DNA from: Bacillota bacterium
GTDB taxonomy: Bacteria > Patescibacteriota > Minisyncoccia > Phycocordibacterales > Phycocordibacteraceae
Direction of reading: 5' to 3'
Length of the DNA stretch: 64,000 nt
Assembly: GCA_050260455.1 (NCBI GenBank)
Contig: JBLNCF010000004.1
Location: 15,917 to 79,916 of the forward strand
The translations under genes and the position numbers were made by a program. The notes beneath the pieces are model-generated. The model saw only the letters and a list, made by a program, of their open reading frames with translations, made no database searches and was not told the DNA's origin. How positions within the stretch are numbered: position 1 is the first letter of the stretch; the number at the start of each line of letters is the position of its first letter. This document shows positions 1-64,000 of the stretch, piece after piece.

Positions 1-288
1 CTTCACGGTGCGAATTGGCTTATTGCCTATGGGATCAAGGTGAATCCGAATCCCGGACGAAAACGACGGTACTGGACCGATACATTTGTCACGTTTGCTG
101 TTCCGTCGGTGCTGTTCGCCCTTTTCAGTATGGCTGGCTTTTCCATCTTTCAATTCATCTTTTCACCTATGTACTGGGACGGATGGGCTATCGCACACTT
201 CGTCCTCTCGTCCCGCTTTGCAAGTGGGCCCCAAGCCCCATTGGGGTAGGGGAACCTACCAAAACGTGCGTGCTACACTCGGAATTAT

Positions 289-1302
289 ATGAAGACCACA
301 CGCGTAGCTATTAATGGATTCGGTCGTATTGGCCGAGCATTTGTACGTCAGTCGTACGATCGTCCCGAAATCGAGATCGTTGCCGTGAATGATCTCGGTT
401 CACTCGAAAATCTGGCCTATTTGCTCAAATACGACACAGTGTACGGTCGTGCGCCGTTCCCGGTCGACATTGATGGCGGCGATCTTCTCATCAACGGCAA
501 GGCGGTCCGATTCCTTTCCGAGAAGGATCCCGCTCTGCTTCCGTGGAAGGAACTCGCGGTGGATGTCGTCGTTGAATCAACTGGCTTCTTTACTGATTAC
601 GAGAAAGCAAACGCGCATGTGACTGCCGGTGCGCGCCGTGTCGTCATTTCCGCTCCCGTTAAGAATGACAATCCGCTCGGCGCCACGATTCTCATGGGTC
701 TCGACGAGTCAAAAATGGGTACGTGTGCGGTGACGAGCAACGCCTCCTGCACTACCAATTCCGCAAGCCCGGTCATTTCCATTCTCGATAGCGCCATTGG
801 TATTGAGAAGGCCATTCTTTCAACGACGCACGCATACACGGCAAGCCAATCCATCGTCGACGGCCCCTCGAAGAAAGACATGAAGGAGGGCAGAGCAGCT
901 GCACAAAACATAGTTCCCACCTCAACGGGTGCGGCAATTGCTGTGACGAAAGCGTATCCCTCACTTGCTGGCAAATTCGATGGCATCTCATTGCGTGTTC
1001 CAGTACCGGCAGGCTCTATCGCTGACATCACCTTTATCGCAAAGCGACCGACGACGGTCGAAGAAGTGAATGGTGTACTTGAAGAGGCGGCGGGAAGCGA
1101 TCAGTGGAAAGGCATCTTCTCGACTACGCGTGAAGAGTTGGTCTCGAGCGATATTGTTGGAGAGCGTTTTGCTTCTATTGCAGACCTTGGTATGACTCGT
1201 GTCGTCGATGGCAATCTCGTAAAAGTACTTGCTTGGTACGACAACGAAGCCGGATACACCCACACGCTCGTTGAGCACGTTATCAAAGCAGGGAAGGCGT
1301 AG
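289..1302 (+). CDS. gap: glyceraldehyde-3-phosphate dehydrogenase
   Basis: Full-length 337 aa. N-terminal NAD-binding INGFGRIGR, catalytic-region SNASCTTN, C-terminal WYDNEAGY. These are textbook GAPDH motifs. Confidence 0.95.
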   Translation: MKTTRVAINGFGRIGRAFVRQSYDRPEIEIVAVNDLGSLENLAYLLKYDTVYGRAPFPVDIDGGDLLINGKAVRFLSEKDPALLPWKELAVDVVVESTGFFTDYEKANAHVTAGARRVVISAPVKNDNPLGATILMGLDESKMGTCAVTSNASCTTNSASPVISILDSAIGIEKAILSTTHAYTASQSIVDGPSKKDMKEGRAAAQNIVPTSTGAAIAVTKAYPSLAGKFDGISLRVPVPAGSIADITFIAKRPTTVEEVNGVLEEAAGSDQWKGIFSTTREELVSSDIVGERFASIADLGMTRVVDGNLVKVLAWYDNEAGYTHTLVEHVIKAGKA

Positions 1303-1341
1303 TTCATCTTCTCTACAGACCAGCTCGCTGATACTGCCTTT

Positions 1342-1824
1342 ATGAAGATCTATCTCGCAGGCGATCATGCAGGTTTTCGATTGAAGGCTGCAATGAACGA
1401 GCATCTGCCCATGCTCGGACATGATGTCGAGGACCTGGGGCCGCACACGCTCGATCCTGAAGACGACTATCCCGATTATGTGAAGCCGCTCGCGGAGCGG
1501 ATCGTCGCCGAACCCGGTGCCTTCGGCATTATCCTTGCCGGCAGCGGGGAGGGAGAGGCGATGTGCGCCAACCGTGTGCCAGGTATCCGTGCTGCCGTTT
1601 TCTACGGCAAGATGGCGGCCGTTGATGCACTCGATGCGGAAGGGGGTCATTCGCAGGACGGATTCGACACGGTGCGTCTCTCGCGTAAGCACAATAATGC
1701 GAACATTCTCTCCATTGGGGCGCGATTCGTATCGCCGGAAGACGCAGATGAGGCCGTACGTATCTTTCTCTCAACTCCGTTTGACGAATCATCGCGTCAC
1801 GCACGACGGTTGGGGAAGTTCTGA
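1342..1824 (+). CDS. rpiB: ribose-5-phosphate isomerase B (RpiB/LacAB family)
   Basis: 160 aa. N-terminal MKIYLAGDHAGF and GSGEGEAMCANR are characteristic of RpiB. Lies 40 nt downstream of gap. Confidence 0.88.
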   Translation: MKIYLAGDHAGFRLKAAMNEHLPMLGHDVEDLGPHTLDPEDDYPDYVKPLAERIVAEPGAFGIILAGSGEGEAMCANRVPGIRAAVFYGKMAAVDALDAEGGHSQDGFDTVRLSRKHNNANILSIGARFVSPEDADEAVRIFLSTPFDESSRHARRLGKF

Positions 1825-1854
1825 TATCCCCTCGCGTACGTAAAGGTCACCCCC

Positions 1855-1875
1855 ATATACCTATAATAGGTATAT
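1855..1875 (+). promoter_or_regulatory. perfect 10-1-10 palindrome containing TATAAT, overlapping the rpe start codon
   Basis: atatacctat-a-ataggtatat. TATAAT ends 6 nt before the ATG, which implies a leaderless transcript and/or an operator. Confidence 0.4.
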
Positions 1876-2587
1876 GGCCACTATCATCCCGGCGATACTC
1901 CCGACATCGAGACTTGATCTTGATGAGAAGCTCGCGCGGCTGGTAGGAATCGCTTCAGAAGTACAGATAGATATCGTGGACGGTACATTCGCGTCTCCTG
2001 CCTCGTGGCCGTATTCACAGGGCGGGGGAGAGTTTGCTGCAAGCGGTGCGACACTCTCATTCCTTGAGCAATTCCATATTGAGATGGATCTCATGGTGGA
2101 GAACCCTGAAGAGGTGACCGGTAGCTGGATTGCAGCAGGTGCAAACCGGATCCTTGCCCATGTTGAAAGTACGACCTACTTACCCCAACTCATCACGGAT
2201 CTGCGTGTGAAGTACGGGCACGAGAAAGGGTTTGCATCCGGTCTTCTTTCTTTCGGACTCGCGCTCAATGTAGATACAGACATTGTCACACTCGAGCCTT
2301 ACTTAGGTGACGTGGACTATGTTCAATTCATGGGCATTGCATCCATTGGTAAACAGGCCCAGCCGTTCGATGCTCGGGTGCTGGAGAAGATACGTGCGTT
2401 TCGTAAAATTCATCCCGACACACCTATTCAGGTGGATGGCGGGGTGAATCTCGAATCAGCACCACTTCTCCTTGCTGCCGGAGTATCGCGACTCATCGTG
2501 GGTTCTGCTCTCTGGAAATCTACCGATATTAAAGACACGTACCACCGTTTATGCGCGCTCACCGAAGAGCACGGCCTCTACGAATAA
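1874..2587 (+). CDS. rpe: ribulose-phosphate 3-epimerase family (TIM barrel)
   Basis: 237 aa. N-terminal IIPAILPTS...IDIVDGTFA and C-terminal VDGGVN...GSALW match the Rpe/RPE-like barrel layout. The canonical His of HxD is replaced, so exact specificity is uncertain. Confidence 0.7.
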   Translation: MATIIPAILPTSRLDLDEKLARLVGIASEVQIDIVDGTFASPASWPYSQGGGEFAASGATLSFLEQFHIEMDLMVENPEEVTGSWIAAGANRILAHVESTTYLPQLITDLRVKYGHEKGFASGLLSFGLALNVDTDIVTLEPYLGDVDYVQFMGIASIGKQAQPFDARVLEKIRAFRKIHPDTPIQVDGGVNLESAPLLLAAGVSRLIVGSALWKSTDIKDTYHRLCALTEEHGLYE

Positions 2588-2608
2588 TGTGCATGCTATC
2601 CTTTTTTC

Positions 2609-3466
2609 ATGACGCTTACTGATAGCGAAGTACACGCGATAGAGAAGAAGGCGGAAGCGATACGAGAAACTATCATTGAGATGCTTGTCGCGGCAGGAAG
2701 TGGACACACGGCAGGTCCGCTCGGCATGGCCGATATCTTTGCGGCGATGTATTCCCACGTGCTTACCCATGACCCCAAGAATCCGGACTGGGAAGAACGC
2801 GACCGGTTTATCTTGTCTAATGGTCACATCGCTCCGGTGCGATACGCCGCAATGGCGCATGCCGGATATTTCCCAGTAAAGGAGACCCTCACACTTCGTA
2901 AGTTCGGTACGCGGCTCCAAGGTCATCCGGAGCGCACGCGGCTGCCCGGACTCGAAACCACATCAGGTCCTCTTGGAGAAGGGCTCCCGCAGGCAGGCGG
3001 CATAGCCTATGCATTTCGCATGGATGGTAAGAAACAACGTGTCTATGTCGTGATGGGTGATGGTGAGCAGGATGAAGGCATCATTTGGGAAGCGGTCATG
3101 TGGATCGGCAAGAATAAGCTTTCAAATCTCACCGCGATCATCGATCGCAATAACATCCAAATCGATGGTATGACCGAGGAGGTGATGCCGCTCGAGTCAC
3201 TTAGGGCAAAGTACGAATCCTTCGGCTGGCATGTGCTTGAAATCGACGGGAACAACATGCGGCAGTTCATCGAAGCAGTGGATGAAGCAAAGGCTATCTA
3301 CGAAAAGCCGACCGTTATTATCGCTCATACGATTCCCGGCAAGGGTGTGCCTGATATTGAGTTTGATTATCACTGGCACGGCAAACCACCCACGAAGGAA
3401 GAGGGAAAGAAGTTCATTAAGGAAATCCGTACCATGGGCGGTCGCGTCCCCCACGAATATTCATGA
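2609..3466 (+). CDS. transketolase, N-terminal (TPP-binding) subunit of split enzyme
   Basis: 285 aa. GSGHTAGPLG, GDGEQDEG and HTIPGKG motifs of the transketolase PP domain. Stop overlaps the next gene start (ATGA). Confidence 0.9.
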   Translation: MTLTDSEVHAIEKKAEAIRETIIEMLVAAGSGHTAGPLGMADIFAAMYSHVLTHDPKNPDWEERDRFILSNGHIAPVRYAAMAHAGYFPVKETLTLRKFGTRLQGHPERTRLPGLETTSGPLGEGLPQAGGIAYAFRMDGKKQRVYVVMGDGEQDEGIIWEAVMWIGKNKLSNLTAIIDRNNIQIDGMTEEVMPLESLRAKYESFGWHVLEIDGNNMRQFIEAVDEAKAIYEKPTVIIAHTIPGKGVPDIEFDYHWHGKPPTKEEGKKFIKEIRTMGGRVPHEYS

Positions 3467-4443
3467 TCAATCCTGCCGCAAAACTGAAGGAGAATTTGTT
3501 TGATAAGAACGTCGAGAAGAAGCCGACGCGTGACGGTTTCGGTCTCGGCACCGTGGAAGCAGGGAAGGCGAACGACAACGTGGTGGTGCTCTGTGCCGAT
3601 CTGGCTGAATCCACACGGGCTGAATGGTTCCAAAAAGAATTCCCAGACCGTTTTATCGAAATGGGTGTAGCCGAGCAAAACATGGCCGCAACCGCGGCGG
3701 GATTTGCAGCTGCAGGCAAGGTTCCGTTCATTGCATCGTACGCCGCATTCTCACCTGGCCGTAACTATGAGCAGATCCGCACAACCATCGCACTTAACGA
3801 GATGCCGGTAAAGATTGGCGGCATGCATGCGGGTGTGTCGGTGGGGCCTGACGGCGCAACGCACCAGATGCTTGAGGACATCGGTCTCATGCGTATGCTC
3901 CCCAACATGGTGGTGGTGAATCCGTGCGACAGCGAGGAAGCGCGCAAGGTGGTGGTCGCTGCGGCACAAACGAAGGATCCGACGTATATCCGTTTCGGAC
4001 GTGCAGGTACACCGGTATTCACGACCGCTGATACGCCATTTGAACTGGGGAAGGCACAGACGCTTTGGGAAAGTGAGAAGCCGACGGTGGCCATTATTGC
4101 GACCGGTTCGCTTGTGTATAACGCGCTCGTTGCTGCGCGTGCGCTTGAATCCGATGGTATTGGCGCCATCGTCATCAATCTGCATACGATAAAACCACTC
4201 GATGAGCAGGCTATTCTCGCCGCCGCAAAACGCACCGGCCGGGTCATTACGGTTGAGGAGCATCAGGCGGCAGGGGGTATGGGAAGTGCCGTGACCGAAT
4301 TCCTTTCGGAGCAGTATCCCGTTCCCGTGAAGCGCATGGGCGTACAGGATGTGTTCGGTCAGTCCGGCGAGCCGGATGAGCTCATCGAGCACTATGGTCT
4401 CTCGGCACCGCACATCGTCGAGACTGCTCGTTCGTTTGTATGA
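3463..4443 (+). CDS. transketolase, C-terminal (Pyr/TKC) subunit of split enzyme
   Basis: 326 aa. EMGVAEQNM..AAG motif, pyrimidine-binding and C-terminal transketolase domain. Translationally coupled to the N-terminal subunit. Confidence 0.9.
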   Translation: MINPAAKLKENLFDKNVEKKPTRDGFGLGTVEAGKANDNVVVLCADLAESTRAEWFQKEFPDRFIEMGVAEQNMAATAAGFAAAGKVPFIASYAAFSPGRNYEQIRTTIALNEMPVKIGGMHAGVSVGPDGATHQMLEDIGLMRMLPNMVVVNPCDSEEARKVVVAAAQTKDPTYIRFGRAGTPVFTTADTPFELGKAQTLWESEKPTVAIIATGSLVYNALVAARALESDGIGAIVINLHTIKPLDEQAILAAAKRTGRVITVEEHQAAGGMGSAVTEFLSEQYPVPVKRMGVQDVFGQSGEPDELIEHYGLSAPHIVETARSFV

Positions 4444-4582
4444 GAAGGAATCTGCGCGTCCGCAATCTGGCTGTTAACACCTATTTCGGAGCACTGGTCA
4501 TAACGATAGTAGGCAGTATCGCTGCCATCTACATCGTGCATATTGGTCTCGATGCGGCGTTTCCTTCGTTTAACACGCACGC

Positions 4583-5578
4583 CTACGAGATCGAATCCAA
4601 CTTATAGCTTTCGGGAGCGTTTGCGAGGTGGCGTTCTAGCTCCTCGCGGGTCAGGAGACCTTTCTGTGCCCCAATTTCCTGTACGACTGCCATCGAATTA
4701 ATGGGAGCCCACAAGAGAGCTTCTTCAAGAGGCTTACCAAGCGCAAGAGCTGCGGTAAGGGTGGATGCGAATGCGTCACCTGCACCTGTGCGTTCGTATG
4801 CTTCGCGATCGTCTGGATACATGGGCACGTGCCACGCATGCGTCCCGTCGGAAGCGTATGCTCCGTTAGTGTTGTCAGTGATCACCACGAGCTTGGGTCC
4901 GAGCGCATGGATCCAGTCCATGAGTTCCTTGATATCGGTACCTTCCGGCTTCTCGAGAATGCGTTCAGCCTCCTGACGATTGACCACAAATAGTTCGCTG
5001 CGCTGATACAACCCCTTGAGGGCGTCGATGCCGAGCTTCATCTGGAATGTACCGGGTTGGAATGCGAGCTTGGTCTCCGGGTGCGCCTCAAGCCACGAAA
5101 CCCAGGCTTGGTGGTACGGAAGGGAGTTGGCTGCTAGTGAAGAAAGATAGATCCATTTAGGGGGTTCGGGAATCTCTGGCACCGCGTAGGTATATTCCTC
5201 GTGCTTCACGAGAATAGTGCGGTCATTATTAAACCAGAGTACGTAGTGGTAGTTAGATGATTTGCCGCGCTCCGTCACTACGAACTCGGTTGAGACACCT
5301 TCCTTTGTCAGCACTTCAAGATCGCCCCGACCGATATCGTCATCTCCGATATACGCGCAAAGTGCTGAAGAGAGGCCGAGTCGTGCGGCCGCGACAGCAG
5401 CGTTGCTTGCGTTACCGACGGCGCGGCAGAGTGTTGCCGATTCGTAGGGAATTTTATCGCCGTATCGTATGGCGAGCTTCGGGTTCTCGCTTACTGGATC
5501 GATAATCTCGGCCTCTTTCAATTTTATGAACGGTTCGGTGACAATGTCGCCGACGGCGAAGAAATCTATCTGTGACAT
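4583..5578 (-). CDS. PfkB/ribokinase-family carbohydrate kinase
   Basis: 331 aa. C-terminal GAGDAFAS anion-hole motif and N-terminal GG-type lid of the ribokinase superfamily. Convergent with the tkt genes. Confidence 0.8.
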   Translation of the reverse strand: MSQIDFFAVGDIVTEPFIKLKEAEIIDPVSENPKLAIRYGDKIPYESATLCRAVGNASNAAVAAARLGLSSALCAYIGDDDIGRGDLEVLTKEGVSTEFVVTERGKSSNYHYVLWFNNDRTILVKHEEYTYAVPEIPEPPKWIYLSSLAANSLPYHQAWVSWLEAHPETKLAFQPGTFQMKLGIDALKGLYQRSELFVVNRQEAERILEKPEGTDIKELMDWIHALGPKLVVITDNTNGAYASDGTHAWHVPMYPDDREAYERTGAGDAFASTLTAALALGKPLEEALLWAPINSMAVVQEIGAQKGLLTREELERHLANAPESYKLDSIS

Positions 5579-5617
5579 ATGGGAAGTCTAGCACGCAGTG
5601 CATGCTAGGATTGCTGC

Positions 5618-6613
5618 ATGACTGATCTCACATCCATTGCAAAAACACTCGTCGCACCAGGCAAGGGCATTCTTGCTGCTGACGAAAGTGTGCACACCGC
5701 TGATAAACGCCTCGTCGATCACGGTATCGAAGCAAGCGAAGAAATGCGTCGTCAATTCCATGATGTGTTTCTCACTGCGCCGGGCATTGAGGAATACCTT
5801 TCAGGTGTCATTCTCTTTTCCGAATCACTTACGCAGAAGGGAAGCGATGGAGCGCTATTTCCCGCGTCGCTCGCCGAGCGCGGCATCCTCCCAGGCATCA
5901 AAGTGGATGAAGGGACGGAACCGATGCCCGAGAGCTCGGACGAACTCATCACCAAGGGAGTGCTTGGTCTGTGCGACCGGTTGTCTGCCTTCAAGCAGGA
6001 ATCAGGTACCGAGTTCACAAAATGGCGCGCAGTAGTACGTATTGAAGGTGACCGACTCCCATCAGCGCAGGCGCTTGTCGAGAATGCTCGCCGCATCGCT
6101 ATCTATGCGCGCGATGTCCAGGAAGTCGGCATGGTGCCCATTGTCGAACCCGAAGTGCTCTACCAGGGTACCCACAGTCGTGTGCGTGCACGTCAGGTGC
6201 TTGAGGCAACCATGAAGACCGTGTTCGATGCACTCACTGATCAGGCAGTTGATCTATCCGGTGTCATCCTCAAGACCGCGATGACACTCTCGGGTTCCGA
6301 AAGCGGACGCATAGATACCCCAGAGGAAGTGGCGCTTGATACCGTGGAGGCCCTCATGAATACGGTACCGTCCGGGCTTCCAGGCATCGTGTTCCTCTCG
6401 GGAGGCCAGACACCTGATCAGGCGACCGCGAACCTTGCTGCCATCACCAAGGTAGCGCGCGAGAAGAATGCTCCGTGGCCCCTCACCTTCTCGTTCGCTC
6501 GCGCGCTTCAGGAGGAGGCCATACAGGTATGGGCAGGGAAGGAAGAGAATGTGCCTGCTGCCCGCGAAGCCTTCCTGGGGCGTCTCGCGAAGGTCAAGGC
6601 GGCCCTTGATTAG
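5618..6613 (+). CDS. fructose-bisphosphate aldolase, class I
   Basis: 331 aa. N-terminal GKGILAADES and the Schiff-base lysine region are typical of class I FBA. Confidence 0.88.
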   Translation: MTDLTSIAKTLVAPGKGILAADESVHTADKRLVDHGIEASEEMRRQFHDVFLTAPGIEEYLSGVILFSESLTQKGSDGALFPASLAERGILPGIKVDEGTEPMPESSDELITKGVLGLCDRLSAFKQESGTEFTKWRAVVRIEGDRLPSAQALVENARRIAIYARDVQEVGMVPIVEPEVLYQGTHSRVRARQVLEATMKTVFDALTDQAVDLSGVILKTAMTLSGSESGRIDTPEEVALDTVEALMNTVPSGLPGIVFLSGGQTPDQATANLAAITKVAREKNAPWPLTFSFARALQEEAIQVWAGKEENVPAAREAFLGRLAKVKAALD

Positions 6614-6671
6614 CCAAATCTTGCGTAAACGGCCTATTTCCGGCATACTCGCCAGGTACTGATACCTATAT

Positions 6672-7307
6672 ATGAATCTCAACGCCACTATCCGTGAGGT
6701 GACCGGCAAGATGGCCGGCAAACTTCTTTCCCGCGAGGACCGCATCCCTGCGGTCGTCTACGGTCCTAAGCAGGAGACCCTCTCTATTTCGCTGTCCCTT
6801 CCTGAATTTAAGAAGGTGCTTCGTGATGCAGGTGAATCTTCCGTCATTGATCTCAAAGGTCTTGATAAGCCGCTTCAGGTCCTCATCCATGATGTCGACT
6901 ACAACCCGGTGACGAGTATCCCGCGTCACGTCGACCTCTATGCCATCGAAAAGGGCGCCAAGGTTGAGGTTGCCGTACCGCTCTCCTTCGTAGGTGAGGC
7001 TCCGGCCGTAAAGGCAGGTGCCAATGTGGTTAAGGTCATGCACGAGCTCGAGATCGAGGCTGACGCAGCAAGCCTTCCCCATGAACTCGAAGTGGATCTT
7101 TCCGTTCTCGAGAAGGAGGGAGATCAGATTCATGTCAGCGACATCAAAATACCTGCCGGCGTAACCGTGAAGGTCGATGCCGAGGAGGTTGTCGCACTCG
7201 CCCAGGCGGTTGTTGAGGAAGTCGAGGAAGAGGGCGCAGCCCCGGACATGGCTTCCATTGAAGTGGAGCAGAAGGGCAAGACCGAAGAAGAAGAGGGCGC
7301 AGAATAA
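6672..7307 (+). CDS. rplY: 50S ribosomal protein L25 / general stress protein Ctc
   Basis: 211 aa. N-terminal L25 domain (R..GK....R..G.IPAVVYG) plus Ctc-type C-terminal domain and acidic tail. Confidence 0.85.
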   Translation: MNLNATIREVTGKMAGKLLSREDRIPAVVYGPKQETLSISLSLPEFKKVLRDAGESSVIDLKGLDKPLQVLIHDVDYNPVTSIPRHVDLYAIEKGAKVEVAVPLSFVGEAPAVKAGANVVKVMHELEIEADAASLPHELEVDLSVLEKEGDQIHVSDIKIPAGVTVKVDAEEVVALAQAVVEEVEEEGAAPDMASIEVEQKGKTEEEEGAE

Positions 7308-7329
7308 CGAACCATTCTTTCTTCATGAA

Positions 7330-7370
7330 GAAGACCCGGGTCCGCAAGGATCCGGGTCTTCGTTCGTCTG
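7330..7370 (+). terminator. hairpin after rplY (weak intrinsic terminator)
   Basis: gaagacccgggtcc-GCAA-ggatccgggtcttc (14-bp stem, GNRA loop) followed by GUUCGUCUG. Confidence 0.45.
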
Positions 7371-7388
7371 ATATACTGTCACTCACGT

Positions 7389-8765
7389 ATGCGTTCTCGG
7401 TTCTCGATCGCTGTCCTCTTCGTAGGGGTGCTCATCTTCGGTCTCGGCGCTGCCGCGATCATTCCGCACGCCATCTACGCACAGACCACCGCCGATAGGC
7501 GGGCAGAGCTGCAAGCACAGCTTGATGCGCTCGAGAAGGACATTGCTGCCAATCAGGCCATCGTCAATAAACTCGATGCACAGGGTAAGTCGCTCTCGAC
7601 AGAAGTGCAGACGCTAAACGCGCAGATCAAAAAGGCACAGCTCCAGGTGCAGGCGACGCAGGTTGCTATTAAACAGCTGGACAGCAATATCACGGTCCAT
7701 CAGAAGACGATCAATACACTCTCCGATAAATTGAGCAATGAGAAGGAATCGCTCGCGCAAATACTCCGCAAGACGGATGAGATTGATCACTACTCGCTCG
7801 CCGAGCTTGCGTTCTCGCGTGAGGATTTCAGCACACTCCTCGGTGATCTCGATTCGTATGCGCTTCTGAAACAGTCGCTCGGTGATTCCTACACGCAGAT
7901 CACCGGCATCAAGCTGCAGACCGAAGCGGAGAAGAGTCAGCTTGAGACGCAGTTGACCCAGCAGCAGCAGGTCGCACAGCTTCAGCTTGCTGCCAAGCAA
8001 AAGGTACAGACGCAGCAGCAGCAGAAACAGCAGCTCCTCACTGCAACTAAGGGTCAAGAAGCGAAGTATCAGCAGATTGTTGCAGCCAAGCAGAAAACGG
8101 CGGCGCAGATCCGCGCGGAACTCTTCGCTTTGGCGGGCGGGAGCGGTCCGATTCCTCTACCGACTGCAATCGCGTATGCGCAAACCGCATCCAAATTAAC
8201 AGGCGTGCGGCCCGCATTCATCCTCGCCATCCTGAAACAGGAATCGAACTTGGGTGCGAACGTCGGCCAATGCTACGTGACGGACCTGTCGACCGGTAAC
8301 GGCAAAGGGAAGAATACGGGTACTCCATTTGCAGGCGTTATGGCTGTGTTGCCTCGACGTGACGATACGGGTGCCTTCAAACGTATTACAGATGCACTCG
8401 GTCGCGACTGGTCCACCACTCCGGTGTCGTGCCCCATCGCGAGCGTCGGCGGCTACGGCGGCGCCATGGGTCCTACGCAGTTTATTCCTACGACATGGGA
8501 GGGTTCCGTCGCTCCCCAGGTTAAGCGCCTGCTCGGAGTCGCGGCAGCAGATCCCTGGAATAATCTTCATGCGATCGTGGCGACTGGCGTTTATCTGCAG
8601 GCACTTGGAGGAGCAGGAGGTTCCTACGCCGCGGAGCATACGGCAGCAGCCAAGTACTACGCGGGCGGCGGTTGGGCGGGGGGCGCGGGCCAGGCCTACG
8701 CCAACAGCGTGATGGATTACGCGGCTGAATTCCAGAACGACATCAATACGCTCGCCGGCAGTTAG
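7389..8765 (+). CDS. secreted coiled-coil protein with C-terminal lytic transglycosylase (SLT-like) domain
   Basis: 458 aa. N-terminal signal/TM, about 250 aa Q/L/K-rich heptad region, then ILKQESNLG...GAMGPTQFIPTTWE matching the SLT E-S...GxxGxxQ active-site pattern. Confidence 0.6.
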   Translation: MRSRFSIAVLFVGVLIFGLGAAAIIPHAIYAQTTADRRAELQAQLDALEKDIAANQAIVNKLDAQGKSLSTEVQTLNAQIKKAQLQVQATQVAIKQLDSNITVHQKTINTLSDKLSNEKESLAQILRKTDEIDHYSLAELAFSREDFSTLLGDLDSYALLKQSLGDSYTQITGIKLQTEAEKSQLETQLTQQQQVAQLQLAAKQKVQTQQQQKQQLLTATKGQEAKYQQIVAAKQKTAAQIRAELFALAGGSGPIPLPTAIAYAQTASKLTGVRPAFILAILKQESNLGANVGQCYVTDLSTGNGKGKNTGTPFAGVMAVLPRRDDTGAFKRITDALGRDWSTTPVSCPIASVGGYGGAMGPTQFIPTTWEGSVAPQVKRLLGVAAADPWNNLHAIVATGVYLQALGGAGGSYAAEHTAAAKYYAGGGWAGGAGQAYANSVMDYAAEFQNDINTLAGS

Positions 8766-8818
8766 CACTCTCCACAGCAGGAGCTACATCTCTCCAGGGC
8801 GGTAGTATCATTACCCTA

Positions 8819-9772
8819 ATGGAGAATCCGTCGAATCCGGACACCCCGGTCTTTTCTCCTCGCCTTAAGCAGGCCCTCTACGCGGCCGCAGTGCTTGCGG
8901 TCCTTATTCTCATTGCGTTATTTGCTGCATGGGTCGCACGTAAGGGTACGACTCTTCCATCCCTCGCACTTTCTGCGGGACCTGCTGGGCCGAGTCTTCT
9001 CTATGTCGCGGACTTTGATACTCACGCGCTTTCCGAGTCACCAATCACTATCAAGGATGCAGAAGGTGCTACGTTGTATGTGCTTTCCGCAGTTCGCGGG
9101 AATGGCGTAACGTATTACGCAGCGATCGCCGAGACACGCACGTTCGCCTCGAACATTTACGCAGTTGCCGATGACGGCATGGTGACGCAGCTCACCCATA
9201 CTCCTTCCGCTAAATATGAACTCTCATACAGCAATGGTGCTCTTGCGTATCGCGTGAACGATGCCAAGACGGATGCAGACCTCTTTGACCCCACAAAGTG
9301 GGAAATTGCAGAGCTCGATCTTGCGACGAACAAGGAACATCGTCTCGGAGAGGGGGAACGACCGGTCGTAACGCCTGCCGGTACGATTATTGCTGCACGA
9401 GGCGCTTCGGTAGTTTCCATCGATCCCGTGACGGGAGTGGCGACTCCACTCATGACGATCCCGAGCAACGGTTTGTTTACTGCCGATGGGGCATCACGAC
9501 TTGCCGTCCTATACGATCCCACTACGCGCACAGTTGCAGAATTCACCGTCACGGATCATGGCACATTGAGTTTCCTGCGCTCTCTCCCTGACATCGACGC
9601 TCCGATGCATATCGCGGTTGTGTCCGGAAAAGTACTCGCTATCTATCCGCAGCCGAAGCGAACCTATGTGGTGAGTGAGATCGGTCCGATCGCACACACC
9701 TCTGGGCGGATAGTATTTTCTGATGGATGGAACGCTGCAATCGTGCCGCAAGATCTCATGACACTGCCATAA
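8819..9772 (+). CDS. membrane-anchored hypothetical protein (beta-rich, propeller-like ectodomain)
   Basis: 317 aa. Single N-terminal TM (LYAAAVLAVLILIALFAAWV) followed by repetitive beta-strand-like segments. No recognisable catalytic motif. Confidence 0.45.
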   Translation: MENPSNPDTPVFSPRLKQALYAAAVLAVLILIALFAAWVARKGTTLPSLALSAGPAGPSLLYVADFDTHALSESPITIKDAEGATLYVLSAVRGNGVTYYAAIAETRTFASNIYAVADDGMVTQLTHTPSAKYELSYSNGALAYRVNDAKTDADLFDPTKWEIAELDLATNKEHRLGEGERPVVTPAGTIIAARGASVVSIDPVTGVATPLMTIPSNGLFTADGASRLAVLYDPTTRTVAEFTVTDHGTLSFLRSLPDIDAPMHIAVVSGKVLAIYPQPKRTYVVSEIGPIAHTSGRIVFSDGWNAAIVPQDLMTLP

Positions 9773-9774
9773 GT

Positions 9775-11514
9775 ATGAAACGCTTCCTTCCCATTATTCT
9801 GGTACTCGCGTCACTCCCACTTTCAGCCTCGGCTGCATTCAATTATCAATACGTCACAAACACTTACGGCTACATGAGCCGGCAGCAGCCTATTCTCACG
9901 CGTGGTGGTATATATGACTCCTACGGTACGACTATCTACAATACGAGTCCGGCTAACTATAAGCAGATTTGTCTTGATAACTCGGCAGGAGTTTCTGACA
10001 CCTCCACAAAATCCTGTTCCGTCGTGAAGTTCACCTCGGAGCCATGGAGTGGTCCCTGCGGCTGCGCGATAGCTACGCAACTCTGTGGTGGCCCGGGCAG
10101 TACCTGCGGACCGACCTACAACAGCGGGTACGTGCGCATCTTCGATAACCCAGTGTCAGCCTATTCGATCGCAGAATCGCAGGCGCAATGGAACGCGTTC
10201 GTTACCGCGCTCGGAAATGGAACCGCTACTTCCACGCCAGACATGGACGCCAATTACGACGTCTGTAATATCTCGTACGGTACCTCTGACCAGTATCATT
10301 TCGATGCCGGTATCAGCAAATCCAGCAATCAAGGTTGTATGGTTTATCAGCACACGGTGAATGGGCCGCAGCCGCCTACCGCCTCGCTCGCTGCGTATCC
10401 GACAACTATCAACGCAGGCGATGCCTCGGGCCTTTCGTATCAGTGCACCAACTCGACTTCTGCGTCTATTGATAACGGGGTAGGAAGTGTCCCGCCTCCT
10501 TCAGGTTGGCTGCAGGTAACCCCGGCTACCTCCACGACCTATACGCTTACCTGTACGGGATCGGATGGAACGGATACGGCGACTGCTACGGTCACGGTCA
10601 CGGGAACAAGCGCCTTGCCCAATCTCACCGCCGGAGCCGTGACGCCCGTGAGTGCAACCATGGGGACTCCCGTAACCCTCACCGCATCGATAAACAACAC
10701 GAGCGCAACTACGACCGGAACTGGTTTCACCAACCTCTTCCAGCGTGCAACTGATGCGAATGGTACGAACGCATCGGATATCGGCACGAGCGCCTTCTCG
10801 TCTGCGCTCCTGGGCGGCAGTTCGAAGAACGCAACCCTTTCCTATACCTTCCCGACGAGTGGCACGTGGTATGTACGCGTCTGTGCAGACAAGAATGCTG
10901 CCGGAAACAATGGAGTCATTTCGGAATCAAGCGAGACTGATAACTGCGGAAGCTGGACCGCTATCACGGTTGCCGATAGTGCGGCCACGCTCTCGTGCAC
11001 ACCCAATAAGACCAGTATTCAAAGCGGACAGAGCATTACCTGGAGCGCATCGCCGACGAATCTTGGCACCTATACTTGGTCGCCGTCGGAAGGCGGTAGT
11101 ATCTCGGGCGGTGCTTCTTATACGCGCACCTACAACACAGCAGGTGCCTACGGCATGAACGTGACGGCAGGAGGGAAGACCGCCGTGTGTTCAGCGAGCG
11201 GCAATCCGACCGTGACAGTGACCGGAGGCAATTCCTGCACAAACCCTACTGTTTCCATCGCTGCCTCGCCTGATCGTGTGGAGGGTGATGGTACGCACAC
11301 CGTCACGCTCACCGTAACCGGTTCGGGCGTTAGTGCTTCATGTCTCGTAACGGGGCCAAACGGTCTCTCGACTACGCTTTCGGCAAACTCCTGTAACGTT
11401 GCCGGCACGGTGATTAGTAAGCCCATCACCGCTCAAAGCGTCTTTACGGTCACCTGTGGAACTGCGACCGATTCGGTCATCGTTAATATCCTACCCGCCT
11501 ACAAGGAATTCTAG
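9775..11514 (+). CDS. secreted Thr/Ser-rich protein with C-terminal CARDB-like domain, paralog A
   Basis: Start taken at the internal Met (MKRFLPIILVLASLPLSASA, SPase-I type signal). C-terminal ~300 aa (LPNLTAGAVTPVSATMG...VCADKNAAGNNGVISESSETDNCGS...ILPAYKEF) is paralogous to the C-terminus of the 15479..17956 protein. Confidence 0.6.
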   Translation: MKRFLPIILVLASLPLSASAAFNYQYVTNTYGYMSRQQPILTRGGIYDSYGTTIYNTSPANYKQICLDNSAGVSDTSTKSCSVVKFTSEPWSGPCGCAIATQLCGGPGSTCGPTYNSGYVRIFDNPVSAYSIAESQAQWNAFVTALGNGTATSTPDMDANYDVCNISYGTSDQYHFDAGISKSSNQGCMVYQHTVNGPQPPTASLAAYPTTINAGDASGLSYQCTNSTSASIDNGVGSVPPPSGWLQVTPATSTTYTLTCTGSDGTDTATATVTVTGTSALPNLTAGAVTPVSATMGTPVTLTASINNTSATTTGTGFTNLFQRATDANGTNASDIGTSAFSSALLGGSSKNATLSYTFPTSGTWYVRVCADKNAAGNNGVISESSETDNCGSWTAITVADSAATLSCTPNKTSIQSGQSITWSASPTNLGTYTWSPSEGGSISGGASYTRTYNTAGAYGMNVTAGGKTAVCSASGNPTVTVTGGNSCTNPTVSIAASPDRVEGDGTHTVTLTVTGSGVSASCLVTGPNGLSTTLSANSCNVAGTVISKPITAQSVFTVTCGTATDSVIVNILPAYKEF

Positions 11515-11556
11515 TGATGGGGAAAGGGGAGTTCACGCTCCTGGTAGTATGAGCGC

Positions 11557-12456
11557 ATGGCGCAGGTAGCGCAGGCACAGGTAATTACCATCGGGACATT
11601 TGCGTTCCGGCGCGAGACGTACGAACGTCTTGCTATCGGTGCCACAACGCTTGTGTTACTTGCTGTGCTTCCCGCACGCTACTTCTTCCTCTCTTTTGTG
11701 ATGCTAGGGCAGGGGCATTTCCTCATGACCTATCTCTATCAATGGAAGGGAGGAAAGATCGGGTGGCGTTATCTCGCACTGTATGTGCCAGCCCTTCTCC
11801 TCTTGGGATACTTGGCCACCTATGTGATTCCACTTCCAGCACTTCTTCTCGTTACCGGATCGGTGTTCGCACTCCATTTCTTCTATGATGAGGCCCGCCT
11901 GTATGCGCGTGACAATTCGATATCCTTAGGCGTCGTATGGTATCCCGCTCTGCTCTTTTTTCTCGTACTCGTAAAGCTGGTGTACGGAATCGATGTGTTC
12001 CCGGCAATCATTATCGGTACGCTTCTGTTCATTCTTCAAACTGCCCGTCAGGAAGGGAAGCCAGAACCGCATTCATCAACTCATCGGTATATGCTCGTGT
12101 TCGCCACCTTTCTACTTGTACTTCTTCTTGCTCCAGCGTTCATGTCGCCGACCGCGGTACTCGGTGCCATTATTCTGTATCACTACATGAGTTGGTATGT
12201 GCACTATTTCTTCCGTCTTAGAGATGCGGGACGACCGCTTCGTCCCTACCTGGTGAATGGGGTGACTGTAAACGTTGTGGTCATAGCGCTGTTTATCGGA
12301 TTCATGGTGCTCTCGGGCCCGGGTCAGAATGCGCTTGGACTTATTTTTGGGGAGCAGTACTTCTATGTGTGGACGCTCCTGCATATTCTCTTTGCATCTA
12401 ATGAATTTATGACAGCACTCCGTGCCCAAGTGTTTGCCCGCGCACAGATGGCATGA
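11557..12456 (+). CDS. polytopic integral membrane protein (about 8 TM), function unknown
   Basis: 299 aa, almost entirely hydrophobic helices. Stop overlaps the start of the downstream Lnt-like gene (ATGA), which suggests co-translation. Confidence 0.55.
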   Translation: MAQVAQAQVITIGTFAFRRETYERLAIGATTLVLLAVLPARYFFLSFVMLGQGHFLMTYLYQWKGGKIGWRYLALYVPALLLLGYLATYVIPLPALLLVTGSVFALHFFYDEARLYARDNSISLGVVWYPALLFFLVLVKLVYGIDVFPAIIIGTLLFILQTARQEGKPEPHSSTHRYMLVFATFLLVLLLAPAFMSPTAVLGAIILYHYMSWYVHYFFRLRDAGRPLRPYLVNGVTVNVVVIALFIGFMVLSGPGQNALGLIFGEQYFYVWTLLHILFASNEFMTALRAQVFARAQMA

Positions 12457-13949
12457 GGAGTGGTCGCCTACACCAGTTCGTCTGCCAGCCTCTCGTACTC
12501 GGTCTTCTTTCGGGGGTATTGCTAGCGCTCGCTGCGCGTGTGCCCGGAGCGTGGCCTCTCTCGTTCATTGCGCTCGTGCCGGCATATATCGCGGTAGCAC
12601 AAGCACCGTCTGGTAGGGTAGTGTTCCTCTCCGGATTCGTAACTGGTCTGCCCATGATGGGAGCGGCCATCTGGTGGCTTTTTGATGCACTCCCGCTGCC
12701 ACCTGCCTTCGGCACCATTCCGCCATGGCTCGGCCTCGCCACGGTCGGTACCAGCTTTGTTATCCTCACGCTCGCTTTTGCGGCAGTGGTAGGACTTTGG
12801 GCACTGTTTTCCTATGCCATCCGAGCCTGGCGATATGGCTTACTTGCGATGGCACTCTCATGGCTCGCGTTCGAATACCTGCGCATGGTGGTATACAACC
12901 TACTCACTTTTGCGCCGCACATTGATAACGCACCCTTTTTCTCATCCGGCTTCGTGGGGTATCCGCTTGCCGACAGTATGGGCTGGGTACAGCTTGCTGC
13001 GGTGGGCGGCGTGTATACGCTCGGGACGGTTGTGGTGCTCGGGAATGCGCTCGCATATCGCATCGTGCGTTCCCGTCAGCGGAGAGTGGCATCCGGTATC
13101 GCGATGGCACTCATCATTCTTCTCGTGCACGTCGTTCCTATTGCTGCGATTCGTAGCGCCGCCTTTCCTGACATGCCTCGTCACCGTATTACCGTAGCTG
13201 CACTTTCTTTGCGAACCCCCGCGAATGCCGATCCAGAAGTGCGCGTGCCGGTAGAGGCAACGATGGTCGAATTCGTGCGGCGCGCATCTGATGCAGGTGC
13301 GGATCTCATCGCACTTCCAGAAGAATCTAATTTCCTTGCGCCGTTCTCGACACGAACACCCAATAGTGTGTTGGGGGATCGACATCGTTCGGCCATTATC
13401 GATTCAGGAACAGCACTCCTCGAGGACGGCACACGGGTGAGACGCGCACAGGCTCCAGACACGCTCGGCTTCAATACGGGACTGCTACAGGACAAACGCA
13501 TTCTCACTCCGAAGGGGGAATACTTGCCGACGCTGCTTTCCGGAATCATTACTACCCTCGGTGGTGGACAGTATCTCGATCGATTTGCAGCTAAGAGAAA
13601 CTATTCGATAGGGAAGGTAGAGATTCCGGGTACCATTGCGGGCGTGAAGTTCTCGGTGCTGCTCTGTATCGAGACCATGGAGCCTGGCCTGGGGCGAGAG
13701 GTAGTAAGAGCGCAGGGAAGCGAAATCCTTGCAGTGCTTGCATCGCATGCTTGGTTCGGTACCTCACCGTTTCTCATACAGGACACGTTTAGGCAGGCGC
13801 GTATCCAAGCCGTGGAAGCCCATGTGCCGGTCGTGCGTTCTGCTGATTTCGCTCCTGCCTACGTATTCGATGCGTACGGCCGCGTGGTGGCCTCCGGCGG
13901 ATTTGGGCCAGATCCAGACCTGGCCGTAGCTACGCTTTCCATACCGTAA
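12453..13949 (+). CDS. lnt: apolipoprotein N-acyltransferase-like protein (membrane domain + CN-hydrolase domain)
   Basis: 498 aa. N-terminal ~230 aa with multiple TM helices. C-terminal nitrilase-fold domain with Lnt-like triad contexts LIALPEES (Glu), KRILTPKGEYLP (Lys, compare Lnt K-x-hLVPFGEY-P) and VLLCIETM (Cys). Confidence 0.6.
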   Translation: MRSGRLHQFVCQPLVLGLLSGVLLALAARVPGAWPLSFIALVPAYIAVAQAPSGRVVFLSGFVTGLPMMGAAIWWLFDALPLPPAFGTIPPWLGLATVGTSFVILTLAFAAVVGLWALFSYAIRAWRYGLLAMALSWLAFEYLRMVVYNLLTFAPHIDNAPFFSSGFVGYPLADSMGWVQLAAVGGVYTLGTVVVLGNALAYRIVRSRQRRVASGIAMALIILLVHVVPIAAIRSAAFPDMPRHRITVAALSLRTPANADPEVRVPVEATMVEFVRRASDAGADLIALPEESNFLAPFSTRTPNSVLGDRHRSAIIDSGTALLEDGTRVRRAQAPDTLGFNTGLLQDKRILTPKGEYLPTLLSGIITTLGGGQYLDRFAAKRNYSIGKVEIPGTIAGVKFSVLLCIETMEPGLGREVVRAQGSEILAVLASHAWFGTSPFLIQDTFRQARIQAVEAHVPVVRSADFAPAYVFDAYGRVVASGGFGPDPDLAVATLSIP

Positions 13950-13955
13950 CTCAAT

Positions 13956-15482
13956 GTGGATAGTCTAGGAATTAAGCCGGTTTTGAATGGTACTCTGCAT
14001 GTAATGCGCGCAGTCGCTCGATTTTCCCTCGTTCTCTCACTTGTCGTCGCCGTCGCGTTCCCCTGCGCCACCTTGGCAGAAGGCACGTCCACCCCAGTAC
14101 TCGATGCACGAGGAACTCCGTATTACCCTCCATCAACACAGAAGGTCAATCTGACTGCGCAAGCGGCTTCCGCGGTAAAACCCCAAGCGACTTCGACTAC
14201 TCGCGTCGACACCGCCGGGCTCACCTCTTGTTTCGATTACTACAAATTCAACAGTACGCCAGTTGTTGTCTCCGCAGATCTCTCTTCGGTCATCGCCGGT
14301 GCGCCGCTCGGCGTAACTCTTACCGTTACCAACGAGAATCCGTATCCTATTGTCGATGCGAAGGTGTATGTGAAAGTGATGCGCTATGGATACGCCAAGG
14401 GAGAAAAGAATGTGAATGCTCCTGACATTGTCGATTTCTTCCCGGCTGGCGATCCGGTCAGTATCCCTGCAGGAGGACACGTAAACCTTTCGACTGCATG
14501 GCAGGTACCGCAGGATGCCGAAGCAGGTGACTACATGATGGCTGCATACGTTGTCTCGGCGGACCGGTTCGAGATGGAAGGTCTCACATTCACGGATGAT
14601 GTGATCGGCAGCGCATTCAATTTCCATGTCGTAAACGATACGAAGGGATCGGTTCGCTTTGATAAGAACTCTGCAACGGTGCTTAACCAGCCGTTCCGCT
14701 TCGCTGCATATCCGCCACGCATCCCTTCAAATACTAAAGATGTTCCAGTCGGCATCGACGTGGTAAACACCACGCCGCTTCCTGTCACCGAGGAAGTCAC
14801 CTGGACGCTGTATAAGTGGGATGCACTTCGTGCCGACCAGGCACTTGATCGCAAAACGGAGACCGTCACGGTCCCGGGTAATGGACGCGTGCATGTTGCG
14901 TACACCGTTACGGATACCAACCACTCCGTGTACTACCTTCTGGGAGCGGTGCGTTCCGCCGGAGGATCCTCATCGCTCGCAGGCATTCGCTTTGTTCGTG
15001 GCGATGTAAACGAACCACGTCTCAATTATGTCGGTGTAACCGGCTATCCGGCAGGGAAGGGCATATCAGCATTCGCCTGTGTACACAGTACGGGCCCGGG
15101 AACCGCAGAGAATACGAAGCTTGAGCTCGTAGCTACTCGACCTTCATTCTTCGGAATCGGTGGAACTCTCGCAAAGAAAACATATCAGGGACCGGCAGCA
15201 GGAGACATTCGTGCGCTTGTTGTGCCGTTCTCAGGTAGTGCAGACTCGTTCGCCGTGACCGCTCGATTGTTCCAGAATGGAGTTCTGGTCGACCAGGTAA
15301 CAGAGAACTATAGCTGCGCTGATCTCTCTCCTGACAGCTGTGCGAAGCGAACGATTCCGCTCGTGCCGCTTGCGATCGGTCTCGGAGCGTTCGTTATTAT
15401 CGTGATCGTTGCAGCGTTCATTATCATCCGCCGCAAGAAAGCGCCTGCTACACCCGTGACTACCGTACCGCCTACTGTATGA
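13956..15482 (+). CDS. cell-surface protein with CARDB/DUF11-like beta domains and C-terminal TM anchor
   Basis: 508 aa. N-terminal signal, repeated LTVTNENP-type beta-sandwich segments. C-terminus IPLVPLAIGLGAFVIIVIVAAFIIIRRKK is a hydrophobic helix plus basic tail. Confidence 0.55.
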   Translation: MDSLGIKPVLNGTLHVMRAVARFSLVLSLVVAVAFPCATLAEGTSTPVLDARGTPYYPPSTQKVNLTAQAASAVKPQATSTTRVDTAGLTSCFDYYKFNSTPVVVSADLSSVIAGAPLGVTLTVTNENPYPIVDAKVYVKVMRYGYAKGEKNVNAPDIVDFFPAGDPVSIPAGGHVNLSTAWQVPQDAEAGDYMMAAYVVSADRFEMEGLTFTDDVIGSAFNFHVVNDTKGSVRFDKNSATVLNQPFRFAAYPPRIPSNTKDVPVGIDVVNTTPLPVTEEVTWTLYKWDALRADQALDRKTETVTVPGNGRVHVAYTVTDTNHSVYYLLGAVRSAGGSSSLAGIRFVRGDVNEPRLNYVGVTGYPAGKGISAFACVHSTGPGTAENTKLELVATRPSFFGIGGTLAKKTYQGPAAGDIRALVVPFSGSADSFAVTARLFQNGVLVDQVTENYSCADLSPDSCAKRTIPLVPLAIGLGAFVIIVIVAAFIIIRRKKAPATPVTTVPPTV

Positions 15483-17956
15483 AACAAACCACCATCTCCC
15501 TCTTCTCATGTCTTGTAGCGCTCGCGGTGTTCGGTGGCATTGCGCATTTCGCTGATGCGGGAGGCGCAGGAACAGGAAACCAGTGGACAGGATCTCCATA
15601 CCAGAACACCAGCCTTGGTACGTACCAGCCGACCACTACAGTCTCCGGTGACGCCACCTGGAGTACGACTTTAACGGGAGTGCATCTTGCATACGCATGG
15701 AATCGCTGGACCTTGTCCGGTAAACATCCAGAGTGTTTCAGTGGTCAGACAGGGAACTTCTCGAGCGACACCATGAACTCAACCTGTGTCTCTGGTTTCG
15801 TCGAAGCGGGCTCCAATATTGCCGTCACGATCAATCAAGAAGCACGTATTTATGACGCCACCACAGGTGCAGCTATTTCTAATAACGCGACCCTGCAGCC
15901 GGGTCAGACCCTACGTCTCGAATTCAAGAAACTTGTACCGGAAAACATTCAGTGGTTTGTGACTGGCTCATCGCTTGATTCGCCGTACGGTGAATGGCGC
16001 ACCAGTGCTGCAGCACCGCCTCGCGTGTACTCAAGCAACGGAGGGATATCCGCAAATCACGTAACCTGCAACATTCGCGATTATGCCAACTCCATCGACA
16101 TCCAGGACACCTCTCGTCACGAGGGCTGTATGGAGCAACTCCGTGAGAATGCTGCCAATGCTGGATTCGCGTGTAAGACATATGGCACGGATGGTGCTGG
16201 CAACCAGGTGTGTGACGAGTACTGGTATTACTACGGGGGTCAGTTGATGTATAAAGCGACTGCAGACAATTTCTGTAACTCGAATGGCTACACAGCAGGA
16301 AGTCAGTTCAAGTTCGATGTGTATGCACCGCTCGAGATAAATCCCCCCACGCGTACGCTTACCACCGGCGGGCTCACCTGTACCTCCGCTGCCGCTGACA
16401 GCGATAGCGATCTTGCGTGGACTTGTACGGTGCCGAATTCACCGGGTACGACACTCTCACCGAAGTTCAACTACAGTTCCACCTACGGATACTTCTACTA
16501 TCGGTACTACGACTACCGCAACATGAACTATAGCGGCGAGTCGGGAAGTAACGCGGACAACTACGGCACGGCAGGATGTTATGGCAATAACATTGCGCTC
16601 TACAAGATCCGAGACAATGTCGTAAACGATCCTAATTACAATCCGGTGAACGAATACGGCCTGCATGTGGGTGATGTGGAAAGCTCCCCGTACCAGCTCA
16701 CCGTTCCTGCCATGAATGTGCCGTTCACTTTCACGGTCGCCACCCCGAACTCACCGCCGACGGCTCCGACCATTACTGGACCCACTACGGGCACGACCGC
16801 AACCAACTACACCTTCACGCTCACCAGTACCGATCCAGACAACGACACTATCCGTTATGGAGTCGATTGGAACAGCGACGGCACGCTCGATCAGTGGGTT
16901 CCTGCATCCGGCTATGTCACAAGTGGCACATCGCAGAACGCAGTGAAGCAATGGGCAAGCACGGGTTCAGTAACCTTCAAGGCACTCGCGCAGGATTCCA
17001 ACGGCAATAATTCGGGTTGGACGTCGTATACCATCACTATTCAGTCACTCCCTGACCTGACAGTGACCAGTGTAGGACCGGTCAGCGCGACGGCCGGCGT
17101 ACCGGTGACACTTACCGCGACGATAGCGAACATCGGCGCCGGCAGCACCGGCACAGGTTTCACCGATCTTTTCCAACGCGCCACCGATGCTTCGGGCGCG
17201 AACGCCACTGACATCGGCACGTACGCGTCGGGAGCGCTCGCGGGCAACAGCTCAAACACAGCGACTCTTTCCTACACCTTCCCCGCGTCCGGCACGGATA
17301 CCACATGGTACGTTCGCGTGTGCGCCGATAAGAGTTCGGCGGGAAATGCGGGAGTGATCACCGAATCGAACGAGAACAATAACTGCGCAGGCGCTTCCGG
17401 CGGCAATTGGACGCAGGTCACGGTGGGTGGTGTGAACCTGACTTGCTCCGCGAGCCCGACTACCATCACGGCACCGGCAAACTCCACATGGACCGCATCG
17501 CCTTCGAATCTGGGCACCTACACCTGGGCGCCGTCTGAAGGCGGCAGTGTCTCTACCGCAAGCAATACGTATACCCGAACGTACAGCACGAAGGGACAAT
17601 ACGGTATGAGCGTCACCGCCGGCGGTCAGACGGCTGCGTGCACCAATTACGTGACGGCCGGACCTATCTGCACCAGCCCATCCGTTTCGATAACCGCCTC
17701 TCCGGATCGCGTGGTGGGGGATGGAACGCATCGGGCCACCCTCACGATAACCGGCACGGGCATTGGCAGTGCCTGTACGATCACCGGCCCTGGCACTTCC
17801 TTCCCGCAGAATCCCGCGCCGCCTGCCAACTCGTGCAATCTCTCCACGACCATCACGACCGATCCGATCACCGCCCAGAGCACCTACACGGTGACGTGCG
17901 GCACTGCCTCCGACTCGGTGATCGTGAACGTGATACCGAAGTTCGAGGAATTCTAG
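15479..17956 (+). CDS. large secreted protein, CARDB-like C-terminal domain, paralog B
   Basis: 825 aa. Signal peptide, unique N-terminal ~500 aa, then C-terminal ~300 aa about 55-60% identical to paralog A (LPDLTVTSVGPVSATAGVPVTL...VCADKSSAGNAGVITESNENNNCAG...VIPKFEEF). Overlaps the upstream gene by 4 nt. Confidence 0.6.
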   Translation: MKQTTISLFSCLVALAVFGGIAHFADAGGAGTGNQWTGSPYQNTSLGTYQPTTTVSGDATWSTTLTGVHLAYAWNRWTLSGKHPECFSGQTGNFSSDTMNSTCVSGFVEAGSNIAVTINQEARIYDATTGAAISNNATLQPGQTLRLEFKKLVPENIQWFVTGSSLDSPYGEWRTSAAAPPRVYSSNGGISANHVTCNIRDYANSIDIQDTSRHEGCMEQLRENAANAGFACKTYGTDGAGNQVCDEYWYYYGGQLMYKATADNFCNSNGYTAGSQFKFDVYAPLEINPPTRTLTTGGLTCTSAAADSDSDLAWTCTVPNSPGTTLSPKFNYSSTYGYFYYRYYDYRNMNYSGESGSNADNYGTAGCYGNNIALYKIRDNVVNDPNYNPVNEYGLHVGDVESSPYQLTVPAMNVPFTFTVATPNSPPTAPTITGPTTGTTATNYTFTLTSTDPDNDTIRYGVDWNSDGTLDQWVPASGYVTSGTSQNAVKQWASTGSVTFKALAQDSNGNNSGWTSYTITIQSLPDLTVTSVGPVSATAGVPVTLTATIANIGAGSTGTGFTDLFQRATDASGANATDIGTYASGALAGNSSNTATLSYTFPASGTDTTWYVRVCADKSSAGNAGVITESNENNNCAGASGGNWTQVTVGGVNLTCSASPTTITAPANSTWTASPSNLGTYTWAPSEGGSVSTASNTYTRTYSTKGQYGMSVTAGGQTAACTNYVTAGPICTSPSVSITASPDRVVGDGTHRATLTITGTGIGSACTITGPGTSFPQNPAPPANSCNLSTTITTDPITAQSTYTVTCGTASDSVIVNVIPKFEEF

Positions 17957-17967
17957 TCCCGCTCCCA

Positions 17968-18010
17968 GAAACGGGCCCGGATTTGCCGGGCCCGTTTCCG
18001 TTTGGTATAG
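17968..18010 (+). terminator. intrinsic terminator after the surface-protein operon
   Basis: gaaacgggcccgg-attt-gccgggcccgtttc then CGUUUGG. Confidence 0.55.
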
Positions 18011-18020
18011 TCGGGGGACA

Positions 18021-18272
18021 ATGAAAAAGGACACACATCCGGCCGACTACCGCACTGTGCTCTTCGAGGACATGTCCTCGGGGGAGCAGTTCCTTATCGG
18101 CTCGACCATCCGTACGACCGAGACGGGCACGTACCAGGGCAAGGAATACCCGAAGTACGTCGTCGAGATCTCGAGCGCGTCGCACCCGTTCTACACGGGC
18201 GAGGACCGCACGCTCGATAAGACGGGACGGGTGGAGCGCTTCAAGCAGCGCGCCGCTAAGGCAAAGAAGTAA
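18021..18272 (+). CDS. rpmE: 50S ribosomal protein L31
   Basis: 83 aa. MKKDTHPADY...HPFYTG is the L31 signature. Confidence 0.9.
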   Translation: MKKDTHPADYRTVLFEDMSSGEQFLIGSTIRTTETGTYQGKEYPKYVVEISSASHPFYTGEDRTLDKTGRVERFKQRAAKAKK

Positions 18273-18283
18273 CGCTCTAATGA

Positions 18284-18330
18284 CACACGCGCCCTGCGTT
18301 CTGCAGGGCGCGTGTGCGTTATTATCTCTT
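18284..18330 (+). terminator. intrinsic terminator after rpmE
   Basis: cacacgcgccctgc-gttc-tgcagggcgcgtgtg followed by cgttattatctcttt. Confidence 0.7.
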
Positions 18331-18331
18331 T

Positions 18332-19285
18332 ATGGAATATTCCCCCGAACTCAAGAATAACCACGCGACCCGCTATCTGGCGGAGGAATACGAGCGTCTG
18401 GAGGAAGAGCGGGTATCCTCAAGGGAAGCGGCAGGAGAGGACGCGCTCCTTCTTGAGATGGCGGAGGAGGATGATATTCGCATCCGTGCGCGTCAGGAAG
18501 AGATCCTCGCAGACATCGAGCGCATCCTTACTCGGGAGAAGGAAGAGGAATCGAAGCCTAAAGCGGTGGTGCTCGAATTCCGTGCAGCGGCAGGTGGCGA
18601 CGAGGCATCCCTCTTCGCATCCGAGCTTCGGGACATGTACCTCAAGTACGCGGAAGGGAAGCGCTGGCGCGTACGCATCGTGGACGACATGACGCTTGAG
18701 ATCGACAGTCCGGAGGCATACGACGCGCTTCGGTACGAGACGGGCGTGCACCGAGTGCAGCGCGTTCCGGTCACCGAAAAATCGGGACGTATCCATACCT
18801 CAACTGCTTCCGTGGCTGCGCTCCCGATTCGTCAGAAACCGGTAGTCGAAATCAATCCGGCCGATATTGAAATGGAGTTCACACGTTCCGGAGGTGCAGG
18901 CGGACAGAACGTGAACAAAGTGGAAACAGCGGTACGTCTCATTCACAAGCCCACGGGCATTGATGTGCGCTCTTCAAGTGAACGGTCGCAGCTCGCAAAC
19001 CGCGAAAAAGCGATGCAGATCCTTGCGGCAAAGCTCGAAACCATCGCGGTAGAGGAAGAAGCAAAGAAGCATGCTGATCTGCGTAGCGGGCAGATCGGCA
19101 CGGGAGACCGTTCCGAGAAGATCCGTACCTATAACTTCCTCCAGGATCGCATCACCGACCATCGTCTCAAGGAAAGCTGGCATAACCTGCCGAAGATCAT
19201 GCTCGGGAATATCGATCCTATCGTGGAGGCGCTCCAGGTGGCAGCAGCTGGGGGTGGGGTAGGACCTGCCGAGGATGCGGATTGA
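18332..19285 (+). CDS. prfA: peptide chain release factor 1
   Basis: GGQ motif ([18 protein letters not shown]). Tripeptide-anticodon region [21 protein letters not shown] is RF1-like (PxT). The track ORF starts at 18314 inside the rpmE terminator hairpin, so the likely start is the downstream Met. Confidence 0.82.
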
Positions 19286-19319
19286 ACGCCAAAACGTCTT
19301 GTGTTAGGCTAGGGGAACT

Positions 19320-20021
19320 ATGAGTACGAATACGACTACTGGCCCAGGAGTGGCCCGTCTCTTTGAGGCGGGCGCGCATTTTGCGCAGGTGAAGAGCCGC
19401 CGTCACCCGTCTATGCGCTCCTATGTGCTGGGTGCTAAGGGCGCGGTTGAGATCTTCGATCTCAAGAAAACCGATGAGCAGCTTGCTGCTGCAAAAACCG
19501 CTATCGCTGCGCTTGCACGCGACGGTAAGACCGTTCTGTTTGTAGGTGGCAAACGCGAAGCTTCCGATGCCGTTCGTGAGATCGGCAAGCGCCTCGCACA
19601 GCCGTTCGTCGCGGGCCGTTGGCTCGGTGGTACCATCTCCAACTTCCCGGAGATTAAGAAGCGTATTGATCGCCTCGCCGATCTTTCCGAGAAACGCCAG
19701 TCCGGTGAACTCAACAAGATTTACACAAAGCTTGAGCGCATCCGCATCGATCGTGAGATTGGTCGTCTTGAGGAGCGCCTCGAGGGTTTGAAGACCCTTT
19801 CGAAGCGTCCTGACGCCATGGTCATTGTGGACCCCCGCCATGAGGCGCATGCAACCAAGGAGGCCAAGCAGGCCGGCATCCCCGTCATCGGCGTGATGAG
19901 CTCTGACTGCGACGTGAAGGATGCTGCCTACCCGATCGTCACTAATGACGCATCTCGTGGAGTGATTTCCCTCGTGCTCAACGAGCTCGCCGATGCCTTC
20001 GAGGCAGGGCAGCGCGCTTAA
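19320..20021 (+). CDS. rpsB: 30S ribosomal protein S2
   Basis: 233 aa. LEAGAHFG-type N-terminus (here LFEAGAHFAQ) and VDPRHE...GIPVIGV core. Canonical rpsB-tsf pair. Confidence 0.95.
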   Translation: MSTNTTTGPGVARLFEAGAHFAQVKSRRHPSMRSYVLGAKGAVEIFDLKKTDEQLAAAKTAIAALARDGKTVLFVGGKREASDAVREIGKRLAQPFVAGRWLGGTISNFPEIKKRIDRLADLSEKRQSGELNKIYTKLERIRIDREIGRLEERLEGLKTLSKRPDAMVIVDPRHEAHATKEAKQAGIPVIGVMSSDCDVKDAAYPIVTNDASRGVISLVLNELADAFEAGQRA

Positions 20022-20023
20022 CG

Positions 20024-20055
20024 AAACTCGCGCTTCGGCGCGTTTTCGCATTACT
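20024..20055 (+). terminator. hairpin after rpsB
   Basis: aaactcgcgc-UUCG-gcgcgtttt. Confidence 0.55.
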
Positions 20056-20081
20056 TCTTTACATCCGTAATCCTTATCACC

Positions 20082-20666
20082 ATGGAAATATCGATAGACG
20101 TCGTTAAGCAGCTCCGCGAGGCCACGGGCCTTTCTGTTATGCAGTGCCGCAAGGCGCTTGAGGAAGCGGGCGGCGATATCGAGAAGGCCGAGGTCATTCT
20201 CCGTAAGCGCAGCTCCGAGGCAGCTGACAAGAAGTCGGATCGCGAAATAGGTGCCGGTGCAGTGGGTATGTACCTCCATGACAAGGCAATTGGTGCCATG
20301 GTGCTCCTTTCCTCCGAGACTGACTTCGTCTCGAAAAACCCGGAGTTTGAGGCACTTGCACGCGAGCTCGCGATGCAAGTCGCTGCGACTAACCCGCAGT
20401 ACCTCTCGTCCGAAGAAATCGACCAGGCCGCAAAGGATGCTGCAATGGCCGTCTTCAAGGAAGAGGTGAAGGACAAGCCTGCTGATATGCAGGAGAAGAT
20501 CCTCGCGGGTAAGATGGATAGCTACTTCCGCGATTCCGTACTCCTCAACCAGCCGTACATCAAGGACGAATCCAAGTCCATCAAGCAGCTTATCGACGAA
20601 GCCTCCCAGAAGTTTGGCGAGCGCGTCGAGATCTCGAAGTTCGCTCGCTTCTCTGCCCGCGGGTAA
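20082..20666 (+). CDS. tsf: elongation factor Ts (short form)
   Basis: 194 aa. N-terminal UBA-like VKQLREATGLSVMQCRKALEEAGGDIEKA is diagnostic of EF-Ts. Confidence 0.9.
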   Translation: MEISIDVVKQLREATGLSVMQCRKALEEAGGDIEKAEVILRKRSSEAADKKSDREIGAGAVGMYLHDKAIGAMVLLSSETDFVSKNPEFEALARELAMQVAATNPQYLSSEEIDQAAKDAAMAVFKEEVKDKPADMQEKILAGKMDSYFRDSVLLNQPYIKDESKSIKQLIDEASQKFGERVEISKFARFSARG

Positions 20667-20687
20667 TCCTGCGCGGGCTCATACCTC

Positions 20688-21089
20688 ATGAGCTATCTCA
20701 TCACGATTCTCGGAACACTCCTTCTCCTCCTCGGTTTTGTACTGTGGTCGTGGTTCGAGACTCGGCAAGGATTCCGTGTGTTTGCGGGGCCTCGTAAGCG
20801 TCTCGACCGAGAAGCGGCCCGTACCGCCTTCATCCTGCGTCATATCGATTGGGGCGCATTCGTAGCTCATGTGGGGAAGTCTGCTGCTGCACGTGTAGCG
20901 CATGATATCGTTCATTCGCTTCTCCTTATGGTTCGCGCGTCGGAACGAACGCTCACCCGCGCCATCCGCAGCTTGCGCACCCGAGTGGCCTCACATGAGG
21001 CATCGGGGGAACCAGTGGAAGGTTCGCAGCTCATTGCGACCTTGGTGCGTTTTCGAAAGAATCTCCGACGCACCCGTGATAGTAAATAG
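20688..21089 (+). CDS. hypothetical membrane-anchored basic protein
   Basis: 133 aa. One N-terminal TM (ITILGTLLLLLGFVLW), Arg-rich remainder, followed by a strong terminator. No homolog recognised. Confidence 0.35.
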   Translation: MSYLITILGTLLLLLGFVLWSWFETRQGFRVFAGPRKRLDREAARTAFILRHIDWGAFVAHVGKSAAARVAHDIVHSLLLMVRASERTLTRAIRSLRTRVASHEASGEPVEGSQLIATLVRFRKNLRRTRDSK

Positions 21090-21120
21090 AAAAAGCCCGG
21101 ACAGTACCGGGCTTTTTCTA
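21090..21120. terminator. bidirectional intrinsic terminator
   Basis: aaaaagcccgg-acagta-ccgggcttttt. A/T runs on both sides. Lies between the + gene ending at 21089 and the minus-strand tRNA. Confidence 0.8.
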
Positions 21121-21134
21121 TTTCATTCCGTCTG

Positions 21135-21207
21135 AGCCGGGAGCGAGGCTCGAACTCGCGACCTACGGTTTACAAAACCGTTGCTCTACCGACTGAGCTA
21201 TCCCGGC
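21135..21207 (-). tRNA. tRNA-Thr (anticodon UGU)
   Basis: The reverse complement gives a 73-nt cloverleaf: acceptor GCCGGGA/TCCCGGC, D-arm GCTC-AGTCGGTA-GAGC, anticodon stem ACGGT/ACCGT with loop TTTGTAA (anticodon TGT), T-arm GCGAG-TTCGAGC-CTCGC. CCA is not encoded. Confidence 0.8.
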
Positions 21208-21235
21208 TCACACGGAACGATATTCGCACACTACC

Positions 21236-21937
21236 TTACTTCTTCGCTCCGGTCGATGTTGCCGTCGAGGTGGCGAAGAGCGACTTCGGGAACTGCTTCT
21301 CGAAATCCTCGAGTGTCGTGAAGCCATAGCTGCGCTTGCCGTTGATCACGAAGGCAGGGAAGGTAGGGTCCACCTTTTCGACCGCGACCAGAGTCTTCAC
21401 TGCGCCAAGGTCGAGATTGTAATCGAAGGAGTACACGCGAAGCGCAGGATAGGTCTGGCGTAGGTAGGAAAGTGCGTATCCGGCGCGATCACAGTCCTCA
21501 CAGGAGCCGGGGATATTCGAATAGAAGTAGAGCGCGACCGTGGGGGTGGTCTTGCAGGTGGCGGCCAGCTGCTTGGTGAGAAGATAATCACGTATCTCAA
21601 GAAGCGTGTACTGCTTCTTGAGCTCGATCACCTGTGCGTTCTTGCTGCCCAGGCGCTCCTCCGCCGCTGCGAGACGGTCTCCAAGTTCGCTCACTTCACG
21701 CGAAAGCTCGGTGCCGTGCTGCTGGTCCTCGCAAGGAGCGTTCTCTAGAAGAGAGAACTGGGTCTCCAAAGAGAGCGTGTCAGTCGCGAGCTGTCCCTGG
21801 ATGGCAGTGAGTTCGGCGAGACGCTGGCGATCGAGATAATTGATCGCGTACACCACGGTCGCGATAATAGCGGCAGTGATGACAAACGCGATAAGAGCAT
21901 TGCGAAGCGGTAACGGCATATCCTTGATGCTAACCAT
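21236..21937 (-). CDS. membrane-anchored coiled-coil protein with thioredoxin-like CxxC domain
   Basis: 233 aa. N-terminal TM, heptad region, then YFYSNIPGSCEDCD with a CxxC dithiol in a thioredoxin/DsbA-like context. Confidence 0.45.
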   Translation of the reverse strand: MVSIKDMPLPLRNALIAFVITAAIIATVVYAINYLDRQRLAELTAIQGQLATDTLSLETQFSLLENAPCEDQQHGTELSREVSELGDRLAAAEERLGSKNAQVIELKKQYTLLEIRDYLLTKQLAATCKTTPTVALYFYSNIPGSCEDCDRAGYALSYLRQTYPALRVYSFDYNLDLGAVKTLVAVEKVDPTFPAFVINGKRSYGFTTLEDFEKQFPKSLFATSTATSTGAKK

Positions 21938-21952
21938 ACGGCGAACTTGGCG

Positions 21953-23191
21953 TTAGCGCCAGCGGCGGCGCGTACCCGTCGCGACATCTGCAAGCGCCCG
22001 TACGAGCCAAAACGGTGCAATGAATCCGTATAGGAGTGCGTAGCCGAAGATGCTCATGGTGAGATCCGCTTTGGTGCGCGATACTTTCTGACCCATAAGG
22101 ATGAATGTTGTGGAGATGACCATCACAATGATGCTGATCATGGTGATGAAAGTAACCGGCGCGTAGAACCACTCGGGGGAGAAACGCGGCGTGAGAATGT
22201 AGGAAAGAGGAATGCCTGAAACAACCGCGATGGTGTGGGCTATCTGCTGTCCCATCATGACGCACGCGAGCGTGAAGAGACCGACGCCACCTAGGACTGC
22301 GACGAAGCCAAGAGGGAGCACGAGGAGGCCGAGCACTCCGTACTTAGGATTCCCCACCAGGTCGCGATACTCGTTCGTGACATTGCGCAGGAAGCCAGTA
22401 GTCCAGCGGGTGCGCTGTTTGATGAGTTTGGGGACTGAACGGGGCACTTTCGTATAAACGCGAGCGCGCGGCGCATTCTCGATTTCGTACCCGGCACGCT
22501 GGAGTCGGAGCGCCATTTCCATATCTTCGCCCTGGTGCGCATGCCGTAAGCCACCGACTTCCTCTATGACAGAGCGACGGTAGAGGGAGAAGGGGCCAGG
22601 AGTCACGTAGATACCATTCACGGCAGAAAGGGCGTGGCGAAGTGCGATACCAAAGATGTACTCGGCATTCTGCATACGCTCGAGCAGATTCTTAGGCTCA
22701 AATACCGACATGGCGGGAGTGGACGCCGCAACCTTTGGATCGTCGAAAGCCGACATCATTTCGCGGAGTGCATCTGGCGCGACGAAGGAATCTGCGTCGA
22801 GACAGCCGACGAACTCGCAGTCGGAAGCTATCTCAATGCCTGCGTTGATCGCGGTGTGTTTACCCCCGTTCTCTTTATGGATTATGGCTATCTGCGGATT
22901 CCCGGTGTACGAATCCATGACCTCTTTCGTATGGTCAGTCGAACCATCGTTCACGAGGACGATACGGAGCTTGTCCTTAGGATAGTCGAGGTTCAAAAGG
23001 GATTCGACAGTACCACCGATGGTCGACTCCTCGTTCCAGCAGGGAACAATGATGGCCACCTTGGGGAAGCGGGTCGAGGCCGGGCGTTCCCGACGTGCAC
23101 GTGCCGGCGTGGATACGAAGGTGAGCAGCATGAACACCTCGAAATACAGGCCGAGGAAAATAAAGGGATACGCGATTACCTCAAGATGCAT
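21953..23191 (-). CDS. family 2 glycosyltransferase (processive, membrane-embedded, CESA/NodC-like)
   Basis: 412 aa. IVPCWNEES...VNDGSTD (DxD region), QRTRW-type motif (QRTRWTTG) and several C-terminal TM helices. Confidence 0.85.
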   Translation of the reverse strand: MHLEVIAYPFIFLGLYFEVFMLLTFVSTPARARRERPASTRFPKVAIIVPCWNEESTIGGTVESLLNLDYPKDKLRIVLVNDGSTDHTKEVMDSYTGNPQIAIIHKENGGKHTAINAGIEIASDCEFVGCLDADSFVAPDALREMMSAFDDPKVAASTPAMSVFEPKNLLERMQNAEYIFGIALRHALSAVNGIYVTPGPFSLYRRSVIEEVGGLRHAHQGEDMEMALRLQRAGYEIENAPRARVYTKVPRSVPKLIKQRTRWTTGFLRNVTNEYRDLVGNPKYGVLGLLVLPLGFVAVLGGVGLFTLACVMMGQQIAHTIAVVSGIPLSYILTPRFSPEWFYAPVTFITMISIIVMVISTTFILMGQKVSRTKADLTMSIFGYALLYGFIAPFWLVRALADVATGTRRRWR

Positions 23192-23274
23192 ATAGCAGCT
23201 GCCCCGTCAGGGATGATGCTTCTACTGTAGCAAAAACGGCCCATTTCTTCTACTTTTGTGTATACTCGTCCTAT

Positions 23275-23997
23275 ATGCCTCCCGGCCGCTTGCATCCCAT
23301 TAGCGCCGCCATCCGCGACTTCGCGGATATCTTCGGACGCATGGGGTTTTCGGTCGCCTACGGACCCGAACTAGAAGACGAGTGGTACAACTTCACCGCG
23401 CTCAATGTTCCGCCCGATCATCCGGCGCGCGACATGCAGGACACCTTCTGGACGAAGGAGACTCCACCGCGTGTGCCGCGTACACAAACGTCGCCGGTGC
23501 AGGTGCGTCACATGGAGGAACAGGTGCGTGCAGGCGTCATGCCGCCGTACCGCATCATTGTGCCAGGCAAGGTATATCGTAATGAAGCGACCGATGCGAC
23601 TCATGAAGCCCAGTTCTATCAGAACGAAGGACTTGTGGTGGGAGAGGGAATCACGCTCGCACACTTGAAGGGCACACTCGAGCGATTCTTCCGCGAGTAC
23701 CTGGGAGAAAGCGCGAAGGTGCGCTTCCGTCCTAGCTATTTTCCATTCGTCGAGCCGGCGGTCGAGGTGGATGTCTGGTATGAGGTACCGGGCAAGGAGG
23801 GGAAGTGGCTTGAGGTCATGGGTGCAGGCATGGTCCATCCGACTGTGATAGCAAACGCAGGCCTTGATCCAGAGACGTACCAAGGATTCGCCTTCGGTGG
23901 CGGCATTGAACGGCTCGTCATGGTCAAGCATGGTGTGAACGATGTCCGCGGGTTCCATAGCGGAGACATACGGTTCGTGTGCGGATTTGATGCATAA
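23275..23997 (+). CDS. pheS: phenylalanine--tRNA ligase alpha subunit (catalytic core only)
   Basis: 240 aa. HPARDMQDTFW, FPFVEPAVEVDVW and FAFGGGIERL class II motifs. Lacks the usual N-terminal coiled-coil extension. Confidence 0.9.
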   Translation: MPPGRLHPISAAIRDFADIFGRMGFSVAYGPELEDEWYNFTALNVPPDHPARDMQDTFWTKETPPRVPRTQTSPVQVRHMEEQVRAGVMPPYRIIVPGKVYRNEATDATHEAQFYQNEGLVVGEGITLAHLKGTLERFFREYLGESAKVRFRPSYFPFVEPAVEVDVWYEVPGKEGKWLEVMGAGMVHPTVIANAGLDPETYQGFAFGGGIERLVMVKHGVNDVRGFHSGDIRFVCGFDA

Positions 23998-24000
23998 CAT

Positions 24001-25899
24001 ATGAAAACGTCACGTGCCTGGCTAAACACGTTCTTCGATAGCGAGCTTCCAGATCAGGAAACACTTGCGACAGCACTTACATTCCATGCCGCAGAAATCG
24101 AGGAAGTAGAGGGAGATGTCCTTGATGTTAAGGTGCTGCCCGATCGCGCGGCATACATGCTCTCTCATCGCGGAGTGGCCTTTGAACTCTCCGCCTGCCT
24201 CGGTCGTCCCATGGCAAAGGACCCGCTGCGCGAGCCAGTTCCCGAATCCCCAACGACAGACACACTCGCTGTCTCGATAGAAGACCCGGAGAAATGCAAT
24301 CGCTACATGGGCGCCGTTGTGAAGGGGGTGAAGGTGGGTCCGTCGCCTGCCTGGCTCAAGGAGGCGCTTGAGTCAGTGGGGCAGCGCTCCATCAACAACA
24401 TCGTGGATGCAACGAATTATGTGATGCTCAATATGGGGCAGCCACTCCACGCGTTTGATGCCGATAAGCTCGATAAGAAGGACGGAACGTTTTCAATTGC
24501 CGTACGAGGAGCTCGCGAAGGTGAGCGCATTATCACGCTCACGGGCGAGGAGTATGATCTTCCCGGAGGCACCCTCCTTATTACGGACGCGCATGCGGAC
24601 GCGCCGCTTGGTATTGCCGGTGTGAAGGGCGGCAAGCGGGCGGAAGTCACGAGTACGACCACTGACCTCATTATTGAGGCCGCTAATTTTGATGGTACGA
24701 GCATACGTCGTGCTGCGCAGGCACTCAAATTATTTACTGACGCATCAAGCAGGTTCCAGAACCGCCCATCGCCAGCGCTCGCCGCATATGCGATGCGGGA
24801 TGTGCTTTCTCTCATCACGGACATCGCTGGCGGGGAAGTGCTAGGGGTGGTGGACGAATACCCCATGCCAGCCGCTATCGAGCCGGTTACGGTCTCGCTC
24901 GGGAATCTGAATGGGCGTCTCGGTTCTTCCTTTACGCGCGATGAGGTAGTGGAGGTATTTGATAGGTTGGGCTTCTCGTATACGGAGAGTGAGGATGTGT
25001 TCACGGTGTTACCGCCCTTTGAGCGTCGCGACATTGTCATTCCGGAGGATCTCGCAGAGGAAGTAGGACGCATCCTCGGATATGACCGTATTTCTTCCGA
25101 TGATCTACCTCCTCTGGAGTCTGCTCCTGACCAGGCCAAGTATCGGGGCATTGAACGGGTCCGGGATTTCCTCGTCGAACGCGGGTTCATTGAGATCAGT
25201 ACCCCAGCGTTTGCGGCTGAAGGTGATATCGAACTTGCAAATCCTCTGCAGCAAGAACGTCCGTATCTCCGAGCTTCACTTCTTCCAAACATGAAAGATG
25301 CGCTCGCGAAAGCGGTGACGGTAGCTCCGCGCGTGCTTGGTCCTGCACCTGCGGTAAAGCTCTTTGAGGTGGGCACTGTCTTCACGAAAGATGGAGAATA
25401 TTACCTTGTTGCTCTTGGGGTTGAATCGCTGGGCGCCAAGAAAGTCGAAGAGGCGCTTAAAGAGAATGTCGCGACCCTTGAGCAGGAACTCCTGCAATCT
25501 CCTGGCAAGGCACGCTTCTCGCTTGATGCGAAGGCGGTCGAACTCGTACTCACCGATGAAACCTTGGCGCGACTCGGGGAGGACTACACTCCCTCACGTG
25601 TTGAACTTGGCGCATACCATCCTTTCTCGTCATATCCTTTCGCTCTGCGCGACATTGCGGTGTGGACGCCCACGGGAACGACGCAACAGCAGGTGGAAGC
25701 CATCATTCGGGAACAGGCGGGTGATCTACTCGTCCGTGTGGATCTCTTTGATCAGTTCGAGAAGGATGGACGCACTTCCTATGCGTTCCGCCTCGTATTC
25801 GAGTCTCCTGAAAAGACTCTGTCAGATGCTGAACTCACCCCTCTCACGGAGCGCCTCACCGAGGCTCTAAACAGCACGGAAGGGTACCAGGTACGCTAG
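24001..25899 (+). CDS. pheT: phenylalanine--tRNA ligase beta subunit (shortened)
   Basis: 632 aa. N-terminal PheT domain (MKTSRAWLNTFFD), B3/4 region, C-terminal FDX-ACB-like end. Starts 4 nt after pheS. Confidence 0.88.
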   Translation: MKTSRAWLNTFFDSELPDQETLATALTFHAAEIEEVEGDVLDVKVLPDRAAYMLSHRGVAFELSACLGRPMAKDPLREPVPESPTTDTLAVSIEDPEKCNRYMGAVVKGVKVGPSPAWLKEALESVGQRSINNIVDATNYVMLNMGQPLHAFDADKLDKKDGTFSIAVRGAREGERIITLTGEEYDLPGGTLLITDAHADAPLGIAGVKGGKRAEVTSTTTDLIIEAANFDGTSIRRAAQALKLFTDASSRFQNRPSPALAAYAMRDVLSLITDIAGGEVLGVVDEYPMPAAIEPVTVSLGNLNGRLGSSFTRDEVVEVFDRLGFSYTESEDVFTVLPPFERRDIVIPEDLAEEVGRILGYDRISSDDLPPLESAPDQAKYRGIERVRDFLVERGFIEISTPAFAAEGDIELANPLQQERPYLRASLLPNMKDALAKAVTVAPRVLGPAPAVKLFEVGTVFTKDGEYYLVALGVESLGAKKVEEALKENVATLEQELLQSPGKARFSLDAKAVELVLTDETLARLGEDYTPSRVELGAYHPFSSYPFALRDIAVWTPTGTTQQQVEAIIREQAGDLLVRVDLFDQFEKDGRTSYAFRLVFESPEKTLSDAELTPLTERLTEALNSTEGYQVR

Positions 25900-25903
25900 C
25901 TGA

Positions 25904-25945
25904 TGAGGCCTCAGATGAGGCCTCGTATGCTATACTGTAGGGACG
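25904..25945 (+). promoter_or_regulatory. gyrB upstream region: two GAGGCCTC palindromes + extended -10 TGcTATACT
   Basis: ctGATGAGGCCTCaGATGAGGCCTCgtaTGcTATACTgtagggacggaatATG. The -10 lies about 13 nt before the ATG. Confidence 0.4.
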
Positions 25946-25949
25946 GAAT

Positions 25950-28016
25950 ATGGCTAAAAAAGAGGCGGAAAAGGCTAAAAAGAGCGCTGCCGGAGGCAGC
26001 GATTATGATGCATCCTCAATCACCGTCCTTGAGGGTCTTGAGCCGGTGCGTAAGCGTCCCGGCATGTACATCGGTACCACTGGTCCCGATGGTCTTCATC
26101 ACCTCATTTGGGAAATCTTCGACAACTCTCGTGACGAGGCGATGGGTGGGTATGCCGACGACATCGAGGTCGCGCTCCTCCCAGACGGCTATGTGCGCGT
26201 CGTTGATAACGGCCGCGGTATCCCAGTAGGCATCCACCCAAAGACTAAGGTCTCTGCGCTTGAGACCATCATGACCACGCTCCATGCCGGCGGTAAGTTC
26301 GGTGGGGAAGGTTCAGGCTACAAAGTGTCGGGTGGTCTCCATGGTGTGGGTGCATCTGTGGTGAATGCACTTTCAGTCCACACGAAAGTCCTCGTGCATA
26401 AGGATGGAGGCGTGCACATGCAGGAATATGAGATCGGCAAAGCGAAAGCTAAGGTGAAGCAGGTCGCAAAGACCGATCTCCATGGCTCCGTCGTGATGTT
26501 CAAACCAGACGATACGATCTTCAAGGATGGAATCAACTGGAACTGGGAGAAGATTGTCTCCCATCTGCGCCAGCAGGCGTACCTAGTGAAAGGCACACGC
26601 ATCACGATCATCGATGCACGCCAGGCGGATATCGATGCAGTGATTGATAACGACATCTTCTATCTTCGTACGGTGGGGCTTGAGGTGCCATCCATGACCT
26701 TCTTCTTTGAGGGTGGCCTCCGTTCTTTGATCGGTTTCTACAACAAACACCAGACGGTTGCTCACAAGAATATCTTTTATGTCGACCAGCAGGAGGGCGA
26801 CGTTGCGGTTGAGATAGCACTCCAGTACACAGATGACCTATCGCCGCGTCTTCTTGCCTTTGCTAACAATATCTACAATCCCGAGCACGGTACGCATGTG
26901 ACCGGTTTCAAGACCGCACTCACCCGCACGCTCAACTCGTATGGGCGTTCCGCCGGTATCCTCAAAGAGAGCGAAGAGAACTTCACGGGAGACGACGCAC
27001 TCGAAGGTATTACCGCCGTGATTTCCATCAAGATGCCCGAGATCCAGTTCGAGGGTCAGACCAAGGGCAAGCTCGGTTCAGTGGAAGCACAGGGTGCAAC
27101 TGCAACCGTATTCGGTACTGCATTCGCCGCCTTCCTCGAAGAAAATCCTGACGACGCGAAAGCCATCGTGAACAAGGTGCTTCTCGCACTCAAGGCTCGC
27201 AAGGCAGCGAAAGCGGCGAAGGACTCGGTGCTCCGCAAGGGAGCCCTTGAAGGCATGACGCTTCCAGGTAAGCTTGCCGACTGCCAGAGCAAGTCAGCAG
27301 AAGAATCCGAACTGTTCATCGTGGAGGGAGACTCGGCAGGTGGTTCTTCGAAGATGGGTCGCGACCGTAGGACGCAGGCCATACTCCCGCTCCGCGGCAA
27401 AATTCTTAATATTGAGCGTGCACGTCTCGATAAAATGCTCGCCTCCGAGCAGATCAAAAACCTTGTGATTGCACTCGGTACCGCCATTGGTGATGTGTTC
27501 GACATCACCAAGCTCCGCTACCACAAGATCATTATCGCAACCGATGCCGACGTGGACGGCGCGCACATTCGCACTCTTATTCTCACTCTCTTCTTCCGTC
27601 ATTTCCGTCCCATTATCGATGGAGGATATATCTATATCGCCCAGCCGCCACTCTATAAGATTCAGCGTGGTAAAGAGACCTGGTACGCCTACACCGACGA
27701 TGAGAAGTTCTCCATCGTGGGTAAGGAGGAAGTAGCAAGTGCGGTCGAGGGAGAGGAGGAACCAGAAGAAACGGAAGAGGCTGTAGGGAAGAAGGCTGCC
27801 AAGTTCCGTATCCAGCGTTACAAGGGTCTGGGTGAGATGAATCCGTCTGAGCTCTGGGAAACGACCATGGATCCTGAACGACGGGTGCTGAAGCGAGTGA
27901 CGGTTGAGGATGCTGCTGAAGCAGATCGCATCTTTGACGTGCTTATGGGTACTGACGTAGCGAGTCGCAAGTCATTCATCCAGAGCAACGCGAAGCTCGC
28001 GAATCTCGACATTTAG
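25950..28016 (+). CDS. gyrB: type IIA topoisomerase B subunit (DNA gyrase B)
   Basis: 688 aa. GHKL ATPase (IFDNSRDEA...DNGRGIPV), QTK loop, TOPRIM EGDSAGGS and PLRGKILN, C-terminal tail. Confidence 0.9.
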   Translation: MAKKEAEKAKKSAAGGSDYDASSITVLEGLEPVRKRPGMYIGTTGPDGLHHLIWEIFDNSRDEAMGGYADDIEVALLPDGYVRVVDNGRGIPVGIHPKTKVSALETIMTTLHAGGKFGGEGSGYKVSGGLHGVGASVVNALSVHTKVLVHKDGGVHMQEYEIGKAKAKVKQVAKTDLHGSVVMFKPDDTIFKDGINWNWEKIVSHLRQQAYLVKGTRITIIDARQADIDAVIDNDIFYLRTVGLEVPSMTFFFEGGLRSLIGFYNKHQTVAHKNIFYVDQQEGDVAVEIALQYTDDLSPRLLAFANNIYNPEHGTHVTGFKTALTRTLNSYGRSAGILKESEENFTGDDALEGITAVISIKMPEIQFEGQTKGKLGSVEAQGATATVFGTAFAAFLEENPDDAKAIVNKVLLALKARKAAKAAKDSVLRKGALEGMTLPGKLADCQSKSAEESELFIVEGDSAGGSSKMGRDRRTQAILPLRGKILNIERARLDKMLASEQIKNLVIALGTAIGDVFDITKLRYHKIIIATDADVDGAHIRTLILTLFFRHFRPIIDGGYIYIAQPPLYKIQRGKETWYAYTDDEKFSIVGKEEVASAVEGEEEPEETEEAVGKKAAKFRIQRYKGLGEMNPSELWETTMDPERRVLKRVTVEDAAEADRIFDVLMGTDVASRKSFIQSNAKLANLDI

Positions 28017-28032
28017 TTCAAACAAAAACTGC

Positions 28033-28075
28033 ATTCATAAAGCCGCCTCCCGAGCAGGGAGGCGGCTTCATGAAT
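28033..28075. terminator. bidirectional terminator between gyrB and the convergent repeat-protein gene
   Basis: Near-perfect 19-bp-arm palindrome attcataaagccgcctccc-gagca-gggaggcggcttcatgaat. Confidence 0.7.
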
Positions 28076-28126
28076 GCTTCAGCGTAAACCCTATATCACA
28101 GCAGGAGCAGGGTAGCTCGTTGCAAA

Positions 28127-29197
28127 TTAATAGCAGTAGTACCGACCGTTGCTGTAGTACGTACCGTATCGGCAGTAGTTGCCATTGCTGTCGTAGGAAT
28201 CGTAATCCTGATTCGAAGATTCGCAGTAATAGCGACCATTCGAGTAGTAGGTGCCGTAGCGGCAATAATTCCCGTTACTATCGTACGAGTCATTATTCTG
28301 ACTCGATGTCTCGCAGTAGTAGTGGCCATTACGATAGTACGTACCGTATCGGCAGTAGTTGCCATTGCTGTCGTAGTCACGGGAAGAACTGCTCGACGAG
28401 CCGTTCAGATAGATAGAGGCCGAGTCGGTGTTGTTGTTCTCGTTAGACTCTGCGACCCGGTTGTTCGCATCCGCTTCCACGCGAATCGTTTCCGAGCCCC
28501 GGTCAGCATTATCAAATCCGAGGGTGTACACGATCGTGTCTCCTGGATTAAGCGCACGCTGCGTACCCGAGCGATATACCGACGAGCCGTCAGTAGTGGG
28601 GAGGTGAGCCTCAAACATCCATGAATTCGAGATGTTCGTGCCGCGGTTGGCAATCACGAACCGTACCGCACCCTGATATCCAGACGGAACCGTATCGTCG
28701 GTCACAAAGGAACTCGTATCGCCCTCGTTACGTAGATATCCCACCGAAGTGATGGTGGTGACAAGGTCGGCGAGACCATAGTACTGGGTACCCGGTACGG
28801 TAACGACCTGGTAAGTGGGCTGGGTATACGTTGGCGTGACCGGAGTCGGTGCGGGCGTGGAAGGAGTGGACGGGATGCTCGGTGCAGGTGCGGTCGTAGT
28901 GGCAGGGGCAGGCGAGAGCGGGATAGAAGTCGGAGTACTCGTAGAGGCAGGAGGCTGGGGGTTTTCACTCGGCTGGCCATCGTTCGGCTGGAAAAGAGTC
29001 GAAAGGTATACGTTCGCTGTACCTACGCGCGAAATGGCGCGGGGAAGGAAAGACGCCGCGTAAATAGCGGTTGCGATGCCAATAAGAATAAGGGCGATGA
29101 AGCCGACCACGGCGAGGCCGCCCACGGCCGCTTTCCGGGTCTGCTGCGTCTCGTGATCGTGATTCTGGGTCGTGTCCATATACCCGCTTATTACCAC
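28127..29197 (-). CDS. membrane-anchored surface protein: Pro/Thr linker, CARDB-like domain, 3x Tyr/Cys-rich 30-aa repeats
   Basis: 356 aa. N-terminal signal-anchor, PAPT-rich linker, domain with the ESNENNN motif shared with both CARDB-like paralogs, then 3 tandem copies of YDSNGNYCRYGTYY(R/S)NG(H/R)YYC. Confidence 0.6.
   Translation of the reverse strand: MVISGYMDTTQNHDHETQQTRKAAVGGLAVVGFIALILIGIATAIYAASFLPRAISRVGTANVYLSTLFQPNDGQPSENPQPPASTSTPTSIPLSPAPATTTAPAPSIPSTPSTPAPTPVTPTYTQPTYQVVTVPGTQYYGLADLVTTITSVGYLRNEGDTSSFVTDDTVPSGYQGAVRFVIANRGTNISNSWMFEAHLPTTDGSSVYRSGTQRALNPGDTIVYTLGFDNADRGSETIRVEADANNRVAESNENNNTDSASIYLNGSSSSSSRDYDSNGNYCRYGTYYRNGHYYCETSSQNNDSYDSNGNYCRYGTYYSNGRYYCESSNQDYDSYDSNGNYCRYGTYYSNGRYYCY
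28130..28395 (-). repeat. coding tandem repeat, 90-bp period x3
   Basis: gtaccgtatcggcagtagttgccattgctgtcgta recurs at about 28161 and about 28341 with a variant copy between. Encodes the Tyr/Cys 30-aa modules. Confidence 0.85.
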
Positions 29198-29291
29198 ACC
29201 GGATTTGACTTGTCAAACAACGCATCTAAGGAAGGATCGATCACGAAAACTTGACATCATACGATTTATACTGTAATCCTACCCAAGACCT

Positions 29292-29948
29292 ATGTCCGGA
29301 CATCAGCCCGCAGGGCCGCATAACCGCGGCAGCAAGAATCCGTACCGAAACACGTGGACCTTCCTCGTGGTCGCGTTCGTTGTCTTTGGGGCGACGGTAT
29401 TTGTACTGTCATCCTTCGACTTGCTTCCGGATTCATCGCTTCGGGGAACGACCGCACCTACCGCATCCGATACAAAGAACGCGGATGCGCTCACTGGTGC
29501 AGTGCTTCCCGAAAAGATCGAAATTCCGAAGATAAAGTTGTCGGCAACGGTGGCCAATCCGACCACGACTGATGCGGATGTGCTTGATAAGGATCTGCTG
29601 TACGGAGCGGTACGGTATCCGACATCGGGCGGACTGGGCGCGAACGGCCAGAATGTCGTCCTCTTCGGACACTCGAGTTATCTTCCGGTCGTGCACAATC
29701 AGGCGTATAAGCTCTTCGACGGCATCCAGAACCTGACGAAAGGTGACCAGATTCTAGTCACTGGCAACGGCACGGTGTACGTATATCAGGTGGATACGGT
29801 CGCGAGTGCTGATGCAGAGACGGACGGTATTCCGCTTACCGTGTCGGGCAACCAGCTCACGCTTGTAACGTGCGATTCGTTCAAGACAAAGTCGGATCGG
29901 TTCGTTGTGGTCGCACATCTTGTGAATAGGTATCCGGCTGCGAGCTAA
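29292..29948 (+). CDS. sortase family transpeptidase
   Basis: 218 aa. N-terminal TM anchor. His (VVLFGHSSY), Cys in TLVTC and Arg (DRFVVVAHL) form the sortase catalytic triad. Confidence 0.82.
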   Translation: MSGHQPAGPHNRGSKNPYRNTWTFLVVAFVVFGATVFVLSSFDLLPDSSLRGTTAPTASDTKNADALTGAVLPEKIEIPKIKLSATVANPTTTDADVLDKDLLYGAVRYPTSGGLGANGQNVVLFGHSSYLPVVHNQAYKLFDGIQNLTKGDQILVTGNGTVYVYQVDTVASADAETDGIPLTVSGNQLTLVTCDSFKTKSDRFVVVAHLVNRYPAAS

Positions 29949-30043
29949 GCTCGTGGGTGGGTACCCCTTCATAAGGGGATGTAATTTGTACCTTTCGTTC
30001 ACCACAGTTCACCATATAGCCCCGACAAGGAGGAGGGACCCGC

Positions 30044-31243
30044 ATGGTCGACAATGGAAGTTGGCGACGGCGGCTTCGACGAGAGTATGGAGTGCCCGGC
30101 TGGGTGCTCTGGCTTCTCGCGGCTGTCGTTGTGATAGTGCTGATCGTGCTGGCCTTCACTCATCGTAAGGACATCGCCGCAGCACTTCATCTCGGTCGCC
30201 CACCAGCGGCCGCTCAAGCTCCGCAGCCGGCTGCTTCTTTGCCGCCGGAACCGCAGAAGCTTCTCACGGCGAACGACGGCCCGGCATTCCATGCCGTACC
30301 TCCGCCGCCCAAAGCAGGAACGCGAGCGTCGGCGCCAAAGCCGGCACCGCGATCTCCTGCGCCGACAGTACCGCGTCGTCCAGCTTCACCGCGCACGGGA
30401 ACTCCCGTAGTGGCGCAGCCTCGCGTGCCCTCCGGTCCCTGCACCCCAGGAACCGCGCTCGTGTGGCGTCACTCCGGTGGCGATCCGTACGCGCAGAACG
30501 AGAAGGAGGCCTACTCTGACGCCAAGCTGGATACGATGCTTGCCTGTAACGGTATCCCGCGTGAAGACTGGGCCGCCATCAAGCAGTACGTGCGTAATGC
30601 TGACAACGGCGCAAAAGTCGTGCTGAAGGAAGGTGGCCACTTCGCGACCATGATGTCCGGCAACGGGCACATGTTCCGGAACGGGACCGTCGCTATTCCA
30701 GGCGGTCAACGCGCGCTCGAGTTTGATGTCGAAGTGAACGGCCACCGGTACATCCTGGTCCTGCCCTTCGGGTGCTGGAACTGGATCGTCCTCGAGACGC
30801 CGCTCATTCAGCCTCCGGACTCGGACTGCATCACCCTCTCGTTCAACGCGGAAGAGGGTGGGCATGTGCGGTGGGGAATCGGCAGTGCCGAGGGCCCCGT
30901 CCCGCCTGATTGGTGCAACGCCCAACGCGAAGGCGAAGGACCGTGGCACGCATGGTGGGGCGAGTGCGACTGGTGCAAGCCAGCCCTGGCGTATATCCAG
31001 CGGATACTGGGGCCAAGTGCCCGGGTATACCACCGGTACTACTATCCCGTGAAGGAACGGCATCAGACGCTCCGCTTCTCGCGGGACATCTACCGCCAGG
31101 TGGTCTACATCTGTCTGGAGCATGCCAACAACGGAGGCAGGTCCTGCGGCGTCTACATGCGTCCGGAGGACTGGAAGGGGAGAACGCACGTCGAGATCCC
31201 CGACTCCCTCTGGCGGGAAGATAATGGTGACTGTCCCCACTAG
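30044..31243 (+). CDS. type II membrane-anchored protein with Pro-rich linker and Cys/Trp-rich ectodomain
   Basis: 399 aa. TM (WVLWLLAAVVVIVLIVLAF), about 100 aa P/A-rich linker, C-terminal domain with 12 Cys and many Trp. No known catalytic motif. Confidence 0.5.
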   Translation: MVDNGSWRRRLRREYGVPGWVLWLLAAVVVIVLIVLAFTHRKDIAAALHLGRPPAAAQAPQPAASLPPEPQKLLTANDGPAFHAVPPPPKAGTRASAPKPAPRSPAPTVPRRPASPRTGTPVVAQPRVPSGPCTPGTALVWRHSGGDPYAQNEKEAYSDAKLDTMLACNGIPREDWAAIKQYVRNADNGAKVVLKEGGHFATMMSGNGHMFRNGTVAIPGGQRALEFDVEVNGHRYILVLPFGCWNWIVLETPLIQPPDSDCITLSFNAEEGGHVRWGIGSAEGPVPPDWCNAQREGEGPWHAWWGECDWCKPALAYIQRILGPSARVYHRYYYPVKERHQTLRFSRDIYRQVVYICLEHANNGGRSCGVYMRPEDWKGRTHVEIPDSLWREDNGDCPH

Positions 31244-31375
31244 GGGACCGGGTTGGGAGGTGGTTCGCGCCGCGAGCCACCACCCAACTCTTTTTGTACG
31301 CCTCCGGCGAACGCTAGGAGGCAGGGGCGTTCATTAATTTCTTACCATTCACTTAGCAGTATCAAGAACAAGAGT

Positions 31376-33718
31376 ATGGAAACCATCACGAATCCTGCAG
31401 CGAAGAAGCATCGGCCGATTCTTATCGGTCTGTTGAGCGTGTTCCTCGTGTTCTCGATCGGTGTCGCTATTGCGGTTTCGACCGGTCTTGCGACTCCACC
31501 GCATGCGGACGCGCAGGTCGTTGGTCCTCCGTGCTGCACCACGCCCCCACCTCCGCCCCCACCCCCGCCTCCTCCGCCACCCCCACCTCCGCCACCCCCA
31601 CCTCCGCCACCTCCTCCGCCCCCGCCTCCTCCGCCACCCCCACCTCCGATTCCTCCGCCGCAGTGTACGCTCACGCCTTCGTCTTCGACCATCGCTCCTG
31701 GCGGGTCAGTGACTCTTACCTGGACCACGGTGAACGCCACCTCGGTGACCTTCGAGGGAGGCTCGGTGTCAGCTAACGGTTCTCGAACCGTCACGCCGTC
31801 GCAGGATGCAAGCTATCGTCTCGTAGCGCTTGGCGCTGGGGGGTCAGTTCACTGTGATGCAACGGTGCACATCGTAACTCCTACGCCACCGGCGCCAGTC
31901 TGTACGCTATCAGCGAATCCGACTTCAATAACAGCGGGAGGTGCATCCACGCTCACCTGGACTACGCATAACGCTACGTCCGTATACATTGATCATGGTG
32001 TCGGTACGGTTTCGACCAGTGGCTCGCGTTCTGTTGCGCCTAATGTCACCACTACGTACACACTCGTGGCTACTGGTTCGGGAGGGGAAGTGCACTGTAC
32101 TGCGACCATTACGGTAGTACCGGTCACTCATGCGCCGGTCTGTACGCTGTCAGCGAATCCGACCTCGATCACCGCAGGCGGTTCCTCGACGCTCACCTGG
32201 ACGACCAACAACGCTACGTCCGTATCCATTGATCAAGGTATCGGTGGGGTCGCTACCAACGGCTCACGATCTGTCTCGCCGGGGCATACTACGACCTACA
32301 CGCTTACGGCTACCGGTCCTGGTGGTACGGTGCACTGCAATGCCACTGTTACGGTAGTGAATGTCCCTGCTGCTCCGGTCTGTACGCTTTCGGTTTCGCC
32401 GAGCTCGATTACACGTGGCGATTCCTCGACGCTCACCTGGACCACTGATAACGCGACCTCCGTTTCCATCGACCAGGGCATTGGCTCTGTGTCGTATGAC
32501 GGTTCGCGCAGCGTATCGCCATCTGATACTAGGACCTATACGCTTACTGCTACCGGTTCAGGTGGTACCGTGCACTGCACCGCGACTGTCACGGTTCACT
32601 CGCCAAGTTCCAACGGTCCGTCCTGCACCATGGACATCTCCCCGTCGTCTATCTACGAGGGTGATACTGCCCGACTAACCTGGGACAGCAATCACGTGCA
32701 CCGCGTCCGTATTAATCAGGGCATCGGTGATGTCGATGACCAGGGTTCTCGTCGTGTATCACCAGACGACCTCGGTACTACACGTTATGAAGGAACCTTC
32801 TACGGCGACAATGGTGATGTGATTACCTGTTCCGCAACGCTCCGCGTCCGTGCACATGCAGCGTCTCCGCAGCACCTCGTGCTCGATTCGTTCTCGCTTC
32901 CGGGTCCCACTCCTCAGCCGCTGTCCTATGTGTACCTATCAGAGCTTCCGTACACAGGTCTCGATCTTGGGCCGACTGGCACAGCAATGTACTGGCTCAT
33001 GCTTATCCTCTGGAGTCTCGCGGTCGCGTACGTCGTCCTCTGGGGCGTCGTCCCGATGGCACTTCGCCGCGCGGGCATCATGGGCGCTGAAGTAGGACAT
33101 GCGATCAACGATCATCAGGATACGCACGCCGTACATGTTGATCTTCAGCATGCACCGGCCCCTGCTCCGGCTCCAGTGCGCCAGTCTTCCTACGAAGGAT
33201 TCAAGGCGCTCGCACAGAACGGCGAACTCACCATCGATGACATTGTGAAGGGTCTGTCGCGTGAAGCTGGCGAGGATCTACTTCCGCCTGCACACGAGGA
33301 ACCGGTTATTGCTGTGCAGCATGAAGAGGTCATCGTGGCTCCTGCTGCACCGTCTATCCCGAGCGCGCCAGTCGCTCCCGGAGCAGAGCTTCATGAGGAT
33401 GTTCCGGCATTCCTCGCAGCCCTTCTCGCAGGCGACAAGGATCGTGTCTACGGCATGATTCGCAGCGTCACCAAGTCTGGAGGCGATGCGCAGGCATTCC
33501 TCACGCACACCGTGTTCGCACTCGACGATGCCTACCGCGCCAAGGTAGAAGGTGCCCCGGTGCATCCGGAAGTAGCCAAGGTATGCGAGGACTGCGCTCC
33601 GAACTTCCTTGAGCGCCTCATCGGCACGCTCTCGACGGCGGTCGACTCAACTTACTCGACCGGCGTCACCGGTGTGAAGCTCGCAGTTACTCGCGCACTG
33701 TCGCTCATCGAAGGCTAA
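31376..33718 (+). CDS. surface protein: signal-anchor, 35-residue polyproline stalk, 5 tandem Ig-like repeats, LPYTG sorting signal + TM, extra C-terminal ~230-aa domain
   Basis: Start taken at the internal Met (METITNPAAKKHRPILIGLLSVFLVFSIGVAIAV). Repeats of about 80 aa each begin with Cys and end HC.AT. SELPYTG-LDLGPTGTA-[22 hydrophobic]-LRRAG is a classic tripartite sorting signal, but the ORF continues in frame. Confidence 0.65.
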   Translation: METITNPAAKKHRPILIGLLSVFLVFSIGVAIAVSTGLATPPHADAQVVGPPCCTTPPPPPPPPPPPPPPPPPPPPPPPPPPPPPPPPPPPIPPPQCTLTPSSSTIAPGGSVTLTWTTVNATSVTFEGGSVSANGSRTVTPSQDASYRLVALGAGGSVHCDATVHIVTPTPPAPVCTLSANPTSITAGGASTLTWTTHNATSVYIDHGVGTVSTSGSRSVAPNVTTTYTLVATGSGGEVHCTATITVVPVTHAPVCTLSANPTSITAGGSSTLTWTTNNATSVSIDQGIGGVATNGSRSVSPGHTTTYTLTATGPGGTVHCNATVTVVNVPAAPVCTLSVSPSSITRGDSSTLTWTTDNATSVSIDQGIGSVSYDGSRSVSPSDTRTYTLTATGSGGTVHCTATVTVHSPSSNGPSCTMDISPSSIYEGDTARLTWDSNHVHRVRINQGIGDVDDQGSRRVSPDDLGTTRYEGTFYGDNGDVITCSATLRVRAHAASPQHLVLDSFSLPGPTPQPLSYVYLSELPYTGLDLGPTGTAMYWLMLILWSLAVAYVVLWGVVPMALRRAGIMGAEVGHAINDHQDTHAVHVDLQHAPAPAPAPVRQSSYEGFKALAQNGELTIDDIVKGLSREAGEDLLPPAHEEPVIAVQHEEVIVAPAAPSIPSAPVAPGAELHEDVPAFLAALLAGDKDRVYGMIRSVTKSGGDAQAFLTHTVFALDDAYRAKVEGAPVHPEVAKVCEDCAPNFLERLIGTLSTAVDSTYSTGVTGVKLAVTRALSLIEG
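31544..31660 (+). repeat. proline-codon low-complexity tract (35 consecutive Pro, then IPPP)
   Basis: Codons ccc/cca/cct/ccg in a 15-nt-ish reiterated unit (ccacccccacctccg). Reads as poly-Gly on the opposite strand. Confidence 0.9.
31661..32860 (+). repeat. coding tandem repeat, about 240-bp period x5 (Ig-like modules)
   Basis: Cys codons recur at about 31664, 31901, 32141, 32381 and 32624. Copies 2-4 are about 80% identical at DNA level (ccggtctgtacgct.tcagcgaatccgac...). Confidence 0.85.
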
Positions 33719-33729
33719 AACGCCTACTA

Positions 33730-33770
33730 AAGAAAAGCGCTCCCACATCGGGAGCGCTTTTCTTTTTTGG
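33730..33770 (+). terminator. strong intrinsic terminator after the polyPro/Ig protein gene
   Basis: aaaagcgctccc-acatc-gggagcgctttt then cttttttgg. Confidence 0.85.
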
Positions 33771-33833
33771 CGGGAGGAGTATGCTCGAGAACAGGTTGGA
33801 ACGCCGGATATACGGCAGACAAGAGGTGAGGAA

Positions 33834-33986
33834 ATGACTTCCAGCATGCAGAAAAAGGCGACTACGGGCACCCTCGTTCTGATCGCATTCCTGGTCACGG
33901 CGCTGATCACGGGGGTCGTTGCTGGAATCAAGCAGGCCCAAAACCCCGGCCCGGGAATGCACGCCAAACTTACCCCGTTCCGCTAG
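33834..33986 (+). CDS. possible 50-aa small membrane protein
   Basis: Not in the ORF track (<60 aa). ATG preceded by GAGGTGAGGAA (SD-like). Encodes MTSSMQKKATTGTLVLIAFLVTALITGVVAGIKQ... with one TM. Confidence 0.25.
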   Translation: MTSSMQKKATTGTLVLIAFLVTALITGVVAGIKQAQNPGPGMHAKLTPFR

Positions 33987-34045
33987 GAACGAAAGCCAGG
34001 CCGTCCGCACAGAGCTGCGGGCGGCCTGAAATCATTTCAGATACA

Positions 34046-35791
34046 TTAAGAGCGAATACGCGCCTCTTCCGCGATACGCGCCGCAAAGTCTTCGGACTTC
34101 ATTGCGTCCTGCTTACCATGGTCGCGGCTTTCGATAGAAACCGTTCCCGCTTCTACTTCAGCATCGCCCACGACGAGCACGTACGGAATCTTCTCGGTTT
34201 TCGCGTTACGAATCTTCTTACCGAGCGACTCGTTCGCGGCATCTACATCTGCGCGAATGCCAACTGCTTTCAGCTCTCGCATCACTTGTTCTGCGTAGGG
34301 AAGGTGTTTCTCCGATACCGGAAGCACGCGTGTCTGGATGGGAGAGAGCCAGACCGGGAAATTGCCGGCGAAATGCTCGATCATTACGCCCATGAAGCGT
34401 TCGAGTGAACCAGAGATGGCGCGATGTATAACAACGGGGCGCTCTTTTTCGCCGGATTCATTCGTATATTCGAGCTGGAATCGCTCCGGTTGATTAAAGT
34501 CACACTGGATAGTGGCGAGCTGCCATTCGCGGCCGATAGCATCCTTGAACATAAAATCGAGCTTAGGGCCATAGAATGCAGCCTCTCCCTCAACACGCTT
34601 ATAGGGAAGGTTATTGGCTTTCGCCGCATCTTCTAGGGCTTTTTCCGCAACCTCCCATGCCTCATCAGTACCGAGATATTTTTCTCCAGGACCGCGCACT
34701 GAAAGGCTTACCCAGTATCCATCAAGCATGTTCATGGTCGAATAGAACTCCTTGACGATGTTGACGATCGTACCGACTTCTTCCTCAATCTGCGAAACAC
34801 GACAGAAAAGATGCCCATCGTCCTGCGTAATGGAACGGACACGTGTAAGACCTGCAAGCTGTCCGGTCTTTTCATCGCGGTACACCGTAGCTGGTTCAAA
34901 GTAGCGCACGGGCATGTCCCGATACGAGAACTGATTATCGAGGAAAAGTTGCATGTGATGCGGGCAGTTCATTGGCTTCAGGTGGAACTTCTCTTTACTG
35001 GTACCACCGTATACCGAGAACATGTCATCGAGATAGTGACCGGCATGACCGCTTACAACATAGAGATCTTCCTTCGCGAGATGCGGCGTCCATACGCGAT
35101 CGTAGCCTCTCTCCTTGTGAAGCTCCCACAGGTATTCCTCGATCTCGCGGCGTATGAGCGCACCCTTAGGTTGTAGGAGGGGGAGACCGGAACCGACAAG
35201 CGACGAGAGAGTAAAGAGCTTCAGGTCTTGTCCCAACTTGCGATGATCGCGCTTCTTCGCTTCTTCAATCTGCGCACGATACGCATCCAGATCTTCTTTT
35301 GTCTCGAACGCCAGTCCGTAAACGCGGGTGAGCATGGGCTTCGTTTCGTCGCCTCGCCAATAGGCTCCTGCGATGCGATCGAGCGCGAAGGAATCCGGCT
35401 TAATGTCGTGGGCCGGGGTCTCGGAATGACCGCCGCGGCAAAGATCAGTAAAGGAACCTGCCGTGTAGAGCGTAATGGGATCGCTTGCTTCAGTAATGCC
35501 ACCAATGATTTCAATCTTGTATTCGTTCCCAGCAAATCGGTCACGTGCATCTTTCTCCGAGACTTCCGTACCGGACATCTCTGTCCAAGAAGGCAGGAGG
35601 TCGCGCATGGCTTCTTCAAGCTGTGCGAGGTCCGATTCCTTGGGGGCGTCACCGCCCGAGAAATCAAAATCGTAATAAAAACCATTATCTACCGCAGGTC
35701 CGATCGTGGGTTTTGCGTGCGGATACCGTTCAAGGACTGCTGCGGCGAGCAGGTGGGCGAGTGTGTGGCGTTTTTCCTCGAGCGAAGCCAT
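34046..35791 (-). CDS. thrS: threonine--tRNA ligase (lacking N-terminal TGS domain)
   Basis: HRKLGQDLKLF, MNCPHHMQLF and class II motifs plus anticodon-binding domain. The track ORF starts at 35842 on a non-ATG codon inside a hairpin, so the likely start is the downstream ATG (MASLEEK...). Confidence 0.9.
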   Translation of the reverse strand: MASLEEKRHTLAHLLAAAVLERYPHAKPTIGPAVDNGFYYDFDFSGGDAPKESDLAQLEEAMRDLLPSWTEMSGTEVSEKDARDRFAGNEYKIEIIGGITEASDPITLYTAGSFTDLCRGGHSETPAHDIKPDSFALDRIAGAYWRGDETKPMLTRVYGLAFETKEDLDAYRAQIEEAKKRDHRKLGQDLKLFTLSSLVGSGLPLLQPKGALIRREIEEYLWELHKERGYDRVWTPHLAKEDLYVVSGHAGHYLDDMFSVYGGTSKEKFHLKPMNCPHHMQLFLDNQFSYRDMPVRYFEPATVYRDEKTGQLAGLTRVRSITQDDGHLFCRVSQIEEEVGTIVNIVKEFYSTMNMLDGYWVSLSVRGPGEKYLGTDEAWEVAEKALEDAAKANNLPYKRVEGEAAFYGPKLDFMFKDAIGREWQLATIQCDFNQPERFQLEYTNESGEKERPVVIHRAISGSLERFMGVMIEHFAGNFPVWLSPIQTRVLPVSEKHLPYAEQVMRELKAVGIRADVDAANESLGKKIRNAKTEKIPYVLVVGDAEVEAGTVSIESRDHGKQDAMKSEDFAARIAEEARIRS

Positions 35792-35810
35792 GGATATGAC
35801 AGAGGATAGC

Positions 35811-35848
35811 ATAAAACGAAATGTGGCTCCTCTCGGAGCCACATCGTT
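35811..35848 (-). terminator. intrinsic terminator-like hairpin immediately upstream of thrS
   Basis: On the minus strand: GAAAACGAUGUGGCUCC-GAGA-GGAGCCACAUUUCGUUUU (16-bp perfect stem + U-tract), about 20-55 nt before the thrS ATG. Confidence 0.65.
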
Positions 35849-36102
35849 TTCAGTAGACGCCCGTTTGATTACTAGTCGCCCGTTGTGCCACCGTCAGGGT
35901 GGTGAAGGGGTGGGCGACACAGACGCTGCATCTTTTTGTTTCTGAGTTTTCGATTCCTTTTTTTGAAGGAGGCAGGTTTTCTTGGCAGCTGATGAGCTGC
36001 CAAGACATCTTTTGGCATGCGCGGTCCGATTTGCACCGGCAGGTTCCTTCTATCAAGACGTGTGCATGTGCGGAACAAGAACGCGTTCCGGCATGTGTTA
36101 TA

Positions 36103-39100
36103 TCACAGCGCTTTCAGGTTCTCTATAGCGAGCGACAATTCACCATTCCGATTGCTTACGGTCGCCTTCACGAGCACACAGGTACCGGAGGCCACCGCCG
36201 CACCACGTTCTTTGTAGAGCTTGGGGAAGATGACTCCTTCGATGGAGGAGGATCGATCTTCAAACTTCACGAACGCCATCTTCTCTCCGGACTTGGTGAG
36301 TATGGTTCGGACTTCCTGTACAAGCACCGGAAGGATGACAGGGATGCCTGGACGTGGCTCTTCTTTGATCGCCGCGATGGTGGTGGAGGCCTTATCCGTC
36401 ATAACGCCATGACTATCGAGCGGATGACCAGAGACATAGATACCGAGCAGCTCCTTTTCCCACGCGAGTTTGTCTGCGAGTGAATCAGTACGGTCAGAGG
36501 CAGGAAGGTTAAGGGTGGGGGGCGCAAAATGTGCAGCACTGAAGAGCGAATCCTGCGGCGATTCGGCCGTTGCATCGCGATGGAAGGAAAGTAGTGTCTC
36601 TATGTGCATGAGGAGATGCGCACGACCGCCCTTGTCCTTGGCGAGGCTGTCGAGCGCTCCTGATTTGATGAGACACTCAAGTGATTTGCGATTCAGGTTC
36701 TTCGAGCGGACACGCGAAAGGAAATCAGAAAGGTCTTGGAAGGGACCACGTGCGTTTCGTTCCTCGATAATTGCTTGTGAAATCGCCTCACCAAAATTCT
36801 TGATGGTGGTGAGTCCGAAACGGATGGTGTCTTTCGCTTCGCCGGCGACGGTAAAGTCGGTGCCGCTCTCATTCACATCTGGCGGGAGCACGGGAATCTT
36901 CATGCGTTCACATTCCGCGACGAAGGTAGCGATGGAATCAGTGTCGCCGGAATCGGCCGTGAGCACCGCCGCCATGTACTCAACAGGGAAGTTCGCCTTC
37001 ATGTAAGAAGTCTGGTACGCGACTTTGCCGTAGCAGGCCGCATGCGCCTTGTTGAAGCCGTATGCGGCGAATGGCTCGATGAGCTTCCAGAGCGCCTGGG
37101 CTTTCTGGTCGGAAAGCTTTCCAAATTCTTTGAATCCCCTCATGAGTTTCTCCTTCTGCGCCTCCATCTCCTCCGGGATCTTCTTACCCATGGCCTTACG
37201 GAGCGTGTCCGCCTCAAGCCAGGAGTAGCCACCAAGTTTAATAGCAGTGAGGAGCACGTCGTCCTGGTACACGAGGAGGCCGTATGACGCATCGAGGTAC
37301 TCGGCCATGCGCGGATCGAGATAGCCGATCAAGCGAGGATTCTTCTTACGCTCAATGTATTGAGGAATGGTTTCCATCGGACCGGGACGGTAAAGCGCCA
37401 CCATGGCGTTGATGTCGTGGATGGTAGTGGGACGGAGTTCTTTCAAGTAGCGTGTCATGCCGGAGCCGTTCAACTGGAACGTGCCTTCGGTCTCCCCACG
37501 AGCGAGCATCTCAAATGTTCTCGTGTCGTCGAGCGGGATATTCTCGATATCGATATCGATATCGCGCGTCTCCTTCACGCGCGCGATAGCGTCCGCGAGG
37601 ATGGCGAGGTTCTTGATGCCGAGGAAGTCGAACTTAAGAAGGCCAGCATCTTCGACCGCGTGCATGTCGTACTGGGTGATGAGCTTGCCGGTTCTCGGGT
37701 CGATCTGAAGAGGTGTCCAGTCGGTGAGTGGGGTGGGGGCGATAACGACACCGGCAGCATGCACACCCGTATGACGCACACAGCCTTCGATGCGTTGTGC
37801 CAAATCTATGATTTGTCGCGTGTCATCGTCCTCGTCATAGAGCTTCTTCAACTCCGGCTCAAGTTCGAGGGCTCGCTCGATGGTCATGGGGAAGCCCTGA
37901 CTGCCCATAGGGATGAGCTTCGCGATTTGATCGCCGGTGCGATACGCATGACCAAGCGCCCGTGCGACATCGCGCACCGCTGCGCGCGCCATCATGGTGC
38001 CGAAGGTGCCGATCTGTGCGACGTGGTCTTCGCCGTACTTACGCTTCGCATACGCGATCATCTCGTCACGTCGGTTATCGGCGTAGTCCATATCGATATC
38101 CGGCGCCTTGGGACGCTCGGGATTGAGGAAGCGCTCGAACGGGAGCTTATAAAAGAGGGGGTCGACGTTCGTGATGCCGGTCAGATAGGACACCAGGGAA
38201 CCAGCAGCCGAGCCGCGGGTCGTGGTGAGAATGCCTACGGACTTTGCAAATTCGAGGAGGTCAGACACTGCGAGGAAGTACGGTGCGAAACCCTTGCTGA
38301 TGATGACATCGAGTTCGTATTCAATGCGCTCTTTCACTTCATCCGTGAGTTCCATCTTGCGGGTCTCAAGGCCCGCATACGTTTTCTCACGCAGCATGTC
38401 CTCGTGCGTTTTTCCGGGATCAGTCGGGATGGCAGGGAAGTTCCAGCTCCCGAGCTCCATTGTGACGTTGCAGCGCTCGGCGATCTCTACTGTGCGGTCA
38501 ACCGCATCTTCGTGGTCCTTAAACCACTTGCGGATGTCCTTTTCAGATATGAACGAGAAGTCTTCCTCCTCGTTGCTTCCATGTGCGTCATGACCGATGC
38601 GTCGCATCACCGCTGTCGCTTCGCGGTCGTCGGGGGAGAGGTAGTACACATCGTGCTGAGCGATGAGGGGTACGCCGGATTCTTCCGCAAGAGCGATGAT
38701 TTCCTGCATGCGCTCCTCGTGTCCGCTTACCCGCGGGTGATGTGTTATTTCAAGAAAGACATTGTTCTTGCCGAATATGGAAACGAATTCTGATAGCGAT
38801 GCGCCGGCACCCGCCTTATCACCTGCCTTTAAATACTGCGCGACCTCGCCTGCAAAAGAAGGAATGATGGCGATGAGCCCGCCCTTGTGCTCACGCAAGA
38901 GTTCCTTATCCATGCGTGGTTTATCAAAGAGACCCTCGGTGAACGCCTTCGTCACGAGGATCATGAGGTTGCGGTACCCCTCGTTATCTTCTGCGAGCAA
39001 CACGAGACGAGAGCGTTTGGATTCGTCACCGGGTGCTTTGTCAAAGCGTGAACGTGAAGCGATGTATGCATCGACGCCGATGATAGGTTTGATCCCCGCT

Positions 39101-39273
39101 TTCTGGGCGACCTTATAGAACTCGACGGCGCCATGGAGATTGCCGGCGTCGGTAATGCCGAGCGCGGGCATTTCCGCTTTGGCTGCTGCCTTTACGAGCT
39201 CGGGAACTTTCGGCAGTGCCTCGAGGAAGGAATAGTGGCTGTGCGTATGGAGGTGTACGAATCGGCTCGCCAT
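36103..39273 (-). CDS. dnaE: DNA polymerase III alpha subunit
   Basis: 1056 aa. N-terminal PHP domain (HLHTHSHYSFLEA), polymerase core, C-terminal OB fold. Confidence 0.95.
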   Translation of the reverse strand: MASRFVHLHTHSHYSFLEALPKVPELVKAAAKAEMPALGITDAGNLHGAVEFYKVAQKAGIKPIIGVDAYIASRSRFDKAPGDESKRSRLVLLAEDNEGYRNLMILVTKAFTEGLFDKPRMDKELLREHKGGLIAIIPSFAGEVAQYLKAGDKAGAGASLSEFVSIFGKNNVFLEITHHPRVSGHEERMQEIIALAEESGVPLIAQHDVYYLSPDDREATAVMRRIGHDAHGSNEEEDFSFISEKDIRKWFKDHEDAVDRTVEIAERCNVTMELGSWNFPAIPTDPGKTHEDMLREKTYAGLETRKMELTDEVKERIEYELDVIISKGFAPYFLAVSDLLEFAKSVGILTTTRGSAAGSLVSYLTGITNVDPLFYKLPFERFLNPERPKAPDIDMDYADNRRDEMIAYAKRKYGEDHVAQIGTFGTMMARAAVRDVARALGHAYRTGDQIAKLIPMGSQGFPMTIERALELEPELKKLYDEDDDTRQIIDLAQRIEGCVRHTGVHAAGVVIAPTPLTDWTPLQIDPRTGKLITQYDMHAVEDAGLLKFDFLGIKNLAILADAIARVKETRDIDIDIENIPLDDTRTFEMLARGETEGTFQLNGSGMTRYLKELRPTTIHDINAMVALYRPGPMETIPQYIERKKNPRLIGYLDPRMAEYLDASYGLLVYQDDVLLTAIKLGGYSWLEADTLRKAMGKKIPEEMEAQKEKLMRGFKEFGKLSDQKAQALWKLIEPFAAYGFNKAHAACYGKVAYQTSYMKANFPVEYMAAVLTADSGDTDSIATFVAECERMKIPVLPPDVNESGTDFTVAGEAKDTIRFGLTTIKNFGEAISQAIIEERNARGPFQDLSDFLSRVRSKNLNRKSLECLIKSGALDSLAKDKGGRAHLLMHIETLLSFHRDATAESPQDSLFSAAHFAPPTLNLPASDRTDSLADKLAWEKELLGIYVSGHPLDSHGVMTDKASTTIAAIKEEPRPGIPVILPVLVQEVRTILTKSGEKMAFVKFEDRSSSIEGVIFPKLYKERGAAVASGTCVLVKATVSNRNGELSLAIENLKAL

Positions 39274-39340
39274 TCCCTACAGGATACCAAGTGAAGAAGC
39301 GCTGGCGCTAGCGGACAACGAACCTGGTATCCTATCTGCT

Positions 39341-39931
39341 ATGTATGTGGTCGGAGTCGATGAAGCAGGGAGAGGGCCGTTGGCGGGGCCGGTCGCGGTA
39401 GGAGTTATCCGCGTAGCGGACGGATTCGACTTTGAAGCGGCATTTCCGGGACTGAACGATTCCAAGAAGCTTACGGAAAAGAGGCGAGAGGAACTCTTTG
39501 TGAGGCTGCAGGAGGAAATTGCTTTGGGTACCGTGAGTGCGGTGGTGCATCTCTCGAGCGCTGCGAAGATAGATGCGTACGGTATCGTTCCTGCGGTTCG
39601 CGGAGCACTCTATAAAGGAGTGCGGAAGCTTCTTCCGGAACCGTCAGAAGGAAAGGTGTTTCTCGACGGTTCACTCTATGCCCCCCAAGAGTACGCACAA
39701 GAGACGGTCATCGGTGGCGATGGAAAAGTTCCAGCCATTATGCTCGCTTCTATCGCAGCGAAAGTGACACGCGATCGCTACATGAAGAAGCTTGCTCCGA
39801 AGTACCCGCAGTATCGATTTGAAGTACATAAAGGGTACGGCACCAAGCTTCACTACGAGCTTTTGCGTGAGCACGGACCGTGCGAGATTCATCGCACCAC
39901 GTTTCTGCATCTGGTTCCCGAGTCGGTATAG
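39341..39931 (+). CDS. rnhB: ribonuclease HII
   Basis: 196 aa. VGVDEAGRGPLAGPV active-site motif. Confidence 0.9.
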   Translation: MYVVGVDEAGRGPLAGPVAVGVIRVADGFDFEAAFPGLNDSKKLTEKRREELFVRLQEEIALGTVSAVVHLSSAAKIDAYGIVPAVRGALYKGVRKLLPEPSEGKVFLDGSLYAPQEYAQETVIGGDGKVPAIMLASIAAKVTRDRYMKKLAPKYPQYRFEVHKGYGTKLHYELLREHGPCEIHRTTFLHLVPESV

Positions 39932-40039
39932 AAATGAATTGAGGGCCACGCTATACGCGCAGCCCTCTTGGTTCATCGCGTCCGAGCGGTGCTCAAGGAC
40001 GCGTCGCGATGTTGTTCGCGAGAGTCCGAAGACTCAAAG

Positions 40040-40375
40040 AAGTTCGGGTTACTTGTACCCAGGTCGGCGTCGTCGTTTACTTTTCCGCTTCTGGGGTAAG
40101 TCCGAATATTTGAAGGGAGCTCCTTCCGTGCTGAAGATGGAAAGATCGGTGCGGTTTTGGCACCCATTCGCTGTGGTTCTCATCGCATTCCTTACTGTGA
40201 CTGAAGCGACGTGTACGAGCCCGAGGGCCCAGCGAAGCCGCCGCGACAAGGATTCATGGCCCTGGCGACGGCTCTATTCATGTTCCCGCATGGTGGCGTT
40301 TCTGCAAGGGAGGAGGGTGCACAGGAAAGCGGCGGATATAGACCGGAAACAAGGCTTGTGGTAAGGTACTCCCAC
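40040..40375 (+). ncRNA. rnpB: candidate RNase P RNA (approximate boundaries)
   Basis: About 440-nt gap between rnhB and rpmF with no credible ORF. Contains CGUCGUCGUUU, then 30 nt later GGGGUAAGUCCGAAU (compare E. coli P3 CGUCGUCGUCC ... GAGGAAAGUCCGGGC), AAGGGAGGAGGGUGCACAGGAAAGCGGC (compare J11/12 AAGGGUGAAAGGGUGCGGUAAGAGCGC) and 3' ACAAGGCUU (compare ACAGAAcCCGGCUUA). Not folded or covariance-tested. Confidence 0.3.
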
Positions 40376-40376
40376 T

Positions 40377-40733
40377 ATGTCAGTACGAATGCGCCATACC
40401 AGTTCGCATACTAAAAACCGCCGCAGCCATCATGCGCTCACCGGGACGAACGTCGTGACCGATAAGGAGTCGGGCGCGCTTCGCCTCCCGCACCGTCTTG
40501 ATGAGACGACCGGCATGTATCGCGGCAAGCAGATCGTGACCAAGAAGGAGGTCAAGAAGGCCGAGAAGAAGGAGAAGGCCAAGAAGGCACATGATCACGA
40601 GCATGCTGCTAACACCAACCCTGCTCCCGAGAAGCACATCGCGACCGAGGAGCGCGAAAAGAAGTCGGGACTCATGGGACGCATGAATCTCGGTAAGGCT
40701 AAGAGCCGCTCCGGATTCGGAGGCGGTGCGTAA
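40377..40733 (+). CDS. rpmF: 50S ribosomal protein L32 with Lys-rich C-terminal extension
   Basis: N-terminal [20 protein letters not shown] matches the L32 signature (KRR.SK.R...RRSHHAL). The next ~60 aa are a K/E-rich low-complexity tail. The start could be the second Met. Confidence 0.75.
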
Positions 40734-40738
40734 GAAAG

Positions 40739-40770
40739 AAGGACCCGCTTGGGTCCTTTTTCTTTTAGCT
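40739..40770 (+). terminator. intrinsic terminator after rpmF
   Basis: aaggaccc-gctt-gggtcctt followed by tttcttttag. Confidence 0.85.
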
Positions 40771-40815
40771 ACATGGGATATTCACATCACGCGCTTTACG
40801 CTTCGTGTGTATTTC

Positions 40816-40844
40816 TTGTCACGTAGGGTATCCTTACCTATACA
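40816..40844 (+). promoter_or_regulatory. candidate promoter (TTGTCA-N17-TATACA) about 12 nt upstream of the nusB-nudix ATG
   Basis: cttgtcacgtagggtatccttacctatacagctctttcatttATG. Implies a 5-7-nt leader. Confidence 0.45.
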
Positions 40845-40856
40845 GCTCTTTCATTT

Positions 40857-41753
40857 ATGGCCAACCGGCATCTAGCACGTTCCGTAGTCCTGCAGACACT
40901 TTTCGAGTGGGACACCACTCACGCAGATGATGCGGCAGCAACCGACATGTTGTTGCGCAACGTCGAGGAGTTTGGAGGAGATGATACCGACCGGCCATTC
41001 ATGGAAGCTCTCCTCGCCGGCGTACTCGCCAAGCACAACGATCTCGATCTCATTATCGAGAAAGCAGCACCTGACTGGCCTATTGATAAGATCGCACCCG
41101 TGGACCGCAACATCCTACGTATCGGTCTCTACGAACTCTTGTTCGCTGACCGTGCACAGGTTCCCGCAAAGGTGGCTATTAACGAAGCCATCGAGCTCGC
41201 CAAAGTATTTGGTGGCGATTCTTCCGGTCGTTTCGTGAACGGCGTTCTGGGTGCCGTCTACAAGGAACTCGGTGAGCCGGGCAAGGACGAAGTAGGAAAG
41301 AAGGAACGTGTGCGCCGTGAGGACCTTCCCCTCGAAAAGCTCGGGGGAGCTATCGTGTATGCGCACCACGAGGGCCAGATCTATCTCGCCCTTGTGCATG
41401 ACATATTCGGCAGGTGGACTCTTTCTAAGGGTCACATCGAGAATGATCCTTCTCCCGCAGAAGGCGTGGTTCGTGTCGTAGGCGAGGAACTGGGTCTTAT
41501 GGAGGTGAAAGTGGAGGAGCAGGTGGGTGAGAACGAATATGTGGCCTCACACCCCGAGAAGGGAAAGATCAGAAAGCACGTGTATTTCTTCCTCGTGTCC
41601 TCGCCGTTCGAGCAGCTCACGCTCAAAAAGAGTGGTGGCCTTGATGATGCTAAATGGTTCCGTCTCCCCGACATTCTCGACCTCAATTTCTATGACGACA
41701 TGCTGCCCATCGTGACGGCGGCCGTCCAGAAGCTCCTTGGTCGGTCGAAATAG
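40857..41753 (+). CDS. nusB: NusB-like antitermination domain fused to Nudix hydrolase domain
   Basis: 298 aa. N-terminal RSVVLQTLFEWD...RNILRIGLYELLF is NusB-like. The C-terminal half carries a Nudix box, GHIENDPSPAEGVVRVVGEELGL (Gx5Ex7REVxEExGx). Confidence 0.75.
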   Translation: MANRHLARSVVLQTLFEWDTTHADDAAATDMLLRNVEEFGGDDTDRPFMEALLAGVLAKHNDLDLIIEKAAPDWPIDKIAPVDRNILRIGLYELLFADRAQVPAKVAINEAIELAKVFGGDSSGRFVNGVLGAVYKELGEPGKDEVGKKERVRREDLPLEKLGGAIVYAHHEGQIYLALVHDIFGRWTLSKGHIENDPSPAEGVVRVVGEELGLMEVKVEEQVGENEYVASHPEKGKIRKHVYFFLVSSPFEQLTLKKSGGLDDAKWFRLPDILDLNFYDDMLPIVTAAVQKLLGRSK

Positions 41754-41785
41754 CATTTTCCACAAAGTGCGCTAGGCTACGCACC

Positions 41786-42472
41786 ATGACTGACATGCAT
41801 GCGAATGCGGAGCGCCTTGGCGTCTCCTTCCGGAACCTCGATCTTCTGACCGAGGCGCTGACGCATCGTTCATATTTGAACGAACACAAGACGGTGGGGA
41901 ACCACAATGAACGTCTCGAATTCCTCGGTGATGCGGTACTGGAGCTCGCCACCACACACTTCCTCTTCAACCGTTTTCCGGAGAAGCCGGAAGGCGACCT
42001 TACGGCCTACCGTGCAGCGCTTGTGAACACCATCTCACTCGCCGAGAGCGCAAAGGTCATCGGCCTCAACGACATGCTTTTGCTCTCGCGAGGTGAAGCC
42101 AAGGATACGGGTCGTGCACGCGACATTATCCTTGCCAATGCGTTTGAAGCCGTCCTTGGTGCTATTTATCTCGATCAAGGGTATGCCGCTGCGGAAGAAT
42201 TCGTTGCCCGCACGCTCTACCCGAAGATTGACGCCATTATTGAAAACCGCGCATACCAGGATGCGAAGTCACGTTTCCAAGAAGCCGCACAGGAAAAGAA
42301 GAGTATTACCCCTTCGTACAAAACCTTAAGCGAGGAAGGACCTGATCACGACAAACGCTTTACCGTGGGTGTGTATTTGCACAGTGAGGAGATTGCGCGT
42401 GGCGTAGGGAAGTCCAAGCAGGAAGCCGAGCAGGCTGCCGCGCACGAAGCACTCCAGAAAAACGGCTGGTAG
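41786..42472 (+). CDS. rnc: ribonuclease III
   Basis: 228 aa. ERLEFLGDAVLEL RNase III signature plus C-terminal dsRBD. Confidence 0.95.
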   Translation: MTDMHANAERLGVSFRNLDLLTEALTHRSYLNEHKTVGNHNERLEFLGDAVLELATTHFLFNRFPEKPEGDLTAYRAALVNTISLAESAKVIGLNDMLLLSRGEAKDTGRARDIILANAFEAVLGAIYLDQGYAAAEEFVARTLYPKIDAIIENRAYQDAKSRFQEAAQEKKSITPSYKTLSEEGPDHDKRFTVGVYLHSEEIARGVGKSKQEAEQAAAHEALQKNGW

Positions 42473-42512
42473 GCGAAAAGGCCGCAGCGAGGCCGCGACC
42501 TTTCGGTGGAGA

Positions 42513-43127
42513 TCAGCGTTGCCGCGAATCTACCACATCCCATACAAGCTCACCTTTATCGTTTTCGCGACGTTCGATCTTGAGCGTCGTTCCCGAGGTG
42601 GCGAGTTGTGGCCGCGTCTCCTGAATGATCTTTGCGGTCGTGAGCTTTTTTGCCTTCTCCTCGTTGGCTTCATCGCGGAGTGCACTGCGGTTCGGTTCCT
42701 GTTTCTCACGGATGAACTCGCTTGCCAGGTCCAAACGCCGGACTTCTTCGAAGAATTTGTCCTCGTCAGGAATATCCGTGTACCGCACGTTTTGCCATAC
42801 GAAGGTGCCGTCGGGGAATCCCACTGATTTGCGTTTTGCGCGGTTCGTGAGATCGAAACGATGTTCCTCAATGTACTCATATGCATGTGGCATGATGCGA
42901 CGGATGAGATCGACGCGGTCGTCTCGTTCTTTCGTCGTCGCGCTTTTGAGGTCGTCTATCTTCTGCTGCCAGTAGGCGATGCGTGCATCGCGTCTGGCTT
43001 CAATGCGTTGGATGTGCCGCAGAGCAGTGATTGCTCGAGAAACAAGCGTATGCAGTTCTCGAATGTTCTTAGGGGTGCGTATTGGCCGGGTCCGTTGGGA
43101 TCCGGTCGATGATTCAGTCGCGGTCAT
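42513..43127 (-). CDS. hypothetical protein, possibly Mu Gam-like (host-nuclease inhibitor family)
   Basis: 204 aa. N-terminal helical region (RIAYWQQKIDDLK...), central VGFPDGTFVWQNVRYTDIP resembling the Gam SAAFAAGEVSWRAKPPSVRI segment, charged C-terminus. Similarity judged by eye only. Confidence 0.35.
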   Translation of the reverse strand: MTATESSTGSQRTRPIRTPKNIRELHTLVSRAITALRHIQRIEARRDARIAYWQQKIDDLKSATTKERDDRVDLIRRIMPHAYEYIEEHRFDLTNRAKRKSVGFPDGTFVWQNVRYTDIPDEDKFFEEVRRLDLASEFIREKQEPNRSALRDEANEEKAKKLTTAKIIQETRPQLATSGTTLKIERRENDKGELVWDVVDSRQR

Positions 43128-43219
43128 CGCGAATCTCCTTCATGGTTCGAGTCCGGTATCAGGGTGCCCGAGCGTAGATTAAGCCTGGCTGAAGGTTTTC
43201 GTACGGTATAATTTCCACC

Positions 43220-45436
43220 ATGCTTAAACGGCTGGAGATAGTCGGTTTCAAATCATTCGCCCGTAAGACGGTGCTCGATTTCTCGAGCGCAACGACGGCC
43301 ATCGTTGGCCCCAACGGATCAGGCAAATCAAACGTTGCCGAAGCGTTCCGATTTGCACTCGGCGAACAGTCCATGAAGTCCATGCGTGGAAAGCGCAGCG
43401 AGGACCTTATCTGGTCGGGCTCGCACGCGACGCCGCGCAGTAATCGTGCTTCGGTCGCCATTGTCTTCGATAACAAAAGACGCATCTTTCCACGGCTCGA
43501 TTTTGATGAGGTAACCATCGAGCGTTCCGTCTTCCGCGATGGATCTTCCGAGTACGGAATCAACGGTTCGAAGGTTCGTCTGCGGGACGTGCATGAGCTT
43601 CTTGCTTCTGCGAACATCGGCGAGACCGGACACCACATCATTTCGCAGGGAGAAGCCGACCGTATCTTGCTCGCGCATCCGCGCGAGCGTCGTGCGATGC
43701 TCGAGGACGCACTCGGCTTGAAAGTATTCGAATTCAAGAAGCAGGAGGCCGAGCGTAAGCTTGAGCGCACCCAAGAGAACGTGCGCGAGGTTGAGGCGCT
43801 TCGTCGTGAGATCGCGCCGCATATTCGGTTCCTTCAGAAACAAGTGGAGAAGCTTGAGCGTGCCGAAGAACTTATGCGGGAACTCGCAGCGCTCGCTCGT
43901 ACCTACTTTGCGGTAGAAGACCGGTACATTGCTACCGAGCGCGAGGCAGCCAGCACGCGTAAACAGGGAGCGGCAGAACGGCTTGCCACCGTCGCAAGCG
44001 AACTCGCAGCGTTCGATGAGCGCGCTACTACCGATGCCGAAGGCATGAAGCGTGCAGAGTCCATACGTCAGGCCGAACGAGAAGTGGACCGTCTGTCGGG
44101 AGAACGAAGCTCGCTCGCACGTGACATCGGTCGCGTCGAAGGGAGTCTTCAGGAAGCCAAGAAACGGAGTGCTGCAGTGGCGCGGGAGCCGTATGTGAAG
44201 GTCACTCGCGAAGACCTCTCGCTCTTGCGGGAGGAGGTCGAGAAGCAGGCATCCGTAGGGGAGAACGCAGACCCGAATGTTATTCGTGCGGCGCTCTCTT
44301 CGCTCCGTACCGCTGTAGCCGCCTTTTTCGATCGATACGCAGCACCGAACGATGACTACTTGGCAGAGGAAGAGAATACGGTATACGAACTCGAGAATGA
44401 ACGGGCTAAGCTCCTTGCGCGCGATACAGAGCTAGAAGGTGCTATCGAGAAGGCGCGCAGTGCGCTCATGAAGGCACGCGAGGACGCCCTTGCGTACGAA
44501 GAGACGGGAAGGGAAGAGAAGCGCCGTATTCTTGGTCTCGCCGAGACCAAGGCTCGTGAAGAGGGTGCGGTGGCACGCGAGGACGCACGTCTACGGGAAC
44601 TCCAGATGCTTTCTGACGAGCTTGAACGCGATCGGCGCGAAGTGCTCGCGCTTGCCGGTCCTTCGGCGTTCTCGCACACGGAAGCGGAACTCCCGCAGGA
44701 AGATCGGCATGCACAGGAAGAGCGCAAGCGTCAGCTTGAACGCTTAAAGATTCGCGTTGAAGAGGCAGGAGGTACGGGCGAGGATGTGCGGAAGGAATAC
44801 CAGGAAGCGACCGACCGGGAACAGTTCCTCATGCACGAGCTCGAGGACCTCGCCAAATCTGCTGCAGGTCTTGCTGCACTTATCCAGGATCTCGATCAGG
44901 AGCTCACCACGACGTTTGCTGATGGTCTCGCAAAGGTGAACCATTCGTTTACCGAATACTTCAGTATCATGTTCGGCGGCGGCGGCGCGAAGCTCGTGCT
45001 TGAAGAGCTCGATGCACAGGATGAAGAAGACGAAGAATCCTACGAGGAAGAAGAGGGAACTAAAAAGAAAAAGCAGGGTAAGCCAGGCATTGAAATCTCT
45101 GTGAGCCTGCCGAAGAAACGTGTGCAATCCTTGATGCAGCTTTCGGGAGGCGAGCGAGCGCTCACCTCCATCGCGCTTATCTTCGCTATGAGTCAGGTGA
45201 ACCCGCCCCCGTTCCTTATTCTTGACGAGACCGATGCGGCGCTCGACGAAGCGAACTCTCGCCGCTACGGTGACATGATTGAGGAGCTTGCCAAACGTTC
45301 CCAGCTCATCGTCATCACCCACAACCGCGAGACCATGAGCCGCGCCGGCATCCTCTATGGCGTCACGATGGGTGCGGATGGCGTCTCCAAACTTCTTTCG
45401 GTGAAGTTTGAAGAAGCGGCTTCAGTTGCGAAATAG
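43220..45436 (+). CDS. smc: SMC-family ATPase, hinge-less short form (mini-SMC) in the conserved rnc-smc position
   Basis: 738 aa. Walker A GPNGSGKSN, signature LSGGERALTSIAL, Walker B/D-loop LILDETDAALD. About 430 aa of continuous coiled coil between the heads with no globular hinge. Confidence 0.8.
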   Translation: MLKRLEIVGFKSFARKTVLDFSSATTAIVGPNGSGKSNVAEAFRFALGEQSMKSMRGKRSEDLIWSGSHATPRSNRASVAIVFDNKRRIFPRLDFDEVTIERSVFRDGSSEYGINGSKVRLRDVHELLASANIGETGHHIISQGEADRILLAHPRERRAMLEDALGLKVFEFKKQEAERKLERTQENVREVEALRREIAPHIRFLQKQVEKLERAEELMRELAALARTYFAVEDRYIATEREAASTRKQGAAERLATVASELAAFDERATTDAEGMKRAESIRQAEREVDRLSGERSSLARDIGRVEGSLQEAKKRSAAVAREPYVKVTREDLSLLREEVEKQASVGENADPNVIRAALSSLRTAVAAFFDRYAAPNDDYLAEEENTVYELENERAKLLARDTELEGAIEKARSALMKAREDALAYEETGREEKRRILGLAETKAREEGAVAREDARLRELQMLSDELERDRREVLALAGPSAFSHTEAELPQEDRHAQEERKRQLERLKIRVEEAGGTGEDVRKEYQEATDREQFLMHELEDLAKSAAGLAALIQDLDQELTTTFADGLAKVNHSFTEYFSIMFGGGGAKLVLEELDAQDEEDEESYEEEEGTKKKKQGKPGIEISVSLPKKRVQSLMQLSGGERALTSIALIFAMSQVNPPPFLILDETDAALDEANSRRYGDMIEELAKRSQLIVITHNRETMSRAGILYGVTMGADGVSKLLSVKFEEAASVAK

Positions 45437-45496
45437 CAACCTATTGTCTCGCTGACAGGTTTCCGGTATACAGAGTCGAGTCAGGAGGAGGCACGC

Positions 45497-45736
45497 ATGT
45501 CGGAGAAAGCTCCCGAGCAAGCGAACGGACCGAACGTCGAGGCCATGAGCCCAGAAGAGGAAGAGGCGTTCGTTGAGCTCGAACGGCTGCGCGCGATACG
45601 TGAACGTGGACAGGACTCCGCCGAGCCCCACCATGTACCTCTCACCGGGGAGCCACCACCATTGGCTCCCATTGAGTACCCGTTCGGAGAAGATTCGACG
45701 CGCAAGACCATTAAGAGTTCCGATTACTCTTTTTGA
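45497..45736 (+). CDS. small acidic hypothetical protein
   Basis: 79 aa. SD-like GGAGGAGG upstream and a strong terminator downstream. No motif recognised. Confidence 0.35.
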   Translation: MSEKAPEQANGPNVEAMSPEEEEAFVELERLRAIRERGQDSAEPHHVPLTGEPPPLAPIEYPFGEDSTRKTIKSSDYSF

Positions 45737-45756
45737 TGGAGCGCGTCCAATCGTTT

Positions 45757-45795
45757 CCACCCGCAGTCGAGAGGCTGCGGGTGGTTTTGTTTCTA
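45757..45795 (+). terminator. intrinsic terminator after the small acidic ORF
   Basis: ccacccgcag-tcgagagg-ctgcgggtgg then ttttgtttct. A second hairpin lies at about 45826-45853 (gaagaccct-acgaatccgg-agggtcttc). Confidence 0.8.
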
Positions 45796-46182
45796 TAAAG
45801 GTTATCTGCCACTTAAGTAGTTGAAGACCCTACGAATCCGGAGGGTCTTCATTCGGCAGCCACGCGATAGAGCGGGCAGCACGGAGCTTGGTGCAGATAG
45901 TGGTTCTCGAGCCGCGAGCCGTATTTCGGATGAGTGATCACGTACACCTGAAGGCGATACTCTTCGCCGGTATGAATAGGGTGTTCACAGTGAGAGCATA
46001 TTTTCTTTCCTCTGTGAGCGGTGTGGGTGCGCGACCAGGATGCGATGAACCTGGTCGTGGTATTCGATCCAATGAACATCGGCTATCCTCCTGGAGGGAG
46101 TATACCCCGGTCACGATTTATCCCCATGGACGCTTCAGATGAGGGGCGTAGACTACGGGTCTATACCCCTAACCACGCGCAC

Positions 46183-47400
46183 ATGGCCGCATTCCAGTAC
46201 TTCAAGCAACATGTAGATAAAGCCGCGAATCTTCTCGGGCTTTCGGAGGAGGAGCGCGCAAGACTTGAGACACCAGACCGCGTCCTCAAGGCGAATCTCT
46301 CGGTAAGACTTGACGACGGTTCGACGGCGACGTTCCCGGCATATCGCGTCCAGTTCAACAAGGCGCGCGGTCCATACAAGGGTGGCATCCGTTTCCATCC
46401 GGAAGCGGATGAGGATGAGGTGTCTGCGCTTGCGGCGATGATGGCTATTAAGTGCGCGGTAGTCGACATTCCGTTTGGTGGCGCGAAGGGTGGTGTGTCA
46501 TTTGATCCGAAGAAACACTCGTTGAATGAAATCCATGAAGTAGCACGCGCCTATGTACGCACGTTCGCAGAACATTTAGGTCCAGACCAGGATGTGCCGG
46601 CGCCGGACGTGTATACCAACGCCGACATCATGGCCGTCATGCTCGACGAGTACGAGAAGATAACAGGGAAGTCATCGCCTGCGTTCATTACCGGTAAGCC
46701 ACTCGACAAGGGAGGTAGTCAGGGACGCGACACTGCGACCGCTGATGGTGCGATATTCGTTCTGGAATCGCTTTTGTCAGATCAGCATCGCGGAGCCGAA
46801 GGTCTTACCGCTGCGGTGCAGGGTGCAGGGAATGCGGGGGCGCAAGCAACACACCTGCTCTCTGGACTTGGCATGAGGATCGTCGCGCTCGCCGACTCGC
46901 GCGGCACGCTCGTGAATGCACGCGGACTTGATGTTGGTCGCATCCTTAGGGAAAAGGAAGAAGGCATCCACATTGTCGACTCCGATGCAGAAGGCGAGAA
47001 GAAGAACGCACCGGATGTAATCACCGAACCGTGCGATATTCTCGTACCGGCTGCGCTTGAAGAGCAGATCACGAGTGAGAATGTGCATGCCGTGAAAGCC
47101 GACATCGTGCTTGAGATAGCCAACGGCCCAACGACTCCCGATGCGGATGATGTGCTCGCCGAGGCGGGTGTTGCGGTGGTACCAGATGTCCTTGCGAATG
47201 CTGGTGGCGTAACGGTGTCGTATTTCGAGTGGCTCCAGAACAAGAGCGGGGAATCCTGGTCGCATGATGAGGTGCGCGATCGGCTCAAGGAGACTATGCG
47301 AGATGCGTATCGTGACGTTGCGGATTTCGCGCTCGATCGGAACGTCACCCTGCGCGAAGCCGCGTACGCACTCGCTGTCCAGCGCATCCTGGAGGCATAA
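46183..47400 (+). CDS. gdhA: glutamate dehydrogenase (short, about 405-aa family)
   Basis: KGGIRFHPE...IPFGGAKGG Glu/Leu/Phe/Val dehydrogenase signature, C-terminal NAD(P) Rossmann (GAGNAG). Start set at MAAFQYF by alignment to short GDHs. The track ORF begins upstream at 46021. Confidence 0.85.
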   Translation: MAAFQYFKQHVDKAANLLGLSEEERARLETPDRVLKANLSVRLDDGSTATFPAYRVQFNKARGPYKGGIRFHPEADEDEVSALAAMMAIKCAVVDIPFGGAKGGVSFDPKKHSLNEIHEVARAYVRTFAEHLGPDQDVPAPDVYTNADIMAVMLDEYEKITGKSSPAFITGKPLDKGGSQGRDTATADGAIFVLESLLSDQHRGAEGLTAAVQGAGNAGAQATHLLSGLGMRIVALADSRGTLVNARGLDVGRILREKEEGIHIVDSDAEGEKKNAPDVITEPCDILVPAALEEQITSENVHAVKADIVLEIANGPTTPDADDVLAEAGVAVVPDVLANAGGVTVSYFEWLQNKSGESWSHDEVRDRLKETMRDAYRDVADFALDRNVTLREAAYALAVQRILEA

Positions 47401-47402
47401 CG

Positions 47403-47432
47403 AAAACGCCGCTGCAGTGAGCGGCGTTGCCG
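47403..47432. terminator. convergent terminator between gdh and the minus-strand hypothetical gene
   Basis: aacgccgc-tgcagtga-gcggcgtt. The U-tract is better on the minus strand (cgaaaa on +). Confidence 0.6.
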
Positions 47433-47465
47433 TAATCAAGTACGGTCGATCGACATATTGAACGA

Positions 47466-47936
47466 TCAGCTTCTGGTCCCTGTCTCTCCCTCATGGAAGG
47501 GGTTCGTCAGGAAAGACGTCCGGCTGGTCTTCAAGGTGCCACGTCTTCCAGGTCTGGCCATGGTGCAGTCCAATTCGATGGAGCCGTAGAAGAACGCATC
47601 CTTCCACGGACCTTCGGTGAGCTGGCCAGCATTTTGGGCCAGATCGTTCCGGAAACGGCCGAGCACAAACCAGTGGTTGCCGTTGGCCTCGTCATGGTGC
47701 ACTCCTTCAATTTCAGCGTGGGCGACACCGAGGCAACCTTCTGCCGTTGGGCGCTGGGATTCGTGAGGCCAGTCCGTTTCGGTGTAGATGGCGAGTTTAA
47801 CGAGGCGCTCTGAGTTCTTGAGGTGGCGGCGGAGGCGCAGAACCCGAAAGATGCGATCTTCGGTCATGCCGTCGCTGAACGAGAAGTGGTATGTCTGATC
47901 GTACGAAAGAGCTTTGGTCTGATTAGCTGACGGCAC
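47466..47936 (-). CDS. hypothetical protein
   Basis: 156 aa. Shares a convergent terminator with gdh. No confident family assignment. Confidence 0.4.
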   Translation of the reverse strand: MPSANQTKALSYDQTYHFSFSDGMTEDRIFRVLRLRRHLKNSERLVKLAIYTETDWPHESQRPTAEGCLGVAHAEIEGVHHDEANGNHWFVLGRFRNDLAQNAGQLTEGPWKDAFFYGSIELDCTMARPGRRGTLKTSRTSFLTNPFHEGETGTRS

Positions 47937-48286
47937 TGGATCCTCTCCCTATCTAGCCCGCGAGATGATGCCCGGCCAAGCCGAGTATCGGCACTCTACG
48001 CCCCACATCTCCAAATGTCACGCGTTTGAGGGGCAGGAACGAAGAAGCCCCGCCGGAAGTGGCGGGGCTTCAGCAATCATGGATGGAGGCGTTAGCCGAA
48101 GAAGGCTTGGCGGGCACCGGCGATGAGGATGATGACCGTCCCCAGGGCCAGCGACCAGCAGGTGATCCGTGCGCTCCAGACATGATTGCTGTCACTGTCA
48201 TCAAATGGCTTGTGAGCCATGGCGAACTCCTGTCTGCTGCCTTTAGTGACCATACTGCACGCGGTGCGTGCTCGCAATCTTGGGGA

Positions 48287-50245
48287 TTACGCCACCAGCG
48301 CGAAATCGAGCTCGCGTTCGGGCACGCGCGCTTCGATGAGCTTCACACGGATAGGATCGCCGAGCGCGAATTGTTTCTTGGTACGTTCGCCGACGATGCG
48401 ATAGCGCTTCTCGTCATAGATGAAGTAGTCGTCGCCGAGATTGCGAATGTGGATCATGCCTTCGGCGCGTGTTTCGTTAAGCTCGACATAGAGACCGCGG
48501 TCGGAGACGCCCGAGATGACGCCATCGAATTCCTGCTCAATCTTGTCGGACATGTACTCGACGATCTTGAGCTTGATGGAATCGCGCTCGGCTTCAACGG
48601 CAGCGGCTTCGCGTTCGCTCGAATGAAGGGCGAGGTCGTTCAATTCCGCAAATGCCTGTTTCGTGAAGGTCTCACCGTTACGATAGTGCTTCACGAGACG
48701 ATGGATGAGGAGGTCAGGGTAGCGACGAATCGGGGAAGTGAAGTGAGTGTAGTACTCGAAGGCGAGACCGAAGTGCCCAACGTTCTTCGTGGTGTAAATA
48801 GCCTTTGCCATAGAGCGCAGAGTCGCGGTCTTGATGAGGTACTCCTCGGGCGTACCCTTCACCTTCTCGAGCAGCTGGTTGATATCGGTACCTTTCACAT
48901 GACCTGCACGGGTCTCAAGGTCGTAGCCCATGACCTTAAGGAACTGCGAGAGGTTTTCGATACGCTCTGCATCCGGGAGATCGTGGATGCGATAGATGAC
49001 GGAATTCTGGATGCCTGCTTTCCGCGCTTCCTCCGAGAGCATCATCGCGACGTGCTCGTTGGCGAGCAGCATGAAATCCTCGATAAGGAGATTAGTGTCG
49101 CGACGCTCCTTGAGCTCGATCTTGATTGGCTTGCCGGTCTCATCGAGACGCACCTTCACTTCGGGGGTATCAAAGGCGATAGCGCCCTTTGCGGTGCGAC
49201 GATCGCGAATCTTGAAGGCGAGGGTGCGCAGTGTATTGAGCTCGTCGAGGAAATCGCCCGACTGATCATCGAGTACCTGCTGCGCGTCCTCATAGGTGAA
49301 GCGGCGATCGGAGTGGATGACGGTCTCACCGAACCAACTCGATACCACCTGCGCCTCTGAATCCAGTTCGAACACCGCTGACACCGCGAGACGGTCCTCG
49401 TTGGGATTAAGCGAGCAGAAGTTATTGGAGAGGACTTCCGGAAGCATGGGGATGGTGCGGTCCACGAGGTAGACGGAGGTCGCGCGCTTCCTAGCCTCAT
49501 CATCGATGGATGTGCCTGGACGAACGAAGTAGGAGACGTCCGCGATGTGGACGCCTACCTCGACATTCCCGTTATCGAGCTTCCGTACCGAGAGTGCGTC
49601 GTCAAAGTCCTTCGCGTCGAACGGGTCGATGGTAAACGTAGTGGCCTGCCGGAAGTCCTTCCTGCGGCCGCTCGCGATACCCTCGTTCGCATCTTTTTCA
49701 ATGAGCGCCTTGCCGGTGGTCTCCAGTTCCTCCGCCTCTTTCTGTACGCCAGGAGGGAAGTCACTGCGGAACCCGCTGCCGAGCGCGAGCGCACGCATCT
49801 CGGTCTCATGCACTCCTGCCGGGCCGATGATTTCCTCAAGGGTGCCCCAGGGGTACGGTTGATTTGCTGCCCAACCTTGGAAACGAATGAGTACCTTCTG
49901 ACCGATGGGGAGAGATTCGCCCTTCACGACGAAGGGCACGTACATCTTCTTCCAGTCCGGCGCGAGCATGGTGAGGCGCTCCTCTTTGTTCTCGACGAGC
50001 GTGCCGACGAACGTTTCGCGTGTGCGGGTGACGATGTCGACGACCTTGCCGATCTCGCGGACTTTCTTGGTGCGCGGGTCGGTCTCTTTGCCGACGATCT
50101 TCACCTGCACGATGTCGGTAGGGAAGGCGCCGCCCAGGTTCTCTCCTGGGATGAACAGGTCATCCTTATCAGGATCGTACGTAAAAAAACCCTTGCCGGT
50201 GCGGGTGATGGTGATGGGACCCTCGTATATGTCGTTGGATGTCAT
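48287..50245 (-). CDS. rnr: ribonuclease R / RNase II family exoribonuclease
   Basis: 652 aa. N-terminal OB/cold-shock region, RNB catalytic domain with FTIDPFDAKDFDDALS, C-terminal S1 domain. Confidence 0.9.
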   Translation of the reverse strand: MTSNDIYEGPITITRTGKGFFTYDPDKDDLFIPGENLGGAFPTDIVQVKIVGKETDPRTKKVREIGKVVDIVTRTRETFVGTLVENKEERLTMLAPDWKKMYVPFVVKGESLPIGQKVLIRFQGWAANQPYPWGTLEEIIGPAGVHETEMRALALGSGFRSDFPPGVQKEAEELETTGKALIEKDANEGIASGRRKDFRQATTFTIDPFDAKDFDDALSVRKLDNGNVEVGVHIADVSYFVRPGTSIDDEARKRATSVYLVDRTIPMLPEVLSNNFCSLNPNEDRLAVSAVFELDSEAQVVSSWFGETVIHSDRRFTYEDAQQVLDDQSGDFLDELNTLRTLAFKIRDRRTAKGAIAFDTPEVKVRLDETGKPIKIELKERRDTNLLIEDFMLLANEHVAMMLSEEARKAGIQNSVIYRIHDLPDAERIENLSQFLKVMGYDLETRAGHVKGTDINQLLEKVKGTPEEYLIKTATLRSMAKAIYTTKNVGHFGLAFEYYTHFTSPIRRYPDLLIHRLVKHYRNGETFTKQAFAELNDLALHSSEREAAAVEAERDSIKLKIVEYMSDKIEQEFDGVISGVSDRGLYVELNETRAEGMIHIRNLGDDYFIYDEKRYRIVGERTKKQFALGDPIRVKLIEARVPERELDFALVA

Positions 50246-50462
50246 TTCTCAAACTGTAGCAAATGACGCTGGTTTTGCTATGATGCGACCGGCCCCACTG
50301 TTGGGACCCATGCGCTGCAGGCACAGCGCGGGGCGGCAGATCGTTCTGAGCAGCTCGGTCTGCCGCCCTTGGGTCCTCGGCCCTGTACCTTCCTCCCGCG
50401 GCAGAGATGTCGCGTTTTTTATTTGACCCCGCATAGCCTTTCTGGTACGCTTCCCCGCATAT

Positions 50463-50927
50463 ATGTTGATGATCCGCTTCCAGCGAATTGGCCGCAAGAA
50501 CGACCCGGCGTTTCGCATTGCTGTGCTTGATAAGGCGTCCGGCCCCAAGGCGGGCAAGTATGTCGACCTCGTCGGCACCTATAACCCTAAGACCAAGGCG
50601 ACTACGCTCAAGGCTGACAGCATCAAGACCTGGATGGCCAAGGGCGCACAGGTGTCTGCATCTCTTCACAACCTTCTTGTGAAGGAGGGTGTGCTTGAGG
50701 CTCCGAAGACCGCCAAGGTCGTCTCGAAGAAGAATCTCGAGAAGAACATCGCCAAGCAGAAGGCGGAGGAAGAAGCAGCAGCTGCGAAGGCCGCTGAAGA
50801 GGCAGCTGCCGCCGCCGCAGCAGAAGCCGCTGCAGCAGCAGAGGAGGCCGCTCCGGCTGAAGAAGTAGCACCCGAAGCTGCTCCGGCAGAAGAGGCTGCC
50901 CCTGCGGAGGAAGCTCCGGCTGCGTAA
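50463..50927 (+). CDS. rpsP: 30S ribosomal protein S16 with Ala/Glu-rich C-terminal extension
   Basis: N-terminal MIRFQRIGRKNDPAFRIAVLD is S16. The last ~60 aa are an A/E/P low-complexity tail. Confidence 0.9.
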   Translation: MLMIRFQRIGRKNDPAFRIAVLDKASGPKAGKYVDLVGTYNPKTKATTLKADSIKTWMAKGAQVSASLHNLLVKEGVLEAPKTAKVVSKKNLEKNIAKQKAEEEAAAAKAAEEAAAAAAAEAAAAAEEAAPAEEVAPEAAPAEEAAPAEEAPAA

Positions 50928-50990
50928 CCTTCCGCCGCGCCTGCGGCACCTGCTCGCCGTTACTCCTTATTCCCGACACTCTGAAACGAT

Positions 50991-51290
50991 ATGGAACAAG
51001 ATCACGCATTTCTCGATTACGTTATTAAGGCTCTCGTCGATCATCCCGAAGCGGTGGTCATCACCCGCACGGTAGATGAGATGGGCGTGCTCCTTACGCT
51101 CACTGTGGATGCGGATGATATGGGCAAGATCATTGGACGCGATGGCAATATCGCTAAGGCACTCCGCACCCTCCTGCGCGTCGTAGGTATGAAGCACAAC
51201 GCGCGCGTGAACCTGAAGATCAACGAGCCGGTGGGCGGTAAGCGCGATGGTGAGGTGCGCTCGGTCGACGAAGTAATCGACTCCCTCTAA
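50991..51290 (+). CDS. KH-domain RNA-binding protein (YlqC/UPF0109)
   Basis: 99 aa. VIGRDGNIAKALRTL is a GxxG KH loop. Canonical position after rpsP. Confidence 0.8.
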   Translation: MEQDHAFLDYVIKALVDHPEAVVITRTVDEMGVLLTLTVDADDMGKIIGRDGNIAKALRTLLRVVGMKHNARVNLKINEPVGGKRDGEVRSVDEVIDSL

Positions 51291-51335
51291 CAGAACGCGG
51301 GGCTTCTAGCCCCGCGTTCGCGTTACACTTTCGTT

Positions 51336-51995
51336 ATGCTTCGATTTCATCTCATTACGCTTTTCCCAGAAGCCTGTGATACGTATCTCTCCGCATCTAT
51401 TCTTGGTCGCGCCCGTCGTGACAAGAAGATTTCCGTCGACTATCACTCTCCGCGTGATTTCGTAGATAACAAATGGGGGAAGGTGGACGAGCGTCCCTAT
51501 GGTGGCGGTCCGGGAATGGTCATGACTGCGTTGCCGGTCGTACGTGCTGCAAAGAAGTCACTCGGACGAAAGAAAGGGAAGGCAGCGTTCGTATGGTTCT
51601 CGCCATCGGCAAAACCATTCACTAATAAAGAAGCGGACGCTCTGGCAAGATTTGATGATGTTGTTTTGATTTGTGGCCGCTACGAAGGCATTGATGATCG
51701 CGCTCGGGTGATGTTGAAGAAGCTCGGTACTGTCAAGGAGTATTCCGTAGGAGAGGCAGTGCTCACGGGCGCGGAGGCACCAGCCATGATCATCGTAGAT
51801 GCGATAACTCGCCGTTTGCCTGGGGTGCTTGGGAAAGACGAGTCGGTGGAGGAGCGTCGCATCGCATCTCCTGCGGTCTACACACGTCCAGAAGTCCTTG
51901 AGTGGGAAGGGAAGAAGTATCGAGTACCCAAGGTGCTCCTCACAGGACATCACGCGAACATAAACGCGCACCGCGCGAAGAAGCAGAGTAAATGA
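51336..51995 (+). CDS. trmD: tRNA (guanine37-N1)-methyltransferase
   Basis: 219 aa. SPOUT/TrmD motifs (ITLFPE, YGGGPGMVM, GRYEGIDDR). Confidence 0.9.
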   Translation: MLRFHLITLFPEACDTYLSASILGRARRDKKISVDYHSPRDFVDNKWGKVDERPYGGGPGMVMTALPVVRAAKKSLGRKKGKAAFVWFSPSAKPFTNKEADALARFDDVVLICGRYEGIDDRARVMLKKLGTVKEYSVGEAVLTGAEAPAMIIVDAITRRLPGVLGKDESVEERRIASPAVYTRPEVLEWEGKKYRVPKVLLTGHHANINAHRAKKQSK

Positions 51996-52060
51996 TTTGA
52001 CGGCTGTGCGAGGGCGGAGCAGACTGGAAACAGTGCCCTAACTCAAAGGGCAGGGGAGGA

Positions 52061-52684
52061 TTGAAAATGAAATATGGTCTTATGTCGTTCGGGCATGCTG
52101 CGGTTGCCACGGCCGCGCTCGCTCTTCTAGGCGCCTTCGGGCAATCATTCGTGTCGGCGGAGGGGATTGCTGCCGCGATCTTGTTCCTGCTTTCGCTCGC
52201 CCTCATCTTGATCGGCCTGTATCAAGAAGACGAAGCTTCACATGCACACCTGATCGTATGGGGACTGCTCGCGTGGCCGATCGTGATTGCGCTCGGGCTC
52301 GCTGCGGCTCACCAGACGGAAGGAAGCGTCTTCCTGTCGGCACTGTTTGCCGGAGGAATCGCGGGCGGGGTATATCACCTCGAGCGGAGGTATCGACTGG
52401 AACGGAGTCCACTTGCCGAAGCCTTCGGTATCCAGGTCGTATACGCCCTCGCGCTTCTGCTCGCATCCCGAAGCGCAGATACTCCGCTTCAAGTTGCAGG
52501 AGTGTCCTGGGCCATCACGGCGGGGATTGCCATGATCCTGCTGGTTCCGGCGTTCGTGCGAGTGCTTCGCATGAAGCCGAGATCCCCTCGACATAGGAAG
52601 CGTCGCGGTATCCTTGCAGTACTGGATTTCGTGGATCTGCCCCCATGGGCACCACCAAATCCTGAAGCTTCACCGCAGGCCTAG
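52061..52684 (+). CDS. hypothetical polytopic membrane protein
   Basis: 207 aa, 5-6 predicted TM helices, basic C-terminus. Good SD (AGGGGAGGA) upstream. Confidence 0.45.
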   Translation: MKMKYGLMSFGHAAVATAALALLGAFGQSFVSAEGIAAAILFLLSLALILIGLYQEDEASHAHLIVWGLLAWPIVIALGLAAAHQTEGSVFLSALFAGGIAGGVYHLERRYRLERSPLAEAFGIQVVYALALLLASRSADTPLQVAGVSWAITAGIAMILLVPAFVRVLRMKPRSPRHRKRRGILAVLDFVDLPPWAPPNPEASPQA

Positions 52685-52760
52685 CTGAACGTAGATTCGA
52701 CAGGACGTACAAAGGCGGTCTCTCTCGGGAGACCGCCTCGATTTTTATACTCGACAGGTA

Positions 52761-52789
52761 TTGACAAATATATTTTATATTGATATACA
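52761..52789 (+). promoter_or_regulatory. sigma-70-type promoter (TTGACA-N17-TATACA) in an AT-rich patch
   Basis: ttgacaaatatattttatattgatatacaat about 50 nt upstream of the 52839 ORF. Perfect -35, 17-nt spacer, TGaTATACA extended -10-like. Confidence 0.5.
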
Positions 52790-52838
52790 ATAGTCTGGAA
52801 CCTTCCGGATAGCATCCGCAAGGAATGGAAACAGTGCA

Positions 52839-53177
52839 ATGTCCATGTTGCTTGAAACTCTTCGCGACTGCATCGATTACCTCGGTGACGGTCGCCCTGA
52901 CCTGCTTGGCCTGAGCGTGGTGGGTCTTATCGTGCTCGGGACTGCTCAAGCAGTCGGAACGGCCACGGTGGGATTCGACACCGACCGGAAGCAGATCGGC
53001 ATCGCCCTCGCCATTGCGGCTCTGCTGGCTTTCACCTGGTTCACGCCGCCCTTGGCTGACTTCCCGATGCTGGTCATCGGCGTGCCGGTGGCGCTCATCC
53101 TCGGTACGGCGTACGGCTGGCACATCTGGCCGCAAGTCCTGCGTCACCAGCAACAAAAGCGCATGGCGCACCACTAA
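52839..53177 (+). CDS. hypothetical small membrane protein
   Basis: 112 aa, 3 hydrophobic helices. Preceded by a consensus-like promoter and followed by a terminator. Confidence 0.4.
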   Translation: MSMLLETLRDCIDYLGDGRPDLLGLSVVGLIVLGTAQAVGTATVGFDTDRKQIGIALAIAALLAFTWFTPPLADFPMLVIGVPVALILGTAYGWHIWPQVLRHQQQKRMAHH

Positions 53178-53205
53178 ACGGCAGTACCACAGAACAAAAA
53201 AGTTG

Positions 53206-53245
53206 ACCTGGCTCCCCTCAAAAGGAGCCGGTTCTTTTTATCCCA
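53206..53245 (+). terminator. intrinsic terminator upstream of the rpoBC promoter
   Basis: ctggctcc-cctcaaaa-ggagccgg followed by ttcttttta. Confidence 0.75.
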
Positions 53246-53254
53246 AGGCTCCGC

Positions 53255-53283
53255 TTGACGCCCTTTCAAGCCGGGCGTATCTT
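53255..53283 (+). promoter_or_regulatory. candidate rpoBC promoter (TTGACG-N17-TATCTT) with about 190-nt leader
   Basis: Immediately downstream of a terminator. Good -35, canonical spacing. Confidence 0.4.
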
Positions 53284-53477
53284 ATGAATACGAGTGAGTA
53301 ACGGGGGATAGGGGCTTCTACAGATTTCAATTATTTACCAGCGTCTCGGAAAACGAGGGACGCGGCTCGTGGCGTTTGCACGAGCCCTATTGGCGTTTCT
53401 AGGGAGCGCATTCAAGAATCCTGACCGGAAGAGGACTCTTGAATGGGCTCCGTCCGAGGCTAAATACCAGACGATCA

Positions 53478-56657
<3,180 letters not shown>

Positions 56658-56670
56658 CTCTCTAAGACCT

Positions 56671-60402
<3,732 letters not shown>

Positions 60403-60424
60403 CAGCTATTCAGAATTCTCAATG

Positions 60425-60493
60425 CAAAACGGTCCGCTACAGGCGGGCCGTTTTGCATAACAAAGATCCGCTGCGTCTCCCGGGCAGCGGATA
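60425..60493. terminator. two hairpins between rpoC (+) and the convergent minus-strand gene
   Basis: aaaacggtccgc-taca-ggcgggccgtttt (after rpoC) and atccgctgc-gtctcccgg-gcagcggat (about 60463-60493, facing the minus-strand gene). Confidence 0.6.
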
Positions 60494-60521
60494 GGGTGAG
60501 AATGGGACATTTCTTGTTATG

Positions 60522-61078
60522 TCAGTGAGTTGCAAGTCGCAGGTGAACGGAATTGAGCATGATCTTGATGCCGTGTGCCATAGCCACACCCGTGCCCGGT
60601 ATAAGAAGGAGACCGTTCTCGGTCATCTTGCAGAAATCGTGCACGGTGGGTGTATCCCGTTTTTCTCTCCGAGCGAAGTTGCGTATTCGGACTGCTGACG
60701 CAAGGGAGATGTTATTCATGAGTGCACGGCCGATGGTGAAGAAATCGGTGAGCGGCCAGGAGCCATACGTGTCGGGGAACAGGCGTTCGTTGCGTATAGT
60801 CCTGATTTCCTCGTCCACAAGATCTTCGACACTCTCAATGAGGGCGATAGTGGCCACTTTGCTAATGCCCAGTCCTGTACCGATCTCGTGAGCCGATGCG
60901 GGTATGAAACCACGGAGGCCATAGTACGCAGTAAACGCAACAAACTTACGAACATCGTGTGCTTCTACTAACCAGAGCGCTTGGGTGAGCGCACGGGCGG
61001 CATCTTCTTGCGGTTCGATGTCGAGTTTATCGATAAGCTCAAGCGGTACCAAGTCTTGTCGGTGCTCGGTGTGCATGG
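60522..61078 (-). CDS. hypothetical protein (possible C-terminal HTH)
   Basis: Track ORF 60522..61400 trimmed to the internal Met (MHTEHRQ...). The upstream 108 codons are low-complexity and overlap a structured leader/terminator region. EIGTGLGISKVATIALIESVED resembles an HTH. Confidence 0.35.
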
Positions 61079-61269
61079 GGTGCCCCTCTCTCAATGTGCA
61101 GCCGAAAAGATTCTCGCGTGAGCACGGTGAAAACGTCGTTAAAGTGAAAGGCCGTCGCGCGAGGGGATGGTGCGCAACGGCCTTGGTCTGCTCCGTTCTC
61201 CGGTAGGAGGGTAGTTTGGCCGCAAGGAGCAGAGCTGCCGTTAGTGTGGCGCATCGATACTGAAGACTG

Positions 61270-61302
61270 AATGAAAAGTGCCGCGGGGGTGAGCCCGCGG
61301 CG
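61270..61302 (-). terminator. intrinsic terminator after the minus-strand gene 61319..61666
   Basis: On the minus strand: GCCGCGGGCUCACCCCCGCGGC followed by ACUUUUCAUU. Confidence 0.65.
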
Positions 61303-61318
61303 AAGGTCGAACGGAACG

Positions 61319-61666
61319 TTAGTTTGAGGAGGGCGGCAGCAGATTCCAGTGTATGGGCACGGAGGCACCGCTTCCCAGATAGAAGTTCTCGTCGCTGCAC
61401 ACGGAGGCAAAGAACGGGAAAAGCTTTGGTAGGTGTTCGGGCCGGCTGTTGAGCGTGTCGAAGAAAAGATGCTTCACGAGCTCCTGGAGCGCGGTTGCTG
61501 CACGGTTGTCTTCGATTCGGGGATCCTCGAATCGGGGAACGGCGTCCCTGAACTCCTCGGAGATCTGGGTCAGCCGCTCAAGCGTCTTTCCGGGATCGAG
61601 CTCCCGCTTCCTTACGCTCAAGTTCGATGCTTCCTTAAGGAGTTCGAGTATGCGTAGCTGGTTCAC
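61319..61666 (-). CDS. hypothetical protein
   Basis: 115 aa. Followed on its strand by a GC-rich hairpin plus U-tract. Divergent from dnaG. Confidence 0.4.
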   Translation of the reverse strand: MNQLRILELLKEASNLSVRKRELDPGKTLERLTQISEEFRDAVPRFEDPRIEDNRAATALQELVKHLFFDTLNSRPEHLPKLFPFFASVCSDENFYLGSGASVPIHWNLLPPSSN

Positions 61667-61721
61667 GATAAGCCTCGTTGTGGGTGGGGTCTGTAATCAT
61701 TTAAGCATAGAAATACGGATA

Positions 61722-61750
61722 TGTCAAAATGCGTTGTAAAGCGATAGAAT
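61722..61750 (+). promoter_or_regulatory. candidate dnaG-rpoD promoter (TGTCAA-N17-TAGAAT), leaderless geometry
   Basis: The -10 ends 7 nt before the second in-frame ATG (61758) of dnaG. The first ATG (61749) lies inside the -10. Confidence 0.4.
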
Positions 61751-63440
61751 GGAGCAAATGGCGAGCGATTCTGTCGAGAAAATAAAGAGCCGGCTGTCCA
61801 TCGTGGATGTGGTGTCGCCGTACGTGAAGCTCGCGAAGTCCGGCCGGTATTGGAAGGGACTGTCGCCCTTTAATAAGGAGAAGACTCCTTCTTTCTTCGT
61901 GAACGTCGATCGCGGCAGCTACTACTGCTTCAGTACCTCGCAGGGGGGCGATATGTTCACGTTCATCCAGAAGATGGAAGGCGTGGACTTCAGAGGCGCT
62001 CTGAAGATCCTTGCGGAGAAGGCGGGCGTGGAGCTTGTGCAGGATCCCCATGCGAGCGAAAAGAAAGGGAAGGTGGATCGTTTGCGTGAAGCGATGGCGC
62101 GTGCTGAAGCGTACTATGCCGCTGCGCTCACCGGGAAATCGCCCGCGTACGAGTACGCGCTTTCGCGTGGCCTCTCCAAGGAAACGATTCGTGCGTGGGG
62201 ATTAGGTGTTGCCCCCGACGCCTGGCGCGATCTGTTAGAAGAACTGCAGAAGGGAGGGTTCACCCAGCAGGAACTTCTCGATGCTGGACTCATCAAAGAG
62301 GCAGATGGTAAGGCAGGTACCTGGTACGACCGATTCCGTAACCGCCTCATATTCCCGATCCGTGATTCGGCAGGACGCACCGTTGCGTTCACGGGTCGTG
62401 CGCTTGATCCCAATGATCAGGCTAAATATCTCAACTCTCCCGAAACCGAACTCTACAAAAAGCACGAGATTCTCTTCGGCATGGATAAAGCCAAGGACGC
62501 TATCCGCTCGCGCGGTTTCACCCTTCTCGTTGAAGGGCAGATGGATCTCCTCCACCTTCATCAGATCGGTTTCAGTAATACGGTGGCGCTCTCGGGTACT
62601 GCCTTATCGAAAGAGCATCTCTCGCTCATGAAGCGCTATGCAGACAACCTCATGCTTGCGCTTGATTCTGATCGAGCCGGTCTTGCAGCGACTGCGAAGA
62701 ATGCCATCGAGGCACTTCGTGCAGGAATGAAGGTGAAAGCGGTGCTCATGCCGGAAGGGAAGGACCCTGCTGATATTGCCAAGGAGGATCCGAAAGTATT
62801 CACGAAGCTCGTGGCGGATGCGCAGCCCATCGTCGAGTTCTTCCTGGCGGTACTCACTTCAAAAGAGAAGGATCCTCACCGACTTGTCACGGCGGTAGAG
62901 AAAGTAGTACTGCCCATTGTGGGAGCCATCCAGAGTCCCATGGAGCGTGAGCACTTCGTAGGCGTTGTCGCCCGCGCCATCGGCTCGACACCAGACGCGG
63001 TTCGCGGTTCGCTGGCTCGAACAAGTATTGCAGAAAGAGGAAGCCAACAACCCACTGCTGGTCCCGCTTCGACAGCACCCAGCCTTTCTACTCGAGAGCA
63101 TCGCGCCACACTCCTCCATGCCGTTGCCGTCACCTATGCGGGCACCGACCTTGCCAGAAGGGTAGAAAATGAGTATATTCGTATTAACGGCACGCCGTTC
63201 CCGGAGACTCTTCCGGACGAGCGCTGGCTATTTGAGGCGGGACTTTCCTACGAGGAGACGCCTTCAGAACACGCAGCAGACGATTTGCTCAAGGCATTCG
63301 AGAACATAGTGCTCACGGATCAGCTGGCATCGGCGACTACGCGCCTCAGGCTCGCTGAAGCATCGGGCAATGAGAACGAGATCAAAGCAGCGATAGAGGA
63401 GTGCAACGACCTGCGCACGAGATTGGCGCGGCTCGGGTAG
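61749..63440 (+). CDS. dnaG: DNA primase
   Basis: CHC2 zinc finger (CPFHNEKTPSF-type, here SPFNKEKTPSF...CFSTSQGGD), TOPRIM (EGQMDLL, DSDRAG). The true start may be the second ATG at 61758. Confidence 0.9.
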   Translation: MEQMASDSVEKIKSRLSIVDVVSPYVKLAKSGRYWKGLSPFNKEKTPSFFVNVDRGSYYCFSTSQGGDMFTFIQKMEGVDFRGALKILAEKAGVELVQDPHASEKKGKVDRLREAMARAEAYYAAALTGKSPAYEYALSRGLSKETIRAWGLGVAPDAWRDLLEELQKGGFTQQELLDAGLIKEADGKAGTWYDRFRNRLIFPIRDSAGRTVAFTGRALDPNDQAKYLNSPETELYKKHEILFGMDKAKDAIRSRGFTLLVEGQMDLLHLHQIGFSNTVALSGTALSKEHLSLMKRYADNLMLALDSDRAGLAATAKNAIEALRAGMKVKAVLMPEGKDPADIAKEDPKVFTKLVADAQPIVEFFLAVLTSKEKDPHRLVTAVEKVVLPIVGAIQSPMEREHFVGVVARAIGSTPDAVRGSLARTSIAERGSQQPTAGPASTAPSLSTREHRATLLHAVAVTYAGTDLARRVENEYIRINGTPFPETLPDERWLFEAGLSYEETPSEHAADDLLKAFENIVLTDQLASATTRLRLAEASGNENEIKAAIEECNDLRTRLARLG

Positions 63441-63494
63441 CCTCGTTCACAGCTCGTTCATCTTTTTCTCTTACAATCCTTTTATTTACACTCT

Positions 63495-64000
63495 ATGGCC
63501 GCTAAAAAAACAGTGAAAAAGAAGACCGTAAAGAAGACGGCCGCTGCGAAGCGTCCGGCTAAAAGTGCGGCAAAAAAGACCGTGAAGAAGACCGTAAAGA
63601 AAGCGGCGCCGAAAAAGGCTGCTCCTAAGAAAGCTGCGAAGAAGTCCACTCGCGCGATGGCGGTGGTGCGTGCAGCTGCTACTGGCGCGAAGGCCAAGGC
63701 GAGCGCACAGAAGCAGGATAAGGCAGAGATTCTTATTCAGAAGGGAAAGCAGCGCGGCTATATCACCTACAGTGAAATCTTGAGGGAGTTCCCGCACGTG
63801 GAGGACGACGTCGATTTCCTCGACGAACTCTACCAGCGCTTCACCACGGCCGGCATCGACATTCTCGAAGGGGGCATGCTTGAGGACAATGCCGATCAGT
63901 ACCTCGCTACCCGTAACATCAAGGGTCGTGAGTCCTCGGGCTACGATTCCATCCAGATCTATCTTCGTGAGATCGGCCAGTATCCGCTTCTTACGGCTTC
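63495..64000 (+). CDS. rpoD: RNA polymerase sigma-70 (RpoD), 5' partial, with Lys/Ala-rich histone-H1-like N-terminal extension
   Basis: MAAKKTVKKKTVKKTAAAKRPAKSAAKK... then region 1.2-like DSIQIYLREIGQYPLLT. Runs off the window end. Classic dnaG-rpoD arrangement. Confidence 0.8.
   Translation, partial: MAAKKTVKKKTVKKTAAAKRPAKSAAKKTVKKTVKKAAPKKAAPKKAAKKSTRAMAVVRAAATGAKAKASAQKQDKAEILIQKGKQRGYITYSEILREFPHVEDDVDFLDELYQRFTTAGIDILEGGMLEDNADQYLATRNIKGRESSGYDSIQIYLREIGQYPLLTA

Follow-up and report, generated by a model that had tools for sequence, protein, structure and literature searches.

The window analysed here is a stretch of 64,000 nucleotides from a genome of the candidate phyla radiation (CPR), Parcubacteria. 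Five close-set genes (A to E) that a preliminary description had reported on one strand were found where it placed them, and an extra gene that it had missed (A0) belongs with A:

7389-8765, + strand: neighbouring gene for a coiled-coil protein with an SLT_2 lytic-transglycosylase-like domain (Pfam and NCBIfam matches)
8819-9772, + strand: A0, 317 aa, single-pass membrane protein, partner gene of A
9775-11514, + strand: A, 579 aa, Sec-secreted protein
11557-12456, + strand: B, 299 aa, polytopic membrane protein of an orphan family
12453-13949, + strand: C, 498 aa, Lnt homologue (LNT_N and CN_hydrolase)
14004-15482, + strand: D, 492 aa, type-I membrane protein, partner gene of E
15479-17956, + strand: E, 825 aa, Sec-secreted protein

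The observation of five packed plus-strand genes with paralogous A and E holds. The A0 stop and the A start are 2 nt apart, a 42-nt gap separates A from B, D and E overlap by 4 nt, and so do B and C (ATGA), confirming the proposed translational coupling of B to the Lnt-like C. The C-D gap depends on the start of D, being 6 nt if D begins at GTG 13956 (508 aa) and 54 nt if it begins at ATG 14004 (492 aa). The latter start, which agrees with NCBI protein P0164 and has an extended -10-like motif 7 nt before it, is the more probable. Hence, of the small gaps and overlaps described earlier the tight packing stands while the C-D gap is likelier 54 nt, and D, presented as a 508-aa wall protein with a TM segment and RRKK, keeps both features and is likelier 492 aa long. 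The region lies in a conserved envelope neighbourhood (L25 - SLT - cassettes - L31 - prfA - rpsB, the cassettes being the gene pairs described below), and neighbourhoods of the L25-SLT-prfA type were also found in the loci L003, L007, L029, L035, L046 and L047.

Inspection of the region for transcription signals revealed two promoter-like motifs and a hairpin:

11542-11550, + strand: extended -10-like motif TGGTAGTAT, 6 nt upstream of the B start codon
13988-13996, + strand: extended -10-like motif TGGTACTCT, 7 nt upstream of ATG 14004 (D)
17968-17998, + strand: terminator-like hairpin with a 13-bp stem and 10 G-C pairs, directly after E

Of the extended -10-like motifs in the window, 12 of 29 are located 6-11 nt before the start of an ORF of at least 80 aa, and the promoter-like site of rpmE comes after the hairpin. 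No terminator-like structure was found between A, B, C and D, the hairpin lying 3' of E only, and read-through co-transcription is therefore possible. The single transcript proposed earlier is thus in keeping with the tight same-strand packing and the lack of an internal terminator, whereas the motifs before B and D, as putative promoters, argue for separate transcription units.

Comparison of A with E showed that they are indeed paralogs (56% identity across 340 aa, E = 3e-105); the similarity does not extend to their N-terminal parts, which are unrelated (~15% identity). A consists of a signal peptide, a variable N-terminal region, CARDB, a PKD-like domain and a C-terminal domain (CTD), and E of a signal peptide, a conserved ~500-aa N-terminal region, CARDB, a PKD-like domain and the CTD. 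The CARDB-like assignment of both proteins is borne out by Pfam profile matches of 25.9 bits for A (cut-off 22.7 bits) and 38.6 bits for E (nt 17051-17389). Of the sequence blocks said to be common to them, VCADK and FQRATDA occur in both, but ESNENNN is found in E only, A having ESSETDN. A third copy of the ESNENNN domain had been placed in the protein at 28127; this protein has a CARDB match (Pfam, 7e-8) but gave no similarity to E by BLASTP, indicating that the supposed third occurrence is a generic CARDB signature only.

The CTD comprises ~92 aa, is Ig-like with four conserved cysteines, and ends in the consensus VNVIPxFxEF-COOH:

11236-11511, + strand: CTD of A, last 92 aa, four conserved Cys (alignment; the CTD HMM reaches the last residue)
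11488-11511, + strand: tail of A, VNILPAYKEF-COOH (alignment)
17669-17953, + strand: CTD of E, last 95 aa
17930-17953, + strand: tail of E, VNVIPKFEEF-COOH (alignment)

The common tail proposed for A and E was recovered, ILPAYKEF and VIPKFEEF both fitting P.(Y/F)(K/E)EF, and it is strongly conserved beyond this genome, across other Parcubacteria loci. Among 3160 ORFs we found 36 C-terminal occurrences and a single internal one, in a spurious ORF, and none in the 609 ORFs of at least 150 aa that lack the CTD; the occurrence of the tail is far above chance. The CTD was strictly C-terminal in 45 of 45 proteins, with zero residues after the tail in 41 and at most one in the other four. Within 40 distinct 14-aa tails, N(-9) was conserved in 39, P(-6) and F/Y(-4) in 35 each, E(-2) in 33 and F(-1) in 37, the search patterns for the tails having left out the FxEF part. 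The CTD, absent from Pfam and NCBIfam, was found in proteins whose N-terminal architectures are unrelated, among them the Tyr/Gly-repeat proteins P0162 and P0163. Its HMM also picks up Ig-like repeats inside the same proteins, and these repeats are without the tail.

The membrane proteins encoded upstream of A and E differ in architecture. In A0, an N-terminal signal-anchor (about residues 17-40) is combined with a beta-rich ectodomain; A0 accompanies the A orthologue in L001, and its HMM matched the immediate upstream neighbours of CTD genes in L015, L018, L020, L025 (twice) and L035. D carries, in this order, a signal peptide, a disordered linker, three to four beta-sandwich domains, a TM segment (residues 453-479, nt 15360-15440), RRKK and a short Pro/Thr-rich tail. 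In its AF2 model (pLDDT 87) the beta-sandwich domains form a stalk that stands on the C-terminal TM, and the best Foldseek matches are RbmA and macroglobulin MG domains. All of its homologues (50/50) come from Patescibacteria, and they lie directly upstream of CTD genes in L001, L015, L020, L023, L025, L046 (twice) and L048. D is not cargo but a membrane-anchored partner, co-encoded with E throughout Parcubacteria. Homology between D and A0 was not detectable (hhalign probability 2%), and the invariant tail therefore cannot dock into one homologous site in both.

In the fetched loci, almost every non-redundant CTD gene for which upstream sequence exists comes immediately after a same-strand gene encoding a single-pass membrane protein, either of the D type or with another C-terminal TM, of the A0 type, or small with an N-terminal TM. 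The CTD ending in VNVIPxFxEF-COOH is new, as is its pairing with a membrane protein gene in front of it. Overlaps between the paired genes and tandem arrays of the pairs were frequent. D-E and A0-A represent one two-gene cassette, of which ~30 Parcubacteria loci have copies, mostly without nearby Lnt or B: L046 carries two D-E pairs between L25/SLT and prfA, and L048 carries D-E alone, both without B and Lnt. Thus the gene order described for the window recurs in part, B-C-D-E being kept in three close relatives (L001, L003 and L007), whereas elsewhere D-E occurs without B or Lnt and A0-A has moved, in L001 to a position after E and not before B. The cassette is also found outside the SLT-prfA region: PGM and SpoU flank it in L048, and uvrB-like genes lie nearby in L034/L036. 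Two further lineages (L032 and L038/L039) also have Lnt beside CTD cassettes; some functional link is possible there, though the ancestral SLT-prfA neighbourhood is common to these loci.

C and B were compared with known enzymes. Like Lnt of E. coli and actinobacterial Lnt/Ppm2, C joins a polytopic LNT_N domain (1e-14) to an extracytoplasmic CN_hydrolase domain (6e-7). Alignment to E. coli Lnt showed that the E-K-C triad is kept (E291, 13323-13325; K348, 13494-13496; C405, 13665-13667) and that E267, K335, E343, C387, E389 and W415 of the E. coli enzyme all fall on conserved residues of C; W237 is replaced by Pro in a poorly aligned region. Unlike Lnt, C scores 113 bits against TIGR00546, under the equivalog cut-off of 132.9 bits, has Ile at Y388, shows no C-terminal TM8 by hydropathy and is translationally coupled to the orphan B, and neither an Lgt or LspA homologue nor a lipobox protein was found around it within the 64-kb window, which leaves a housekeeping role of C in lipoprotein modification putative. 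Lnt is known from monoderm Actinobacteria, and an Lnt in a monoderm therefore has precedent.

B had been described as an 8-TM protein, a count that was not supported, as hydropathy gave 7 strong segments and the AF2 model (pLDDT 83, pTM 0.80) 10-12 helices. It has no match in Pfam or NCBIfam, nor in the PDB, where a profile search against the sequences and a Foldseek search were both empty. Its family numbers 359 cluster representatives, and the family alignment revealed the invariant residues G51, H54, F55, H107, D111, H209, W213, Y214 and H276. Relatives of B adjoin UbiA prenyltransferase genes in L005, L006, L009, L011 and L013, with an OlsE-like hydroxylase and a polyprenyl diphosphate synthase flanking in L005; in L012 a relative lies beside PAP2_C and Lnt, and in L010 one stands alone. 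A comparable pairing of a UbiA enzyme with a polytopic protein carrying four His is that of CtaB (UbiA family) and the heme A synthase CtaA. The B family (~280-300 aa) is similar in having four invariant His on separate helices (H54, H107, H209 and H276) and in its usual coupling to a UbiA-family gene, but B has no Pfam COX15-CtaA match and the UbiA partners resemble archaeal-type prenyltransferases and not heme O synthase. New here is an orphan family with invariant H54/H107/D111/H209/H276 that is usually coupled to a lipid-transferase gene. Most probably, the B-C pair works on membrane lipids or lipoproteins generally, and B may provide a lipid substrate or take away a lipid product; specificity of the pair for A, D or E is unlikely.

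Together, the data favour, with a probability of about 0.55, three adjacent modules within 8.2 kb, namely two two-component surface structures and a general lipid/lipoprotein acyltransferase pair. A0-A and D-E (modules 1 and 3) would be two copies of the Parcubacteria-wide cassette, in which a single-pass membrane protein gene is translationally coupled to the gene of a Sec-secreted multi-Ig/CARDB protein that appears to have no anchor of its own and ends in the four-Cys Ig-like CTD. The membrane protein would be a cell-bound base holding its co-translated secreted partner at the cell surface, and the CTD with its free C-terminal Phe could serve as a shared assembly or retention module that contacts either one common component of the envelope or the CTDs of its sister proteins. 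B-C (module 2) would be a lipid-enzyme pair located between the cassettes and unrelated to both. The two-component S-layer of Sulfolobales consists of a SlaA canopy and a SlaB membrane stalk, and the large, secreted, beta-rich, anchorless E and the beta-sandwich domains of D on a predicted C-terminal TM are reminiscent of it; however, SlaA and SlaB have no sequence or fold-level relationship to the cassette proteins, A0-type partners are N-terminally anchored, and several different cassettes occur per genome.

Median CTD identity was 63% within a locus versus 39% between loci. A and E are 60% identical in their CTDs, whereas comparison of E in the window with its L001 orthologue gave 73% identity for the N-terminal part and 45% for the CTD. 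Identities by partner type (D-D 41.0%, A0-A0 41.3%, D-A0 40.9%) showed no clustering by partner, and recent gene conversion is not the cause of the similarity within a genome (63% nucleotide identity, longest shared word 11 nt). CTD likeness within a genome without sorting by partner type fits a shared target. A tentative alternative, clearly less probable than the three modules, is that the CTD is a true sorting signal for a common machinery, processed or covalently attached to the wall or S-layer, with the membrane partners as accessory factors. The terminal position and near-invariant Phe, the same tail across partner families, the unrelated architectures that carry the CTD, and a likeness within the genome exceeding that of orthologues, as expected for a shared receptor, all speak for it, and the T9SS CTD, LPXTG/sortase and PEP/PEF/PGF-CTERM systems likewise have a conserved extreme C-terminal module on diverse secreted surface proteins, that of T9SS resembling the Ig-like beta-sandwich of ~90 aa seen here. 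Yet T9SS or an outer membrane is not expected in CPR bacteria, and no TM helix or basic tail follows the EF motif, so that the CTD is not of the sortase, exosortase or archaeosortase type; the sortase in the window (29292-29948) requires a motif with a TM and a basic tail behind it, an arrangement missing from A and E. Moreover, the CTD, ending in a free FxEF-COOH, matches none of the Pfam and NCBIfam sorting-signal models, no candidate for such a machinery accompanies the cassettes in the fetched loci, and the nearly always co-encoded single-pass membrane protein would be left unexplained.

Somewhat more doubtful is that the tail is just the strand with which a lineage-specific Ig-like domain ends and that the pairs and the Lnt adjacency are inherited synteny with no functional partnership. 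The HMM matches to internal Ig-like repeats agree with this, as does the statement that all loci with visible flanks sit in the L25-SLT-...-L31-prfA region; however, the internal repeats lack the tail, which is followed by at most one residue, the cassette occurs at the other sites given above, and it is tandemly duplicated as a unit with overlapping stop and start codons.

The preliminary description had suggested a dedicated five-gene lipidation or anchoring system. Analysis of the N-termini revealed no Cys in the first 60 residues of A, and the early Cys of D and E lie outside any lipobox, that of D not being conserved in homologues; judged by these sequences, A, D and E are not classical Lnt substrates. 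That B and the Lnt-like C form a dedicated machine acylating A, D and E, for example at post-cleavage N-termini, and thereby anchoring them, is very improbable: the B/C overlap with D/E close behind on the same strand, the intact triad of C, the lack of another visible anchor in A or E, the kept order B-C-D-E and the Lnt genes beside CTD genes in L032 and L038/L039 would fit it, but a conserved lipobox is lacking, most D-E and A0-A cassettes are without Lnt and B, the genes separate in related genomes (L046, L048 and L001), an outcome that the preliminary description itself had named as refuting, the B family at large goes with UbiA or PAP2_C and not with CTD genes, promoter-like motifs precede B and D, and the order-keeping close relatives are collinear over the whole region, so that synteny there is not specific evidence. 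The window also holds a second member of the B family at its edge:

1-246, + strand: partial B-family paralogue (B-family HMM, E = 6.7e-14)

Its equivalent in L003 (3-680) matches the same HMM with E = 4e-32.

Six genes occupy 8819-17956 of the window. They lie tightly packed on the + strand, as the preliminary description had it, and number six instead of five once A0, which stops 2 nt short of the A start codon, is counted:

8819-9772, + strand: A0, 317 aa, with an N-terminal signal-anchor
9775-11514, + strand: A, 579 aa, CARDB paralogue of E
11557-12456, + strand: B, 299 aa, membrane protein
12453-13949, + strand: C, 498 aa, Lnt homologue
14004 (less likely 13956) to 15482, + strand: D, 492 aa counted from the ATG at 14004, C-terminally anchored protein
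15479-17956, + strand: E, 825 aa, CARDB paralogue of A

B and C, as well as D and E, share 4 nt. Directly downstream of E, 17968-17998 can form a strong hairpin, and no comparable hairpin was found inside the A0-E cluster.

The proposed relationship between A and E held in their C-terminal part, as the last 340 aa are 56% identical (E = 3e-105); their N-terminal parts are unrelated (~15% identity). Both proteins score above the Pfam gathering threshold of 22.7 bits for CARDB (PF07705; 25.9 bits for A and 38.6 bits for E), and their C-termini read ILPAYKEF and VIPKFEEF, respectively. These ends belong to a C-terminal domain (CTD) of ~92 aa that carries four conserved cysteines, finishes with the consensus D-S-V-I-V-N-V-I-P-x-F-x-E-F-COOH and is absent from Pfam and NCBIfam. 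A search with E residues 640-825 gave just two proteins, and the family was recovered by a pattern scan of metagenomes, the search patterns of which did not include FxEF. The scan revealed 32 further loci carrying the CTD, in all of which it lies at the extreme end of the ORF; the tail is strongly conserved outside this genome. Among 40 distinct tails, N(-9) was present in 39, P(-6) in 35, F/Y(-4) in 35, E(-2) in 33 and F(-1) in 37. The tail motif is strictly terminal: across 3160 ORFs it was found 36 times at the end and once internally, in a spurious ORF. The CTD also ends unrelated proteins such as the Tyr/Gly-repeat proteins P0162 and P0163 (L019, 3146-3997), which are small and secreted, with repeats of the GYYYGQGYYQ type and a CTD ending in IPRFFIF.

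Examining the surroundings of the CTD genes, we found that nearly all non-redundant ones for which upstream sequence was available have, immediately upstream and in the same orientation, a gene encoding a single-pass membrane protein, forming a two-gene cassette of which A0-A and D-E are the local examples. The partners are of three types, i.e. D-type or other C-terminally anchored proteins, A0-type proteins, and small N-terminally anchored proteins. Cassettes often form tandem arrays, for example in L025, L035, L044 and L046; these arrays hold two or three cassettes with D-type and A0-type partners mixed, and CTDs within one array are up to 80-90% identical. In L046, where D is 43% identical to that of the window, two D-E pairs occupy the interval from L25/SLT to prfA, and B and Lnt are both absent; in L048, D-E lies between PGM and SpoU, and in L001 the A0-A pair is placed after E. 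The B-C pair is thus separable from the cassettes. The proposed B-C-D-E order does recur in L001, L003 and L007, while at greater distance the genes separate, and since the genomes of these three loci match the window collinearly throughout the region, conservation of the order says little about function. D itself has 50 homologues, all of them from Patescibacteria. In its model, beta-sandwich domains form a stalk that stands on a C-terminal TM, and the folds that it matches, RbmA and macroglobulin MG domains, are of a generic kind.

Comparison of CTD sequences showed a median identity of 63% within the same locus and of 39% between different loci. The E orthologues of the window (15479-17956) and L001 (4565-7027) are 73% identical over the N-terminal ~500 aa and 45% identical in the CTD; over the C-terminal 330 aa they reach only 45-48% identity and are nearer to the A paralogue of their own genome, the CTDs of A and E being 60-66% identical inside each of the two genomes. 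This pattern in the sequences indicates concerted or co-evolving C-terminal modules. At the DNA level A and E are 63% identical and share no word longer than 11 nt, which rules out that one was recently converted by the other. A CTD sequence specific to the type of partner was likewise ruled out by the absence of clustering by partner, and, the two not being homologous, D and A0 were also dismissed as docking partners of common descent. Together, the likeness of CTDs within a genome, the lack of clustering by partner type and the non-homology of D and A0 point to a shared target of the CTD. This target could be a common receptor or contacts of CTDs with each other, and not a docking site specific to one partner.

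The preliminary description was confirmed in what it observed and supported in part in how it interpreted this; it had read A to E as a dedicated lipidation or anchoring system for surface proteins. Inspection of the cargo N-termini for a lipobox, defined as a signal peptide ending in [LVI][ASTVI][GAS]C, found none in A, D or E: A has no cysteine within residues 1-60, the early cysteine of E (C11) lies inside the h-region, and D carries AFPC, with proline at -1, at a cysteine that the D homologues lack. A search of the 64 kb of this genome that make up the window, and of the related loci, turned up no Lgt, LspA or ORF with a canonical lipobox. Lnt does adjoin CTD genes in L032 and L038/L039, but these loci represent the same ancestral neighbourhood. 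With cassettes occurring in loci devoid of B and Lnt, and with no lipobox in the putative cargo, it is very improbable that B and Lnt serve A, D and E, and the attractive idea that two surface proteins have an Lnt of their own is to be corrected as unsupported.

The assignment of C as an Lnt-like enzyme with an E-K-C triad was borne out. C matches LNT_N (PF20154; 1e-14, 55 bits, cut-off 27.1) and CN_hydrolase (PF00795; 5.8e-7, 29.6 bits, cut-off 23.2) in the order expected of Lnt, i.e. a polytopic LNT_N followed by CN_hydrolase, and scores 113.4 bits against TIGR00546, under the equivalog cut-off of 132.9 bits. Alignment to E. coli Lnt taken from NC_000913 places E291, K348 and C405 of C at E267, K335 and C387, and all three residues are invariant across four C orthologues, which also keep the equivalents of E. 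coli E343, E389 and W415; Y388 is replaced by isoleucine in C. The PDB Lnt chains were not reached from C by a phmmer search or a 4-sequence profile search. C lacks TM8, as nothing hydrophobic follows residue 232 and the protein ends in ...ATLSIP, whereas E. coli Lnt possesses TM8, as do the Lnt proteins encoded in L012 and L039. We consider C to be a divergent yet, judging from its residues, plausibly catalytic Lnt. The absence of a C-terminal TM8 holds for the Lnt of the clade to which the window belongs and for the Lnt of L032 (120-1613, - strand). A search of the literature on Lnt/Lgt in CPR/Patescibacteria, or on S-layer proteins of Parcubacteria, returned nothing relevant.

B has no match in Pfam, NCBIfam or PDB. 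Its family comprises ~360 cluster representatives of ~280 aa each, and 48 diverse members carry G51, H54, F55, H107, D111, H209, W213, Y214 and H276 without exception. A search for related loci with alignment A1 found a single locus among GTDB genomes. The AF2 model of B is confident (pLDDT 83, pTM 0.80); its best Foldseek hit in the PDB had E = 0.07 and a TM-score of 0.2, and a B profile retrieved nothing among PDB sequences at E <= 10. Another family of lipidation enzymes, AliA/AliB (arCOG02177/02178), has newly been described from archaea (PMC12462473). Kinship of B to Lgt (PF01790) was rejected, as there was no Pfam match and hhalign of the family profile against E. coli Lgt gave a probability of 0.06%; kinship to CtaA/COX15 (PF02628) found no support, neither B nor 10 family members having a Pfam match at E <= 1. 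A UbiA prenyltransferase gene adjoins the B-family gene, often overlapping it, in L005, L006, L009, L011 and L013, and the two are translationally coupled. In L012 the B-family gene is translationally coupled to a PAP2_C gene, next to which an Lnt gene lies in convergent orientation, and in L010 it has no UbiA, PAP2_C or Lnt neighbour. The UbiA and PAP2_C neighbours outside the clade of the window indicate that B is a lipid-associated membrane protein, and not a surface-protein factor. In L005 the neighbouring genes encode an OlsE-like hydroxylase and a polyprenyl diphosphate synthase; these and the other B-family/UbiA/PAP2_C loci may encode an uncharacterised isoprenoid or lipid pathway. A second, partial B-family paralogue lies at 1-246 (+ strand) of the window, just upstream of the gap gene (L003 equivalent, 3-680), so the genome holds at least two B-family genes, only one of which is coupled to Lnt. 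CPR bacteria are generally thought to be limited in lipid synthesis, and the orphan, His-rich B family may therefore offer a second lead, to how these bacteria handle or remodel lipids.

Against the single transcript assumed for A to E stand promoter-like motifs within the cluster. The extended -10-like motif TGnTAnnnT lies 6-11 nt 5' of a start codon in 12 of its 29 occurrences in the window, as compared with ~0.1 expected by chance, and the starts that it precedes include those of B (11557), D (14004), the SLT gene and rpmE. Positions near starts are:

271, 2594, 7369, 11542, 13988, 18003, 39325, + strand: TGnTAnnnT
50261, 39289, 35811, 5593, - strand: TGnTAnnnT

This placement suggests internal promoters in the cluster and leaderless or short-leader mRNAs, and further suggests that leaderless or very short-leader mRNAs are a common promoter architecture of the genome. 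The transcription units are likely A0-A, B-C and D-E, the same as the evolutionary modules, with read-through possible.

C-terminal signals of the sortase or exosortase type (LPXTG, PEP-, PEF- and PGF-CTERM) consist of a short motif, a TM and a basic cluster, whereas A and E stop right after ...EF with nothing hydrophobic, and neither has a sorting-signal match in NCBIfam; D has a TM followed by RRKK, but no LPXTG-like motif. The CTD of the T9SS (Por_Secre_tail/TIGR04183) gave no Pfam or NCBIfam match to A or E at E <= 0.1. Moreover, T9SS is a system of diderm hosts, whereas PMC8871954, with reference to Luef et al. 2015, describes the cells of CPR bacteria as monoderm.

The best reading of the cluster is that of two two-component surface structures flanking a general lipid/lipoprotein acyltransferase pair, B-C. 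Each structure would consist of a membrane-anchored base and a secreted CTD protein, in which the membrane protein would hold its partner at the surface and the tail would mediate assembly, while B would handle lipid for its partner enzyme. CPR/Patescibacteria are tiny and mostly uncultured, many of them are thought to be attached to host cells, and an S-layer has reportedly also been seen in CPR cells. On this background we propose, tentatively and with a probability of about 0.3, that the tail ...VNVIPxFxEF-COOH, carried by a four-Cys Ig-like domain, serves throughout Parcubacteria as a hitherto unrecognised signal for display at the cell surface, one that would need a free C-terminal Phe, and that A0-A and D-E are building blocks of a surface layer or of host attachment. 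Its reader would be either the single-pass membrane protein of the cassette or a shared receptor in the envelope; in a more radical extension, the TM8-less Lnt and the four-His B might modify the apparatus or its lipid attachment site. A strictly C-terminal module with a co-encoded membrane partner provides a testable handle on surface display in CPR bacteria, and the CTD could be used to predict their surface proteome from sequence.

A third occurrence of the A/E domain had been suspected in the protein encoded at 28127. This protein does contain a CARDB domain, of which the shared ESNENNN is the signature, and BLASTP found no similarity between it and E. Encoded at 28127-29197 (- strand), it has Tyr-rich repeats (NGNYCRYGTYYSNGRYYC) and no CTD. 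A sortase gene (29292-29948) is followed by two large ORFs (399 and 821 aa) within 30044-33718, the second with an I-set Ig match, and the sortase region is a surface-protein locus separate from A0-E. The homologues carry the names Candidatus Paceibacterota, Kaiserbacteria, Parcubacteria group, Patescibacteria group and Nomurabacteria, which places the window in Parcubacteria (CPR). The source MAG is named 'Bacillota bacterium' at NCBI (locus tags ACM3TU_00255 and ACM3TU_00265; contig of P0001/P0164); this label is probably wrong, as synteny and every homologue name point to Patescibacteria/Parcubacteria.
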